64,000 nt of DNA. Source: a bacterium. GTDB taxonomy: Bacteria > Auribacterota > UBA3054. A program made the position numbers and the translations under genes. Shown in pieces: positions 1 to 64,000 of the stretch; position 1 is the first letter of the stretch; each line of letters begins with the position of its first letter. Under the pieces are notes generated by a model. The model made no database searches, was not told the origin of the DNA, and worked only from the letters and a program-made list of their open reading frames with translations. Where the stretch lies: positions 122,350-186,349 of the forward strand of contig JAGCTE010000015.1 in the NCBI GenBank assembly GCA_017963805.1, given 5' to 3'.

Positions 1-108
1 TAAAGAAGCGCTGCGGCTTTGCGTTTGGCTTTTGGGCGGAAGCTGAATCCATAATTATTCCGAATAGAATATAGAAGAATTATAACATTTAGCCGTTTCG
101 GTTGGTAG

Positions 109-130
109 TCGCCCCGAAGGGGCGCTTTTG
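109..130 (+). terminator. Rho-independent terminator-like hairpin (GCCCCGAAGGGGC followed by a T tract), probably ending a gene upstream of the window
   Basis: A GC stem-loop followed by TTTT, read directly from the sequence. Confidence 0.4.
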
Positions 131-163
131 TAATTAAAACGGGCTTCTAGTATAATTTCTAAT

Positions 164-871
164 ATGAAGACAATAAAAGAAGTCAAAGAGACCCTGAGGG
201 GGATCTGCGTTTCGCCCTCGCTTCTCTCCTGCGATTTTTCCAAATGGGCGGAGGAGATAGAGACCGCGAAGGAATCAGGCGCGAACCTGATCCACTGGGA
301 CATCATGGACGCGCACTTCGTTCCCAACCTCACTTTCGGGCATCCGGTCGTGAAAAAGCTCCGGCCCCACTCCGACCTGATCTTCGACGTGCACCTTATG
401 ATCGACGATCCTGTCACCTACGCTCCCAAGTTCAGGGAAGCGGGCGCGGACATCATCACCATGCACATTGAAAGCCCGGCCTTCGACAGTCCCCAAAAAG
501 TCACCGACACCCTCAAAGGGCTAAAGGCTTCCGGCTGCGCCGCGGGTTTGGTCGTAAAGCCGAAAACCAAAGCGGAAGCGATCTTCCCGTACCTTGATCT
601 CTGCGACATCGTCCTTGTCATGACGGTCGAGCCCGGCTTCGGCGGGCAGAGCTTCATGGCCGACATGCTCCCCAAGATCGAACAGATCAAAAGCGAGATC
701 GAAAAAAGAGGCCTCGACTGCGCCATAGAAGTGGACGGCGGTGTGGACGGTGAGACCAAGGACCTCTGCTTCAAGGCCGGCGCCACCGCTTTCGTGGCCG
801 GCAGCTACCTTTTCGGCAAGCCCGACATGGCTGAGCGCATAAAAGCTTTCTACGCGATGGAAAAGAAATAG
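164..871 (+). CDS. rpe: Ribulose-phosphate 3-epimerase
   Basis: 235 aa. Carries the motifs HWDIMDAHFVPNLTFG, HLMIDDP and VEPGFGGQ, typical of the Rpe TIM-barrel. Confidence 0.9.
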   Translation: MKTIKEVKETLRGICVSPSLLSCDFSKWAEEIETAKESGANLIHWDIMDAHFVPNLTFGHPVVKKLRPHSDLIFDVHLMIDDPVTYAPKFREAGADIITMHIESPAFDSPQKVTDTLKGLKASGCAAGLVVKPKTKAEAIFPYLDLCDIVLVMTVEPGFGGQSFMADMLPKIEQIKSEIEKRGLDCAIEVDGGVDGETKDLCFKAGATAFVAGSYLFGKPDMAERIKAFYAMEKK

Positions 872-872
872 A

Positions 873-2285
873 ATGGCTGAGAACATAATAAAATTCGGGA
901 CCGACGGCTGGCGCGGCGTCATCGCCGACACCTTCACCTTCGAGAATCTGGCCAAGGCCGCCCAGGCCTACGCCGACTATCTCAAAGCGGAAGGCAAGGC
1001 CGGCGCCTCGCTCGTCGTGGGCTACGACCACCGCTTCCTGGGCAAACGTTTCGCCGAATTAGTGGCGGAAATACTCTGGGCCAACGGCTTCAAGGTATTG
1101 CCAGCCGACAAGCCCTTGCCGACTCCGGTCGTTTCCTACGCTGTGAAACATTACGGTTTGGCGGGCGGCGTCATGATCACCGCCAGCCACAATCCCGCCA
1201 ACTATTCCGGCTTCAAGATCAAGACGCCTCCCGGCTGCTCCGCCAACGTCGAAACCACAAAGGGCATAGAGGCTCAGGTCGGCAAAAACGAACCGAAGAG
1301 GATCTCGAGAGCCGAAGCCGAAAAGCTAGGCCTCGTTCTCAAGGGCGACCCCGAGAAAGTCTACCTTGAATGGGTGGATTCCTTCATTGACAAAAAACTT
1401 TTGTCTTCCAAACCGCTCAAGGTCCTCGTGGATTCCCTTTACGGCGTGGGCAAGACTTACATCGCGGATATCCTGAATTCTCTCGGCCACCAGGCCGTGA
1501 CTATCAGATCCGACCGCAACCCCGCCTTCCCGGGCATCGCGCCCGAGCCGGTCCCACCCAACATGGCCGCAAGTCTTGAAAAGATCAAAAATGAAGGCTT
1601 CGACATCTGCCTCGTCACCGACGGCGACGCCGACAGACTAGCGGCCGCGGACAATAGGGGAGAGTACATAATCACTCCCAAGATCGCCCTCATTCTCGCC
1701 CTCTACTTTATGAAGCGCAAAGGCTGGTCCGGCAAGATGGTCAAGACCGTCTCCTGCTCCGTGACTATCGACCGCTTCTGCAAAAAGTACGGCATCCCCC
1801 TGGAAGAAAAGCCTGTGGGCTTCAAATATATCGTTCCCCATCTCATCGACGGTACGGCGCTCGTCGGCACGGAAGAAAGCGGCGGCTTGGGCTTTCAAAA
1901 GCACATCCCCGAAAGGGACGGCATCCTCTCCGGCCTTCTTCTCGTCGAGGCCCTCATCGGCTTGGGTTTCAATAACGCCGGCGAAGCCCTGGACTACATC
2001 GACAAGGAATTCGGAACGATGCGCTACCACCGCATCGACAAAGCCTGCGATCCGAACGCCAAGGACGCTTTCATGAAAAAGCTTGAGACTGATCCTCCCG
2101 CCGAGATCCTCGGCCGCAAGGTGAAAAACATCAAGACCATCGACGGCGTCAAGTTCGAGCTGGAGGACGATTCCTGGCTCCTTCTGCGTTTTTCAGGCAC
2201 CGAACCGGTCTGCCGCTTCTACGCGGAAGCGCCAAGCTTGAAGGAAGCCGAAGAAATGACCATCCTCGGCTCCCGGATGCTCTGA
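873..2285 (+). CDS. Alpha-D-phosphohexomutase (phosphoglucomutase/phosphomannomutase family)
   Basis: 470 aa. Has GTDGWRG near the N-terminus and the TASHNP active-site serine loop. It starts 2 nt after the rpe stop. Confidence 0.85.
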   Translation: MAENIIKFGTDGWRGVIADTFTFENLAKAAQAYADYLKAEGKAGASLVVGYDHRFLGKRFAELVAEILWANGFKVLPADKPLPTPVVSYAVKHYGLAGGVMITASHNPANYSGFKIKTPPGCSANVETTKGIEAQVGKNEPKRISRAEAEKLGLVLKGDPEKVYLEWVDSFIDKKLLSSKPLKVLVDSLYGVGKTYIADILNSLGHQAVTIRSDRNPAFPGIAPEPVPPNMAASLEKIKNEGFDICLVTDGDADRLAAADNRGEYIITPKIALILALYFMKRKGWSGKMVKTVSCSVTIDRFCKKYGIPLEEKPVGFKYIVPHLIDGTALVGTEESGGLGFQKHIPERDGILSGLLLVEALIGLGFNNAGEALDYIDKEFGTMRYHRIDKACDPNAKDAFMKKLETDPPAEILGRKVKNIKTIDGVKFELEDDSWLLLRFSGTEPVCRFYAEAPSLKEAEEMTILGSRML

Positions 2286-2286
2286 T

Positions 2287-3606
2287 ATGGAAGAGCTCAT
2301 CGAAGTCAGGCTCATTGCCGACCCAATCGTCTGCGACCAGCTTTCCGAACTTTGGGACGATCCCGAAGCCGATTTTTCCGTGGAAAAACTCACGGATTCT
2401 GAAAAGGCCGTTTTCAGTCTTTTTTTGAAAAGCGAGGAAGAAGCAAGCCGATCCGAAGCAAAGCTTCTTGCTCTCGCCAAGTTCCTGACCTCCGATCTTT
2501 CCTTGGAAAGAAGGATCGTCAAAAAAGAAGACTGGGCGGAGAAGTGGAAGGAAAATTTCCACGTCAGCAGAGTAGGGAAGAACCTCGTCATCGTGCCTTC
2601 CTGGGAGAATTACTCTCCTGAACCTAACGACATCATCCTCGTCAACGATCCCGGCATGGCCTTCGGCACAGGGAGCCACGGCACCAGCAAAGCCTGTTTG
2701 GAATTCCTTGAGGAACTCTCCTTAAAGAACCATCCCCAGAGTCTTCTGGACGCCGGCACCGGCACGGGCGTCCTGGCTGTCGCCGCCGCCAAATTAGGCA
2801 TCCCCGACATCGACGCCTTCGACAACGAGCCCCAGGCCGTCACGGCCGCCAAAGAAAACGCCGAAAAGAACAACGTCGAAATCAACGTTTTTCAGCAGGA
2901 TCTCTTTTTTTACGCCCCCAATAAGAAATACGATATAGTTATCGCCAACATTCTCTGCGCCGTCTTAGAGCGCAATGTGGAGCGCCTGATGGCCGCCGTG
3001 GCGCCCAACGGCCACCTCGTTTTGGCCGGCATCCTGGACGAGCAGTATCCCGCCCTCTCAGTGCTCTTCACAAGCCTTGGCGCCATAGAGCAAAGATCGA
3101 CGCTTATAGAAGGCTGGAGAACGGGCGTCTTCAAGCTTCCCGAAACGCCAAGGCCCATAGAGACCGTCCCGCAGACTGAACCCGAAATGGAAGAAGCGGC
3201 CGCTTGGTTCAGCGATAAGTGGCACATCCCCAAAAGCGCCTACATATCCAGTATGAAAGAGCCCAAGGACAACTACTGGTACGTCGTAAGGGATCCTGAA
3301 ACGAAAAAGATCATCGCCGGCGCCGGCGTCATTCCCAACGATTTCCACGCGAGGCCTGACCTCGCGCCCAACCTTTGCGCCCTTTTCGTGGAAGAGCCCT
3401 TCAGAAAGCGGGGACTGGCGGGCGCGCTTCTAAACCACATCGCCAGGGACATGCAGACAAAGGACTGCGGCACGCTTTACCTCGCCACCGAGCACACCTC
3501 TTTTTACGAACGCTACGGCTGGGATTTCTACACCTTCGTCAAGGAAAGCAATTCCGATCACATGACGAGACTTTACCGCCACGTATGGATGGACGAGCGA
3601 AAATAA
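2287..3606 (+). CDS. prmA: Ribosomal protein L11 methyltransferase PrmA fused to a C-terminal GNAT acetyltransferase-like domain
   Basis: 439 aa. Residues ~1-290 carry the PrmA motifs (DPGMAFGTGSHGTS, LDAGTGTGVLAVAAAKLG, DIVIANIL). Residues ~300-439 resemble a GNAT fold (RKRGLAGALLNHI...YERYGW). Confidence 0.75.
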   Translation: MEELIEVRLIADPIVCDQLSELWDDPEADFSVEKLTDSEKAVFSLFLKSEEEASRSEAKLLALAKFLTSDLSLERRIVKKEDWAEKWKENFHVSRVGKNLVIVPSWENYSPEPNDIILVNDPGMAFGTGSHGTSKACLEFLEELSLKNHPQSLLDAGTGTGVLAVAAAKLGIPDIDAFDNEPQAVTAAKENAEKNNVEINVFQQDLFFYAPNKKYDIVIANILCAVLERNVERLMAAVAPNGHLVLAGILDEQYPALSVLFTSLGAIEQRSTLIEGWRTGVFKLPETPRPIETVPQTEPEMEEAAAWFSDKWHIPKSAYISSMKEPKDNYWYVVRDPETKKIIAGAGVIPNDFHARPDLAPNLCALFVEEPFRKRGLAGALLNHIARDMQTKDCGTLYLATEHTSFYERYGWDFYTFVKESNSDHMTRLYRHVWMDERK

Positions 3607-3959
3607 ACCTTGCCGCCGCCGTTCTGGTCATATTGGCTGTAATTGCTTTTTTCTCCTTTGTTGATCCGACCGCGTCTCCGTTTTTTCCCCGCTGCTCCTT
3701 CCGCGCCCTCACCGGCTTCGACTGCCCGGGCTGCGGCACCTCCCGCGCGCTTCACAGCCTTGCGCACGGACATCTGATCGAAGCCTTCAGCTACAATCCC
3801 ATCCTCTTTCTGGCCATCCCCACCGTAATAATCCTCGTCTTCTCCAAGAGGGCCAGACGTTCCGTCGCGCTCCCCATCGTCGTCCTCGTCGTCATCCTGC
3901 TCTACTGGGTCATAAGAAACCTCCCGCAATTCCAGTCCCTCCTTCAGTCCCTCCGCTGA
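3585..3959 (+). CDS. DUF2752-like small membrane protein (CPGCG motif)
   Basis: About 124 aa counted from the internal Met (MDGRAKINL...). Has a TM helix, then FDCPGCGTSRALH. The long upstream part of ORF 3375..3959 overlaps prmA and is discounted. Confidence 0.55.
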   Translation: MDGRAKINLAAAVLVILAVIAFFSFVDPTASPFFPRCSFRALTGFDCPGCGTSRALHSLAHGHLIEAFSYNPILFLAIPTVIILVFSKRARRSVALPIVVLVVILLYWVIRNLPQFQSLLQSLR

Positions 3960-4004
3960 AAATGATTTATAATATATAATAAGTGAAGATCGCTAGGTAA
4001 ATAT

Positions 4005-4532
4005 ATGCAAAAAGAGATTAGAGGAGAGCGCGTCGTTTTGCGCGAGCAAAGGGAAGAGGACGCGAAGTATTTCGCCCATTGGTTCAACAAGCCAGAGGTG
4101 ATGTTCCAGTGCGGCTTCGAAAAACCTACCGACGAGCAAGAGGAAAAAAAGCGCATCGCCGTTGCCCACAGGTCCGATGATTCGGTCTGGTATACGATCA
4201 CGGATCTCGAGGGAAACATTATCGGTGAGACCGGCCTTCTGCGCATGTTTTCCGCCTGGCATCAGACTGACCTTACGATAATCATTCCCGATCCAAAGAA
4301 TCAACGCAAAGGATACGGGACGGAAGCGATCACGATCATGCTGGACATGGCATTTAAAGAATTATCCATGCACCGGGTTTCCATCGGCGTGGTGGCCCTG
4401 AACACGAACGCTCTGAATTTCTACAGGAAGATCGGATTCAAAAAGGAGGGCATTCTGGAAGAAGCGTACTATTATGACAACGAGTACAGCGACTTCATCA
4501 TGCTGCGCATCCTCAGCCGGGAATGGAAGTGA
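4005..4532 (+). CDS. GNAT family N-acetyltransferase (RimJ/RimL-like)
   Basis: 175 aa. Has the QRKGYGTEA acetyl-CoA binding motif and the typical GNAT length. Confidence 0.75.
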   Translation: MQKEIRGERVVLREQREEDAKYFAHWFNKPEVMFQCGFEKPTDEQEEKKRIAVAHRSDDSVWYTITDLEGNIIGETGLLRMFSAWHQTDLTIIIPDPKNQRKGYGTEAITIMLDMAFKELSMHRVSIGVVALNTNALNFYRKIGFKKEGILEEAYYYDNEYSDFIMLRILSREWK

Positions 4533-4931
4533 TCAATTCAGCTTGAAGGAGGAGGGGAGTAGGGCGGAGAGAGTCGTCTCCTGGTAGGTGCCGTCGGTCT
4601 TGGCCATGAGGATAATGAGGTCGCCCTTGGGGGAGAATTCCGAGAGCACTTGCCGGCAGATGCCGCAGGGGACGGCGAATTCGGTTTCGTTGTAGCAGAG
4701 GGCGATGGCTGTTGGATCCGCGCCGCCGTTTACGATCATGTTGCAAACGGCGGCGCGTTCCGCGCAGATGGTGGCGCCGTAGGAGGCGTTCTCGATGTTG
4801 CAGCCCGTGAAGACTGTTCCGTTCTTCGTAAGGATGGCGGCGCCCACTTTGAATTTGGAATAGGGGGCGTAGGCCTTTTCCCTGGCTTCTATGGCCTGAT
4901 TAACGAGTTCCTGCGCGGTCTTGGTATCCAT
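4533..4931 (-). CDS. cdd: Cytidine deaminase
   Basis: 132 aa. Zinc-binding motifs CAERAA and PCGICRQ. Its start codon abuts or overlaps the mksB stop. Confidence 0.85.
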   Translation of the reverse strand: MDTKTAQELVNQAIEAREKAYAPYSKFKVGAAILTKNGTVFTGCNIENASYGATICAERAAVCNMIVNGGADPTAIALCYNETEFAVPCGICRQVLSEFSPKGDLIILMAKTDGTYQETTLSALLPSSFKLN

Positions 4932-7900
4932 TATTTTTTGCCTTTCGGTTTTGATTTAGCTTTGGCTTTCGGCTTCGCTTTGGGAGCGGGCTTTTTGGCG
5001 GCGGGCTTTTTCACGGCTTTTTTCGGCGCCGCTTTTTTCGCTTTGGTTTTTGCGGGAGCGGGCTTCTTTTCTTCCTTGGGATCTTCGGGTTTTTCCGGTT
5101 CGGGAGCGGCTTTCACGCCGATGGTGAAGCTTTCCTCTTCGTCGTTCTGACTGAAGATGTCCATTTGCTGGCCTTCCTGGGATTCCCAGACGAAGTTGCC
5201 GATGAAGATCTCGTTATTGGCGTTCTTCTCGAGGAGCAGCGTTGTGGATTCCCTCATGGCTTCCGTGACGCCGTCCATTTCCGGGGTGGCGATGACAAGG
5301 GAGAGGCCAAGTCTGTTGGCGAAGCGCAGAAGTTCTTCCCTCCTTTCCGCGTCGATGCCGTAGAAAGCCTCGTCGAATAAGAGGAAGCGGATCTTGGCGC
5401 CGATCTGGTTGTAGAGAAGCGCGCTCATGGCCATGATGAGCAGGTAGTTCGGCACGGCCTGTTCGCCGCCCGATCCGAGGCGGCGGATGTCGTTCGTCAG
5501 CTCGATGCCCTCGCCCTCGGTGCCTGTCACTTTCACGTGCAGCTGGTAGTCGAACCAGTGGCGGTAGTCGAGGAAGGAGGGGAGAGAGCCGTCGGGCTGC
5601 ATGCGCAGTTCCCCGATCTTCGATTCGAAGAAGGCTTTCAGCTGTTCCTGGCTGTCCTCGTCGATGTCGCCGGCTCTTCTTACGATGCCGTAGACCTGGC
5701 GGTACTCCCCTTTGATCTTCTGGGTGAAGCGGTATTGGGAGCGGCCGAAAGAGAGGCCTTCCAGCATGAGGTTGACGGCTTCAAGACTTTCCTTGAGGCG
5801 GTAGAGGTCGCGGGTGTACTGGTTGGAGAGGTCGCCGAGGATGGTCTTTTCGAGAAGCTTCCTTCTGTTTTCGGAAACGGAATTCTCGAGCTGCGTTAGC
5901 TGGTCGTTCAACCTTGCCGTTATGGTCTTGAGGTCGCGGCCGTCCTGGTCGATGAGGTCGTTGATGTCTTCGCGGTAGGTGAAGGCGTACTTGGTCCAGA
6001 GCAGCTCGTGGTGGATCAAGCCGCCTTTCGAGCGGGAGTCGTCGCTGCCAACTAAGCTTCCGATCTCGCGGTTGATGACGCGCTCCTGGATCTTGATTAT
6101 TTCAGCGAGCCTGCCTTCCTGGACGTTCTCGGCGCCGTAGGTCTCCTTAAGGTAGCTCTCGAGGTCGGGGTATTCCTCGCCGAGGCGGTCCTCAAGGATC
6201 TTCTTCTTGTCGGCCGCCTGGTTGATGGCCTCGTTGTAGCTGAGTCTGGTCTTGGCGTTCTGGGCCTCTAAGATGGAGACGCGCTCTTTGTAGCGGGCGA
6301 TCATCTCGACAAGCTCCTCGCGTTCCTTTTCCTCGTCGTTCAAACGTTTCTTAAGGATGTCTAATTGCTTGTGGATGTCGCCGGTGGTCTGGAACTGCTT
6401 GTCTTCCCTGAGTTCCTTGATCTGCTTGGTTATCCTCGCGATCTGGCGCTGGGATCTGGCCTGCTGGCTCTGGGCCGTCTCGACTCTTTCCTTTATCTCG
6501 GCAAGGAGATTGTCGTTGGCGGCTCTCTGCGTCAAGCGGTGGGCGATGAGCCAGGGCGAGACTTTTTCCTCGAGCAGGATCTTGATCTTGTATACGGCTT
6601 CTATGGTCTCGCTGAGATTGCCCTGCTTTTTCCCAAGTTCGTCGGCGATGTTGGATAGCTCTTTGTTTTTGATCTTCTGTTCGGTCAAAAGTTTTTCCTG
6701 GGCGGCCTGGCGGCGCGCTTTGCCGAGCAAGCCTTCCGCTTCGCGCTTGACGTAGCGGTAAACGGCGCGTTCTTTCACAAGGCCTTCCCTGGAGAGCCAG
6801 TCGCCGTCGGGGGTGGCGGCTAGGTCGCAGATCCTTATCTTGCCGAGCTGCGTGTCGACGAAGCAGCGGGCGTAGCCGTTTGCCGTCTTCAAGTATTTGG
6901 CCAAAGAGTTTTCCAGGGGCTTCGGGCTCTTAGTGGCCATGAGCTTCGAGGTGTCGGCGATCCTGATACCGGGGTTGGCTTTGCCAGCCAACCTTATGAC
7001 GGCTTCGAGATCGTCCTCTTCGGGGATGATGGTGCCGAGCCACTCGTCGCCAAGGAAAGACTCTATGAGGTTCATGAGCTGGGGCGGCGTGTTGGGCGCG
7101 AAATCAAGCATGGTGAAGAGCGGTTCGGCTTTCAAGCCCTCCCTCTTTACGGCGTCAAGGAAATCGCGGTAGCCGATTATCCTCGGCATCACTTCCATGA
7201 TTGGGACGGAGGCTTTTATTTCGCTTTCCTTCGTGAGGTCGGCAAGGCGCAGTGTGAGCGTCTGCTTTTCGTCCCTCAGGGCCTGCAGAAGATTGTCGGC
7301 AGATCTTATCGCCAGCTTTTGCGAGCGGGAGAGCGCCTCGGTGTCGCATTCGGCCGTTTCCTCGGCGTTCTTGTAGGCTTTCTTCAGCGAGGCGACGGTC
7401 TTCGAGAGATGAAGGGCCGCTTCGTTCACTGTCTCGGGGCAGGTGGGAAGCGATACGGTCTTTATGACGGCGTTCTGGGAGCGGATGGCTTCCAATACGT
7501 CGGCGCCGGCGTTCGCCTTGTCTTTTTCAAGCGTGGCCTGCTTTTGCAGTTCTTTTTCCGTCTCTTCCTTGAAGGTGACGGAATCCTCTTTCAGTTTCGC
7601 CAAGTCCTTTTCAAGGCGTTCGGCTTCTTCCCAAAGTTTGGCGCCGGTGCCGGTCCGAACTTCGGCAAGCGTGGTCCTTGTCTGCTCGAGCTTGGGCAGC
7701 AGGTCGTCGAGCTTGTTCTTCGCGTCGATCTGGTTCTGGCGGTTGACGGCCACGGCCCTTTCCTGGCTCTTCAGTTCGGAGGCGAGGTTGTTGAGGGAGT
7801 TTCTCAGCCTCAGGTAGCGGCACTCCTCGATCCTTGTTTTTGAAGCGGTGATCTTGGAAACGGTCTTGTTTGCTTCGTCAAGAAGTTCGGCTTCTTTTTT

Positions 7901-8683
7901 TAGGCCTTTGATGTCGCTCTCTATGGTCTCGAGGTTCTGCAGCGTCGTCTCGATGTCCTGGAAGACCTGATGGTCGGGGGCGGGGAGAAGAGCCGCGAAG
8001 AGGCCTTCGAAGTCTCTGGCCTTGACGACCAGGTCCTTGTAGGATTTGCTGGCTTTTAAGAGATCCGCCACGCGCTCGAAATTTGAGCGGCCGCCGAAGA
8101 AGCGGTTCGCGACTTGCGTGCGGTAGCGGCCGATGTCGTAAACTCTCGTCTTGCCGATCAGGCCGGGCAGTTCCTTTTTGTCCACCGGGCGGTACTGGGG
8201 CGCTTCGGAAACGTCGTTCACCCTTATCGTAAGCTGGACTTCGGATAGGGGAGCGTCCACTATGAAGCCCCACATCTCGGGTCTTTGGTCAAGGTTTTCC
8301 GCGAAGGCGCCGACGCCGATCGTCACAGGGTTCTGGCTCTTGGGGTCGAGGAGCTCCAAGGCGACATATCCTACCGCGCCGCCGGCTCTGCCCACCTTGC
8401 CGGTCTCGAAGTTGTGCTGCAAAAGAACGCCGGAGAGGCTGCGGCCGGATTCGGACCTGCCGCCGATCACGGTGGCGGCGTTGAACATCAGTCTCTGTCC
8501 GCCGGTCAATGCCAGCTGCACCGCGTCGATGATGGTCGTCTTGCCGGTTCCGTTGTTGCCCATCAGAAAGAGGCTGCCGTGGATATTGATGGTCTCGTCA
8601 GCGAAGTTATGGAAGTTGATGAGGCGCAGGGCCCTTAAGTTCAAAGCGTTTTCCCAACTGTGGTTTCCGTTCATCGTGTTCAC
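4931..8683 (-). CDS. mksB: MukB-like SMC ATPase MksB (Wadjet JetC-like) with a C-terminal lysine/alanine/proline-rich histone-H1-like tail
   Basis: 1250 aa. N-terminal Walker A GNNGTGKTT, very long coiled-coil middle, C-terminal Walker B/D-loop LLFDEAFYGID. The last ~60 aa read KPAPAKTKAKKAAPKKAVKKPAAKKPAPKAKPKAKAKSKPKGKK. It is the third gene of the mksF-mksE-mksB operon. Confidence 0.8.
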   Translation of the reverse strand: MNTMNGNHSWENALNLRALRLINFHNFADETINIHGSLFLMGNNGTGKTTIIDAVQLALTGGQRLMFNAATVIGGRSESGRSLSGVLLQHNFETGKVGRAGGAVGYVALELLDPKSQNPVTIGVGAFAENLDQRPEMWGFIVDAPLSEVQLTIRVNDVSEAPQYRPVDKKELPGLIGKTRVYDIGRYRTQVANRFFGGRSNFERVADLLKASKSYKDLVVKARDFEGLFAALLPAPDHQVFQDIETTLQNLETIESDIKGLKKEAELLDEANKTVSKITASKTRIEECRYLRLRNSLNNLASELKSQERAVAVNRQNQIDAKNKLDDLLPKLEQTRTTLAEVRTGTGAKLWEEAERLEKDLAKLKEDSVTFKEETEKELQKQATLEKDKANAGADVLEAIRSQNAVIKTVSLPTCPETVNEAALHLSKTVASLKKAYKNAEETAECDTEALSRSQKLAIRSADNLLQALRDEKQTLTLRLADLTKESEIKASVPIMEVMPRIIGYRDFLDAVKREGLKAEPLFTMLDFAPNTPPQLMNLIESFLGDEWLGTIIPEEDDLEAVIRLAGKANPGIRIADTSKLMATKSPKPLENSLAKYLKTANGYARCFVDTQLGKIRICDLAATPDGDWLSREGLVKERAVYRYVKREAEGLLGKARRQAAQEKLLTEQKIKNKELSNIADELGKKQGNLSETIEAVYKIKILLEEKVSPWLIAHRLTQRAANDNLLAEIKERVETAQSQQARSQRQIARITKQIKELREDKQFQTTGDIHKQLDILKKRLNDEEKEREELVEMIARYKERVSILEAQNAKTRLSYNEAINQAADKKKILEDRLGEEYPDLESYLKETYGAENVQEGRLAEIIKIQERVINREIGSLVGSDDSRSKGGLIHHELLWTKYAFTYREDINDLIDQDGRDLKTITARLNDQLTQLENSVSENRRKLLEKTILGDLSNQYTRDLYRLKESLEAVNLMLEGLSFGRSQYRFTQKIKGEYRQVYGIVRRAGDIDEDSQEQLKAFFESKIGELRMQPDGSLPSFLDYRHWFDYQLHVKVTGTEGEGIELTNDIRRLGSGGEQAVPNYLLIMAMSALLYNQIGAKIRFLLFDEAFYGIDAERREELLRFANRLGLSLVIATPEMDGVTEAMRESTTLLLEKNANNEIFIGNFVWESQEGQQMDIFSQNDEEESFTIGVKAAPEPEKPEDPKEEKKPAPAKTKAKKAAPKKAVKKPAAKKPAPKAKPKAKAKSKPKGKK

Positions 8684-8688
8684 CTAAT

Positions 8689-9432
8689 TTAAAAATTTTC
8701 CTGTTCGTTCTCTTCTTCCGCCGTCTCTTCACCGTCGCTCTTCAGGCTGTCCGTTTTGGAATAGAGCCTGGCGATCTCCTTGAAGGTGAGGACGTCCGGG
8801 CGGTAGCAGTGGATGCCCGGGAGGAATTCGTACATTACCTGCTGCTCGAGGCCTTCCGGCAGACGCTCGTCCTTTCCGACGTCCGCTTTTTCCTTCTGCT
8901 CGATGAAGCGGTATTTGATGAGCTTCGGGAAGAGCGTGCGGCAGGCGTCGACGATCGCTTTCTCGCTCGATTCGCCGTCCTCGAGCTCCTCGTTGAAACG
9001 GTTAAAGCAGTACTGCACAAAGTCGGAGATCAAAAAGCGCAGCCTCTTGTCGTCGTCGTAATTGGAGTTGAAGTCGCGGAGCAGCTTCTCGTAGAATTCC
9101 AAGAGCAGCATGAAGACCGAGCACTCGTCCCTTCTCGTCAGGTCGAACATGTCCCTTTGCGAAGGCTTAAGGGAATTGTTGTAGAGCTGCGGCTTGATTA
9201 TCCTCGCGGCCTGGCGGTCGACGTAGAGCTCCCAGCCGAAGTAGCGCATGAAGAAATGGCCGACGGCTTCCTGGTTCAATCTCAGGTAGGCGAAGAGATC
9301 CGGGTCGTCCGTCTGGTAGAAGAAGGGCGATTCGAGAAGAATGTTGAGAAGCGCCCTGACGCTGTGGATGTTCAGAGAATCGATCTGGTCGGAGTAATTC
9401 TCCGCTTCGTTTTCAAAGTATTGTTCGTTCAT
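8689..9432 (-). CDS. mksE: MksE/JetB-like (MukE-like) condensin subunit
   Basis: 247 aa, acidic, helical. The size and its position between the MksF-like and MksB-like genes match DUF4194-type MksE. Confidence 0.6.
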   Translation of the reverse strand: MNEQYFENEAENYSDQIDSLNIHSVRALLNILLESPFFYQTDDPDLFAYLRLNQEAVGHFFMRYFGWELYVDRQAARIIKPQLYNNSLKPSQRDMFDLTRRDECSVFMLLLEFYEKLLRDFNSNYDDDKRLRFLISDFVQYCFNRFNEELEDGESSEKAIVDACRTLFPKLIKYRFIEQKEKADVGKDERLPEGLEQQVMYEFLPGIHCYRPDVLTFKEIARLYSKTDSLKSDGEETAEEENEQENF

Positions 9433-9438
9433 AGTTTT

Positions 9439-10980
9439 TTAGTTGTTTTCCTGAAAGTCTACGGTGTAGTCGGGGGAGGAGAAATACCATTTGCCTCCCT
9501 TGAACTCGGCCTGCGGCGCGTTTTTGTCAGGCTGCTTCAAGGTGTATCCCAAGCGGATCCCGTGCTTGCGTCCTATCTTGTAGAATTTGACGGAGTCCAT
9601 GTAGTTCCTGATGTCGTCCATGTTCTTCAAAGAGAACAAATGGATGGGGCCGCGTTGTCCCATGGGGTATGCTTTCAAAAGCATGAAGTCCCTTAGGCGT
9701 TTGGCCTTTGCCTTCTCCAGTTCGCGGCTGGCTTGGGCGGAGCCGGTCTTGGCGATTATGGCGGCGTTGCGGAAGGGCGGCCTGGCCGCGCGGCGGCGCC
9801 AGTAGTTGGGCCTCGGCGGGGGAACGCGGTCTTCCGGAGTGCCGCCGCCCATGTCGTTTATGATCTGTCCTACGGAGAAGAGCTCCCTTAGGAAAGACTT
9901 GATCTCGGGCAGGGCTTCGTCGGGAGCGCCGATGCATTCGTTGGCGCGGCGGCGCAGGATCCTGATCCTGATGTTGCGGTGCCTGATGTCGTCGAGGTAC
10001 TGCCTGATGCGGCTGATAAGTATCCTGACCTGCTCGTTGACTCTCAGGCAGAGGAGCTGGAAGATGCCTTCGGGAGCGAAGAAGGGGATAAGCCTAGCCA
10101 GCATCTGCTCTATTGGGTCCTCCTGCTCGGCCAGGGCGCCGGACAAAGGATTGTTCTCGGCGTGCAGCCTCATCGCTTCCCTGGCGTTCCTCAAGATGGC
10201 GAGCCCCTGCTGGGAGTTCCAGCGCGACAAAGCGCTGTAAACAGGCGGCGTCAGGTTGGCCACGCGCTGCAGATACTGGTCGACGTAGCGGGCCAGGCGG
10301 TCTATTATCTGCGGCAGAGTTTCAAGCTGGAAAGGCTCGATGTTGAAAGTCGCTATCCTGGCGCCGAAGTCGCTGATCTCGTTGGCGACCAGGCGGCAGC
10401 GGTTGTCGAGCTCACTTATGTTCCTTGCGAGCCTGCGCAGCTCCGTTTCCGAAAGATTTTCGCCGCGGGAGAGGCAGAGGCCGATCTTTTCGACGAGCTC
10501 CTGGAGGTCCAGGAGGTGGTCCTGGTCAAGCGAGACCGCGTTCAGGTTTTCCACTGAGCGCATGAGTGAAAGACTCTCGAGCAGCGCCCTGGTATGGTCG
10601 GTCAGGCGGTAGAGGAATTTCTGCACTCTCCTGTCGGCGATGTGCTGCAGCCTCTTCGGCTCGATGCGGCGCTCGACGTTGCCCCAGAGCATAAGCTGCT
10701 CCATGTCGGCCCGGAAGGCCTGCTGGCTGTAGGGGCCGGCGGTCTCCAAAAGCGACTGGACGGCGTCGTAGATGTCGTTGTGATATTTCTCGACTTCATG
10801 GGCCTGGCGGCGCAGGAAGAGGAAATACAGAATGGTGGCGTAATACCACCTGCGCTCGGAACTGAGGAAGGCGCAGTGACTGACTGGAAGCAGGTCCAGA
10901 AACGGAGGCTCCGGCGCCACAGCCTGAAAAAGATCGGGCTGCGGCGCGGGATCGATCTGTTCAATTATATTGTTGTCCAT
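9439..10980 (-). CDS. mksF: MksF/JetA-like (MukF/kleisin-like) condensin subunit
   Basis: 513 aa, first gene of the three-gene operon. The size and predicted helical nature match DUF3375-type MksF. Confidence 0.6.
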   Translation of the reverse strand: MDNNIIEQIDPAPQPDLFQAVAPEPPFLDLLPVSHCAFLSSERRWYYATILYFLFLRRQAHEVEKYHNDIYDAVQSLLETAGPYSQQAFRADMEQLMLWGNVERRIEPKRLQHIADRRVQKFLYRLTDHTRALLESLSLMRSVENLNAVSLDQDHLLDLQELVEKIGLCLSRGENLSETELRRLARNISELDNRCRLVANEISDFGARIATFNIEPFQLETLPQIIDRLARYVDQYLQRVANLTPPVYSALSRWNSQQGLAILRNAREAMRLHAENNPLSGALAEQEDPIEQMLARLIPFFAPEGIFQLLCLRVNEQVRILISRIRQYLDDIRHRNIRIRILRRRANECIGAPDEALPEIKSFLRELFSVGQIINDMGGGTPEDRVPPPRPNYWRRRAARPPFRNAAIIAKTGSAQASRELEKAKAKRLRDFMLLKAYPMGQRGPIHLFSLKNMDDIRNYMDSVKFYKIGRKHGIRLGYTLKQPDKNAPQAEFKGGKWYFSSPDYTVDFQENN

Positions 10981-11064
10981 AATCCCTTCTTATACGAATA
11001 CACACTCAATATATTGTATCAAAAGGGCCTTTTTTTAACAATATATTGGGCCGAAGGGAGGGGA

Positions 11065-11517
11065 TCATCTGCGGGAGGCAAAGAAATCCTTGAGAAGGTT
11101 CTCGCATTCAAGGGAGCAAAAGCCTTCCAGCACCTCGACTTTGCCGCCCGTCCAGGTGTTGGCGAGGTTGGCGTTCGACAAAAGGGCGCCCCTTTCCCAG
11201 TCGCGCGCTCCGAAAACGACGGTTTTGATTCTTGAGAGAAGAATGGCTCCGGCGCACATGGGGCAGGGCTCCAAGGTAACGTAAAGCGTGCAGTTGGTCA
11301 GGCGGCGGCCTAGCTTTTTTTGAGCCTCCTTTATGGCCAGGAGCTCCGCGTGGGCGGTGGCGTCTTTTTTCGCTTCTATAAGGTTGTGGGCGGAAGCGAC
11401 AACGCTGCCGTCCGCGTCAACGATGACGCAGCCAATGGGGACTTCGCCAATTGCGGCGGCCGCTTCGGCCTCTTCGATCGCCAGCAGCATGTGACCTTTG
11501 TGTTCCATGGAAAACAT
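11065..11517 (-). CDS. tadA: tRNA-specific adenosine deaminase
   Basis: 150 aa. Has the HAELLAI and PCPMCAGAI zinc-binding motifs. Confidence 0.9.
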   Translation of the reverse strand: MFSMEHKGHMLLAIEEAEAAAAIGEVPIGCVIVDADGSVVASAHNLIEAKKDATAHAELLAIKEAQKKLGRRLTNCTLYVTLEPCPMCAGAILLSRIKTVVFGARDWERGALLSNANLANTWTGGKVEVLEGFCSLECENLLKDFFASRR

Positions 11518-11593
11518 TTTACCAAAATCATAAGCGGTAAATTTGCTATAATGTAAGTTTGACAGTAAGAATCCACACCAAAAGAGGTAATTT

Positions 11594-14206
11594 ATGAAAA
11601 AAGGATCTATTTTTCTCCTGACGGCCCTCGCTTTCGCCGCGCTTTTGTCGTATGCGGAACCGACGGTCTTCTTTACGGAAAATTTCGAAAGTTACGATAC
11701 GGGCGATTTTCTGCCGCAGTGCGAAACAGCCGTAATTTACCAGCCCAAACACCAGACGAACTTCGCCTACAAGGTCGAAAGCGGCGTCATGGATACCAAA
11801 TGTATTACCGTAACTAAGAACGACCCCGACAAAGTCAATTCCGGCGATTCCGGCGTCTGGATCCCCACTGGCGCCAGCGAGGAAATGTTCACCGAGACCG
11901 GCGTCATGAGGATACGTTTGAAACACCGCTCCATCAGCAACATCAGCGGCTTCATATTCGGCAACGGCGCAAGCGGCCGCGCCATTTGGGCCTACCGCAA
12001 CGGCGGCACCTTTTACATCAAAAGGGACAACGACGGCAAGCACGATATCCAGCTGACGGGCATCGGCGGAGACAAGGACAACGAACTGGAATTCAACATC
12101 CAGTATCCCTCCCGTCGACTCATCAACGTCATAGCTAATGGGGTGACCAACACTCCGGATAATTTTACATTTTCAAACGTTAGGATAACGCATATCGGTG
12201 TGGCAGTTATGGCCAACGGATGGATAGCTGAGGGCAGCGGCTACGTTACGGCCGTAGACGACATCGAGGTCGCTTATGAAGCGCTGACCACGCCGGAGGT
12301 CTACGTATCGACTGATCCTCTGCTTATCGGACGCCAAGTCGCCAGCCGCGATTTCGTCATAGCCAACAACGGCGGCGGCGAATTCACTTACACCGTCTCT
12401 GCCCTGGGCGATCCGGAATGGCTCTCTTTCGCCCCCACCGGCACTTGTAAGACCACCAAGAGCCACAAGGTGACCTTCAACCGCGATGTCATGGGCGACG
12501 GCTTCTACCGCACGATTCTGACTTTTGACTGCTCCCCTTACGGAGTATTTGACATCCCTCTCAAAATAAGGTCTGGCAAAGTTTTTTATTATGAAGATTT
12601 CGAGCAGCCTTATATGCAGCCCGGAGAGATACACGGGCAGCAGGATTGGTTTGGCAAAGAGGAAGGCAACGAATATTCACCTGAGACAAACGAGGCCTAT
12701 GTGAACACGCCCAGCGATCCCTGGGACGGCCAGTGCCTGACTGTGGAAAGAGCAGGCGGCTGGGACGGCTACTGGGTGCCCATATGGACGCCCTCCAACC
12801 TGATTATCAAGGTCTCCTGCAAATTCCGTTGGGATTTTGCCAACGATTCCGATCACTTCCAATTCCGTTCCAGCTATTGGATGAATCCTGCCGTGTTTCA
12901 CATTGAGTACACTAGCGGGAATGAAATAAAGCTCTGGGGCTACAACGACACTGCCGGTTATCCTCTGGTCGGCGAATATGGACTGCCAGGCGGAACATGG
13001 CACGATATGTCCTATACTATGGACTTCAGGATGCATACTTTAAATGAACTCACCTTCGGTGATTTCAAGACAAACTTTAATAATATGCCGCTGAGGAAAA
13101 GGATGAACGACAGAGTCGTGCCGGTGTTGTATTATGAGAAATTTGGATTTAGTTCCGGCTCATATGATGACAACGGAAAACTCGGCGTCTCAATCGACGA
13201 CCTCCTTATTACGGAAGTCGAGCGTCCCAAGATCTCCATTCCCGTTTACGAAAAAGCGGTCGCGATGGGCGGTTTGAGCCTTTACACCAACGTTTTGGAA
13301 AACGCCGGCGCCCAGAACTACAAGTTCACCGCCGAGGTCCTGGATTATCCGGACAACTTGAAACTCTCCCGCTACAAAGGCTCTATCGGCACCAAGGGCT
13401 TGGTCCTCTACAGGCTTGACCGCAAAGGCCTTGCGGACGGCTACTACACCGCCAGGATCAAATACGATTGGGTCGCCTCCAACAGCACCAACTCCGGCTC
13501 CTTCGTCCAGCTCGTGACCTTCGGCGTCGGCGGCTGGTACTACGCGACCGAGTTTGAGGGCGAACCCTTCCATCTCGGCCCCATCGACGGCCAGGAATGC
13601 TGGAAGATGGAATACGCTTACGGAGACATCGATCTGAGGCTCTTTAACGGCATCCAGTGCCTCTATTTCGACCAGGCCGGCAAAGCACAGGTTTCCGCCG
13701 GCGTTCCGGCCCAGAGCCATTACTCCTTCCGCTGCCTTGTCAACCTGCCGGACAACAACAACACGACCTACCTTAGGTTCTGCCAGAACACCGGCGAAGG
13801 CTTTTTGCCTTTCTTCATCAGGAGGGACAGGACATCCCATGAGGTCGTACTTGGCTACAAGCCAGCCGGCGAGGACGATGTCGTCGAGCTTATGAGGAAC
13901 AGCACGCTCGGCAAGTGGCAGACCTTCTCCTACACCATGGACCTTGACGAAGCCAATTCCTGCGTTACGCAGGTCACGCTTGGCGATTACGTGAAGGATT
14001 GCTATGTCGGCGAGATCGTCCTCAACACCGAATTCGACGGCCAGCCCATTTCCTCCTTCAGCATCGAGGCCGTGAACGACGGCCCGGACGAGGAAAGGGA
14101 CACCGGCGCCTACATCAAGAACGTTGTGGTCTGCGACCATACGCTCCCCGAGCCGGCCATCTTCGGTCTGCTTGCCGTCTCGCTGCTTTTGCTTCGCAGA
14201 AAATAA
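11594..14206 (+). CDS. Large secreted PEP-CTERM surface protein (paralog 1 of 4), three copies of an internal module plus Ig-like domains
   Basis: 870 aa. Has a signal peptide and conserved module starts FTENFESYDTG, FYYEDFEQPY and YYATEFEGEPF. The C-terminus reads LPEPAIFGLLAVSLLLLRRK (PEP motif, TM helix, basic tail). Confidence 0.8.
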   Translation: MKKGSIFLLTALAFAALLSYAEPTVFFTENFESYDTGDFLPQCETAVIYQPKHQTNFAYKVESGVMDTKCITVTKNDPDKVNSGDSGVWIPTGASEEMFTETGVMRIRLKHRSISNISGFIFGNGASGRAIWAYRNGGTFYIKRDNDGKHDIQLTGIGGDKDNELEFNIQYPSRRLINVIANGVTNTPDNFTFSNVRITHIGVAVMANGWIAEGSGYVTAVDDIEVAYEALTTPEVYVSTDPLLIGRQVASRDFVIANNGGGEFTYTVSALGDPEWLSFAPTGTCKTTKSHKVTFNRDVMGDGFYRTILTFDCSPYGVFDIPLKIRSGKVFYYEDFEQPYMQPGEIHGQQDWFGKEEGNEYSPETNEAYVNTPSDPWDGQCLTVERAGGWDGYWVPIWTPSNLIIKVSCKFRWDFANDSDHFQFRSSYWMNPAVFHIEYTSGNEIKLWGYNDTAGYPLVGEYGLPGGTWHDMSYTMDFRMHTLNELTFGDFKTNFNNMPLRKRMNDRVVPVLYYEKFGFSSGSYDDNGKLGVSIDDLLITEVERPKISIPVYEKAVAMGGLSLYTNVLENAGAQNYKFTAEVLDYPDNLKLSRYKGSIGTKGLVLYRLDRKGLADGYYTARIKYDWVASNSTNSGSFVQLVTFGVGGWYYATEFEGEPFHLGPIDGQECWKMEYAYGDIDLRLFNGIQCLYFDQAGKAQVSAGVPAQSHYSFRCLVNLPDNNNTTYLRFCQNTGEGFLPFFIRRDRTSHEVVLGYKPAGEDDVVELMRNSTLGKWQTFSYTMDLDEANSCVTQVTLGDYVKDCYVGEIVLNTEFDGQPISSFSIEAVNDGPDEERDTGAYIKNVVVCDHTLPEPAIFGLLAVSLLLLRRK

Positions 14207-14233
14207 GCGGCGGACTGAAGCGCCAGCTAAATT

Positions 14234-14260
14234 AGCCCCGGGTCTCCCGGGGCTTTTTTA
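14234..14260 (+). terminator. Rho-independent terminator after PEP-CTERM gene
   Basis: AGCCCCGGGTCTCCCGGGGCT stem followed by TTTTTT. Confidence 0.6.
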
Positions 14261-14333
14261 TTGCCTCCCGAAATGAACAGGTTTTCCTTCCCTTATCCAC
14301 CTGAATTCCACATCTTATCAAATTGTGGATAAC

Positions 14334-14363
14334 TTGTGGATATCTGTTAGTAAGTGCTATAAT
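14334..14363 (+). promoter_or_regulatory. Sigma70-like promoter candidate (TTGTGG, 18-nt spacer, TATAAT) overlapping TGTGGATA direct repeats upstream of bamA
   Basis: Hexamers read directly from the sequence. A second candidate, TTGATT-17-TACGAT, lies at 14422..14450. Confidence 0.4.
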
Positions 14364-14504
14364 ATAGTATATTTAGCCATCTTATGAATGTGCAATAAAC
14401 TGTGGAATATGTTAGCAACACTTGATTTAGAGGGCGCTTTGTGGTACGATGTCAGAAGATAATCTTATATTTGAAATATTGTCTTGGAGACTTAACTGGA
14501 TATT

Positions 14505-17075
14505 ATGAAATCAACCTTCGGAAAAAAGACATCAAGCCTGAAATTGGGACTGGCCGCTCTCGTTTTGACGGCGGTCCTTGGTCTTTCCGCTTACGGCGAG
14601 ACCATAATCGAGCGCATTGACATAGAGGGCAACAGGAGAGTGAGCGAGCAGGTCATCAGAGACATGATCAGCACGCATCCCAACGAGATCTACAGTGAAG
14701 AGAAAGCCATGGCCGACACCGAGAGGCTTCTGGCCTCCGGAGATTTCGAGAGCGCTTCCACTTCTACGAGCGACGGCATAAGCGGCACCATCGTCACATA
14801 CACCGTGAAAGAAAGGCCGATACTCGACAAGCTCGATTTCACGGGCAACAACAGCATCAAGGAAAAGGACCTCGTCGAAAAACTCCAGATCAAGATAGGC
14901 GAGCCTCTGAGCCTTGAAAAACTCGAGAATTCCGTCGAGGAGATCCGCAAATATTACGCTGAGAAAGGCTATGGCATGGCGGACGTCACCTACGAGATAG
15001 ACGACACCGCGGACGGCACCAAAGCCAGCGTCAACATTCTCGTATCCGAAGGCGAGGAATCCTACATCAGGGAAGTAAACATCAGCGGCAACACGCTGAT
15101 CTCCACTACCAAGATCAAATTTTTGATCGGCACGAAAGCGCGTTTCTGGTTCATGTTCGGCACCTACCAGGAAGACCAGGTCAGGGACGACATCTGGAAG
15201 ATCACGGAAATGTACCAGGAGATCGGATATCCCGAAGCCCAGGTCGATTATGACCTCCACGCCACCGAAAAAGGCGACGGATTAGCCCTCGACATCACTA
15301 TCGACGAGGGGCGTCCTTACTTTGTCAACGATATCACCGTCAGGCAGGGCAAGCTTAGGGACATGTACCTCACCAACATCATTTCCATGATCGAGGTGCA
15401 CCGCGACGAACCCTATACGCCGCAGGCTGTGGAAAGGGACACGGAGAACTTAAGGAATTACTTCCGCTCTTTGGGCTACGCCGACGCTGTCTGCGTCTCC
15501 AAAGTCCTCCTTGCCGAAGAGCAGCCTGACGACAGCGTCAGGGTCGATGTTTTCTACGAAATGGACGAATCGTCCCTTTTTGACATCGGCATCGTTTACA
15601 TCACCGGCAACGAGCGCACGAAAGACGTCGTCATAAGAAGGGAGCTCAGCTTCTTCCCGGGCGACCGCTACAACTACTACCGCATCGACACGAGCCGCCA
15701 GAGATTGATGAACATGGACTACTTTGAGAAAGTGGACATCGTCGAGGCGCCGAATCCCCAGGATCACAGCAAGAAAGACATTTACGTCGACGTCAAGGAA
15801 AAGCTGACCGGCCAGGTCGGCGTAGGCGTCGGCTTCTCCAGCCAGGATTATCTCTTCGGCACGATCACCATAACGCAGCCCAACTTCGACTGGAAGAATT
15901 ACAAAAACTGGTTCACCGGCGGCGGCCAGCATTTCCGCATCAAAGGCGAATTCGGCATTCACCGCCAGGACGTCATCCTAAGCTTCACCGAGCCTTACTT
16001 CCTGCATGAACAGCTGAAGGGAAGAAAAGTCGCGGCCGGCTTCGACGTCTACTGGAAGAACAACAACGCCCTGGGCCCGGATCTTAGGATCATGAGGATA
16101 GGCGGCGACATCAGGGCCGCGACTCCCATAAGCATGGCCTGGATCCCGACCGTCGGCAAGTATCTCGGCGTCATCAAAGTCGAAGGCGCGCTGGCGGGCG
16201 AGTACATCAGGGTCGGCGTCGACAAATCGCTTGATTACGGCGACACTATCGTCGGCGAAGACACCGCCTGGATCAAGCGCCGCCACGTCAACAGACATAA
16301 CGGCCGCGTCCAGAAACGCATGGTGCCTTTGGAATACGAGCGCTACGACAAGTACCTGAAGAAAGAGAAGGGCAGCTACGCCGTGCTCGCTCCGACCATC
16401 ACATTGACGCGCGACACCAGGGACGCCCTGTTCCTCCCGACTTCCGGCGCTCTTACCATTTTGAAAGGCAGAGTCGGCGTTGGTTCCACCATCTACGGCC
16501 TTGTGGAAGCATCCCACTCCCAGTACTTCAAGCTCTTCGAGCTCTTCGAAAGGAAGCCCAACTACGTATTCGCCGGTTCGCACGTTCTGTTGCTGCGCGG
16601 ATCGATCGGCTTCGCTTCCCGCAACACGCCGATCTTCGACCGCTTCTTCATGGGCGGTTCCGAAGAGATGCGCGGCTTCCGCTACGGATTTGTCGGCCCG
16701 AAGGACTACTCCGGCGACAACCCCCTGGGCGGCAACTTCAAGTTCATGGTGTCCGCGGAATACATCTTCCCGATCTGGCGCTACAACGAGAACATCAGCG
16801 TGCACGGCGCGGTCTGGACCGACATCGGCAACGTCTGGTGGAAGGAAAGGACCTACTACAAGGCCCTGCGCGCCGTCAACGGCCAGTACGTGGTCGAGAA
16901 AAAGAAATTCGACAACTTCGGCGAGATCAACGCGAGCGTCGGCGGCAGTCTTATACTGCAGCTGTGGCGCATGCCTATCAGAGTCAACTACGGCGTCCCG
17001 ATCTTCAAGGATTCCGATTCCAAAGACTGGAAACCGCTGGACGGCTTAACCCTCGGCACAGGATTCTCCTTCTGA
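14505..17075 (+). CDS. bamA: Outer membrane protein assembly factor BamA
   Basis: 856 aa. Has a signal peptide, repeated POTRA-like segments, a long C-terminal beta-barrel region and a terminal aromatic residue (…GTGFSF). Confidence 0.85.
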   Translation: MKSTFGKKTSSLKLGLAALVLTAVLGLSAYGETIIERIDIEGNRRVSEQVIRDMISTHPNEIYSEEKAMADTERLLASGDFESASTSTSDGISGTIVTYTVKERPILDKLDFTGNNSIKEKDLVEKLQIKIGEPLSLEKLENSVEEIRKYYAEKGYGMADVTYEIDDTADGTKASVNILVSEGEESYIREVNISGNTLISTTKIKFLIGTKARFWFMFGTYQEDQVRDDIWKITEMYQEIGYPEAQVDYDLHATEKGDGLALDITIDEGRPYFVNDITVRQGKLRDMYLTNIISMIEVHRDEPYTPQAVERDTENLRNYFRSLGYADAVCVSKVLLAEEQPDDSVRVDVFYEMDESSLFDIGIVYITGNERTKDVVIRRELSFFPGDRYNYYRIDTSRQRLMNMDYFEKVDIVEAPNPQDHSKKDIYVDVKEKLTGQVGVGVGFSSQDYLFGTITITQPNFDWKNYKNWFTGGGQHFRIKGEFGIHRQDVILSFTEPYFLHEQLKGRKVAAGFDVYWKNNNALGPDLRIMRIGGDIRAATPISMAWIPTVGKYLGVIKVEGALAGEYIRVGVDKSLDYGDTIVGEDTAWIKRRHVNRHNGRVQKRMVPLEYERYDKYLKKEKGSYAVLAPTITLTRDTRDALFLPTSGALTILKGRVGVGSTIYGLVEASHSQYFKLFELFERKPNYVFAGSHVLLLRGSIGFASRNTPIFDRFFMGGSEEMRGFRYGFVGPKDYSGDNPLGGNFKFMVSAEYIFPIWRYNENISVHGAVWTDIGNVWWKERTYYKALRAVNGQYVVEKKKFDNFGEINASVGGSLILQLWRMPIRVNYGVPIFKDSDSKDWKPLDGLTLGTGFSF

Positions 17076-17704
17076 TGAAAAGCGTGAAATACATACTTCT
17101 GGCCGCTGCTTCCGTTATGCTCTTCGGTTGCGCGAGAGCCACCATGGAAAACATCCACGAGGGCGTTGTGATGAACACCCGCAACCACATCAACCTCGCG
17201 GTCACCCCGAAGTACACGACCATCGCGGTCATGCCGTTCATAAACAATTCCGGAGTTAAGAACGCCAACACCTACGCCAGGCGTTCCTTCTACGGCAACC
17301 TCGTTTCCTACAAGAACTGGAACGTCCAGCCTATGGGCGAGACCGACAGCCGTCTAAGCAAGCTCACCCGCCGCGACCTCGACGAAAGCGCCGCCGGCAG
17401 GATGAGGAGCGCCCTGGGGGTCGACCTTGTCTGCTACGGCGAAGTGAAAGAGCAGTGCAGCCGCTACGGCCTTGTCTTCTCTTACAACAGCGTGACCGTC
17501 AGAGTCGCTTTCTACGACGCCTCTACCGGCGAAAAAGTCTGGGAATCCGAGGATTTCCGCGACTCCTTGGTCATGGGCATCAGCTTCATGTACATGTATG
17601 AAAGAGACGTCATGTGGGCCAGAGAGATCCACAACCGCTACGACGAACTCTTCCGCGACATGATGCAGCAGTTCCCCATGTGCACTTACGGGTACAAAAA
17701 ATAA
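17075..17704 (+). CDS. Hypothetical lipoprotein
   Basis: Its internal Met start (MKSVKYILLAAASVMLFGCARA) overlaps the bamA stop (ATGA). It has a lipobox-like LFGC. The upstream extension in ORF 16838..17704 is discounted. Confidence 0.5.
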   Translation: MKSVKYILLAAASVMLFGCARATMENIHEGVVMNTRNHINLAVTPKYTTIAVMPFINNSGVKNANTYARRSFYGNLVSYKNWNVQPMGETDSRLSKLTRRDLDESAAGRMRSALGVDLVCYGEVKEQCSRYGLVFSYNSVTVRVAFYDASTGEKVWESEDFRDSLVMGISFMYMYERDVMWAREIHNRYDELFRDMMQQFPMCTYGYKK

Positions 17705-17707
17705 GGT

Positions 17708-18415
17708 ATGGATATGAAGAAAATACTTTTACTCATATTGGCGATAACAGCGACGGCGGCCCTGGCTGAGAAGCCCGGTTTTAAAAAGTACACCGGCTCC
17801 TACAACCTTACCGCCGGCGGCAGCACTTACACCGTCATAGTGGCCAGGGACGGCTATACGACCTGCCTCGGCGGCCAGCTGAAAGACCCCGTGGCCGGCA
17901 AGGTGAAATTCTGGAAGGGCCGCCAGGAGATGCGCCTCCTGTACCCCCAGTACACTTTCAAGGGCTATGCCAACTCCACCGACCTTATTTCCGGAGAGTG
18001 GATGGACGCCACGCATGGTCCGGATTACGTCGACGCCACTTTGCAGAGAGCCGACGACCCCATCTTCCACATCAAGTTTTTGAAGAGCACCAAACGCACA
18101 GTCAAGGGCGACGTCTTCTACAACTACGGCAAGGAAGTGAAGCCCAGGAGCTATTATCTCGCTTACTATTACAGGACCGACGACGACAGGACCTTCTATC
18201 TGCGCAAGACCCAGAAGATCTCCCGTCTCGGCTTCTTCAATATGAACTTTCCGAAATTCTTCCAGGTCGACGTCTACGTCGTTTCCGAGGAAGGCTTGGC
18301 CGATCTTCCCGAAAAATACGAGAGCCCGCTTTCCGTGGACGGCAAAAAGATCATGGCTTACAATTACTGCGAACCGGGGTACAAGCAGCCCCGCGACGTA
18401 TATAAATCCAAATAA
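17708..18415 (+). CDS. Hypothetical secreted protein
   Basis: 235 aa. Has an N-terminal signal peptide (MKKILLLILAITATAALA) and no recognisable catalytic motif. Confidence 0.45.
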   Translation: MDMKKILLLILAITATAALAEKPGFKKYTGSYNLTAGGSTYTVIVARDGYTTCLGGQLKDPVAGKVKFWKGRQEMRLLYPQYTFKGYANSTDLISGEWMDATHGPDYVDATLQRADDPIFHIKFLKSTKRTVKGDVFYNYGKEVKPRSYYLAYYYRTDDDRTFYLRKTQKISRLGFFNMNFPKFFQVDVYVVSEEGLADLPEKYESPLSVDGKKIMAYNYCEPGYKQPRDVYKSK

Positions 18416-18443
18416 ACCAAACGATTCTTCTCCTACAATGTTT

Positions 18444-18475
18444 GGGCGGACGGGGCAACCCGTCCGCTTTTTTTA
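18444..18475 (+). terminator. Rho-independent terminator
   Basis: GGGCGGACGGGGCAACCCGTCCGC stem followed by TTTTTTT. It marks the left edge of the AT-rich island. Confidence 0.6.
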
Positions 18476-18530
18476 TTTTCTTTTACTTGATTTTTTTGTA
18501 TAATGTTTGCGGATAAAAAACGAGGTATTT

Positions 18531-20354
18531 ATGAGACGAATTATTAAATTTTCCCTTTTTCTTTCTTTAGTTTTCATGTCATATGTTTGCTTTGCAAACG
18601 AGGATATGGATTTTTCTTCAAACTTCGAAAAAGAAAAAGATCTGCTTGAACGGATAACGAAACTTCAGGCTCAAGTAAAAGACATAAAAGGGCAATACAT
18701 TTCAATAACTTCCCAATTGGAGAAGATACAGTTAAACATTCCTAAAGGACTTGTAAATTTTCCAGACCTTTTTGTCATTAATGATGACACGCTTGTTGTC
18801 GGGCCAGACGGGAATATATATTATGACGGATATGATGTAAGAAACGTTTTATGTTCTATAAACGGTTATTACGAAAGCGATAATTCAACAAACAATACTG
18901 AGCAAACAAGATCGGGATATGTTACGACTGAGCAATTTAATCAATTGGCTAGTCTTGTCTTTTCGTTAAGCGCCAATTGCCAGACGCTTAGCAATAATCT
19001 AAGTTCGATATCAAATACTGTTTACAATATTACTCAGCAAATGAGCATGATGGCGGCTACTGTACAGTATTTATCAACTCAGTGCGAAAATCTCAGTCAA
19101 AAATGTGACCTGATAGATTCTGCAATAGACATAAAAGACGACGGCAGGATAGTGATGAACGCCACATCTCCAATAATAGGAATCATTGAACCTAATTTCA
19201 CACCTTCACTTTATTCTTATCCTTCTATTTGGAGTTGGGATGGAATATGTACTAAATTTAACGTTTCGACTAACTCGCATTTGAAAAGCATAACTTTGTA
19301 TTGCAATGATATCAATAAAATAATGTCACCAGAAAGCGTTTACGTTTCTACTGGTGTTCCCAATAATGGCAGCTATCAAATGGCCTATTGGTACTGCAAT
19401 AGCGTAAATACCAATAGATTTCCTTTGTGTACTTACTCTTTTTCAAACCCAATCCTTATTAGGTCCGACAGGTTCCATTTATTAGGAATACGAAAAATAG
19501 GTAATAACCTTATATATCCATATGTTTGCAATGGATACAGGAATGGCGGATTGTACAAGCCTTATGGAGCAAACGAGTCTGAACTTCCGGTGAGGGGAGA
19601 TGATCCGCCTGATCCTGGACCTAGGGTTGGGCCATCAGATCCGCCTATGACATTGTCAGAATTTATGAACATGACATTTGAGTATTATTGGGAACCTTGT
19701 TTCGATTCATATGAGTTATGGTCTGTGTTCAATTTTGTTGAAGACGTCGGATTTACCTTTGATAAACACGGACTTGAATTGAAAAGCGGAGATATATCGA
19801 TTGCAGGAACTAGGGTTGTAACTGATGAAAGCCTTGGCGTAGCATTAACCAACAAAGCGGAAGTTTTAGGAGGGAAAATATCTTGGGATTCTTTTTGCCA
19901 AGGATTGAAAGATTATCTTATTACTGTTAACGGCGGAACAATAACTGGAGAATTGTACATTGAAGATCTAATTTTGCCTAACAATGGCAGTTGGCTTATA
20001 GGAAATGCCACGACTAGATCAGATATAAAAATTAACAATCCTAATGGATGCATAACGACATCTTCTGGTGATTTAAATTTGGCTTGCAATGGAGAAGATA
20101 CAAAAATAATTGCACATGATTTTGTGCAGTTTAGCGATTCAGAACAATGTGGGAAAGTGGTTATAAGTGCTGGTAGCACTTCTGTGTCAATTGCATCAGA
20201 TCTTTCTTCGGATGCAGTTGTAACTGTAACCCCCTCTCAACAAACAGATGTCAAATACTGGGTTGAAATCAACAGTCTAGGCGATGGATCGATAGTTATA
20301 GATGATAGAACAAACTGTGATTTGAGTTTCTTTTACATGATTATGAGAAAATAA
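18531..20354 (+). CDS. Island protein 1: secreted protein with an N-terminal coiled-coil and a beta-helix-like Cys-containing C-terminal region. A paralog starts at 62362
   Basis: About 607 aa from MRRIIKF. Has a signal peptide, then a heptad-like stretch LERITKLQAQVKDIKGQYISITSQLEKIQ, then short repeated beta-strand-like units. Confidence 0.55.
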   Translation: MRRIIKFSLFLSLVFMSYVCFANEDMDFSSNFEKEKDLLERITKLQAQVKDIKGQYISITSQLEKIQLNIPKGLVNFPDLFVINDDTLVVGPDGNIYYDGYDVRNVLCSINGYYESDNSTNNTEQTRSGYVTTEQFNQLASLVFSLSANCQTLSNNLSSISNTVYNITQQMSMMAATVQYLSTQCENLSQKCDLIDSAIDIKDDGRIVMNATSPIIGIIEPNFTPSLYSYPSIWSWDGICTKFNVSTNSHLKSITLYCNDINKIMSPESVYVSTGVPNNGSYQMAYWYCNSVNTNRFPLCTYSFSNPILIRSDRFHLLGIRKIGNNLIYPYVCNGYRNGGLYKPYGANESELPVRGDDPPDPGPRVGPSDPPMTLSEFMNMTFEYYWEPCFDSYELWSVFNFVEDVGFTFDKHGLELKSGDISIAGTRVVTDESLGVALTNKAEVLGGKISWDSFCQGLKDYLITVNGGTITGELYIEDLILPNNGSWLIGNATTRSDIKINNPNGCITTSSGDLNLACNGEDTKIIAHDFVQFSDSEQCGKVVISAGSTSVSIASDLSSDAVVTVTPSQQTDVKYWVEINSLGDGSIVIDDRTNCDLSFFYMIMRK

Positions 20355-20356
20355 AA

Positions 20357-22930
20357 ATGAGATTCATACCATTAAAAACAAAAATCATATTGATTTTTAT
20401 GGCATTAATGTGTTCGCTAATGATTTTCGCGGATAATGATCATTTTTATTATTACTATTGTTTTAATAGAAATTCTATGACTAATGTTGCCATGGGTTTC
20501 CCGTTTGGGATTTGTGAAATCATCCAAAGCAAATTATGGATTAAAGTGGAAGGTCAAGGACATTTACCTACATTTATAGCGAATGTACCGTTGGAGAACA
20601 AAACGGCGACTGATGTTATATATAATGACTCTCAGGGAAATGAATACTTTCCGGATCGTGATTTTAAATTAGTGTTTCAATGGGATCAGGTTGATTATGA
20701 AGACATAGAGGCTGAAGATGAAGTTAGAGGGGATATATTAAAAGAATATTATGAAGATCCAGCCATAACAATATTACACGATGTCGATATTTATTGTTTT
20801 ACCCCGAATTACACCGCATACTGTATTGAGATGGATAATAGCAGTAATGTTAAAATGGAAATATCTGATAATAATTTAAATTATGTGCCATGCACATTTA
20901 CAGATAATATAGAAACTACTATTGGATCTGGAAACAATCATAAAAGATATTACAAAACGGATTGGATTAGAAATCACAAGTATTATATAAAAGTCTATGG
21001 TCATGATGAAATTAACGATTATTATTCATCGGTACATGATTATAGTTTTACCATTAGAAGCGTTAAACCTATCGTATTAGTACATGGCATTAATTCGCAT
21101 CCTATAGATTCTAATGATAACAAGACAGCTTTTGAATGCATAAAAAAACATTTACCTAGAGCTGATGATCTTGACCCTATTTTACCTCTTGATTTTCCGT
21201 GGAATGATTCAGTGGGGGAATATACAGATTATTGTTTGAATGACAACTACTCTTTGTCAACTTTTATAAATAATAATTGTCAATATCTTGATAAAAAACC
21301 AATTGTGATTTCTCATTCGATTGGTGGCATGTTGATAATGAGACAAATTATTAATAACGATAACATATTGGGTAAAATTGACAAATTTATTTTTTATGGA
21401 ACTCCTTTTTGCGGTTCTGATAAAGCAAGCTGGTGGCTAACAAAAAATATACATATAACAAGCAACGATAATTTAAATCACCTTAAAAGGGGCTCTAAAC
21501 ACATTTGGAATTTGCTATCTAATATTCCGTCTTCATTCATCAATGATAAGCAGTCCACCTATTTTTATGGCAGCTCTGGATTTATGTTCTTCTTAGTATA
21601 TGGCGGTATTGATAGTGATAGCGTTGTATCTATTTCGTCTGCAAATTTGCCCGCAACTTTAGGTTTATCTTCTCTGGCAATATCCATTGACAAGAATCAT
21701 ACAGATATGAAGAAGTTATCATTCCCTTGTGAAGAAGAAGATTTGGTTGTATACAATATTTTAAAGGAATACATTAACGAATCTCCAGATAATAATACTG
21801 TAAATAATATATTTGATCCTTTATTGCGATTTTTTGGAGAATATAATTCCGCCATTGAACTACAAATGATTGATTATCACGATTTTGATTTTTATGAAAT
21901 TGAATATAGAGATTCAAATTCCGGAACGGAAGATTGGACAACATTAAGAATAGTTGAGGGTGATATTGAAAACAACTTAAACTATTATCATAGTGGAATT
22001 CTAAATTATGATAGCCAGCCAATTTTGATTAGATTAAAAAGTGATCATTTAGATAAAGTCAGTGATATACATTCTGTTAATATTAATGCTGGTAAAACGA
22101 CTTTTTTTAAAATGAAAATTATTAACGGAATTGCTGGCGATGATGTTATTTCACATTCTCTTAGTAATGATTCTTCTCTTCCGTTTTATAATATTCAGTT
22201 TCGTTTAAAAAATTTACCTAGACCTTGGATTAAATTCAAATTGTTGTCGCCCCCTAGACATCATAGAGAATCAAGACATTTAAATGTTAGATGGGAATGT
22301 GTTGATAATAGTAGATCTGGCGAAGACTATTCTATTTGGCTAGTTGTTGGATCGCAAAATAATAATGTTATTGATAGAATCAACGTTACAAATCTAACAT
22401 CCTATAATCTGAGCTTTTCCGATTACAATATGCCTCAAGGAGAGTATTGGTGGAAACTTGTTGCTGAGAATAATACAGATGATTTGGTTGAAAGCGAAAA
22501 GCGACCTTTTCATGTGGTAAATCAAGACTATTTTGATGACTCTGACGGAGATGGCTATGATGATTATGAAGAGTATATAAGGCACTCCAATCCGTATGAT
22601 GCAAACGACATTCCATTAATAATTGATTCTGGTGAAATCTGTCCCTTAGCATATTTAGATCAACAATACTTTTATAAAATAGAGACCAGTTTCAGAAATA
22701 ATATTTCATGGAGTTATAGAGGAAAGTTGCCAGAAGGAATAAAGCTAAGTCACAATGGAATTTTAAGCGGCATGTCAAAAGAACTTGGAACTTTTAATTT
22801 CACAATTCTTGTTTGCGGTCCTGGGCTAAAAGAAGATCAAATCAATATGACCTTGGAAACTTTAATACCACCAAATTCTGAAGTTACAACTGGAACTGGA
22901 TATTTTAAATCAGAAGGAGAAGAAGAATGA
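20357..22930 (+). CDS. Island protein 2: secreted multidomain protein with a lipase class-2/PGAP1-like alpha/beta-hydrolase core, an FN3-like segment, an EF-hand-like loop and a C-terminal putative-Ig (He_PIG-like) repeat
   Basis: 857 aa. Signal peptide. PIVLVHGINSHP (oxyanion region) and VISHSIGGMLI (nucleophile elbow) sit ~80 aa apart, as in Bacillus LipA. Also DSDGDGYDDYEE and LPEGIKLSHNGILSGMSKELGTFNFTI. Confidence 0.6.
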   Translation: MRFIPLKTKIILIFMALMCSLMIFADNDHFYYYYCFNRNSMTNVAMGFPFGICEIIQSKLWIKVEGQGHLPTFIANVPLENKTATDVIYNDSQGNEYFPDRDFKLVFQWDQVDYEDIEAEDEVRGDILKEYYEDPAITILHDVDIYCFTPNYTAYCIEMDNSSNVKMEISDNNLNYVPCTFTDNIETTIGSGNNHKRYYKTDWIRNHKYYIKVYGHDEINDYYSSVHDYSFTIRSVKPIVLVHGINSHPIDSNDNKTAFECIKKHLPRADDLDPILPLDFPWNDSVGEYTDYCLNDNYSLSTFINNNCQYLDKKPIVISHSIGGMLIMRQIINNDNILGKIDKFIFYGTPFCGSDKASWWLTKNIHITSNDNLNHLKRGSKHIWNLLSNIPSSFINDKQSTYFYGSSGFMFFLVYGGIDSDSVVSISSANLPATLGLSSLAISIDKNHTDMKKLSFPCEEEDLVVYNILKEYINESPDNNTVNNIFDPLLRFFGEYNSAIELQMIDYHDFDFYEIEYRDSNSGTEDWTTLRIVEGDIENNLNYYHSGILNYDSQPILIRLKSDHLDKVSDIHSVNINAGKTTFFKMKIINGIAGDDVISHSLSNDSSLPFYNIQFRLKNLPRPWIKFKLLSPPRHHRESRHLNVRWECVDNSRSGEDYSIWLVVGSQNNNVIDRINVTNLTSYNLSFSDYNMPQGEYWWKLVAENNTDDLVESEKRPFHVVNQDYFDDSDGDGYDDYEEYIRHSNPYDANDIPLIIDSGEICPLAYLDQQYFYKIETSFRNNISWSYRGKLPEGIKLSHNGILSGMSKELGTFNFTILVCGPGLKEDQINMTLETLIPPNSEVTTGTGYFKSEGEEE

Positions 22931-25323
22931 AACTAGGCAAATCTTTAGTTATTGTTATTTTTTTGTTGATATTAAGCGCTTGGTCAACATCAAATTCTTA
23001 TTTAAATAAATACCCTGGCATAGTTGCTATAACTACCAAAAGTGGAAATGCATTATTCGGAAAAAGGGACGAGAACAAAATTTTCCTTAACAAGGGGGAT
23101 CTTTATGAGGAATGCGATGGATGCGGATATATATACGAAAAATACGGTTTTATAGATGACATGACCAGAAGTTTTATTAAAGAAAATATCGAGCCGTCTA
23201 GAACGCCGTATAAAAATGTTAATAAGGAGTTGGAAAAACAATATGATGATTTTCAATCCGTAATCAGAAGTAAAAAACTGCCCGATAATTGGGTTGATAA
23301 CCCGGAAGGTCGTTATCAGTCTATTAAAGAAGGACTTTTAAGGGAGATCGATCGTTTGAAGGTATCCGGAAATTCCAAAGCAGACGAAAAGATAAAACAG
23401 CTAAAGGCAGAATATGCCTTTTATACGAACCGATATAGCGATTCAAAAATATTTGAAAAAATATCAGATCCTGACTTTGACCTTGATCAGGATGGATTAA
23501 CCAATTTGGAAGAATTCTACTGTCAGTCAGACCCTCTTGTCAGAAGCGGGCTTGCCGTATCTCCGGCTTTTTATAAATTTACTCTTAACGACAGTCTTGT
23601 TTACACCGGTAAATTCAGTATTGCAAATTTGACAAACACCAACAGGACATATTCTATTTACAGTAGATATCAAAGTTCTGATAATCGTTATGCTCCCAAA
23701 ATCGTACCGCTAAATTCTAAATTTTGCGTAGATAAAAATGGTTATATGGTGTTTAACATACCTCCAAAATCGAAGCAGTATTTTTTGTATCTGTTAAATG
23801 CTGAATATCTACCTTATTGTTTTGGCAATCTTTATAGTGTCAGCGTAAGGATTAAAAACGATTTGGGATTTATGGGGACGGATCTTGGAAATGTAGTTTT
23901 TTATATGTTTGGCAACAAGGGGTCCGAGATTTCAAAGACGGATAATCTTTATCCGAAATCCGGCGCAAGATTACAGCCGGAGAACAATACTCTTTCATTT
24001 ATATGGAAATCTGGTGAGCGCAATATTTCGAAGAATAGAGAGGAAGAGATAAGGTATGTTATACAGTTTTATAATGCGGATAAAAAAATGGCTTTTGATT
24101 ATTTCTGTTTTACAAACAAGTTTTTTGCTCCGGCTAAGAATGATCTCAATACTTTCTCGCCAGGCATTTATTTTTGGAGAATCATAAAGCAAGATGCATT
24201 CAGCGCCCCTGCTTGTTCAGATTGGAATTGGTTCTCCATAGGGAAAAAAGCAGACGAAGGCTGCTCAAATACATTGGAAAAAGGAAAGAGATTAATTCCG
24301 GAGAAAAAATATAATTGTGGAATAGCCTATTACGATATGTATAAAGGAATTCCATTTGATTTTGATATTTGTCCGCTGAAAGCTTCTGAAAAACAACCTT
24401 TCATTTACAAACTTCCAAAAGATTTTGAATGTTTTTTCGATGACAATTATTGGCATTTAAAGGGAACCCCTCATGAAGTCGGAAGATGGACAAACATGTG
24501 GTTCCGTATTAAGGCGGATAGGGCCTGGACTAACATTTGTGTTTTTAGTGTTTATGATCCTGCCGAAGAGATTTTGTCGCGTTCTTTTTACGATTTGGGT
24601 AAGAAAGCTGTTGTTCATGATTTAACAGTTGATTATCGATTCGAATATCCATTGCAAAGTTATTTTGATATCATTTCTAAAACTTCTGATACCGTTTTAA
24701 GCAAAGATTATTCTGTCAAGATCTCACCAGATCTTCCGGATGGATTGACTTTATCATTTGAAGACGGAAGATATATCATATCCGGTATTCCTAAAAATGT
24801 CGGCGAGTTTATTGCAGAAATAACTTATGAAAAGGATAATTTGCTCAAAGAAAAGCATATTTTTAATATACGCACAAGCAAAAATCCCAAGCCGCTTACT
24901 TTTGCCGAAGAGTGGAATGTCGTTTACCTAAGCGAAGAACCTTGGGGGCATTACCAATATTTCATGGTGGGGTTTAAAAAAGGAATGGTCAGGCATATTT
25001 TGAGCGATGAAAAAAGTGTCAGATATCCTTTATCTCTAGATTATCTAGCGTATGGGAGAAAACGTATTATGCTTGATTCTTATGAAACTAGTTTTGGACA
25101 AAAGAGGAGAGCATATAAAAAGCACGACGAAAATCAGCAGGAAGTAGAATTGTTATCGCCTCTCCCCAACGGCATAAGGTTAGAAGAAAGCGACGGCAAA
25201 TTTTACCTTGAATGTGAATTGCGTTCAGTTGGAGCTTTTACGAATCTTATCAGGATAGTCAGTCAAGATGGCGTATATACAAACATGCATATTTTCAGAG
25301 TAGAAAAAGTAAAAACCCAATAA
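22927..25323 (+). CDS. Island protein 3: secreted protein with an EF-hand-like loop and several putative-Ig (He_PIG-like) repeats
   Basis: 798 aa. Signal peptide. Its start overlaps the gene 2 stop (ATGA). Has DLDQDGLTNLEE, and repeats LPDGLTLSFEDGRYIISGIPKNVGEF and LPNGIRLEESDGKFYLECELRSVGAF. Confidence 0.5.
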   Translation: MKLGKSLVIVIFLLILSAWSTSNSYLNKYPGIVAITTKSGNALFGKRDENKIFLNKGDLYEECDGCGYIYEKYGFIDDMTRSFIKENIEPSRTPYKNVNKELEKQYDDFQSVIRSKKLPDNWVDNPEGRYQSIKEGLLREIDRLKVSGNSKADEKIKQLKAEYAFYTNRYSDSKIFEKISDPDFDLDQDGLTNLEEFYCQSDPLVRSGLAVSPAFYKFTLNDSLVYTGKFSIANLTNTNRTYSIYSRYQSSDNRYAPKIVPLNSKFCVDKNGYMVFNIPPKSKQYFLYLLNAEYLPYCFGNLYSVSVRIKNDLGFMGTDLGNVVFYMFGNKGSEISKTDNLYPKSGARLQPENNTLSFIWKSGERNISKNREEEIRYVIQFYNADKKMAFDYFCFTNKFFAPAKNDLNTFSPGIYFWRIIKQDAFSAPACSDWNWFSIGKKADEGCSNTLEKGKRLIPEKKYNCGIAYYDMYKGIPFDFDICPLKASEKQPFIYKLPKDFECFFDDNYWHLKGTPHEVGRWTNMWFRIKADRAWTNICVFSVYDPAEEILSRSFYDLGKKAVVHDLTVDYRFEYPLQSYFDIISKTSDTVLSKDYSVKISPDLPDGLTLSFEDGRYIISGIPKNVGEFIAEITYEKDNLLKEKHIFNIRTSKNPKPLTFAEEWNVVYLSEEPWGHYQYFMVGFKKGMVRHILSDEKSVRYPLSLDYLAYGRKRIMLDSYETSFGQKRRAYKKHDENQQEVELLSPLPNGIRLEESDGKFYLECELRSVGAFTNLIRIVSQDGVYTNMHIFRVEKVKTQ

Positions 25324-25337
25324 TTTTACGGGCTTTT

Positions 25338-25682
25338 TTACTTGAAAATAAAGTAGCAGGCGGCCACCATGCAGAGGGCGGCGTAGAGGAAGTTCCAGGA
25401 AACTTTCTCTTTCATGATGAAGATCGCGAAGGGAACGAAGACGGAGAGAGTGACGATCTCCTGGGTGATCTTCATCTGCATCAGGGTCAGCGACTGGTTG
25501 CCGAAGCGGTTGGCCGGGATCATGATGCTGTATTCGAAGAAGGCTATTATCCAGCTTGTTAGAATGGCGAGGAAAACAGGGGCGTCCGCTTTGTTCTTCA
25601 AATGGTAGTACCAAGCGAAGGTCATGAAGATGTTGGAGAGGACGAGCATGGAGGCGTAGAGGAAAAAATGGGCGAATTTCAT
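25338..25682 (-). CDS. Small DMT-superfamily-like membrane protein (DUF486-like)
   Basis: 114 aa and wholly hydrophobic, with about 4 predicted TM helices. Confidence 0.45.
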   Translation of the reverse strand: MKFAHFFLYASMLVLSNIFMTFAWYYHLKNKADAPVFLAILTSWIIAFFEYSIMIPANRFGNQSLTLMQMKITQEIVTLSVFVPFAIFIMKEKVSWNFLYAALCMVAACYFIFK

Positions 25683-26062
25683 ATCTGTCTGTTCCAGGCC
25701 GTGCCGGTCTTATTGTTGGTTATTGTGAGCGCGAAGAGGTTTTTTATGTGGGCTATCGCTTCGGAAATCCTCTGGGATGGCTTTTCGGGAAGCTCAAGGA
25801 GAAGCTTTTCCGGATTGGGGCCTATGGCCCTGGAGAGCGCCGCGAGGTAGAGCTCCTCTTCATCAAGATCCCGGCAGGCCTTGTAAAGGATGGGGGAGAG
25901 CCAAGGCCAATTTTCCATTTCGGCGATCCTTGCTTTTATCTCATCCTGGCTCCAGCCGCGCAGCGCAAGGTCGCCCTGGACGTTCTTGAAGACCGTCATG
26001 TGCGGGTACAGGGCGTGCCTTTGGGAAACGAATGCGGTGTCAGATGAACCGAAAGCGAACAT
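25679..26062 (-). CDS. Hypothetical protein with degenerate ABC-ATPase-like segments. A gene remnant is possible
   Basis: 127 aa. ALYPHMTVFKNV resembles the ABC Q-loop region and ALSRAIGPNPEKLLLELP resembles the Walker-B region with the D replaced by E. Walker A and the signature motif are absent. Confidence 0.3.
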   Translation of the reverse strand: MFAFGSSDTAFVSQRHALYPHMTVFKNVQGDLALRGWSQDEIKARIAEMENWPWLSPILYKACRDLDEEELYLAALSRAIGPNPEKLLLELPEKPSQRISEAIAHIKNLFALTITNNKTGTAWNRQI

Positions 26063-27510
26063 TACTTCTTATTCGAGCTTTTCTTAATGAAGCTTACGAT
26101 GTCGGCTTTGAGTTTGGCGCGCTCAGAGTCTATGGTGTACATCATGTGCCCGCCCTTGTAGTAGGTCTGGGAGATGTTCTTCTGCAGTTCGGGAGTAAGC
26201 GGCATATGGTTCACCGTGTGCCAGGTCGCGAAATACGGAGTGGCGAGGTCGAAGTAGCCGTTGGCGATCATGACCTTGAGATCCGTGTTGCGGCAGATAG
26301 CCTGGCGCAGTCTGTCGCTGACGTTGACGTATTTGCCCTCGTGGTCGAATTTCCAGGGATGCGCGCGGCCGGTCAGGACAAGATAGAGTTTTTCCGAATC
26401 GTAATTCAGTTCGCTTCTTACGTAATCGTTGAAGCAGGTCGTGAAAACGCCGGCGGTGGCGGAATGGCTTGGATCGGTCTCGGGATGGTCGCCGGCTCTT
26501 TCGCCGTCTCTTCCTTTGATCCTGCCGTCGAAGCGGCCGACGCTGTAGCCTTCCTCTTTCAGGAGGTTCTTGGTGAAGCGCCAGATGGAGGGCTTCAGGT
26601 TGCAGTCAAGCACGAACTGCTCGCTAAGACCGGTGTAGGAAGAGAGCTTTTTGGCCACCTCCAGCTTATCCTCTTCGGGAAGAGCCGTGCCCAGAAAGAG
26701 TGCGCGGAGATATTCGTTGACGGCGAAGCTTTCAACTTCGGAAAGGAAATCGCTTTGCTTCGTTCCTTTTCCGGCTTTGCCGTGATAGTGGGCGATCGCG
26801 GCGTAAGTCGGCAGGAAGAGAATGTAGGGGAGATCGTTGCCGAAGTCGAACCTCGCGGTGCCGAAATCAAGGATGGAGGAAACGAGTATGATGCCGTTAA
26901 GGTACATGCCCTGCTCGTTGTTCAAGTATCCGGCAAGGCCCGCGGAGCGCGTCGTGCCGTAGCTTTCGCCGAGGAGGTATTTGGGGGACATCCAGCGGCC
27001 TTGCTGGCTTGAAAAACGCATGATGAAGTCGCCCATGGCCTCGATGTCTTTTTCCAAACCGTGGAACTCGTCCTCGTGGTCTAGGTCGGCGGCGCGGGAG
27101 AAGCCCGTGCTGACAGGGTCTACGAAGACAAGGTCGGCTATGTCAAGGAGCGTTTCCTTGTTGTCCACGATCTCAAAAGGCGGTTTCGGAGCGGATCCGT
27201 CGGCGTTCATCCTGCAGCGCCTGGGGCCGAAGGCGCCCATGTGAAGCCAGATGGAGGAGGAGCCGGGGCCTCCGTTATAGATGAAGATAACGGGGCGGCT
27301 TTTCTTGTCTCTCACGCCGTCTTTTTCGTAGTAGGTGAAAAAGATCCTGGCTTTTATTTTGCTCTCGTCCTTGTGCTCCCTTAGGAAGAGCGTGCCGGTC
27401 GTGGCGGTATAGTTGAGCTTAGTGTTTCCCAGTTTGAGGGAATGTTTGGTCGTTACTCTTTCCTCTTTCTCGGGAACGGGAGGATTTTTGACTTCTTTTT
27501 CGTTTTCCAT
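26062..27510 (-). CDS. Serine carboxypeptidase (peptidase S10 family)-like
   Basis: 482 aa. Has YNGGPGSSS (the S10 GGPGCSS-like motif) and GESYG around the catalytic Ser. Confidence 0.7.
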   Translation of the reverse strand: MENEKEVKNPPVPEKEERVTTKHSLKLGNTKLNYTATTGTLFLREHKDESKIKARIFFTYYEKDGVRDKKSRPVIFIYNGGPGSSSIWLHMGAFGPRRCRMNADGSAPKPPFEIVDNKETLLDIADLVFVDPVSTGFSRAADLDHEDEFHGLEKDIEAMGDFIMRFSSQQGRWMSPKYLLGESYGTTRSAGLAGYLNNEQGMYLNGIILVSSILDFGTARFDFGNDLPYILFLPTYAAIAHYHGKAGKGTKQSDFLSEVESFAVNEYLRALFLGTALPEEDKLEVAKKLSSYTGLSEQFVLDCNLKPSIWRFTKNLLKEEGYSVGRFDGRIKGRDGERAGDHPETDPSHSATAGVFTTCFNDYVRSELNYDSEKLYLVLTGRAHPWKFDHEGKYVNVSDRLRQAICRNTDLKVMIANGYFDLATPYFATWHTVNHMPLTPELQKNISQTYYKGGHMMYTIDSERAKLKADIVSFIKKSSNKK

Positions 27511-27519
27511 AAATGTCCT

Positions 27520-28194
27520 TTATTTAACGAGTCCGGCGAAGCCCATGAAGGCTATGGCTAATAGGGCGGCGGTAAGGAAGGCGATCGGCATTCCCCTGAA
27601 AGGCTTGGGGATCTCAACAAGCGCCAGACGCTCCCTGATGCCCGCCATCAGCATGAGGGCGAGTAGGAAGCCGCATCCGGCGCCAAACCCCTGCAGGACG
27701 CCGAACAGGAGGCTCATTGGGTGCCCGTAGCCCAACTGAACGCCGTTGATGGTGACGCCCTCGATGTTGAGGATCGTAACGCCCAATACGGCGCAGTTCG
27801 TCGTGATAAGGGGAAGGTAGATGCCCAAGGCCGCGTAAAGGGGCGGGGCGATCTTCTGGATGACCATCTCCACGAACTGCACAAGGGCCGCGATGACAAG
27901 GATGAAGGTGAGCGTCATCAGGTACCTAAGGTCGAAAGACTCAACATTCTGTCCGTTTCCGAAGATCTTGTAGAAGAGATTGCTCTCGGAGGGGTAGAGG
28001 AAGAAGTGATAGACCAGCCAGCAGACTACGCTCGCGAGAGTCATGACGAAGATGACGGCGAGCCCCATGCCCAAGGCCGACTTCTTCTCCGTGGAGACGC
28101 CGATGTACGGGCAGTAGCCCAAAAAGCGCGAGAAGATGAAGTTGTTGACAAGAACGACCGAGATGATGACCAAAAAGGCGGTGGCTAAGTTCAT
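27520..28194 (-). CDS. rnfA: Electron transport complex subunit RnfA
   Basis: 224 aa polytopic protein with FLGYCPYIGVS. Confidence 0.75.
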   Translation of the reverse strand: MNLATAFLVIISVVLVNNFIFSRFLGYCPYIGVSTEKKSALGMGLAVIFVMTLASVVCWLVYHFFLYPSESNLFYKIFGNGQNVESFDLRYLMTLTFILVIAALVQFVEMVIQKIAPPLYAALGIYLPLITTNCAVLGVTILNIEGVTINGVQLGYGHPMSLLFGVLQGFGAGCGFLLALMLMAGIRERLALVEIPKPFRGMPIAFLTAALLAIAFMGFAGLVK

Positions 28195-28784
28195 TTGGCC
28201 CTCCTTTGGGCTAGAACGTTACGCACGGCCATGACCAGGCCGAAAGTAAGGAGCGCGCCGGCGGGCAATATCATGATGCCGATGGGATCCCAGCCGGGAA
28301 CGACGGTGAGCCCGAACCATTTGTTGGCGCCCAAAACTTCCCTTACGGTCGCGATGATCGAGATGGCGATGAGGAAGCCGATGCCCATGCCCAGTCCGTC
28401 GAGCGCTGCTCTCAAAGGATTGTTCTTGGCGGCGAAAGCTTCCGCGCGGCCAAGGATGATGCAGTTCACGACGATCAGTTTGATGAACAAACCGATAGCC
28501 TTGCTCAGTTCAGGCGCGAAGCCCGCGATGAGCATGTCGACGACCGTCACCAAAAAGGCGATGACGATAATGTAGCAGGGGATCCTGATCTTGGAAGGCA
28601 CGAAGCTCTTGATCAAAGAAATGATGATGTTGGAGAAAGTCAGGACCGCGATGACTGAAAGTCCCATGCCCACGGCGTTCTTCATGCTGCCGCTCGTGGC
28701 GAGAGTCGGGCACAGGCCCAAGGATAGGACCAGGACGGGGTTCTTTTCCCAAATGCCTTTTAAAAATTCTTTGAAAAGACTCAT
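28191..28784 (-). CDS. rnfE: Electron transport complex subunit RnfE
   Basis: 197 aa. LGLCPTLATS motif. It is paralogous to RnfA. Confidence 0.75.
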   Translation of the reverse strand: MSLFKEFLKGIWEKNPVLVLSLGLCPTLATSGSMKNAVGMGLSVIAVLTFSNIIISLIKSFVPSKIRIPCYIIVIAFLVTVVDMLIAGFAPELSKAIGLFIKLIVVNCIILGRAEAFAAKNNPLRAALDGLGMGIGFLIAISIIATVREVLGANKWFGLTVVPGWDPIGIMILPAGALLTFGLVMAVRNVLAQRRAK

Positions 28785-29425
28785 AATTGTCCCTCCGCTT
28801 TAGCTTTCAGGAAGAGTTCTATTGGCTCTTTGACCGCTTTCGTGACAGCCGTGCTTGTGATCGTCGCGCCGGAAAGCGCTGTGATGTGTTTTTGATCCTT
28901 CGTCTTCACGACTATCAATTCTTCCGGCGTCTTGCCGGAAAATTGGGCCTGGAACCAGGGTATCTGGACTTCCTCCGATTTGTCTTCCTTCTTTGAGAAG
29001 AGTCCAGTGATCGCGCTGAATATCGTGTCGCTGCTTGGCAGCGCGTCGACTTCCGCGCCGAGGCCCGGAGTCTCGGCCTGCTCGAGCACCCTGATGGCGA
29101 CGACCTTGCCGTCTGGCTCGATGCCAGTCAGGACTTTGATCCTAGACTGGTAGCCGCCGACGGAGTAGAGCAGTTCGTAACCGATAACGTTTTTGCCTTC
29201 GTCGAAGACTTCGTAGTACTCGATCGTTTTGCCGTCGGTTTCAAGCTTTTTCAGTTCGCCGAAAGAGGAGGCGGAAGGGAAGGCCAGCTTCTGGCCCTCT
29301 TCAAGCCTTTTGCTCTGGGCTTCGGATATGGGTCCTTTGGTGATCCGGTCGACCAGGGAAAGCCCTACGCCGGCAACTCCGGCGATCAGTAGAAGGACTA
29401 AGCCGTAATGCAGAATCGTTTTCAT
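28781..29425 (-). CDS. rnfG: Electron transport complex subunit RnfG (FMN-binding)
   Basis: 214 aa. N-terminal TM helix and the FMN_bind-like LSGATITSTAV. Confidence 0.75.
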   Translation of the reverse strand: MKTILHYGLVLLLIAGVAGVGLSLVDRITKGPISEAQSKRLEEGQKLAFPSASSFGELKKLETDGKTIEYYEVFDEGKNVIGYELLYSVGGYQSRIKVLTGIEPDGKVVAIRVLEQAETPGLGAEVDALPSSDTIFSAITGLFSKKEDKSEEVQIPWFQAQFSGKTPEELIVVKTKDQKHITALSGATITSTAVTKAVKEPIELFLKAKAEGQL

Positions 29426-30462
29426 TTTTTGCCCGTCCCGAATACTCTGTTAGAAACAAGACCGTCTATAAGGGGCACCGTAGCGTTCATGATCAGAATG
29501 GAGTAGGAAACGCCCTCGGGATAACCGCCCCAGCGTCTTATTATGAAAGTCAAAAGTCCGCAGCCGAATCCGAAAATCAATTGCCCCTTGTGCGTCAGGG
29601 GAGAAGTGACCATGTCGGTCGCCATAAAGAAGGCGCCCAGCATCGCGCCGCCACTTAAGATCGCGAAAAGCGGATCTCCCTTGAAGAGGAAGGTCACGAC
29701 CGCCAGGGTAAGGAGGAAGCTTATGGGAATGTGCCAGCTGATGATGCCTCTTATGAGCAGGAAGAGACCGCCCAAAAGCAAAAGGACGGCCGATATCTCG
29801 CCGACGCAGCCTATGGCCCCTCTGCCGTAGCCGAAGGCGAGGTCAAGGTACATGCTGCCCTTCGAACCGAAAGCCTCAAGGAGAGCCTCCTGGCCGCCTT
29901 CTTTTAGCAGTCCCAGAGGCGTCGCCTGACTGACGGCGTCCACGGGATTGCCGAACTGCGCGCCCAAGGTCCAGCTCGTCATGTGCTTCGGGAAAGAGGC
30001 GAGCAGGAAAGCGCGCCCGATCAAAGCCGGGTTGAAGATGTTGCAGCCCAATCCTCCGAAGCACTGCTTGACGATCACGACCGCGACGGCCGTGCCGAGC
30101 ATCGGCATCCACAAAGGAATGGTCGGCGGAACGTTGAAGGCGACAAGAAGGCCGGTCAGGGCCGCGCTGCCGTCCCAGCAGGACTTAACAGGCTGCTTCC
30201 TTATTTTGAGGCAGGCCGCTTCGCAGACCATGGCGAAAAGAACGCAGACGACGGTCAGCTTGACCGCCATGAGGCCGAAGATGACGTAGCTCCAGATCAA
30301 AGCCGGCAGCAGCGCCAAAAAGACCGTCCACATGACTTTCGGGACGGAGTCTCCAGACCTGATGTGCGGCGAGGAGGAAAGTTTGAGAAGTTTGTTTTCC
30401 ATATCTTTAGACTGTTGTGATTGCGAATGGGGGAGCGAAGAGGCTAACCTTCTGCTTGCCAA
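29422..30462 (-). CDS. rnfD: Electron transport complex subunit RnfD
   Basis: 346 aa polytopic protein with SSSPHIRS near the N-terminus and FMATDMVTSP. Confidence 0.8.
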   Translation of the reverse strand: MASRRLASSLPHSQSQQSKDMENKLLKLSSSPHIRSGDSVPKVMWTVFLALLPALIWSYVIFGLMAVKLTVVCVLFAMVCEAACLKIRKQPVKSCWDGSAALTGLLVAFNVPPTIPLWMPMLGTAVAVVIVKQCFGGLGCNIFNPALIGRAFLLASFPKHMTSWTLGAQFGNPVDAVSQATPLGLLKEGGQEALLEAFGSKGSMYLDLAFGYGRGAIGCVGEISAVLLLLGGLFLLIRGIISWHIPISFLLTLAVVTFLFKGDPLFAILSGGAMLGAFFMATDMVTSPLTHKGQLIFGFGCGLLTFIIRRWGGYPEGVSYSILIMNATVPLIDGLVSNRVFGTGKK

Positions 30463-30898
30463 AAAGGGAAGCGAATTCTTCCGCGAAAGGGAAGGACTCT
30501 TTTTGAAGTTCTCTCAGGGGTGCCAGGACGAAAAGCCTTTCCTTCATTCTGGGATGGGGGATAGTCAGTTCTTCGGAACTTGTTTCGACGTTTCCCATCG
30601 AGAGGATGTCTATGTCAATTGGCCGCGGCTCGTTCAGGACAAGCTTTTCCTTTCTGCCGAGCGTTTTCTCGATCTCTTTTGTGAAACGTAGCAATTCTAC
30701 TGGCTCCATAGCGCACTCGAAGGAGCAGACCGCGTTGAGAAACGCGCCGCTTCCGCTTGGACAGTCCACGGGCGCGGTCTCCCAAACAGAGGAGCAGGAA
30801 ACGAAAGAGAGCCTGGAGCGCAGTTTCTCCACCGCGCTTTTCAGATTCTCCAAGCGGTCTCCCAGATTGGAGCCGAGACTGAGAAAAACTAGACTCAT
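30407..30898 (-). CDS. folK: 2-amino-4-hydroxy-6-hydroxymethyldihydropteridine pyrophosphokinase (HPPK)
   Basis: Starts at the internal Met (MSLVFLSLGSNLGDR) and contains WGPRPIDIDIL. Its start overlaps the aminotransferase stop (ATGA). The upstream extension in the ORF track is discounted. Confidence 0.85.
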   Translation of the reverse strand: MSLVFLSLGSNLGDRLENLKSAVEKLRSRLSFVSCSSVWETAPVDCPSGSGAFLNAVCSFECAMEPVELLRFTKEIEKTLGRKEKLVLNEPRPIDIDILSMGNVETSSEELTIPHPRMKERLFVLAPLRELQKESFPFAEEFASLFGKQKVSLFAPPFAITTV

Positions 30899-32067
30899 TT
30901 GTAGATGTTGAGCTTTTTGATCCTTTCCACCGCTTCGAGGAGTCTTTCCTTGGGAGCGGTCAAAGTCATTCTTATGTAGCCTTCGCCGGAGGGGCCGAAG
31001 CCGTTGCCGGGCGTAGCCACGACCGCCGCTTCTTTCAAGAGCTTCATGGTGGTCTCCTTGCTGGTCATGCCTTTGGGAACCGGCGCCCAGACGTAGAAAG
31101 CGGCCTGGCTCGGCTTCACGGGGCAGCCCAGAGCCTGCAGGCCTTTCACCAGCGCGTCCCTTCTCTCCTGGTAAGTCCTGAGCAGCTCCTCGCGCCAACT
31201 CTGGTCGCCCGTCAGCGCTTCCACGGCAGCGTCCTGGACGGCGCCGAAGATGCCGGAGTCCAAGTTGCCCTTGATGCGGGAGAGCCCGGCCACAAGGGAG
31301 GGGTTGCCCACCGCGAAGGCCACTCTCCAGCCGGTCATGTTGTAAGTCTTGGAGAGCGAGTAGTACTCCACGCAGTATTCCTTGGCGCCTTCCACTTCCA
31401 AAAAGGAGTGGGGCTTGATGCCGTCGTAGTAGACGTCGGCGTAGGCCGCGTCGTGGGCGATGATGATATTGTATTTCTTTGCGAAATCCAGGGCTTTCTT
31501 GTAGAAGCTAAGAGGCGCTGTGACGGCGATGGGGTTGTTGGGGTAGCACAGGAACATCATCTTCGCCCTTTGCGCGATCTCTTCCGGGATAGCGTCAAGG
31601 TCGGGGAGATAATCGTTCTCTTCCTTCAAAGGCATGTAGTACGTTTCCGCGTCCGCGAAAAGCGTGCCGGAATGATAGACCGGATATCCCGGTTCCGGAA
31701 CGAGGACTATGTCGCCGGGGTTGACGAAAGCAAGGTGGATGTGCCCGATGCCTTCCTTGGAACCAAGAAGCGGCATGATCTCGGTGTTGGGGTCAAGAGT
31801 CACGCCGAAACGCGTCTTGTAATAGGCGGCGCAGGCTTCCCTAAGCGTCTGCTTGCCGTTATCAAGGGCGTACTGATGGTTGGCCGGGTTCAGCGCGGCC
31901 TTCCTCAAAGCCTCCACGATATGCGGCGGAGTGGGCAGGTCGGGGTCGCCAACGCCCAAATTGATGACGTCGGCGCCGGACTTTTTCAGTTCGCTCTTCA
32001 GGGCGTCGATCTCTTTGAAGAGATACGGCGGCAGAAGAGAAAGTCTTTTTGAAAGTGGAAAATCCAT
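30895..32067 (-). CDS. Class I/II PLP aminotransferase (LL-diaminopimelate aminotransferase DapL-like)
   Basis: 390 aa. Has GVGDPDLPTP, YPNNPIAV and SLSKTYNMTGWRVAF (PLP-lysine region). Confidence 0.7.
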   Translation of the reverse strand: MDFPLSKRLSLLPPYLFKEIDALKSELKKSGADVINLGVGDPDLPTPPHIVEALRKAALNPANHQYALDNGKQTLREACAAYYKTRFGVTLDPNTEIMPLLGSKEGIGHIHLAFVNPGDIVLVPEPGYPVYHSGTLFADAETYYMPLKEENDYLPDLDAIPEEIAQRAKMMFLCYPNNPIAVTAPLSFYKKALDFAKKYNIIIAHDAAYADVYYDGIKPHSFLEVEGAKEYCVEYYSLSKTYNMTGWRVAFAVGNPSLVAGLSRIKGNLDSGIFGAVQDAAVEALTGDQSWREELLRTYQERRDALVKGLQALGCPVKPSQAAFYVWAPVPKGMTSKETTMKLLKEAAVVATPGNGFGPSGEGYIRMTLTAPKERLLEAVERIKKLNIYK

Positions 32068-32124
32068 TTTGTTCCTTTATTATTCGGTTATTTATGAAAT
32101 TATATCATAACCGCCCTTGCTTAG

Positions 32125-32322
32125 TCGCGAACGCGGCATATACCCCTCGCTCACGGACTACGCGTGAAGTGCGCGCCAGCACATATCCCCCGCTCACGGA
32201 CTACGCGTGCATGGCCTTGATTTGCGTCCTCCGTGAGTTCGCTTGGGGATATGTGCTTAGCGCGCACTGCAAATTACTTGCGTCCTCCGTGAGTTCGCTT
32301 AGGGGTATATGCCGCGTTCGCA
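32125..32322. repeat. ~200-bp nearly perfect nested palindrome (long hairpin) in a divergent intergenic region
   Basis: Outer arms GCGAACGCGGCATATACCCCT and AGGGGTATATGCCGCGTTCGC. Inner arms AGCACATATCCCC and GGGGATATGTGCT. CGCTCACGGACTACGCGTG is repeated twice on one side, with imperfect reverse complements on the other. Confidence 0.7.
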
Positions 32323-32388
32323 CTCGACTCCGCGGCCGCAGGCCAATTTGTTATAATGTTATGGATAACCAACCGAATGGATTGACGA

Positions 32389-33356
32389 TGAGGAAGATTT
32401 CTTTGCTCATGGCGCTCTGCGTATCTATGGCTGTTTTGTCGGCGCAGGCCGTGATCGATCTTAAGGGGAAACTCAGGATAGAAGTGCTGGACGAGGAAAA
32501 CGGTTCGCCTGTCCCGGGCTATGAGTTTTCCGTCAGCGAGGATTACAACCACACCAAGATCATTTCCACGGTCAAAACTGATATCAACGGCTGGGGTTGG
32601 GGCAAAAAGCTGAAACCCGGCGAATACTACATCTTCAACAGCGGGACTTCCGGCGGCTACGCTCCCTACGAAGGCGGCGGAGCTTTCTCTTTCCCCGCGG
32701 CCGGCACTTCCATGGTCTTCAAAGTCAAAAGCGGCAACAAGGCCGCGCTGATAGATCCGCCGGGATCGGAGTGCACTTTGAAGATGTCGGCCATTGTTAC
32801 GGACGAGACGCTGGGAAGGATAGATGCCGACAGCGAGCACAGATTTTTCGTCAGCTGCAAAGGCAACATCTTTTCCGATGGCTTCTGCATTATTCCTAAG
32901 GGCTCCGACGGATATTTGAAAGGCAAGGACATAAGCTTGAATTTCAAGCGCAAAAAAACCACGCTGACTTTCAAGATCGGCCCGGCTTACGCGAACAATT
33001 ATTTCAATTTGGGAACTTATTCTGAAGACACCCCCTTTGTCGAGGAACTGCTTCCGGTAAATAATTTCTCCGGAAAAAACACCAACGTTCACAACCAGGA
33101 CAAAGATCCTTTCAACAACAGCACGGTGACCTTCCGCCACGGCTGGGTCAAGGAACCGGCAATGCTCGGAGGCATGAGTTTCAAATTTACCGACAAGGGC
33201 AGCCAGTATTCCTGCGATGAAACCACGACTGTGGAAGGAATGAAAGTCACGCTCAAGGCTTCCGTTGGCAAGAAGAATCACAAACTTAAACTGACCATGA
33301 AGGCTTATGACTGCATAGGCTGCAATTTCCGGTTTACGAAAAACGAAGACAAATAA
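32389..33356 (+). CDS. Hypothetical secreted protein
   Basis: Starts at the internal Met (MRKISLLMALCVSMAVLSAQA, a signal peptide). The long upstream extension of ORF 32049..33356 runs through the palindrome and is discounted. Confidence 0.5.
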
Positions 33357-33384
33357 GCAATTAACACAACACAAAGGAACGATC

Positions 33385-33819
33385 ATGAAAAAAATTGCAT
33401 TAGCGGCGCTGCTTTTTGGCGTACTCATCCTCACGGGCTGCTCCGGCCTTTCGATCCAGGAAAAACAGTCCTACAGAAGCTTGCAGTCCCAGGGCATCAC
33501 CATCGACCATCCGATCGGATTGTGGGAAAAACCCGCCAGCCCTGTGGCCGCCGGTTTTCTTAACCTGCTTCCCGGCTGCGGCAACTTTTATCTGGCCTGC
33601 GGCAACGCCGGCGACAGCGAGCACTTTGTGCTGGGCTTCGTCAACATGCTGTTCTGGCCCTTCTCCGCTGTCTGGGGCATTCCCGAAGCGGTGGTGGACG
33701 CGGACAACATCAACAAGCGCGACATGATCCACTTCTACACCTTCGACATCGGCGGCGAGGAAGCCCTGGCCGAAAGAGGCTTGCAGATGAACAAGCGCGC
33801 GCAGGTGGAAAGGAAATAA
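33385..33819 (+). CDS. Hypothetical lipoprotein
   Basis: 144 aa. Signal peptide with lipobox ILTGCSG. Confidence 0.5.
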   Translation: MKKIALAALLFGVLILTGCSGLSIQEKQSYRSLQSQGITIDHPIGLWEKPASPVAAGFLNLLPGCGNFYLACGNAGDSEHFVLGFVNMLFWPFSAVWGIPEAVVDADNINKRDMIHFYTFDIGGEEALAERGLQMNKRAQVERK

Positions 33820-33840
33820 CTTTCGCTTGAACGCCGAAAC

Positions 33841-33876
33841 AAAAAAGCCCGCGGAGTTCCGCGGGCTTTTTTGTTG
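33841..33876. terminator. Bidirectional rho-independent terminator
   Basis: AAAAAA, then GCCCGCGGAGTTCCGCGGGC, then TTTTTT. It lies between convergent genes. Confidence 0.65.
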
Positions 33877-33883
33877 CGTTTGA

Positions 33884-35281
33884 TCAGCGTTCCCTGGGCG
33901 GAGCCTGGTGGACGCAGAGCTTGTGGATCATGTGGGCCGCTTCCATGACGCCTTCGGCTAGGCTGGGATGAGCGTGGATGACGTCGCCCAGCTGCTTGGC
34001 GGTCATCTTCTGGGAAACGGCCAGCGCCAATTCCGCGATGATGTCGGAAGCGTGCGCGCCCATTACCTGGGCGCCTAAAAGCTCGTCGGTTTTGGCATCG
34101 GCGATGAGGCGGAAGAAGCCTTCCGTTTCGCCCATGGCCATGGCTTTCCCCAAGGCGCCGATGGGGAACTGCGCGATGGTCACCTCGTGGCCCGATTCCA
34201 CGGCCTTCGGTTCGGAGAGGCCGACGGAAGCGATCTCGGGGACCGTGAAGATGCAGCTTGGCACCACGCCATAATCGATGGTCTCGTCAAAGCCTGCGCA
34301 GTTTTCCGCGGCCACCAGCCCCTGGGCCGTGGCGACGTGCGCCAAAAGGATCTTGCCGGTGATGTCGCCGATGGCGTAGATGTTGGGGACTTTGGTGCGC
34401 ATTTTTTCGTTGACGGAAATGAAGCCGCGCTCCGTTTCGATGCCGACCTTGTCGAGGCCGATATCCGCGGTGTTCATGCTGCGGCCGATGGCCACCAGCA
34501 TCTTTTCCGCTTCGATAGTCGTTTCGCCGACCTTGCCTGTCACGCCGTTTTCCGTTACCGCGATATCCGAAATGCCTGTTCCCAGCATGACTTCGATCTT
34601 GCGTTTCTTGAAGGCTCTGAGAATGTGCTTGGATATTTCGGGATCTTCCAGCGGCAGTAGACGGTCGAGCATTTCCACGATCGTGACTTTCGTTCCGCAT
34701 TCCGCCAGGATGCCGGCGAATTCGCAGCCGACTACGCCGCCGCCTATTATTATGACGGAGGAGGGGAGGGAAGTCTGGGAGAGGAAAGTTTTGCTCTCAA
34801 CTATTTTTTCGTCGTCGAAGGGAATGAAGCGGGGACGGGCGGATTCGCTGCCGGTCGCGATGATGCAGTTTTTGAATTCAACCGTTTCAATTCCGTCGGC
34901 TGTCTCAACTTCAGCGTGGTTCTGATCGATGAGGCGGGCCTTGCCCATGACGGTTTTTACGCCGTGAGCCTTGAGGAGTTGGGCGATGCCGCCCGTCAGT
35001 TTCTTGACGACGCCGTCCTTTCTTTCAATGGCTTTGGCGTAGTCGATGACCGCGCCTTCCGGAGCGTTCACGCCGAAAGCGGCGGCGTTCTTGACGGTAT
35101 GGAAAGCTTCCGCGGAGGCCACCAAGGCTTTGGTGGGAATGCAGCCCCAGTTGAGGCAGGTCCCGCCCACGGCGGTCCTTTCGGCTATGACAACATTGAG
35201 CCCGCGCTGAGCGGCTCTTATCGCCGCGGGATATCCGCCCGGACCGGCGCCCATTACGAAAACATCACAAGTGTAAGGCAT
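33884..35281 (-). CDS. lpdA: Dihydrolipoyl dehydrogenase
   Basis: FAD-binding GAGPGGY, redox-active GGTCLNWGCIPTK, and an NAD-binding GGGVVG. The start is taken at MPYTCDVFVMG. Confidence 0.9.
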   Translation of the reverse strand: MPYTCDVFVMGAGPGGYPAAIRAAQRGLNVVIAERTAVGGTCLNWGCIPTKALVASAEAFHTVKNAAAFGVNAPEGAVIDYAKAIERKDGVVKKLTGGIAQLLKAHGVKTVMGKARLIDQNHAEVETADGIETVEFKNCIIATGSESARPRFIPFDDEKIVESKTFLSQTSLPSSVIIIGGGVVGCEFAGILAECGTKVTIVEMLDRLLPLEDPEISKHILRAFKKRKIEVMLGTGISDIAVTENGVTGKVGETTIEAEKMLVAIGRSMNTADIGLDKVGIETERGFISVNEKMRTKVPNIYAIGDITGKILLAHVATAQGLVAAENCAGFDETIDYGVVPSCIFTVPEIASVGLSEPKAVESGHEVTIAQFPIGALGKAMAMGETEGFFRLIADAKTDELLGAQVMGAHASDIIAELALAVSQKMTAKQLGDVIHAHPSLAEGVMEAAHMIHKLCVHQAPPRER

Positions 35282-35300
35282 GGTTTTAAAGTTTGTATGG

Positions 35301-39304
<4,004 letters not shown>

Positions 39305-39496
39305 AGTCTCGGATAGATTTGGTAATAATGATTCATTATACTATTATCGCCCGTCCGGTGCCAACACCAAAAATGGGGAGAGGGATTTATATTATCCTAT
39401 TGAAATAGGATTTCTTATTTGATACCATATCTGTCCGGATATTTTGAAAATAAGAAACACAGAGAAATACACAACGATCCAAGGAGACAAAGCAAA

Positions 39497-40846
39497 ATGA
39501 ACGCCTACGTTCAAAGCGTCATCGAAAAAGTTAAGGCGAAATATCCGCATCAGCCGGAATTCTGCCAGACCGTGGAGGAGGTTTTGACCTCGCTTGAACC
39601 CGTTATCGCGAGCGATCCCGCCTACGAGCAGGCTGACATCTTAGGCAGGATGGTGGAGCCTGAAAGAATGTTCACTTTCCGCGTCGTCTGGACGGACGAC
39701 AACGGAAAAGTGCACACCAACACCGGCTACCGCTGCCAGTTCAACGGCGCCATCGGCCCCTACAAGGGCGGCTTGCGCTTCCATCCCTCCGTTTATCCCG
39801 GCATCATCCGTTTCTTAGGATTCGAGCAGACTTTCAAGAACGCCCTGACCGGCCAGCCTATTGGCGGCGCCAAGGGCGGCTCCGACTTCGACCCCAAAGG
39901 GAGGAGCGACGCGGAAGTGATGCGTTTCTGCCAGAGCTTCATGACGGCCCTCTACCGCTACATCGGACCGGACATTGACGTCCCGGCCGGCGACATCGGA
40001 GTGGGCGGCCGCGAGATCGGCTTCCTTTACGGCCAGTACCGCAGGCTGAAAGGCGCCTTCGAGAACGGCGTCCTGACGGGCAAGGGTCTGACTTACGGCG
40101 GCTCCCTCATCCGCCCGGAAGCGACCGGCTACGGCGCGATCTATTACCTCAACGAAGTCCTGAAGCACGAAAAAGATTCCCTTAAAGGCAAGACCATCGT
40201 GAGTTCCGGCTACGGCAACGTGACGTGGGGTATCTGCAAGAAAGCCGCCGAATTGGGCGCCAAGGTCATCACCATTTCCGGCTCCCAGGGCTATATCCTC
40301 GACGAAGAAGGCGTCACCACTCCCGAAAAGATCGACTTCCTTCTCAAGATGCGCGCCGCCAATGACAAGAACATCAAGGCTTACGCCGACAAGTTCGGCG
40401 CCAAGTTCTTCCCGAAAGAGAAACCCTGGGGAATAAAGGGCGACATCGTCATGCCCGCCGCCACCCAGAACGAAGTTGACGTTCCCGAGGCCAAAAAGAT
40501 CGTCGCCAACGGCACGAAGTACTACATTGAGGTCTCCAATATGCCCACCACCAACGAAGCTCTCAACTACCTGAGAGGCGAGAAGGGCATAGTGGTCGCC
40601 CCCTCCAAGGCCGCGAACGCCGGCGGCGTCGGCGTCTCCGCCCTGGAAATGTCCCAGAACAGCGAGCGCCTCAATTGGACCGCCGAGGAAGTGGACGAGA
40701 AGCTGGCCGTCATGATGAAGAACATCCACGACGCTTCCGCCGAAGCCGCGGAAGAATACGGCTTGGGCTACGACCTTGTGGCCGGCGCCAACATCGCCGG
40801 TTTCAAGAAAGTCGCGACCGCCATGCTGGAACAGGGCCTCTTCTAA
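39497..40846 (+). CDS. gdhA: Glutamate dehydrogenase (NADP-type)
   Basis: KGGLRFHPSV, GGAKGGSDFDPKG and the dinucleotide-binding GYGNV. The start is taken at MNAYVQSV. Confidence 0.9.
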   Translation: MNAYVQSVIEKVKAKYPHQPEFCQTVEEVLTSLEPVIASDPAYEQADILGRMVEPERMFTFRVVWTDDNGKVHTNTGYRCQFNGAIGPYKGGLRFHPSVYPGIIRFLGFEQTFKNALTGQPIGGAKGGSDFDPKGRSDAEVMRFCQSFMTALYRYIGPDIDVPAGDIGVGGREIGFLYGQYRRLKGAFENGVLTGKGLTYGGSLIRPEATGYGAIYYLNEVLKHEKDSLKGKTIVSSGYGNVTWGICKKAAELGAKVITISGSQGYILDEEGVTTPEKIDFLLKMRAANDKNIKAYADKFGAKFFPKEKPWGIKGDIVMPAATQNEVDVPEAKKIVANGTKYYIEVSNMPTTNEALNYLRGEKGIVVAPSKAANAGGVGVSALEMSQNSERLNWTAEEVDEKLAVMMKNIHDASAEAAEEYGLGYDLVAGANIAGFKKVATAMLEQGLF

Positions 40847-40946
40847 GGGGAAGAGGCTCTTGATTTTTAAAAAAGCTTGTGATACCATTATCAGCACCAT
40901 TTGAAAATTTTCGAAACATTTAACTAAGTAAAAACCAAGTTCATCT

Positions 40947-41207
40947 ATGCCTTCACATCAGCATCGCGTCAAAAGCCTCAAGCAGGCTGCCGTACGTCAG
41001 GAACGCAACACGCAGGTCAAATCCCGCGTGAAGACCATGTCCAAGAAAGTCTCTCCCGAGAGCCAGGATCTCGAGAAAGATCTGCGCAACGCTATCTCCA
41101 CGGTTGCCAAAGCTTCGCAGCTCGGCGTTCTTCATCGCAAGGCCGCCAGCCGTCGCATCTCCCGCTTGGCCAAACGCGCCAACAAGATCCAGGCCGAGAA
41201 AGCCTGA
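40947..41207 (+). CDS. rpsT: 30S ribosomal protein S20
   Basis: 86 aa, basic and helical, with a typical S20 N-terminus (HRVKSLKQAAVRQERN). Confidence 0.85.
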   Translation: MPSHQHRVKSLKQAAVRQERNTQVKSRVKTMSKKVSPESQDLEKDLRNAISTVAKASQLGVLHRKAASRRISRLAKRANKIQAEKA

Positions 41208-41338
41208 CTTCTTCTTATCATAGACGTCCCAAAAGGGCCGCATAAGCTTTTGCCTGCCGCGTGTGGGGAAGAACTTGTGCGGTCTTTTTTTATTCGCTAG
41301 TAATAAACAAAATAACCATAAGCTTAGAGAGGTCCACC

Positions 41339-42697
41339 ATGAACGACAATGAAAACCCCCTTCTGAACCCCAAGTTCGACATCACCTGCCTGGGCGGCGG
41401 GTACAAACATCTCTCCAACAAAGAACACAGCCTTGCCACCATCTGCACCCAGGGCGGCTGGCAGCCCGTCAACGGCGGTCCCAGGGCACTCCCTATCTTC
41501 CAGAGCACGACCTGGCGCTACGCCACTAGCGAAGAGATGGGTAAGCTTTTCGATCTGGAAGCTGCCGGCTATTTCTACACCAGACTTCAGAACCCGACCG
41601 ACGACGTGGTGGCCTGCAAGATCGCCGACCTTGAGGGCGGCATCGGCGGCGTTCTGACCGCTTCCGGCCAGGCCGCCAGCTTCTTCTCGATCTTCAACAT
41701 CGCCTCCGCGGGCGACCATGTCATAAGTTCAGCCTCCATCTACGGCGGAACGCTGAACCTTTTCGTGGTCACCATGAAGAAGCTCGGCATCGAAGTGGAG
41801 CTCGTCGACCAGGATCTGTCCGAAGAAGAATTGGACAAATATTTCCGTCCCAACACCAAGTGCGTCTTCGGCGAAACTTTGACGAACCCCAACGTGAAAG
41901 TCCTGGACATCGAGAAGTTCGCCCGTATAGCCCACAAGCACGGCGTGCCCCTCATTGTGGACAACACCTTCCCGACGCCCATCAACTGCCGCCCCATCGA
42001 GTTCGGCTGCGACATCGTCATCCACTCCACCACCAAGTATCTTGACGGCCACGCCAGCGTGACCGGAGGCGTTATCGTCGACAGCGGCAACTTTGACTGG
42101 GACAAGCACGCTGACAAGTTCCCCGGTCTCACCACCCCGGACGAGAGCTACCACGGCCTCACCTACACCAAGGCTTTCGGCAAGAAGGCCTACCTAGTGA
42201 AACTGGTGGCCCAGCTCATGAGGGATATCGGCGCCCAGCAAAGCCCGATGAACGCTTTCCTTCTGAACCACGGCCTCGAGACGCTGCATCTCCGCGTGCC
42301 CAGGCACTCCGAGAACGGCCAGAAGGTCGCTGAATTCCTGGAATCCAGGCCGGAAGTGGAATGGATCAACTATCCCGGCCTTAAGAGCAGCCCGGACTAC
42401 GAACTAGCCAAGAAGTACCTGCCCAACGGCTGCAGCGGCGTCATAGCCTTCCGCGTGAAGGGCGGGCGCAAGGAAGCCGCGGAATTCATCGACCGCTTCA
42501 GGTTCATCGGCGTGGAAACGCACGTGGCCGAGAACAGGACGATCGTTCTGCATCCCGCCAGCCATACGCACCGTCAGCTGACGGACGAGCAGTTGGAAGC
42601 CGCCGGCATCCCGGTCGGCCTTATCAGGCTCTCCGTGGGCCTCGAGGATGTCAACGACATCATCGCCGACCTCAAGCAGGCCTTCGAGAACAAATAA
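41339..42697 (+). CDS. metY: O-acetylhomoserine/O-acetylserine sulfhydrylase (Cys/Met-metabolism PLP enzyme)
   Basis: PLP-lysine region IHSTTKYLDGHASVTGGVIVD. The start is taken at MNDNENP. Confidence 0.8.
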   Translation: MNDNENPLLNPKFDITCLGGGYKHLSNKEHSLATICTQGGWQPVNGGPRALPIFQSTTWRYATSEEMGKLFDLEAAGYFYTRLQNPTDDVVACKIADLEGGIGGVLTASGQAASFFSIFNIASAGDHVISSASIYGGTLNLFVVTMKKLGIEVELVDQDLSEEELDKYFRPNTKCVFGETLTNPNVKVLDIEKFARIAHKHGVPLIVDNTFPTPINCRPIEFGCDIVIHSTTKYLDGHASVTGGVIVDSGNFDWDKHADKFPGLTTPDESYHGLTYTKAFGKKAYLVKLVAQLMRDIGAQQSPMNAFLLNHGLETLHLRVPRHSENGQKVAEFLESRPEVEWINYPGLKSSPDYELAKKYLPNGCSGVIAFRVKGGRKEAAEFIDRFRFIGVETHVAENRTIVLHPASHTHRQLTDEQLEAAGIPVGLIRLSVGLEDVNDIIADLKQAFENK

Positions 42698-42704
42698 AAA
42701 AGAA

Positions 42705-42740
42705 AAAAATAAGGCGGCCGAAAGGCCGCCTTTTTTTATA
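42705..42740. terminator. Bidirectional rho-independent terminator
   Basis: GGCGGCCGAAAGGCCGCC flanked by A and T tracts. Confidence 0.65.
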
Positions 42741-43503
42741 GTATCGTTTTTATCTGGCTTTCCTCCAGCCAGCCTGCTTGGCTTTGCCCTTCCTCCTGAT
42801 TGACCAGGATCTTTTTCCAATTGCCCTGCGATCTCGTCACCTTGACTTCCGAGCCGGATCTCAGGACGAACATTTCGGTGTAGGAGGCGTCGGGACCGGC
42901 GTGGATCTTCGCTTCCTTATCCGTTACGACGCCCTGATGCGTGGCGTCGTAATATTTGTAGGAGGCGAACGCGAAGAAGACGAGCGTCAGGACGAGAAAG
43001 AGCAGGGCTAACTTCTTGGCGACGCCTCTTACGCTCCCGTTCTTGGAGAGAATGAAAACGCTCAGGACAAGCCAGAGGATGATCCAGAAGATCAGGGCCA
43101 GTTTAGCCTGTTCCTGGAGCCCGAGGTAGAAGTAGAGGAAGAAGAAGGATCTTAGGGCGGAGGGAACTTCCTTCCTCACTATGTTGTCTTCGGTCTGGCT
43201 CAGGGCGCGCAATAAGTTGGCGGAAGTGTCGGCGTCCCTGGGAGCGAAGAGCTCCGCTTTCCTGTAATAGGCGATGGCGTTGCCAAGGTCGCCCGTCTTG
43301 TAGTAGGCGTTGGCAAGGTTGTAGCTCAAAGCGGGGGAGGAGAGTCCTTCCCGCGCCGAACGGTTGTAGCACGCGATGGCTTCCTGGTAATTCTGGTTCG
43401 TGTAGGCGGAGTTTCCCTGGGCGAAGTATTTCGCGGCCTCGAAAGAGCCGGCCTGCGCAGAAATTACGGCGATTATAAAGAGAGCGGTTATGATCTTTTT
43501 CAT
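42736..43503 (-). CDS. batE: BatE-like TPR protein with a C-terminal SH3-like segment
   Basis: Signal peptide (MKKIITALFIIAVISAQA), TPR-like repeats, and a C-terminal end …EVKVTRSQGNWKKI…GWLEESQI. It is the last gene of the Bat operon. Confidence 0.5.
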   Translation of the reverse strand: MKKIITALFIIAVISAQAGSFEAAKYFAQGNSAYTNQNYQEAIACYNRSAREGLSSPALSYNLANAYYKTGDLGNAIAYYRKAELFAPRDADTSANLLRALSQTEDNIVRKEVPSALRSFFFLYFYLGLQEQAKLALIFWIILWLVLSVFILSKNGSVRGVAKKLALLFLVLTLVFFAFASYKYYDATHQGVVTDKEAKIHAGPDASYTEMFVLRSGSEVKVTRSQGNWKKILVNQEEGQSQAGWLEESQIKTIL

Positions 43504-45281
43504 TTCAAAGTCCTCCTTAATTCTTTCAAGAGGCGGGAGGTGTCCGAGAGCAGTTGGTCGTTGTCGCACTTCGGTCCGTAGTTGCCGGCGAAGCGCGCCA
43601 TCTCTATCCTTGTCATGAGATCCTGCCATTCTTTTTTGAGAGCCGGATCTTCGATGGTGTCGGCGGAAATGGAGCCCTTGGGAAGATCCAGGGTGTCGGC
43701 GACGTAGTCGTTGAGGGCGGCCGAGAGGCAGCCGCAGAAGTCTTTGATGGCTTCCGGCTTTCCTTTGAGCTTTCTCGCTTTCTTAAGATTCTGCTCAGCT
43801 TTTGAGTAAGCCTGGCTTTTCCTCTTGAAGCTCGGGTCCTCCTCCTTGGAGCGTTTGAGGGCGAAGAGCGCGCAGAGAATGAAGAAAGCGGGAGGGATCA
43901 ACGCCGAAGCAAGCAGAAGCTTTCTGTTGCGGATGCTGTCGAGCGCATCGTCGCCGCTCTCCAACTTTATGCCGAAGATATCCTGGTTTAAGATCTTGAT
44001 GGCGGGGGAGGCGCCCCTTTGGATCGGGATGGCCTCGGAAACGGTCACCTTCTGGCTCTGCGCGGATTTTTCCACGGTAAGCGGGAATGGCCCTGCAACA
44101 AGAGTTTGGTAATCGTTTTTGGCGGTGTCGAAATACGAGAAGGAGACGGCCGGCAGTTCCGTTATCTCGGAACTCAAGGGCACCCACATCTGGCTGTAAG
44201 TCTTGATGCCTTTCAGCTGTCCGTCCGCCACGCTCGTCTTCTTGTCCACGACGGGATCGTAGACTGTGAAGCCCGCCGAATTGGTGCTGGAAAGATCGAC
44301 GACGGCCTGGTCTATGTTGCCTATGCCGGTCAGAGTCAGCTTAAGCGTGACAGGCTCGCCTTCCTTGACCTTCTTGGGCGTTACTTCGGCCGAGAGGGCG
44401 AAGCGTCCGACTGCGCCTTTGAAGTCCTTCGGCTTGTTCTGGGCGGGAAGGTTTTGGACATTGATGAAAAGAGGTTCGGAAACGACGTTCTTCTCTATTG
44501 TGCGGTAGCGCTGGAAAAGGCTGAAGGGATCGTCGAAGGGATCGCGCGAGCGGCTTCTTTGGGTTATGGGAATGTTCACGGCGACGCGCATGTTGGCGGG
44601 GCCTATGGAGAGTTTGCCGGCTTTCAGGGGGATGATTAGTTTCTGGAAGCGCAGGTAATTGTAGATCTGCCCGCGGTAGCGCTGGCGGTCCTGCTGATAT
44701 TTGCCGATGTCCTGGACGTTGAAGCCCGTGAACTGAAGTTCCGGCTGGCTGGCGTCGGAAAGATTGACGTCCCTGTAGTAGAGCGTGATCGTAAGGAAGA
44801 TCTGATCGCCCAAAAAGGTGTTCGTAGAGCTGGCGTCCAGTTCCAAAAAGAGTTCGCCGCCGACTTCCGTCGTGGCGGGGGAGTTGGCCGAGCTTTTCCT
44901 CGCCTCTGAAACGTCGATGGAGATCTTCGGCAGGGTGTAAGTCTTGCCGTCGGCCTTCACTTTCGCTTCGCCGATCGTCAGTTTGCCGGTCCTTGTGGCC
45001 TGCAGCTCGTAGCTGAATTCCTGGGAGGAGGACTGCACGCCGTTTATGATGGAGATGTTGCTGCTCTGGCTTGGCCCCATGATGACGCGGAAGCCGTCCA
45101 TTTCGCCAAGCGCGGGCGGCGAGGCGTTCTTGGCGTTCTCCACCAGAACGGTGTAGCGCAAGGATTCGTCCATGCTGATGGACCTTCTGCTGCAGCTGGC
45201 CGAGACTTTGACCTCGGACAGCGCCGAGAGCGCGAACATCAGGGTTAGGAAAAAGACTTTAATTTTCATCGTATTTTTCAT
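43500..45281 (-). CDS. batD: BatD-like protein
   Basis: 593 aa. Signal peptide, beta-rich, with a TM helix near the C-terminal third. Its position follows BatC. Confidence 0.55.
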   Translation of the reverse strand: MKNTMKIKVFFLTLMFALSALSEVKVSASCSRRSISMDESLRYTVLVENAKNASPPALGEMDGFRVIMGPSQSSNISIINGVQSSSQEFSYELQATRTGKLTIGEAKVKADGKTYTLPKISIDVSEARKSSANSPATTEVGGELFLELDASSTNTFLGDQIFLTITLYYRDVNLSDASQPELQFTGFNVQDIGKYQQDRQRYRGQIYNYLRFQKLIIPLKAGKLSIGPANMRVAVNIPITQRSRSRDPFDDPFSLFQRYRTIEKNVVSEPLFINVQNLPAQNKPKDFKGAVGRFALSAEVTPKKVKEGEPVTLKLTLTGIGNIDQAVVDLSSTNSAGFTVYDPVVDKKTSVADGQLKGIKTYSQMWVPLSSEITELPAVSFSYFDTAKNDYQTLVAGPFPLTVEKSAQSQKVTVSEAIPIQRGASPAIKILNQDIFGIKLESGDDALDSIRNRKLLLASALIPPAFFILCALFALKRSKEEDPSFKRKSQAYSKAEQNLKKARKLKGKPEAIKDFCGCLSAALNDYVADTLDLPKGSISADTIEDPALKKEWQDLMTRIEMARFAGNYGPKCDNDQLLSDTSRLLKELRRTLK

Positions 45282-45292
45282 AGGGGAATATT

Positions 45293-46960
45293 TTACCAGT
45301 TTTTGTCAACAGGCACGATCGCCCCGGGCATTTTTTTGCGGTTCTTTTCCTTGTCGGAGTTGTCTTCCTCGAAAGCGCGGAGCATCTGCTCGGCCTGTTC
45401 CTTGGTCATTTCCTCGCTTTCAGGTTGATCCTGCTGCTGCTGATCCTGCTGCTGCTGATGCTGGTTTTGATCCTGCTGCTGCTGATCTTGCTGATTCTGG
45501 TCCTGATTCTGATCCTGGTTCTGGTCCTGCTCCTGCTGATCTTTCTGATCCTGCTCTTGCTGATCCTGATCCTGGTTCTGGTTGTCGTTCTGCTGCTGAT
45601 CCTGGTTCTTCTGCTGCTCTTCGTTGTTGTTCTGGTTGTCGTCCTCGAACTCTTTCCTAGCCTTGATGAAATTGTCAAGGGCGACGAACTGGTTCGTGGG
45701 CGCTTCGACAATTAGATTCTTAAGTTTTTCCTCAGCGGCTTTGGAAGCGGCGGAACCGAGCTTCAGGTATTCAATAGCGTTGGTGATGCTCATGGCGAGC
45801 GTCTTTTTGCTGGCGGCGGGGAGGGCTTCCTCTTTCTCTTCGCTTTCGCCTTCCTCTTTCTCCTCGCCTTCCTTTTCGTCCTTCTGCCCGCTGCGGGACT
45901 TCAGTTCCTTGACGATCTCCTGGCCGATGGAGTTGAACTTGTCGGCGCATTCCTTCAGGGCGGGGGCGTCCAAGAGCGAGAGGTCGATGGATAGGTCGTA
46001 GAAATTGTTGAAGACTTCCGCGCAGCGCCCGGCCAGATCGTTGACGTAGGGCGAAACGTTTTCCGAAACAAGGCCGACGGCGGTCGCCCTGGCTTCCTGG
46101 AAACGGTTGGAGAGAGATTGGAAAACGTCCGTCTGGGGAACGCCGCCCTTTATGCACTGGCTGAGGCCTTGGCCGACGTTTCCGAAAGCTTGGTAGAGGT
46201 TGACCAGCGCTTCGTTCTCCGGAGTTTGAGGGAGTCCCTGCTGCATCGGCGCCTCGCCTGTGGACTGCAGCCTTTCCGGCGGCAGGTTGGTGAAGAGCGC
46301 CTGGAAACCGACGATGAGGTAGTCGGCTTTCTCAGAGTGGGCGTACTGGTTCGTCATGATGCCGCTAAAGAAGTCGGGCGGGATGTCCTTGCTCTTTTCG
46401 AGGCTCTTTACGGTCTTTAAGAGCGTCAGGTTCTGCGCTCTTATGAGCGCTTCGAGTTCTCTCAGAAGCTTCTGCAGGGGATCTTTCTCCTGCTCGTCCT
46501 TCTGCTGGCTCGCCAGCTCTTTCATCAGCCTCGTGACGTACTCGATGTTGGCCTTGGTGTCCTCGTCGTCGCGGTCCAGCTCGTTGGCTCTTTTGTAGCT
46601 CTCCAGGGATTCCTTCAGTTTGCCCTGTCGGAAGAGGCAGTTGCCGATGTTGTAATGGCACTTGGCTTCCAGGTCCTGGGAGGCGCCGCTGGCGGCTCTC
46701 TGGAAGGCCGAGATCGCTTCGTCGTATTTTTCAAGGCGGTAGCAGGCGAGACCGGCGTTGTAGTTCGCTTCCGGATTGTCGGGGGAATCGATCTGCGCGT
46801 CGGCGTATTTCTGTTCGGCTTCCTGGAAATTTCCGTCCCGGAAAGCTCTGTTGCCGTCCGCTATCTTGGAGGCGAGCTCTTTGCTGTCGGCGGCGCTGAT
46901 ATCGGCTGCAAAGCTTAAAAGCGAAAGCGCGAAGAGTAGAAGTATGTTTTTCATTTTCAT
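45293..46960 (-). CDS. batC: BatC-like TPR protein with a long Q/D/E/N-rich low-complexity tail
   Basis: 555 aa. Signal peptide, N-terminal TPRs, and a C-terminal QDQDQQEQDQKDQQEQDQNQDQNQDQNQQDQQQQDQ tract. Confidence 0.55.
   Translation of the reverse strand: MKMKNILLLFALSLLSFAADISAADSKELASKIADGNRAFRDGNFQEAEQKYADAQIDSPDNPEANYNAGLACYRLEKYDEAISAFQRAASGASQDLEAKCHYNIGNCLFRQGKLKESLESYKRANELDRDDEDTKANIEYVTRLMKELASQQKDEQEKDPLQKLLRELEALIRAQNLTLLKTVKSLEKSKDIPPDFFSGIMTNQYAHSEKADYLIVGFQALFTNLPPERLQSTGEAPMQQGLPQTPENEALVNLYQAFGNVGQGLSQCIKGGVPQTDVFQSLSNRFQEARATAVGLVSENVSPYVNDLAGRCAEVFNNFYDLSIDLSLLDAPALKECADKFNSIGQEIVKELKSRSGQKDEKEGEEKEEGESEEKEEALPAASKKTLAMSITNAIEYLKLGSAASKAAEEKLKNLIVEAPTNQFVALDNFIKARKEFEDDNQNNNEEQQKNQDQQQNDNQNQDQDQQEQDQKDQQEQDQNQDQNQDQNQQDQQQQDQNQHQQQQDQQQQDQPESEEMTKEQAEQMLRAFEEDNSDKEKNRKKMPGAIVPVDKNW
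45406..45660. repeat. Triplet-type tandem repeat DNA (CTG/ATC/CTG on the + strand) encoding the Q/D-rich tract of the batC-like gene
   Basis: Repeated CTGCTGCTGATCCTG units read directly from the sequence. Confidence 0.6.
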
Positions 46961-46972
46961 GCGGCTTCTCCT

Positions 46973-48031
46973 TTAGCTGATTTTTTTCTGGCCGTCTTTT
47001 ACGACGGACTGCAGAAAGAAGCAGAAAAACGCGGCGCACAAGGGCCACTGGAACCTGTGCTCGTAGTGCTTCTTCTTGGAAGAGTCGAGCTCCTTGGTGT
47101 CCATACCAGCTATTCTTTTCGTATAGATGGCGTCCAGCTCGAGTCCGGAAGCGACGGCCTGGGCGTAGGCGCCGCCGGTTTCCAGCGCGATCTTCTGGAG
47201 CGTCTCTTCGTTGAGCTTACTTAGAACCTGGTTGCCGCTGCGATCGGTGATGTAGGTCTTGCGGCCTTTCTCGTCCGTGATCTGGATGGGGCTTCCGCTG
47301 GGCGTTCCGATGCCGATGCAGAAGATCTTGACGCCTTTTTCCTTGGCCATCTTTATGGCGTTGTCGAGGTCGCCCTGAAGGTTCTCGCCGTCCGTTATGA
47401 GGATGAGCGCCCTGGTGTTGCGTTCGTTGCCCTCGAAGGCGTTGACGGATTTTATGATGGCTTCGCCGATCTGCGTTCCGCCTTTTGGTATGAGCGAGGG
47501 GTCTAATTCGGAGAGGAACATCTTCGCCGCGCCGTAGTCCAGGGTCAGGGGGCACTGGACGAAAGCGCTGCCGGCGAAGGCGACCAAGCCTATGCGGTCG
47601 CCCTGCATGATCTGCATGAGGTCAAGGATGGCGCGCTTGGCGCGCTCAAGCCTATTGGGCGCGATGTCCTGGGCGAGCATGCTTCTCGATACGTCCACGG
47701 CGACTATGATGTCGCGGCCTTCCCTTTTCATCTCCTCCCAAGTGTAGCCCCACTTCGGTTCCATGAGGGCAAGGACCAAAAACGTCAGGCCGAAAAGGAA
47801 GAGGAAGATCTTGAGCACCCGTCCGCCCGCGCTTCTGGTAGTGAGCTTGTCGAGCATTTCCCTGGAGGCGAATTTTTCCAGCATGGCGCTCCTTTTGCGG
47901 TCTCTGTAGAAGAGGAAGACCGCCAGGGCTATAACGATCCAGAGAAGGTGTATGTAATAAAGTTTTTCAAAGTACATTTTTGTCTCCTTAAGGCAGTTTT
48001 TGGAATCTGGTAGCCAAAAGCAGAGTTTCAA
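46973..48031 (-). CDS. batB: BatB-like von Willebrand factor A protein
   Basis: 352 aa. N-terminal TM helices and the MIDAS motif DVSRSM. Confidence 0.7.
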   Translation of the reverse strand: MKLCFWLPDSKNCLKETKMYFEKLYYIHLLWIVIALAVFLFYRDRKRSAMLEKFASREMLDKLTTRSAGGRVLKIFLFLFGLTFLVLALMEPKWGYTWEEMKREGRDIIVAVDVSRSMLAQDIAPNRLERAKRAILDLMQIMQGDRIGLVAFAGSAFVQCPLTLDYGAAKMFLSELDPSLIPKGGTQIGEAIIKSVNAFEGNERNTRALILITDGENLQGDLDNAIKMAKEKGVKIFCIGIGTPSGSPIQITDEKGRKTYITDRSGNQVLSKLNEETLQKIALETGGAYAQAVASGLELDAIYTKRIAGMDTKELDSSKKKHYEHRFQWPLCAAFFCFFLQSVVKDGQKKIS

Positions 48032-48977
48032 TGATAAGAAGCGCGGCGGCCGCGAAGACTAGTCCCGGGAATCTTTCTATCCATTCCATATAGGTCATGG
48101 ATTCCGTCTTGGTCTTCTCAAGTTGGTCGATCTCCTTGTAGATCTTTTCCAGCGAGGCTTTCTCGGTGGCGCGGAAATACTGGCCGCCCGTGGTCTTGGC
48201 GATCTCTTTCAGAAGATCCTCGTCTATTTCGACGGGGACCTGCTGGAGGATCTTGCGGCCGAAGAAGTCGGTGCCCGGGACAGGGGCCATGCCTCTGGTG
48301 CCGGCGCCTATGGTGTAGATCTTTATGCCGAGAGCTTTGGCGCTTTGCGCGACGGCAAGAGGCGCCATCTTGCCGGCGTTGTTCATACCGTCGGTAAGGA
48401 GGACGACCACTCTGCTCGTGACGCTGGAGTCTTTCAGCCTCAAAAGCGCCGTGGCAAGCGCGTCGCCGATGGCGGTCGCGCTCTGGTCGGCCATGCCGAT
48501 CTCGCACTGCTCCAAGAGTTGCAAAAGCGTTCCGTAGTCAAGCGTCAGCGGGCACTGCGTGTAAGCGTCGGCGCCGTAGACCACCAGGCCTATGCGGTCG
48601 CTCGATCTGTGCTTGATGAAGTCGGCGGTCACTTCTTTGACGACGTCGAGCCTGTTGCGGTCCTTGGCAAGGTCTTCCGCGATCATGGAGCCGGACGTGT
48701 CTATGGTCAGCATGATGTCGATGCCTTCCGTAGTCACTTTGGTGTCCTCTTTGCCTTTCTGGGGGCGGGCCAGGGCGATGGCTAAAAGCGCCACGGCGGC
48801 CACTCTCAGAAGGACTATGAAGGGACGGAGCCTGACGGCCAGGGTCGGCTTTATCCTTTTAAGCAGGCTGATGTCGGAGTATCTGACGCCGGCTTTTCCT
48901 TTCTTGCTCAGCGCGTCCCAAAGGATCACGGGGATGAGCAGCAGAAGCAAGAGCCAATATGGGTCGTGAAGGATCAT
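47988..48977 (-). CDS. batA: BatA-like von Willebrand factor A protein
   Basis: 329 aa. TM helices and the MIDAS motif DTSGSM. Confidence 0.7.
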   Translation of the reverse strand: MILHDPYWLLLLLLIPVILWDALSKKGKAGVRYSDISLLKRIKPTLAVRLRPFIVLLRVAAVALLAIALARPQKGKEDTKVTTEGIDIMLTIDTSGSMIAEDLAKDRNRLDVVKEVTADFIKHRSSDRIGLVVYGADAYTQCPLTLDYGTLLQLLEQCEIGMADQSATAIGDALATALLRLKDSSVTSRVVVLLTDGMNNAGKMAPLAVAQSAKALGIKIYTIGAGTRGMAPVPGTDFFGRKILQQVPVEIDEDLLKEIAKTTGGQYFRATEKASLEKIYKEIDQLEKTKTESMTYMEWIERFPGLVFAAAALLIIETLLLATRFQKLP

Positions 48978-49945
48978 TGCTTTCCTCCTTCTTCTTTTTG
49001 TTCAGCGGTCTCCTTGGTCTGCTCGATGAAATTTTTGATGTTGTCAGTGGCTTCCTTCGCCAGTTCCGCGGAAGTCTCGCCCTTGGCGAATTTGATCATG
49101 TCGCATTCGCCCAGGAAGGAGCGGAGCATTTCCCTCTGTTCATAGCTGAACTTGGGGTCCTGCCTTAAGACGGCGAGGAATTCTTCCGTGGTCAGTTCCG
49201 GAGCGCGGATCTCGAATCTGTCTTCAATGTAAGTTCTCAAAACAAGCGAGAGACGGCTGAAATATTCTTTGTAAAGTTCCTTTTCCAATAGCCCCTCGGC
49301 GAGGAGGGCCTCAAGGGCGGCAAAGGCCTTGACGTGCGCGGGCACCGGCGGGGGAGCGGTTTTCTCTTTCTTCCTTCCGAGGCAGAGGAGCAGAACGAGG
49401 GCGACGGCGGCCAGCGAGGCGAGCACGATTATCACTTTCGTTCTGTTCTTTTCCTTCAAGAGAAGCTCGACCACGCCCTTGACGTCCCTGATGTCGTTCA
49501 TCTCTCCTTCCTTCGCGATGGAGACGACCTCCACGCAGAGAGCGGAACTATAGAGCGTGTTGGTGTTGCCGTTTATAACGAAATCGACTTTCGCGGGCGG
49601 GATCTCGTAGACGCCGGTCAGGTAGGTCTCGAGCTCGTAGGTCTGTTTTTTGACGACGCGGCCGCCCGGCAGCGTTTCATCCGGCAGGTTCTCCCAATCG
49701 TGGATCAGAAGGCTTTGAATGGGCGCCAGGTTCTCGGCGAAATCGGGCATCGCGACGTCGATGTTGGTCAGGGCGTTGACGGAGATGGTGTATTTCACAA
49801 GGTCTCCCACCCTGACCTGCGGCCTGTCGACGAAGACGTTCACCGCGACGGGATCGCTGGTCTGGGGAACCGCGAGTTCCGCCTTCTTCTTCTGGCAGCC
49901 GAGCAGCGCCGCGGCGAAAAGTGTTAGCAGAAAAAATTGACGCAT
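48974..49945 (-). CDS. Bat-operon membrane protein (DUF4381-like)
   Basis: 323 aa. Lipoprotein-like signal, a central TM helix, and its position between DUF58 and batA. Confidence 0.4.
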   Translation of the reverse strand: MRQFFLLTLFAAALLGCQKKKAELAVPQTSDPVAVNVFVDRPQVRVGDLVKYTISVNALTNIDVAMPDFAENLAPIQSLLIHDWENLPDETLPGGRVVKKQTYELETYLTGVYEIPPAKVDFVINGNTNTLYSSALCVEVVSIAKEGEMNDIRDVKGVVELLLKEKNRTKVIIVLASLAAVALVLLLCLGRKKEKTAPPPVPAHVKAFAALEALLAEGLLEKELYKEYFSRLSLVLRTYIEDRFEIRAPELTTEEFLAVLRQDPKFSYEQREMLRSFLGECDMIKFAKGETSAELAKEATDNIKNFIEQTKETAEQKEEGGKQ

Positions 49946-49946
49946 G

Positions 49947-50441
49947 TTATTTTTCCTCCTGCTTCTCGACCTTCGCTTCCTCTTTCGCTTCTTTTTTCTC
50001 CGTTTCTTTCTCCGCGAGACTGGGGTCCAAGGCGGTGTATCTCTTCCTGGCCGCGGCCGCCTCTTTCTGGCGTCCGAGCTTCGTTAAGGAATCGACCACT
50101 CTTTTGGGAACGTCCCTGTCGTTCGCGAAGGTGGGGTCAAGGGCTTCGGCGCGGTAGTAGTAGGCGACGGCGTTGGCGAAATCGAGCTTGTCGTAATAGA
50201 TGTTGCCGATCGTAACGCAGATGCCGGGCCTTTCCTTAGCCGGGATCGGGTAATCGCTAAGGTATTTCTGCAGCTCTTTGGCGGCCTGCAGGTCGAGCCC
50301 TTTTGTCCTCAAGTTGACGGCCAGGGCCCTCTGCTGCTCGGCGGTCCAATTTTCCGCCTTGGGAGGGAAGTAGAGCCTGTACGCGATCAGAAGGAGCAGT
50401 ATGAAGCAAAGGATCTGTATGAAGGAAATTGTTTTTGACAT
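49947..50441 (-). CDS. Small TM and TPR protein of the Bat operon
   Basis: TM helix followed by TPR-like repeats. The start is taken at the internal Met to avoid overlap with DUF58. Confidence 0.4.
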   Translation of the reverse strand: MSKTISFIQILCFILLLLIAYRLYFPPKAENWTAEQQRALAVNLRTKGLDLQAAKELQKYLSDYPIPAKERPGICVTIGNIYYDKLDFANAVAYYYRAEALDPTFANDRDVPKRVVDSLTKLGRQKEAAAARKRYTALDPSLAEKETEKKEAKEEAKVEKQEEK

Positions 50442-50445
50442 AAGT

Positions 50446-51327
50446 TTAGAAAATGTTTTTTTCCCGGCGCTTGAAGAAGCGGACGATCTCGTCGCCATAG
50501 TTGGCGCCGGTCGAGACGCGCATGGAGTCGACGCCCGAGGAGGTGAAGTTTTTGTCGCGATCCTCGCTCCTCATAAGGGAAAGCTTTTCCAGAGTCCGGC
50601 GGACTTTGCCGTCAAAGGTGTCGACCGTTATGGCTTCGCCGGTCTCGGCGTCCTCCAAGGTGATGAGGCCTATAGGCGGGAGAGAGCTTTCCCTCGGGTC
50701 GGAAACGCAGACCGGGATGAGGTCGTGGCGTTTGCTGGCGAGATTGATCGGCTTTTCATAGCCTTCGCACAGAAAGTCCGAGATAAGGAAGACCACGGCT
50801 TTCCTGCGGCAGACTTTGTTGAGGAAGTCGAGCGCGTTTCCGACGTCCGTTTTGGAACGCTCGCTCTTCTTGAAGCCCAAGACTTCCCTTATCACTCTCA
50901 GAACGTGGGAGTGGCCTTTCTTCGGCGGGATGTAGAGCTCGATCTGATCCGTGAAGATGATGAGCCCTACCCTGTCGTTGCTTCTTATCGCGGTGTAGGC
51001 CAGAAGGCCCGCGATCTCCGCGGCGATCTCGTTCTTGCTCTTATCAAGGGATCCGAAGGCGCCGGAAGAGCTCGCGTCCACCATAAGCATGACGGTCAGC
51101 TCGCGCTCCTCGACGAAGCGCTTCACATACGGCACGCCGGTCCTGGCCGTGACGTTCCAGTCGATGGTCCTGATGTCGTCGCCGGGCTGGTAGAGCCTGA
51201 CTTCGTCAAACTCCATGCCGCGCCCTTTGAAGGCGCTCTTGTATTCGCCGGCCATGACTTCGGTCACCTGATGGCTGGTCCTGATCTGGATCTGGCGGAC
51301 TTTCTGGAGCAGTTCTTTGGATAACAT
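50446..51327 (-). CDS. DUF58 protein (MoxR-associated VWA-like)
   Basis: 293 aa. Has DDIRTIDWNVTAR and a degenerate MIDAS MVDASSS. Confidence 0.75.
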   Translation of the reverse strand: MLSKELLQKVRQIQIRTSHQVTEVMAGEYKSAFKGRGMEFDEVRLYQPGDDIRTIDWNVTARTGVPYVKRFVEERELTVMLMVDASSSGAFGSLDKSKNEIAAEIAGLLAYTAIRSNDRVGLIIFTDQIELYIPPKKGHSHVLRVIREVLGFKKSERSKTDVGNALDFLNKVCRRKAVVFLISDFLCEGYEKPINLASKRHDLIPVCVSDPRESSLPPIGLITLEDAETGEAITVDTFDGKVRRTLEKLSLMRSEDRDKNFTSSGVDSMRVSTGANYGDEIVRFFKRREKNIF

Positions 51328-51359
51328 CTTAATTTCTCCTTAACCTAAGGGAAAAACTA

Positions 51360-52349
<990 letters not shown>

Positions 52350-52360
52350 GTTTTCTCCTT

Positions 52361-53230
52361 TTAGATGTAAAGCTCATCCGTTTCCTTTTGACGGTTGGGC
52401 TTGTTACGGATTAATAATTCTTTCAAAAAATCATAGGCGCGCTTTTCCTCCATGGCGGAGGGCTCGTAGCCGGCGTAGCGCACGTTGAAGCAGAGGGCGC
52501 AGACATCTTTGGCGGTCCTCAGCATCCTCTGGTCAACGCTCATTTCCTTCGCTTCCTTTTCGCCGAAGGAATCGAGGTCGGCTATGGAATATTTGGCGCG
52601 CAGGTAGTTTCTCAGCAGCCCTTCGCATTTGCCGAAGTAGGCGGCGGTCTCGCCCTTCAACCTCAGCTCCTTGCTTTCCTCAAGCTTCGATAAGTATTCT
52701 TCCTCGAGGTTCTGTTCCGGGCGCGCATCCGCCTTCTTCGCGTTTTTCTTTTTGACCGCGAAAAAGATCAGAAGAGCGGCAAAAATGACGGCGGCGGCTG
52801 ATCCTATCAGAAGCCAGGGGAGGGCGGAGCCCCTTACGTTAAGAGTCACGCCGGACAGATCCGAGCTTTTGAATTCGCTGTCCTCCAACCCCCTCGACAT
52901 TACTTCGATGAAGCCTGTCTCGACGGACGTGCCCGGAGCGTTCGTGACCAGAAGCTCTATCACGTAGGTTGCGGTGTGCTGCGTTCCGCCCGCTCCCGGC
53001 TTCGACTCGTTGTAGCTGACGATGTCTTTTACAAGCGCGCCTTTAAGTTCCTTGAAGCGGGGAGTGCGCACCGAGATCGTCTCAAAGCCGGTCCAAGTGG
53101 CCGTCATCTTAAGCTGCGTGCTCTTCTGCGAGACGACGTTCGTGCTCTCCGGCATGATCTCCCACTTCACTTCCGGATAGACGCTCAGCGCCGCGAGAAA
53201 AATTGCCAATATGTAAGAAATGTTACGCAT
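52361..53230 (-). CDS. Hypothetical secreted or membrane protein, upstream of moxR
   Basis: Signal peptide followed later by a TM helix. No recognisable motif. Confidence 0.35.
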   Translation of the reverse strand: MRNISYILAIFLAALSVYPEVKWEIMPESTNVVSQKSTQLKMTATWTGFETISVRTPRFKELKGALVKDIVSYNESKPGAGGTQHTATYVIELLVTNAPGTSVETGFIEVMSRGLEDSEFKSSDLSGVTLNVRGSALPWLLIGSAAAVIFAALLIFFAVKKKNAKKADARPEQNLEEEYLSKLEESKELRLKGETAAYFGKCEGLLRNYLRAKYSIADLDSFGEKEAKEMSVDQRMLRTAKDVCALCFNVRYAGYEPSAMEEKRAYDFLKELLIRNKPNRQKETDELYI

Positions 53231-53459
53231 GCCGGATATATTGCAAAAATCGTGCCAAAAATTAACCAACTATGTTTGAGCAATTTAATAAATTGGCCTC
53301 GCTGGATTTTGTCAAAATGACAAAGCGAAGTGAATGTTTTTAATCTATAAAAAAGGCTGTTTTTTAAGGATATTTATATATAGTTTGCTTTTGCGTATCA
53401 TTGTTATCGATTGAGATAATCCTTATAAACATCCGTTAACCAAAACCAACGAGGTTATT

Positions 53460-55982
53460 ATGAAACGAGTTCTTATAGCTTTGCTGCTCCTGGTCTGCGT
53501 TCCGGTCTTCGCCGGCGTCGTCTATCAGGAAGATTTTGAAAGCTACGAAGTGGGCACCCAGATGGCCGAACAGGAAGGCTGGGAATTCTACAACAATTAC
53601 AGCGGCAACACCACGGTCGTTGACAACGCTCCCAATATCGATTCCAAGGCCATGGAACTGAGTCAGTCCATGAGCGGCTCCACCGAGTACGTCATGGTCC
53701 TGACTCCAACCTTCGATGCCAAGCCTGAAAGTATCTTCAAAGAGGTCACCAAGGTCTCCACGAAAGTTGTCTCCAGTTCCAGCACCGATCTTTTCGCGCT
53801 CTATGACAAGAACATGAACCGCTTCTTCTATCTGCATCTGAACGCGGTGGACGGCTTGATGGCTTCGAACCCGGGCGGCGTTTCCTTTGATAATTTCAAC
53901 TCTGACGGTCTGACCCCCAACGAGATCTCTTTCGTTTTCGACCATCTCAACAATCAGATCACGTCTGTGACCTGCAACGGCGAGACTCAGGAATGCGCCA
54001 TTATGCTGGAAACCACCTGCGAACAGCCGTGGAGACTGCGTCTTTCCACGTATCTTGGCAGTTTGGTCGAAGGCGCCGCCGGCACCTACTATGACTACGT
54101 TACGGTCGAGAATGTGAACCGCGCCGAAGAGCCCACCATCTTCTGCGACAGCGACGCGGTCATTCCTCTTGATTCCACCAGCGCGGAGTTCACGCTCTTC
54201 AACGGCGGCCCCGAAGGCGAGATCAACTTCAGCGTCACGACCGACGCCGCTTGGCTGGAAGTCACTCCCGACAGCGGCACCTTCACCGACTCCACCGCCC
54301 TTACCCTGAAGGCCAAGGAAGACATGCCCGACGGCTTCTACCGCGGCAGCATGACCGTCTCCGGCGGCGCCGGCGAACCGAAAGTGGTTTCCGTCATGTG
54401 CTCGAAAGGCAACGTTATCTTCGAAGAAAAATTCGACGATATGGAAGACGGCTCAATCGTCGGCCAGCGCGGCTGGACGCTTGACATGGGCGATGTCATC
54501 GTCACCAACGCCTACGATTGCAGCGGCAAATGCATGTTCATTTTGGGCGCGGGCGGCAACAACGCCTGCAGCATGTACCTGCCGGAAGCTTGTTGGTATG
54601 AAAACCTTGTGGTGAAGGTCTCCTACGACGTGTATTGGCCTGTCGACGGCACGGCCACAGACGTCTGCATGCTGCAGAAAAACAGCCACGAAAAGTTTGA
54701 AAACTACGTTTCGAGAGACGACAGCGGCGAAGGTTTCAAACTGGTGAACATCCAGAAGCAGAGCGGCGCCAAGAGCATCAAGAATTTCCCCCTCGCCTCC
54801 TATGACAAGTGGGTCACGGTCGAATACACGATCGACCTCCAGGCCAACATGCTTCTCAGTTTCGGCTGGGACGGCGCCATCACCAACTTCAACAACTTCC
54901 AGCTGAAGAAACCCGAAGTGAATTTCTACAATTCCTGGGGATATGCCGTTTGGGATAACGCCAACGGTGTTCTTGAATGCAATCACGGCATCGACAACTT
55001 GAAGGTCGAAAGAGTCGAAAGGGAAGCGGATCCTACTTTGATCGTTCCCATGTCCGCCTCTGTCGGCGTTAACGAAAGCGCCGCAATCACCGTCTTGAAC
55101 GGCGGCAAAGGCACCTTCGACTATACGGCTGAAGTTCTCGATCTTCCCGAGAACGTCACCCTTGATCCAAGCAGCGGAACCGTTGAGGAAACTCAGGAAG
55201 TGACGCTCACCGTTGACAGGGAAGGCTTAGAGGACAACTACTATCGCACCAGAGTGGTGTTCAACGCCGGCGAAGCCGGATGCGCCACCACCATCGTTTC
55301 CTTTGTGGTAGGCGGCGTTTATTACTCCGCCGACTTTGAAGAACCGTTCTTCACGCTTGGTGACTTTGCCGGCCAGGACGACTGGGGCGACAACAACCCC
55401 GGAGCCAACGTTGCCTACATTCTCAGCACCAACGACAACCAGACCGTGATGATTGAGATCGGCGGCGGTTACGGCGGCTACTACCACTCCTTGGCAGTTC
55501 CCGAGAACAACATCGTCAGGTTCGACTGCGATGTCTTCCTCCCGCCCGCCATCTTTGAAAGGGAAGATCTGATCGGCAGGGAAGTAATTTACTTCAAGCA
55601 GAACAGCATGGGGTCTTCCGCCGCTGACATAACTTTGGACATCGACTTCATGGACGGCGTTCCCATTGTTTACGGTCTCGACCACGCCAACGATTACATG
55701 TTCTCGACGACCGAGTACGCTGAGGATTGGATGCACGTTTCCTACGTCATCGACTACAAGGAAGGCAAACTTGTGGAATTCACGATCGATGACAATTCGG
55801 AATATCCCGTGGACGCCTACATCAATGACTCGTACAAAGGCGCCGGCTGCAACCTCTTCTGCCTGTGCGTCACCTATCAAGGCAACATCCAGTTCGACAA
55901 CGTCAAAGTCAGCGTTGTTCCTGAACCGGCTGTCTTAGGCTTCCTCGCTCTCCTTGCTCTGGCTCTCATCAGACGCAAATAA
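53460..55982 (+). CDS. PEP-CTERM surface protein (paralog 2 of 4)
   Basis: 840 aa. Signal peptide. Module starts YQEDFESYEVGTQMAEQEGW, FEEKFDDMEDGSIVGQRGW and YYSADFEEPFFTLGDFAGQDDW. C-terminus VPEPAVLGFLALLALALIRRK. Confidence 0.8.
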   Translation: MKRVLIALLLLVCVPVFAGVVYQEDFESYEVGTQMAEQEGWEFYNNYSGNTTVVDNAPNIDSKAMELSQSMSGSTEYVMVLTPTFDAKPESIFKEVTKVSTKVVSSSSTDLFALYDKNMNRFFYLHLNAVDGLMASNPGGVSFDNFNSDGLTPNEISFVFDHLNNQITSVTCNGETQECAIMLETTCEQPWRLRLSTYLGSLVEGAAGTYYDYVTVENVNRAEEPTIFCDSDAVIPLDSTSAEFTLFNGGPEGEINFSVTTDAAWLEVTPDSGTFTDSTALTLKAKEDMPDGFYRGSMTVSGGAGEPKVVSVMCSKGNVIFEEKFDDMEDGSIVGQRGWTLDMGDVIVTNAYDCSGKCMFILGAGGNNACSMYLPEACWYENLVVKVSYDVYWPVDGTATDVCMLQKNSHEKFENYVSRDDSGEGFKLVNIQKQSGAKSIKNFPLASYDKWVTVEYTIDLQANMLLSFGWDGAITNFNNFQLKKPEVNFYNSWGYAVWDNANGVLECNHGIDNLKVERVEREADPTLIVPMSASVGVNESAAITVLNGGKGTFDYTAEVLDLPENVTLDPSSGTVEETQEVTLTVDREGLEDNYYRTRVVFNAGEAGCATTIVSFVVGGVYYSADFEEPFFTLGDFAGQDDWGDNNPGANVAYILSTNDNQTVMIEIGGGYGGYYHSLAVPENNIVRFDCDVFLPPAIFEREDLIGREVIYFKQNSMGSSAADITLDIDFMDGVPIVYGLDHANDYMFSTTEYAEDWMHVSYVIDYKEGKLVEFTIDDNSEYPVDAYINDSYKGAGCNLFCLCVTYQGNIQFDNVKVSVVPEPAVLGFLALLALALIRRK

Positions 55983-55999
55983 AAGAGCGCTTCTCTAAC

Positions 56000-56035
56000 A
56001 AAAAAAGGCCCGGCCCATGCCGGGCCTTTTTTTGT
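56000..56035 (+). terminator. Rho-independent terminator
   Basis: GGCCCGGCCCATGCCGGGCC stem followed by TTTTTTT. Confidence 0.65.
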
Positions 56036-56150
56036 TATTAATGTATAATTATCTTGGTTTTTTTAAGGTATTAATTTTCAAGGTCTTGTTTTGTATAATC
56101 TTAGGTACAAATCTGTGGAAATTTTTAATCAACGAACAAAAGGCGTTTTT

Positions 56151-58676
56151 ATGAAACAGCTTCTTATCCTTTTTCTCTTCGGTGCGCTTTCCCTCGCCGC
56201 TGAAACGGTGATCTTTGAGGAGAACTTCGAAAGTTACGAAGTCGGAACTCAGATGTCCGAACAGGAAGGCTGGGGAATACTTGGCAACTTCGACGGCAAC
56301 ACCACGGTCGTTTCCGGCATTTCCGGATTCAGCGGCAAATGCATGGAAATGAGCCGGTCCGAGAGCGGCAACCCCAACGATGTGGTGGTGATGCTTCCGG
56401 GCGCGGATCTTGTTCCGGCGGATCCTTTGAAAGAGCTCACGAAAGTCTCGCTTTCCTTCGTCTGCTCCACCGAAAACGATATGATAGCGCTGCACGACGC
56501 CAACGGCAACCCCTTCTTCTATCTCCGCTGCAACTCAGTGAACGGCGCGTTGGTCAGCGTGCCTGGCGGCGTTTCTTTCAGCAATCTCTACAAGGACGGC
56601 CATACTCCCAACACCTTCTCAGTGATCTTGGACTTCAACGATAAAAAGGCCGTTGAAGCAACTTTGAACGGCGTTACGCAGGAATGCGCCGTCGAGTTCT
56701 CCGGCAGCTGCGTGATGCCTACCAGGCTGTACTTTTACGTGCAGCTCTCCACCATGCAGGAAGGCTGCACCGCCTCCTATTTCGACGACATCCTGATTCA
56801 AACCATTCCCCGTCCCGCCGGCCAGGCCATCATCTGCGACGACAGCGCGCTTATTCCACTCGACAAGACCGAGGCGCAGTTCACCGTAAAGAACGGCGGC
56901 GAATCCGACATCACCTTCACGGTGACATCCGACGACGAGTGGCTGGCAGTTACGCCTGACAGTGGCACCTTCAGCGACAGCCAGACGCTTACGCTCTCCG
57001 CCAAGGAAGGCTATCAGGACACTTTCCGCCGCTGCAACATGACAATTGACGGCGGCTTGGCCGGAACGAAAGTCGTTTCCGTCATGTACCAGGGCGGCAA
57101 CATCATTTTCAAGGAAGACTTCGATTCCATGACGGACGGCACCATAGTAGGGCAGCGCGGCTGGACGCTTGACGTCGGCGACGTGGTCATCACCAACGCC
57201 TACGAATGCGAAGGTAAGTGTATGTTCCATTATCTCTCCGGCGGCAACAACGGCTGCAGCATGTATCTGCCGCAGCCCTGGTATGAGAACATGATCGTAA
57301 AGGTCAGCTACAAGCTCTATTGGCCCAGCACCAGCGGCGCCACCGGCGTCTGCCCGCTGCAGAAAGATTCCGGCACCACGGAAAAATTTGAGGCCGGCTA
57401 CGTGCCCGACAACAGCGGCGAAGGCTTCACGCTTTCCTACATCAACAAGCTGAGCGGCGGCAGCACGGTCGCCAAATCCATCCGCGATTTCCCGATCGCT
57501 CCCTACGACCAGTGGGTGCCCATCGAATACACCTTAGACCTGCAGACGCAGAAACTTCTCTCTTTCGGCTGGGACGGCACAATTACGAACTTCGTGAACT
57601 GGTCTCTGCCCAACCCCTCCTGCAATTACTTCTGCTCCTGGGGACACGCCGACTGGGATCCCACGGGCCCCACCTCGCTCCACGCCGTCGACGACCTCAC
57701 CATAGAGAGAGTGCCCAGGTCCCAGGAAGCCACCCTCATCGCCCCCTCCTATGTCAACGGCGGCGTTGAACCCTTCTTCACCATCGAAATGCGCAACGGC
57801 GGATCCGGCAGTTTCGATTATACCGCGGAGATCTTAGACATTGACGACGCTTTGAAGATCAACAGGCCGACTGGCACCATTAGTGACGTGGGCACTATCA
57901 CCGTGACCCCCGACAGGAGCCAGCTTGACGAAAATTATTATCACGCAAGGGTAAGGATCGACGCCGGGGAAGCCGGCTGCGTGACTTCCATCGTCTCCTT
58001 CGTGGTCGGCAACGTCTATTACTTCGCCGATTTCGAGGAACCCTTCTTCCATTCCGGCGACATCACCGGACAGGACGATTGGATGAACGACAATCCGGAC
58101 TGGAACCTTGCCTACGTTCTGACCACCAACGACCAGCAAACTCTCTGCGTCGAGACCGGCGGCGGTTACGGCGGCTACTATCACACCCTCGACGTCCCCA
58201 AGAACAACTTCGTAAGGTTCGAGATGGATATTTTCGTCCCGCAGGCGATCTTTGAAGATCCGGACAGGCTCACCAACCCCATCCTGCACTTGAAGCAGAA
58301 TGACAAATACAACCCCTCCATAGAGCTGAGGATCGCTCCCGACCTGATGGACGGAGTGCCTATTCTAGTCGGCGACGCCGTGGGCTACGAAGACTATCCT
58401 TTGGCCATCGCTGATTATCCTGATGATTGGACGCACCTGAGCTACACCATAGACTACCTTGAAGGCAGGCTGGTGGAATTCAGCATCGGCGACGTCACCG
58501 AGTTCCCGGAGTATGTTTACACCAGGGACTCCGACGTGCCTTGCACGCTGTTCTGCGTTTGCGTTGGCAGCGAGGTGGATCTCCAGGTCGACAACGTGAA
58601 AATCAGCGTCGTTCCCGAGCCTTGCGCGCTATTGCTCCTCGCGTTCGCGGCCGCGCTCGCGTTGAGGCGCAGGTGA
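56151..58676 (+). CDS. PEP-CTERM surface protein (paralog 3 of 4)
   Basis: Starts at MKQLLILFLF. Has the same module starts (FEENFESYEVGTQMSEQEGW, FKEDFDSMTDGTIVGQRGW, YYFADFEEPFF). C-terminus VPEPCALLLLAFAAALALRRR. Confidence 0.8.
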   Translation: MKQLLILFLFGALSLAAETVIFEENFESYEVGTQMSEQEGWGILGNFDGNTTVVSGISGFSGKCMEMSRSESGNPNDVVVMLPGADLVPADPLKELTKVSLSFVCSTENDMIALHDANGNPFFYLRCNSVNGALVSVPGGVSFSNLYKDGHTPNTFSVILDFNDKKAVEATLNGVTQECAVEFSGSCVMPTRLYFYVQLSTMQEGCTASYFDDILIQTIPRPAGQAIICDDSALIPLDKTEAQFTVKNGGESDITFTVTSDDEWLAVTPDSGTFSDSQTLTLSAKEGYQDTFRRCNMTIDGGLAGTKVVSVMYQGGNIIFKEDFDSMTDGTIVGQRGWTLDVGDVVITNAYECEGKCMFHYLSGGNNGCSMYLPQPWYENMIVKVSYKLYWPSTSGATGVCPLQKDSGTTEKFEAGYVPDNSGEGFTLSYINKLSGGSTVAKSIRDFPIAPYDQWVPIEYTLDLQTQKLLSFGWDGTITNFVNWSLPNPSCNYFCSWGHADWDPTGPTSLHAVDDLTIERVPRSQEATLIAPSYVNGGVEPFFTIEMRNGGSGSFDYTAEILDIDDALKINRPTGTISDVGTITVTPDRSQLDENYYHARVRIDAGEAGCVTSIVSFVVGNVYYFADFEEPFFHSGDITGQDDWMNDNPDWNLAYVLTTNDQQTLCVETGGGYGGYYHTLDVPKNNFVRFEMDIFVPQAIFEDPDRLTNPILHLKQNDKYNPSIELRIAPDLMDGVPILVGDAVGYEDYPLAIADYPDDWTHLSYTIDYLEGRLVEFSIGDVTEFPEYVYTRDSDVPCTLFCVCVGSEVDLQVDNVKISVVPEPCALLLLAFAAALALRRR

Positions 58677-58742
58677 AATTTCATAACGGGTGGTTTTTTG
58701 TTAAAATAGAGTAAACAAATTAACCGATCACGAGAACGAGTT

Positions 58743-59660
58743 ATGAAACGATTTCTCCTCCTCATCCTTGTGGCGCTGGCCCTCTGCCCGTCCTGTACCG
58801 ATAAGGAGCAGCCGAAGGCCGGACACGTCATTTTCATCGGCGTGGACGGCGTGTCTACGCCCGCCTTTAAGGATCCCAAGCTTCTGGATGGTCTGCCCAA
58901 CCTCAAGATGATGATGAACGAGGGAAGTTACACCCTGGAAAAACGCTCCGTGATGCCGTCGGCTTCGGCCATCAACTGGGCCTCCATTTTCAACGGGCTT
59001 CCCACTGAGCAGCACGGGTTTGGGCATTGGAACACCGTAAAGCCAGAGGTCCCGCCCGTTTTGGACAACGGCAGGGGAATGCCGCCGACCATCTATACGC
59101 TGCTCAGGGAACAGCGCCCGGACGCTGAGACCGGCTGCGTATACGACTGGGACGGCATCGGCCCGCTCATCGACGAGGAGGTCATCAACTATCACCTGTA
59201 CCGCAAGCCGGACAGCAGCGCGCTTGAAAAGTATGTCAGGGAAGACGCCGTCAGGTATATCCTGGAGAAGAAGCCGACGTTCTTCACAGTTTACATCGGC
59301 GAACCGGACGAAGTGGGTCATAATGAAGGCTGGGACACCCCCAGTTATTACGAAAGTCTTGAAAGAGTTGACAAGATGGTAGGCATCATTATTCAGGCGT
59401 ACAAGGACGCCGGCATCATGGACGATACGATCTTCGCCTTCTCGTCCGACCACGGAGGTTCGGAAAAAGGGCACGGAGAACTTAAGATGCTGCATCTTGA
59501 GACGCCCTTCATCCTCTACGGAAAAAATATCCGCAAAGGTTATGTCCTGGACGAGCCAACGATGCAGTACGACCTAAGTGCCACGCTCGCCTACGCTCTT
59601 GGTCTCAAGATCCCCAAGGCCTGGCGCGGACGGGCGCTGACATCCATGTTCAACGAATAG
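58743..59660 (+). CDS. Alkaline-phosphatase-superfamily enzyme (type I phosphodiesterase/nucleotide pyrophosphatase-like), secreted
   Basis: 305 aa. Lipoprotein-like signal, metal-ligand regions VIFIGVDGVS and FSSDHGG, and GEPDEVGHNEGW. Confidence 0.7.
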   Translation: MKRFLLLILVALALCPSCTDKEQPKAGHVIFIGVDGVSTPAFKDPKLLDGLPNLKMMMNEGSYTLEKRSVMPSASAINWASIFNGLPTEQHGFGHWNTVKPEVPPVLDNGRGMPPTIYTLLREQRPDAETGCVYDWDGIGPLIDEEVINYHLYRKPDSSALEKYVREDAVRYILEKKPTFFTVYIGEPDEVGHNEGWDTPSYYESLERVDKMVGIIIQAYKDAGIMDDTIFAFSSDHGGSEKGHGELKMLHLETPFILYGKNIRKGYVLDEPTMQYDLSATLAYALGLKIPKAWRGRALTSMFNE

Positions 59661-59712
59661 ATTTTTTGTTAAAGCATAGCAAACCAACTAACAACTAACA
59701 CAGGAACGAGTT

Positions 59713-62247
59713 ATGAAACGAATCCTTATTCTTTTAGCGCTCCTTTCCTTCGCCGCCTCCAATCTGGCCTTTTCCGATACCCTCTATCGGGAAGATTTCG
59801 AAGCGTATGAAGTGGGAACGCAGATGACAGATCAGGAAGGCTGGGACTTCTACAGCACCTACACCGGCAACAGCACGGTTGTGACCAACGCTCCCAATAT
59901 CGAGGGCAAAGCCATGATCCTTTCTCCCTCCGCGACCGGTCACGACGAATACGTCATGGTATTGACGCCGAGCGTTGATCTTACGACGCCCAATGCGGCG
60001 GCCAATCTGGTCACCGTCAGCGCCAAAGTCATAATGGCCAGCAGCATCGATCTTTTCGCCATCTATGACAAGGACATGAACCGCTACTTCTATCTGAAGG
60101 GCGACCGCAGCAACGGTACGCTGGAAAGCTACCCCTCCGGCGTCGTTTTCAGCAACCTCTACACCGACGCGACGACCCCCGACGAGATCGCTTTCGTTTG
60201 GGATCCCTTCGAACAGAAGGTCGTAAAGGTCTCCTGCAACGGCGAGGAAAAGGAATGCAGCATTCTGCCCAGCGGCACTTGCGCTCAGCCTTCCAGGCTG
60301 CGCCTTTCCCTGCAGCACACTTCCTTGGACGGCGCCGAGGGCACTTACTACGATTATGTGGACGTTTCCTATTCGCCCCGTTCCGCCGATCCTATGCTTT
60401 ACTGCCCTGAAGACGCGCTCATCCCGCTGGATGCCGAAAGCGTTGAATTCGAGATCTACAACGCCGGGCCGGACACCACCACCATCAACTACTCCATCAC
60501 CACGTCCAGCGATTGGCTGAGCGTCACTCCGACTAGCGGCTCATTCAACGAATCCGCAGTCCTGACTCTCAAAGCCGCGGAAGGTTTGGAAGAAGGCTTT
60601 TACCGCGGCACCATGACCGTTGACGGCGGCGAGGCCGGAACGAAAGTTGTTTCCGTCATGTGCTCCAACGGCAACGTTATTTTCGAGGAGAATTTCGACG
60701 ACATGACGCCCGGCAACATCGTCGGCCAGCGCGGCTGGACGGTGGACGTCGGCAACGTCAGCGTCACCAACGCCTACGACTGCTCCGGCAACTGCATGTT
60801 CATGCACCGCTGCGGCGGCAGCTACGCCTGCAGCATGTACCTGCCGAAACCCTGGTATGAAAACATCATCGTCAAGGTCAGCTACGACCTCTACTGGCCC
60901 AGCGACAGCAACTGCGACGACTCCTACGTTCTCATGAAGGACAACGGCCAGAACGAAAAGTTCGAAGGCCAGTTCATGCCCACCTATCCCGACGGCCTCG
61001 GCATCAAGATGATCAAGAGAAGCAACAAGGACGGCAGCGAGCAGGAAAAACGCGTCAAAGATTTCCCGCTCTCTCCTTTTGACACCTGGAACAGGGTGGA
61101 ATACTGCCTTGACCTGCAGAGCCAGAAGCTTCTCTATTTCTCAATGGGCGAGAACGTCACAAACTTCGTCGACTGGCCCTTGATGAACCAGGGCTGTAAC
61201 TTCTTCAACTCCTGGGGCCACTCCGCCTGGAACGGCGTAGACAACGGCAGCCGCGTGGCGGTCGACAACCTTAGGATCGAAAGAGTGCCCAGGGAAGCCG
61301 ATCCCGAGCTGGTGGTTGACAAATTTGTTTCCATCGGAGTCGACGACGGCATAGTTTACAGCGTCCGCAACGGCGGCGCCGGCAGCTTCGACTTCACGGC
61401 GGAAGTCCTCGACCTCGACGACGCCGTCACCTTAAGCCAGACCAGCGGCACGGTGGAAAGCTCCGTCGACATCGACGTCTCGGTCAACAGGGAAGTTTTG
61501 GAAGACAACTACTACAGGTTCAGAGTCAGAGTGGACGCCGGGGAAGCCGGCTGCTCCACCACCATCTTCGCCTTCGTCAGTGGCACCGTCTATTACTTCG
61601 CCGACTTTGAGGAGCCGTTCTTCACGCTGGGCGACTTTGCCGGCCAGGATGAATGGGTGGACGACAACGGCGGCGAAAACATTGCCTACATCTGCTCCAC
61701 CAACGACCAGCAGTCCCTTTATATGGAACACGGCGGCAACTGGGGCGGCTTTATGCACTCCCTCGAAGTGCCGGCCAACAGCATGGTGAGATTCGACATG
61801 GATCTGTTCATTCCGCCCGCTCTCTTCGACGATCCCGAGTGGATGGACCAGACCGTACTCTATCTCAAGCAGAACAGCAAAAGAACGCCTTCGAAGGAAC
61901 TGATGCTTAACATCACTTCCGTGGACGGCGTCCCGTATGTCTACGCTACCGCCAAAGACTACGACATGACGTTCTGCGAAACGGAATACGCTTACGAATG
62001 GATGCACGTCTCGTATGTCATCGACTACCTCCAGGGCCTGGTGACCGAAGTCACGATCGACGACAACACCTTCGTTACCGATGAACTGGTCACCGAAGAC
62101 GCCGGCGTGCCCTGCACCCTGTTCTGCCTGTGCGGCTCTTACGGCGCCAATCTGACCTTCGACAACGTCAAGGTCTCGGTCGTTCCCGAACCGGCCGCGC
62201 TCGTCGCGCTCATCGCGCTTCTGGCCCTCGGCATTCGCCGCAGATAA
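59713..62247 (+). CDS. PEP-CTERM surface protein (paralog 4 of 4)
   Basis: 844 aa. Module starts YREDFEAYEVGTQMTDQEGW, FEENFDDMTPGNIVGQRGW and YYFADFEEPFFTLGDFAGQDEW. C-terminus VPEPAALVALIALLALGIRRR. Confidence 0.8.
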   Translation: MKRILILLALLSFAASNLAFSDTLYREDFEAYEVGTQMTDQEGWDFYSTYTGNSTVVTNAPNIEGKAMILSPSATGHDEYVMVLTPSVDLTTPNAAANLVTVSAKVIMASSIDLFAIYDKDMNRYFYLKGDRSNGTLESYPSGVVFSNLYTDATTPDEIAFVWDPFEQKVVKVSCNGEEKECSILPSGTCAQPSRLRLSLQHTSLDGAEGTYYDYVDVSYSPRSADPMLYCPEDALIPLDAESVEFEIYNAGPDTTTINYSITTSSDWLSVTPTSGSFNESAVLTLKAAEGLEEGFYRGTMTVDGGEAGTKVVSVMCSNGNVIFEENFDDMTPGNIVGQRGWTVDVGNVSVTNAYDCSGNCMFMHRCGGSYACSMYLPKPWYENIIVKVSYDLYWPSDSNCDDSYVLMKDNGQNEKFEGQFMPTYPDGLGIKMIKRSNKDGSEQEKRVKDFPLSPFDTWNRVEYCLDLQSQKLLYFSMGENVTNFVDWPLMNQGCNFFNSWGHSAWNGVDNGSRVAVDNLRIERVPREADPELVVDKFVSIGVDDGIVYSVRNGGAGSFDFTAEVLDLDDAVTLSQTSGTVESSVDIDVSVNREVLEDNYYRFRVRVDAGEAGCSTTIFAFVSGTVYYFADFEEPFFTLGDFAGQDEWVDDNGGENIAYICSTNDQQSLYMEHGGNWGGFMHSLEVPANSMVRFDMDLFIPPALFDDPEWMDQTVLYLKQNSKRTPSKELMLNITSVDGVPYVYATAKDYDMTFCETEYAYEWMHVSYVIDYLQGLVTEVTIDDNTFVTDELVTEDAGVPCTLFCLCGSYGANLTFDNVKVSVVPEPAALVALIALLALGIRRR

Positions 62248-62271
62248 ACCGGCATAATCAAAAACCGAAAC

Positions 62272-62309
62272 AAAAAAAGGCGGAGGAATTTTTCCTCCGC
62301 CTTTTTTTG
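62272..62309 (+). terminator. Rho-independent terminator
   Basis: GGCGGAGGAATTTTTCCTCCGCC followed by TTTTTTT. Confidence 0.65.
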
Positions 62310-62310
62310 T

Positions 62311-62339
62311 TTGACATTTTTGGAGAAACATTATACAAT
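62311..62339 (+). promoter_or_regulatory. Near-consensus sigma70 promoter (TTGACA, 17-nt spacer, TACAAT) driving the second copy of island gene 1
   Basis: Hexamers and spacer read directly. AAAGGAG sits 8 nt before the ATG at 62362. Confidence 0.55.
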
Positions 62340-62361
62340 AATAGAGAAAGGAGTGGCTATT

Positions 62362-64000: not shown

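Follow-up and report, generated by a model that had tools for sequence, protein, structure and literature searches.

A tandem cluster of PEP-CTERM proteins combining LamG-like modules with BACON domains, probable sugar-binding surface proteins of a ruminant-gut bacterium

The window analyzed here is a 64,000-nucleotide stretch of contig JAGCTE010000015.1. Its host is an uncultured, deep-branching, PVC-like lineage of the ruminant gut (UBP3). An earlier note, made from the letters alone, had placed four paralogous genes at positions 11594, 53460, 56151 and 59713. All four were present on the + strand as open reading frames of 840–870 aa. The genes and the hairpins beside them are as follows.

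11594..14206, +, paralog D, 870 aa
53460..55982, +, paralog A, 840 aa
56012..56026, +, terminator-like GC hairpin with T-run after A (pattern match only; the regional total was not above shuffles)
56151..58676, +, paralog B, 841 aa
58743..59660, +, phosphodiesterase-family gene, 305 aa (PF01663 at 1.8e-27)
59713..62247, +, paralog C, 844 aa
62268..62312, no strand assigned, strong bidirectional terminator-like hairpin of 20 pairs after C

The genes proved to be true paralogs. A, B and C are 47–53% identical pairwise, and D is ~25% identical to them; pairwise BLAST of D against A, B and C gave E values of ~1e-37 to 1e-38. A is identical to the public protein P0001 ("hypothetical protein J6X96_01695"). 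Translation of B begins at the ATG at 56151, which gives a normal signal peptide; the publicly called gene likewise codes for 841 aa. Each encoded protein is ~88 kDa and acidic, with a mature pI of ~4.1. The gene between B and C encodes a member of the alkaline-phosphatase superfamily, type I phosphodiesterase/nucleotide pyrophosphatase family. Its N-terminus (LALCPSC) resembles that of a lipoprotein, and against NCBIfam it gave generic matches only. The hairpin at 62268..62312 closes the cluster, and a low-GC island begins there. Counts of promoter and terminator patterns in the region showed no excess over shuffles. A shared regulatory leader was rejected, as the upstream regions align nowhere but around the start codon.

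Domain borders were taken from the family alignment and HMMs. Each protein has the order signal peptide, module 1, BACON, module 2, BACON, module 3 and PEP-CTERM tail.

53460-53513, +, A signal peptide
53514-54134, +, A module 1
54135-54413, +, A BACON 1
54414-55049, +, A module 2 (the modelled copy; predicted concanavalin-A-like/LamG-like jelly roll)
55050-55325, +, A BACON 2
55326-55910, +, A module 3
55911-55979, +, A PEP-CTERM tail
56205-56825, +, B module 1
56826-57101, +, B first BACON
57102-57746, +, B module 2
57747-58022, +, B second BACON
58023-58604, +, B module 3
58605-58673, +, B tail
59776-60393, +, C module 1
60394-60675, +, C first BACON
60676-61320, +, C module 2
61321-61596, +, C second BACON
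61597-62175, +, C module 3
62176-62244, +, C tail
11663-12298, +, D module 1
12299-12580, +, D first BACON
12581-13252, +, D module 2 (by sequence nearer the module-3 type of A–C)
13253-13543, +, D second BACON
13544-14131, +, D module 3
14138-14203, +, D LPEP tail

The earlier note had described three copies of a ~300-aa module per protein. The three copies of one module are real. However, the ~300-aa unit divides into a domain of ~200 aa and a BACON_2 Ig-like domain of ~92 aa, and module 3 of each protein is without BACON. The Ig-like separators between modules matched BACON_2 (PF19190) with 45.1 bits in A, 48.5 in B and 41.7 in C (Pfam gathering threshold, 25 bits). D alone scored 12.1 bits, under the threshold. 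D has the same five-domain plan as A–C, and all five domains were covered by the family HMMs built here; these were built from an alignment that included D, and its independent support is the BLAST matches to A–C. The two BACON spacers are homologous to each other (hhalign 97.6%, E 3e-12), and both BACON regions of A were predicted as 7–8-strand β domains (pLDDT ~85–94). The string W-x-x-V-T-P-x-SG, given in the earlier note for the separators with T or S, was restricted to the first BACON. Among family proteins annotated or scanned, no catalytic domain was found; 40 clusters showed only BACON_2, with Flg_new_2 in one protein, and the four paralogs added no other family.

The full-length AlphaFold model of A (pLDDT 84.8) contains all-β domains and a C-terminal helix (residues 824–839). 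A Foldseek search with this model against the PDB returned only generic β-domain strings with TM ~0.1 (ciliary Ig chains, cadherins and complement C3), besides a GH115 protein (4zmh) and tandem CBM22 (4xup), and gave no help on function. The GH115 protein 4zmh is listed as containing BACON/BACON_2 (PMC11216935).

The modules were compared by hhalign on a 29-sequence family alignment. Their similarity extends well beyond the short motif from which the repeat had been proposed, and their homology takes in the full length of the modules. Modules 1 and 2 aligned over 183 columns (97.0%, E 8.4e-11) and modules 2 and 3 over 173 columns (97.3%, E 2.3e-11); modules 1 and 3 were more weakly related (31%, E 5e-4, 165 columns). 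Single-sequence self-comparison gave no off-diagonal match within any paralog. Between paralogs, an off-register match was found (B 458–781 with D 165–490, E 1e-20). The modules within a protein differ, and each module type is conserved among orthologues, including its own surface motifs. The latter suggests specific binding. Motifs particular to one type are EKFE, YWP and TNF in module 2 and GGGYGGY and KQN in module 3.

The conserved acidic-aromatic block is real. Of the 12 module starts, 11 carry the pattern F[EDN]..G..Q..W, and D module 1 alone lacks its Q..W part. Elsewhere in the six frames of the window there were 2 loose matches, and 20 shuffled windows had 0–3 each. The positions common to all modules are F7, G13, Q18, W21, W133, Y138, D141 and D194; D194 belongs to the D-N motif of the final strand. 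In the model of A module 2, the block maps to the first strand and the loop into strand 2. All three module types keep it, as do remote relatives with a single module, whose consensus is FE.P....G.L.GQDGW. The earlier reading of the block as a probable ligand- or metal-binding site was not supported in that form. A structural role, as first strand of the jelly roll, is more likely, since a site that sets specificity should vary from module to module. In LamG-type jelly rolls the first and last strands would presumably pair, with W133, Y138, D141 and D194 in the fold core. The pattern would fit a structural role, possibly with a structural Ca2+ site.

From the model, the ~200-aa module is assigned to the concanavalin-A-like lectin/glucanase superfamily as a two-sheet, LamG-like jelly roll. 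The best structural matches of A module 2 were non-catalytic lectin/CBM domains. It resembles Laminin_G_3 (PF13385) jelly rolls and CBM40-type lectin domains of bacterial sialidases (PDB 5mqs, 8hls, 2w68 and 1w0o), but its sequence identity to solved structures is 6–16%. Whole proteins gave no match to Pfam Laminin_G_3 at E <= 1; when 21 modules were scanned singly, the best E value was 0.044, in 2 of the 21, which is not significant. Names such as DUF3304 and Cu_bind_CorA, which appeared in the Pfam scans of whole proteins and the 21 modules, were rejected as sub-threshold noise. A profile search of PDB sequences with the module found no match. By sequence, the link to Laminin_G_3 appears only through intermediates. 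In the bridge protein P0090, the module profile matched residues 420–622 and Pfam Laminin_G_3 matched residues 494–613. Among 47 short remote relatives, Laminin_G_3 was found in 5 (best 5e-7), Sialidase-like_CBM in 1 and CBM_4_9 in 1. A special phage tie, raised by the name "viral BACON", was rejected, as the viral fold matches were generic LamG proteins.

In a set of 1.84 billion proteins, 227 representatives of the module were found at E <= 1e-3, and a PEP-CTERM signal is its typical fusion partner. Proteins with several modules, 3, 4 or 5 each, occur only in MAGs from the ruminant gut that belong to the deep PVC-like lineage (UBP3). The module is also homologous to scattered ~250-aa single-module PEP-CTERM proteins (hhalign 99.7%, E 7.7e-27, 190 columns). 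All database names of the remote relatives are "hypothetical". A PEP-CTERM end directly follows the module in 60 of 145 relatives by pattern and in 22 of 47 by Pfam; remote homologues carry canonical signals of this type, with Pfam E down to 1.6e-8. Other partners of the module in remote relatives include GDSL lipase, Kelch and Ig repeats.

As the earlier note had claimed, all four paralogs have a signal-peptide-like N-terminus and a C-terminal sorting tail. The tail starts with VVPEP in A, B and C and with TLPEP in D, followed by a hydrophobic stretch and RRK or RRR. Every complete family member keeps the exact PEP motif, a helix of this length and RR(K/R) at the end, and no other open reading frame in the window has a PEP-type tail. 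The isolated tails scored 17.6 (A), 18.2 (B) and 20.2 (C) bits against TIGR02595 (cut-off, 16 bits), in agreement with the PEP-CTERM type proposed. The isolated tail of D matched no PEP-CTERM model. On full-length proteins, PF07589 gave 12.9 bits for A against a cut-off of 20.7, and B–D were not listed. The tails also scored weakly against other C-terminal sorting models (MYXO-CTERM and PGAP-CTERM). Among named PEP-CTERM families of NCBIfam, the nearest were NF038120 and NF038129, which matched the tail region alone, far under their cut-offs. Across ~84 kb, made up of the window and 10 kb on each side, no exosortase gene was found, and the flanks showed no exosortase Pfam family. A hydrophobicity scan of the window showed three polytopic membrane proteins only, which from their sequences we take to be Rnf subunits.

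The local expansion of the family was borne out, and a fourth tandem copy is even present in two related species. The earlier description of the cluster had lacked the phosphodiesterase-family gene, which always lies between B and C and is syntenic in L001–L004 and L014–L017. At least 4 other species share the syntenic order A-(B')-B-phosphodiesterase-C, with 3–4 tandem copies. The cluster neighbors are a Bat/MoxR operon and the phosphodiesterase-family gene; no glycan-utilization genes adjoin it. For these genes dN/dS was 0.12–0.27, against 0.04–0.08 for the neighboring MoxR gene, indicating that the genes look functional and that the cluster is under purifying selection. Domain-wide positive selection was ruled out by dN/dS values of 0.06–0.55 in every domain. 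The A orthologue falls to 61% identity where MoxR holds 95%. Synonymous divergence changes in mosaic fashion from one part of a gene to another, suggesting recombination. Recent gene conversion among the paralogs was rejected; the repeats between them at the DNA level all lie in register, with only 63–76% identity, so the duplications are old.

We propose, with a probability of about 60%, that these are exosortase-sorted, multivalent glycan-binding surface proteins. The paralogs are most likely sugar-binding adhesins, with known parts in an unannotated arrangement and no new kind of system. Carbohydrate binding by the modules is suggested by fold similarity and domain context. The protein, a string of five β-sandwiches with three lectin-type modules and two BACON Ig-like domains, would be exported by Sec; BACON/BACON_2 have been proposed as spacers (PMC11216935) and may act so here. 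Anchored by its PEP-CTERM tail, the protein would at first sit in the cytoplasmic membrane; an exosortase would then cut the tail and deliver the protein outside the cell or into the exopolysaccharide layer. In Nostoc, exosortase loss led to less cell-associated polysaccharide (PMC12188702). On the surface, the three modules would form a multivalent glycan-binding stalk. Its candidate ligands are polysaccharides from plants, microbes or the host and exopolysaccharide made by the cell itself. The tandem paralogs would supply different specificities.

Three other explanations were weighed. The proteins could form a structural coat or matrix, as an S-layer-like or exopolysaccharide scaffold held by protein–protein or Ca2+ contacts and lacking a specific external ligand, with the paralogs as antigenic or phage-evasion variants. 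The very acidic pI, the β-sandwich strings resembling cadherin, titin and complement chains only generically, the evolution faster than that of neighbors, the mosaic divergence and the variable numbers of tandem copies and modules would agree with this. However, dN/dS is well under 1 in every domain, giving no sign of diversifying selection, and the module-type surface motifs are kept across orthologues. We regard a coat as unlikely. It would merge with the glycan-binding explanation if the ligand were the cell's own exopolysaccharide. Rather less probable is that the modules are catalytic, like ConA-like polysaccharide lyases or glycoside hydrolases (PL7/PL14/PL20, GH16 and GH131), making a surface-anchored three-headed glycanase. 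The best structural matches, however, are non-catalytic lectin/CBM domains. The GH16 ExDxxE motif (E-[ILV]-D-x-(x)-E) was absent in 4 of 4 paralogs, with no GH16 family match, and no Pfam or NCBIfam enzyme family matched the modules even at E 10. In addition, the polar strings of module 2 are not retained in D or in five-module relatives, and the positions common to all modules read as fold core, which we assume from general knowledge of LamG-type domains. The GDSL lipase, Kelch and Ig partners of remote relatives were read as accessory binding-module behavior.

The tail might also be a mere C-terminal membrane anchor or a non-exosortase signal, leaving the protein on the inner membrane facing the periplasm, perhaps with the lipoprotein phosphodiesterase. 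The lack of an exosortase gene in the ~84 kb, the sub-threshold PF07589 scores, the unmatched tail of D and the weak MYXO-CTERM and PGAP-CTERM scores all point this way. Against it stand the strict conservation of the tail, the TIGR02595 scores of A–C and the canonical PEP-CTERM signals of the remote homologues. Moreover, the 84 kb are a part of the genome, as the contig alone is at least 240 kb. A mere anchor is improbable.

Compared with known systems, the paralogs are like ~250-aa PEP-CTERM/exosortase substrates (TIGR02595, PF07589) in having the same tail and the same ~200-aa module. They share the consensus FE.P....G.L.GQDGW ... W....D ... DN.....VPEP, and the last module strand (x-D-N-x-x-V) runs straight into PEP. 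A difference is that those proteins have one module, whereas here three (four or five in relatives) alternate with BACON. Bacteroidota surface glycan-binding proteins and enzymes (e.g., BT3986 and BoGH5A) similarly combine an Ig-like BACON-type domain and a jelly-roll domain in a secreted protein of a gut bacterium. The same spacer logic is proposed there, with BACON, DUF1735 or SusE/F N-domains as spacers and LamG3, CBM or catalytic domains. BT3986, an Ig-spacer plus LamG3 protein, is a surface glycan-binding protein, and LamG3 was rarely found together with BACON or BACON_2 in that survey (PMC11216935). The Bacteroidota proteins have an N-terminal lipid anchor and a membrane-proximal spacer and are PUL-encoded, whereas our proteins have a C-terminal PEP-CTERM anchor, spacers between lectin modules, no SusC/D context and a PVC-like host. 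Jelly-roll binding modules in series also occur in the tandem CBM22-1-CBM22-2 of Xyn10C (PDB 4xup), which suggests avidity. The CBM22 modules of Xyn10C are appended to a catalytic domain; none was detected in the paralog family.

A speculative idea, to which we give little credence, is that the module is a generic exosortase-system cargo domain, fused to PEP-CTERM and binding the cell's own exopolysaccharide or the exosortase attachment moiety, and that it was triplicated and coupled to a surface phosphodiesterase in this lineage. The module would then recur across diverse bacteria with an invariant FE...G.L.GQ(D)GW/D-N clasp. If true, this would explain how cleaved PEP-CTERM proteins are retained on the cell. 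The module and the phosphodiesterase could then be a capture-and-cleave unit for phosphodiester polymers, possibly extracellular DNA, teichoic-acid-like glycans or phosphoglycans.

Every part of the glycan-binding proteins proposed here is of a known kind, and current understanding is not overturned. A block of "hypothetical proteins" becomes an interpretable architecture, that of a putative multivalent lectin-like surface protein. The module is a candidate new domain family, as it falls outside the sequence models of Pfam, NCBIfam and the PDB, and it could shed light on the association of exosortase substrates with the cell envelope. Once determined, the binding specificities could reveal the attachment targets of this lineage in the rumen.

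The four paralogous genes proposed in an earlier note, which was made from the sequence alone, were confirmed as ORFs:
53460-55982, + strand, paralog A, 840 aa
56151-58676, + strand, paralog B, 841 aa counted from ATG
59713-62247, + strand, paralog C, 844 aa
11594-14206, + strand, paralog D, 870 aa

Pairwise identity among A, B, and C was 47-53%, and D was about 25% identical to them over the full length. All four proteins had signal-peptide-like N-termini, and their C-termini consisted of (V/L)PEP followed by a hydrophobic segment and a final RRK or RRR. Such a tail was absent from every other ORF of the window, and it showed all the descriptive features of a PEP-CTERM tail. When isolated tails were scanned against TIGR02595 (cut-off, 16 bits), A, B, and C all passed with 17.6, 18.2, and 20.2 bits, respectively. 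The D tail scanned alone had no TIGR02595 match, and PF07589 was under threshold on full-length A.

Of the 12 module starts, 11 carried the motif F[EDN]..G..Q..W. Outside these starts there were only two loose matches, with each of 20 shuffled windows yielding 0-3. A 29-sequence family alignment was cut at borders taken from Pfam BACON matches, and the pieces were compared by hhalign.

Comparison of modules and spacers by hhalign (probability, E-value, columns)
Module 1 vs module 2: 97.0%, E 8.4e-11, 183 columns
Module 2 vs module 3: 97.3%, E 2.3e-11, 173 columns
Module 1 vs module 3: 31%, E 5e-4, 165 columns
Spacer 1 vs spacer 2: 97.6%, E 3.3e-12, 70 columns

Modules against spacers gave noise-level scores. 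The three copies of one module aligned end to end, well past the short motif, and therefore the objection that their likeness might be confined to that motif fails. The Ig-like separators proposed between them were identified as BACON_2 (PF19190; cut-off, 25 bits), with 45.1 (A), 48.5 (B), and 41.7 (C) bits. As a correction to the note, the ~300-aa repeat was composed of two domains, one of ~200 aa and a BACON_2 domain of ~92 aa. Module 3 had no BACON domain and was directly followed by the sorting tail. Relatives on the same plan contained four modules (about 1040 aa) or five modules (1469 aa).

The structure of module 2 of A was modeled using AlphaFold from a 21-sequence module alignment. 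The model was confident (pLDDT 89.0, pTM 0.87) and all-beta. Its best structural matches were lectin/CBM domains of sialidases and related enzymes (5mqs, 15.4; 8hls, 14.6; 6yp6, 13.6; 2w68, 13.3), followed by calnexin/calreticulin, polysaccharide lyases, GH131, GH16, legume lectins, galectins, and DUF1080. Sequence identity to these matches was only 6-16%. Foldseek against viral models returned generic LamG/ConA-like jelly rolls (TM 0.5-0.67). A full-length model (pLDDT 84.8) predicted three jelly-roll-type and two small beta domains, with a helix at the end; a fold search with it was uninformative.

The module was not covered by any sequence model of Pfam, NCBIfam, or PDB. When 1.84 billion representative proteins were searched exhaustively with its profile, only 227 matched at E <= 1e-3, including 47 at <= 1e-10 and 23 at <= 1e-30. 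The strong matches formed the multi-module family. Many weaker ones were single-module proteins of about 250 aa with a PEP-CTERM signal at the end; a PEP-CTERM-type tail was found by pattern in 60 of the 145 matches listed and by Pfam in 22 of 47 short matches. The short proteins shared the consensus FE.P....G.L.GQDGW ... W....D ... DN.....VPEP and matched the window module profile at 99.7% probability (E 7.7e-27, 190 columns), a partly circular comparison since they were selected by the same profile. Several intermediates matched Laminin_G_3 (best 5e-7), Sialidase-like_CBM, or CBM_4_9, and the module is therefore tied to the ConA-like clan by sequence besides fold.

Residues F7, G13, Q18, W21, W133, Y138, D141, and D194 were common to module types 2 and 3, D, and remote relatives. 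In the model of A module 2, the acidic-aromatic block forms the first strand and the loop into strand 2, and D194-N lies within the last strand. In jelly rolls, the first strand pairs with the last. The LamG core signature consists of a W...Y..D strand that runs into a "DG" turn, and DUF1080 domains typically have a similar hairpin, "F.G..L.GW", at the N-terminus. In several jelly-roll CBMs and GH16 enzymes, a structural Ca2+ sits between residues of the N-terminal region and a last-strand Asp. Because of this background and the position in the model, the block, which the note suggested might be a ligand- or metal-binding site, is more probably a structural clasp that may bind a structural Ca2+ than the ligand site that sets specificity. 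Better candidates for ligand contacts are probably the motifs specific to one module type: EKFE, YWP, and TNF for module 2, and GGGYGGY and KQN for module 3.

Paralog A was identical to the public 'hypothetical protein J6X96_01695 [bacterium]'. The only sources of relatives in the GTDB species set were MAGs of the ruminant gastrointestinal tract (sheep, buffalo, yak, and goat) and UBA3054 ('bacterium UBP3'). The LigA of the window was at least 80% identical inside its own clade and then about 53% outside, where the named sources were Chlamydiae, Omnitrophica, Planctomycetes, WOR-3, and unclassified bacteria. This drop suggests a deep, possibly PVC-like host lineage.

Four related loci (L001-L004) kept the order Bat/MoxR operon (minus strand), A, B, phosphodiesterase gene, and C. 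The embedded gene encodes a 305-aa protein of the type I phosphodiesterase/alkaline-phosphatase superfamily (PF01663, 1.8e-27). A fourth tandem paralog, about 60% identical to B, lay between A and B in L002 (13275-15752) and L004 (13278-15755); therefore, cluster copy number differs across species. The Bat/MoxR-type operon (window 42736-53269, - strand) is divergent from A and was syntenic with the cluster at every related locus. It encodes a TPR/SH3 protein, BatD, a TPR protein, two VWA/BatA-B-like proteins, DUF58, a MoxR ATPase, and two proteins without family match. The leaders before the phosphodiesterase gene (58694-58756) and C (59662-59726) shared a stretch of 81-86% identity, TTTTTTGTTAAA...AAAC..A.TAAC ... 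GAACGAGTTATGAAACGA, which could come from intergenic-region duplication or a common translation-initiation context.

The dN/dS of A, B, and C was 0.12-0.27 vs 0.04-0.08 for MoxR. Synonymous divergence was patchy along the genes (for C vs L003, 0.04 over module 1 against 0.40 over module 3), and this unevenness hints at recombination. Among A orthologues, the most variable domain was usually module 1, farthest from the anchor, and the least variable was module 3. DNA repeats between paralogs were in register and 63-76% identical, indicating that the duplications are old.

Two paralogous low-GC islands (31-42% GC vs about 55% background) lay a few kb downstream of D and C, respectively:
window 18507-25323, island 1, proteins of 615/857/798 aa
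window 62361-64000, running on past the window end in L014 12650-19377, island 2, proteins of 599/468+373/793 aa, middle gene split

The 3-4 large proteins of each island start with a hydrophobic stretch resembling a signal peptide and did not match any family significantly; identities between islands were 57%, 35%, and 26%. Island 2, with an AddAB-like helicase after it, begins directly past the predicted terminator of C. Their composition suggests a foreign origin. A Wadjet-like three-gene set occupied 4931-10980 (- strand):
9439-10980, - strand, JetA2 (DUF2397), PADLOC E 4e-15
8689-9432, - strand, JetB2 (DUF2398), PADLOC E 1.7e-10
4931-8683, - strand, JetC, PADLOC E 3.7e-70

No JetD gene adjoined the set; the next - strand gene encodes a small cytidine/dCMP deaminase.

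Three rival explanations were considered. The modules might be catalytic, or the proteins might be structural coat or matrix components. The tail might also do no more than anchor the protein in the membrane, with no processing by an exosortase; no exosortase gene was found in the window or 10 kb past each end, and the sole polytopic membrane proteins of the window resembled Rnf subunits. The reading with the most support is that of a surface protein exported by Sec and sorted by an exosortase, with putative multivalent polysaccharide binding.

The PEP-CTERM tail, the BACON_2 domain, and the ConA-like jelly roll are each of a known kind. Four features were absent from the databases searched: a sequence family for the module, an architecture in which lectin and BACON domains alternate ahead of a C-terminal anchor, the confinement of this architecture to one rumen lineage, and its constant association with a phosphodiesterase gene. 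Under the surface-binding reading, the proteins would be exported by Sec and sorted to the cell surface by an exosortase, and the three lectin-type modules, spaced by BACON domains, would bind polysaccharide multivalently. Two parts of this mechanism are supported by published work: BACON-type Ig domains have been proposed as spacers and a protein made of an Ig spacer plus LamG3 binds glycans at the surface (PMC11216935), and exosortase loss in Nostoc lowers cell-associated polysaccharide (PMC12188702).
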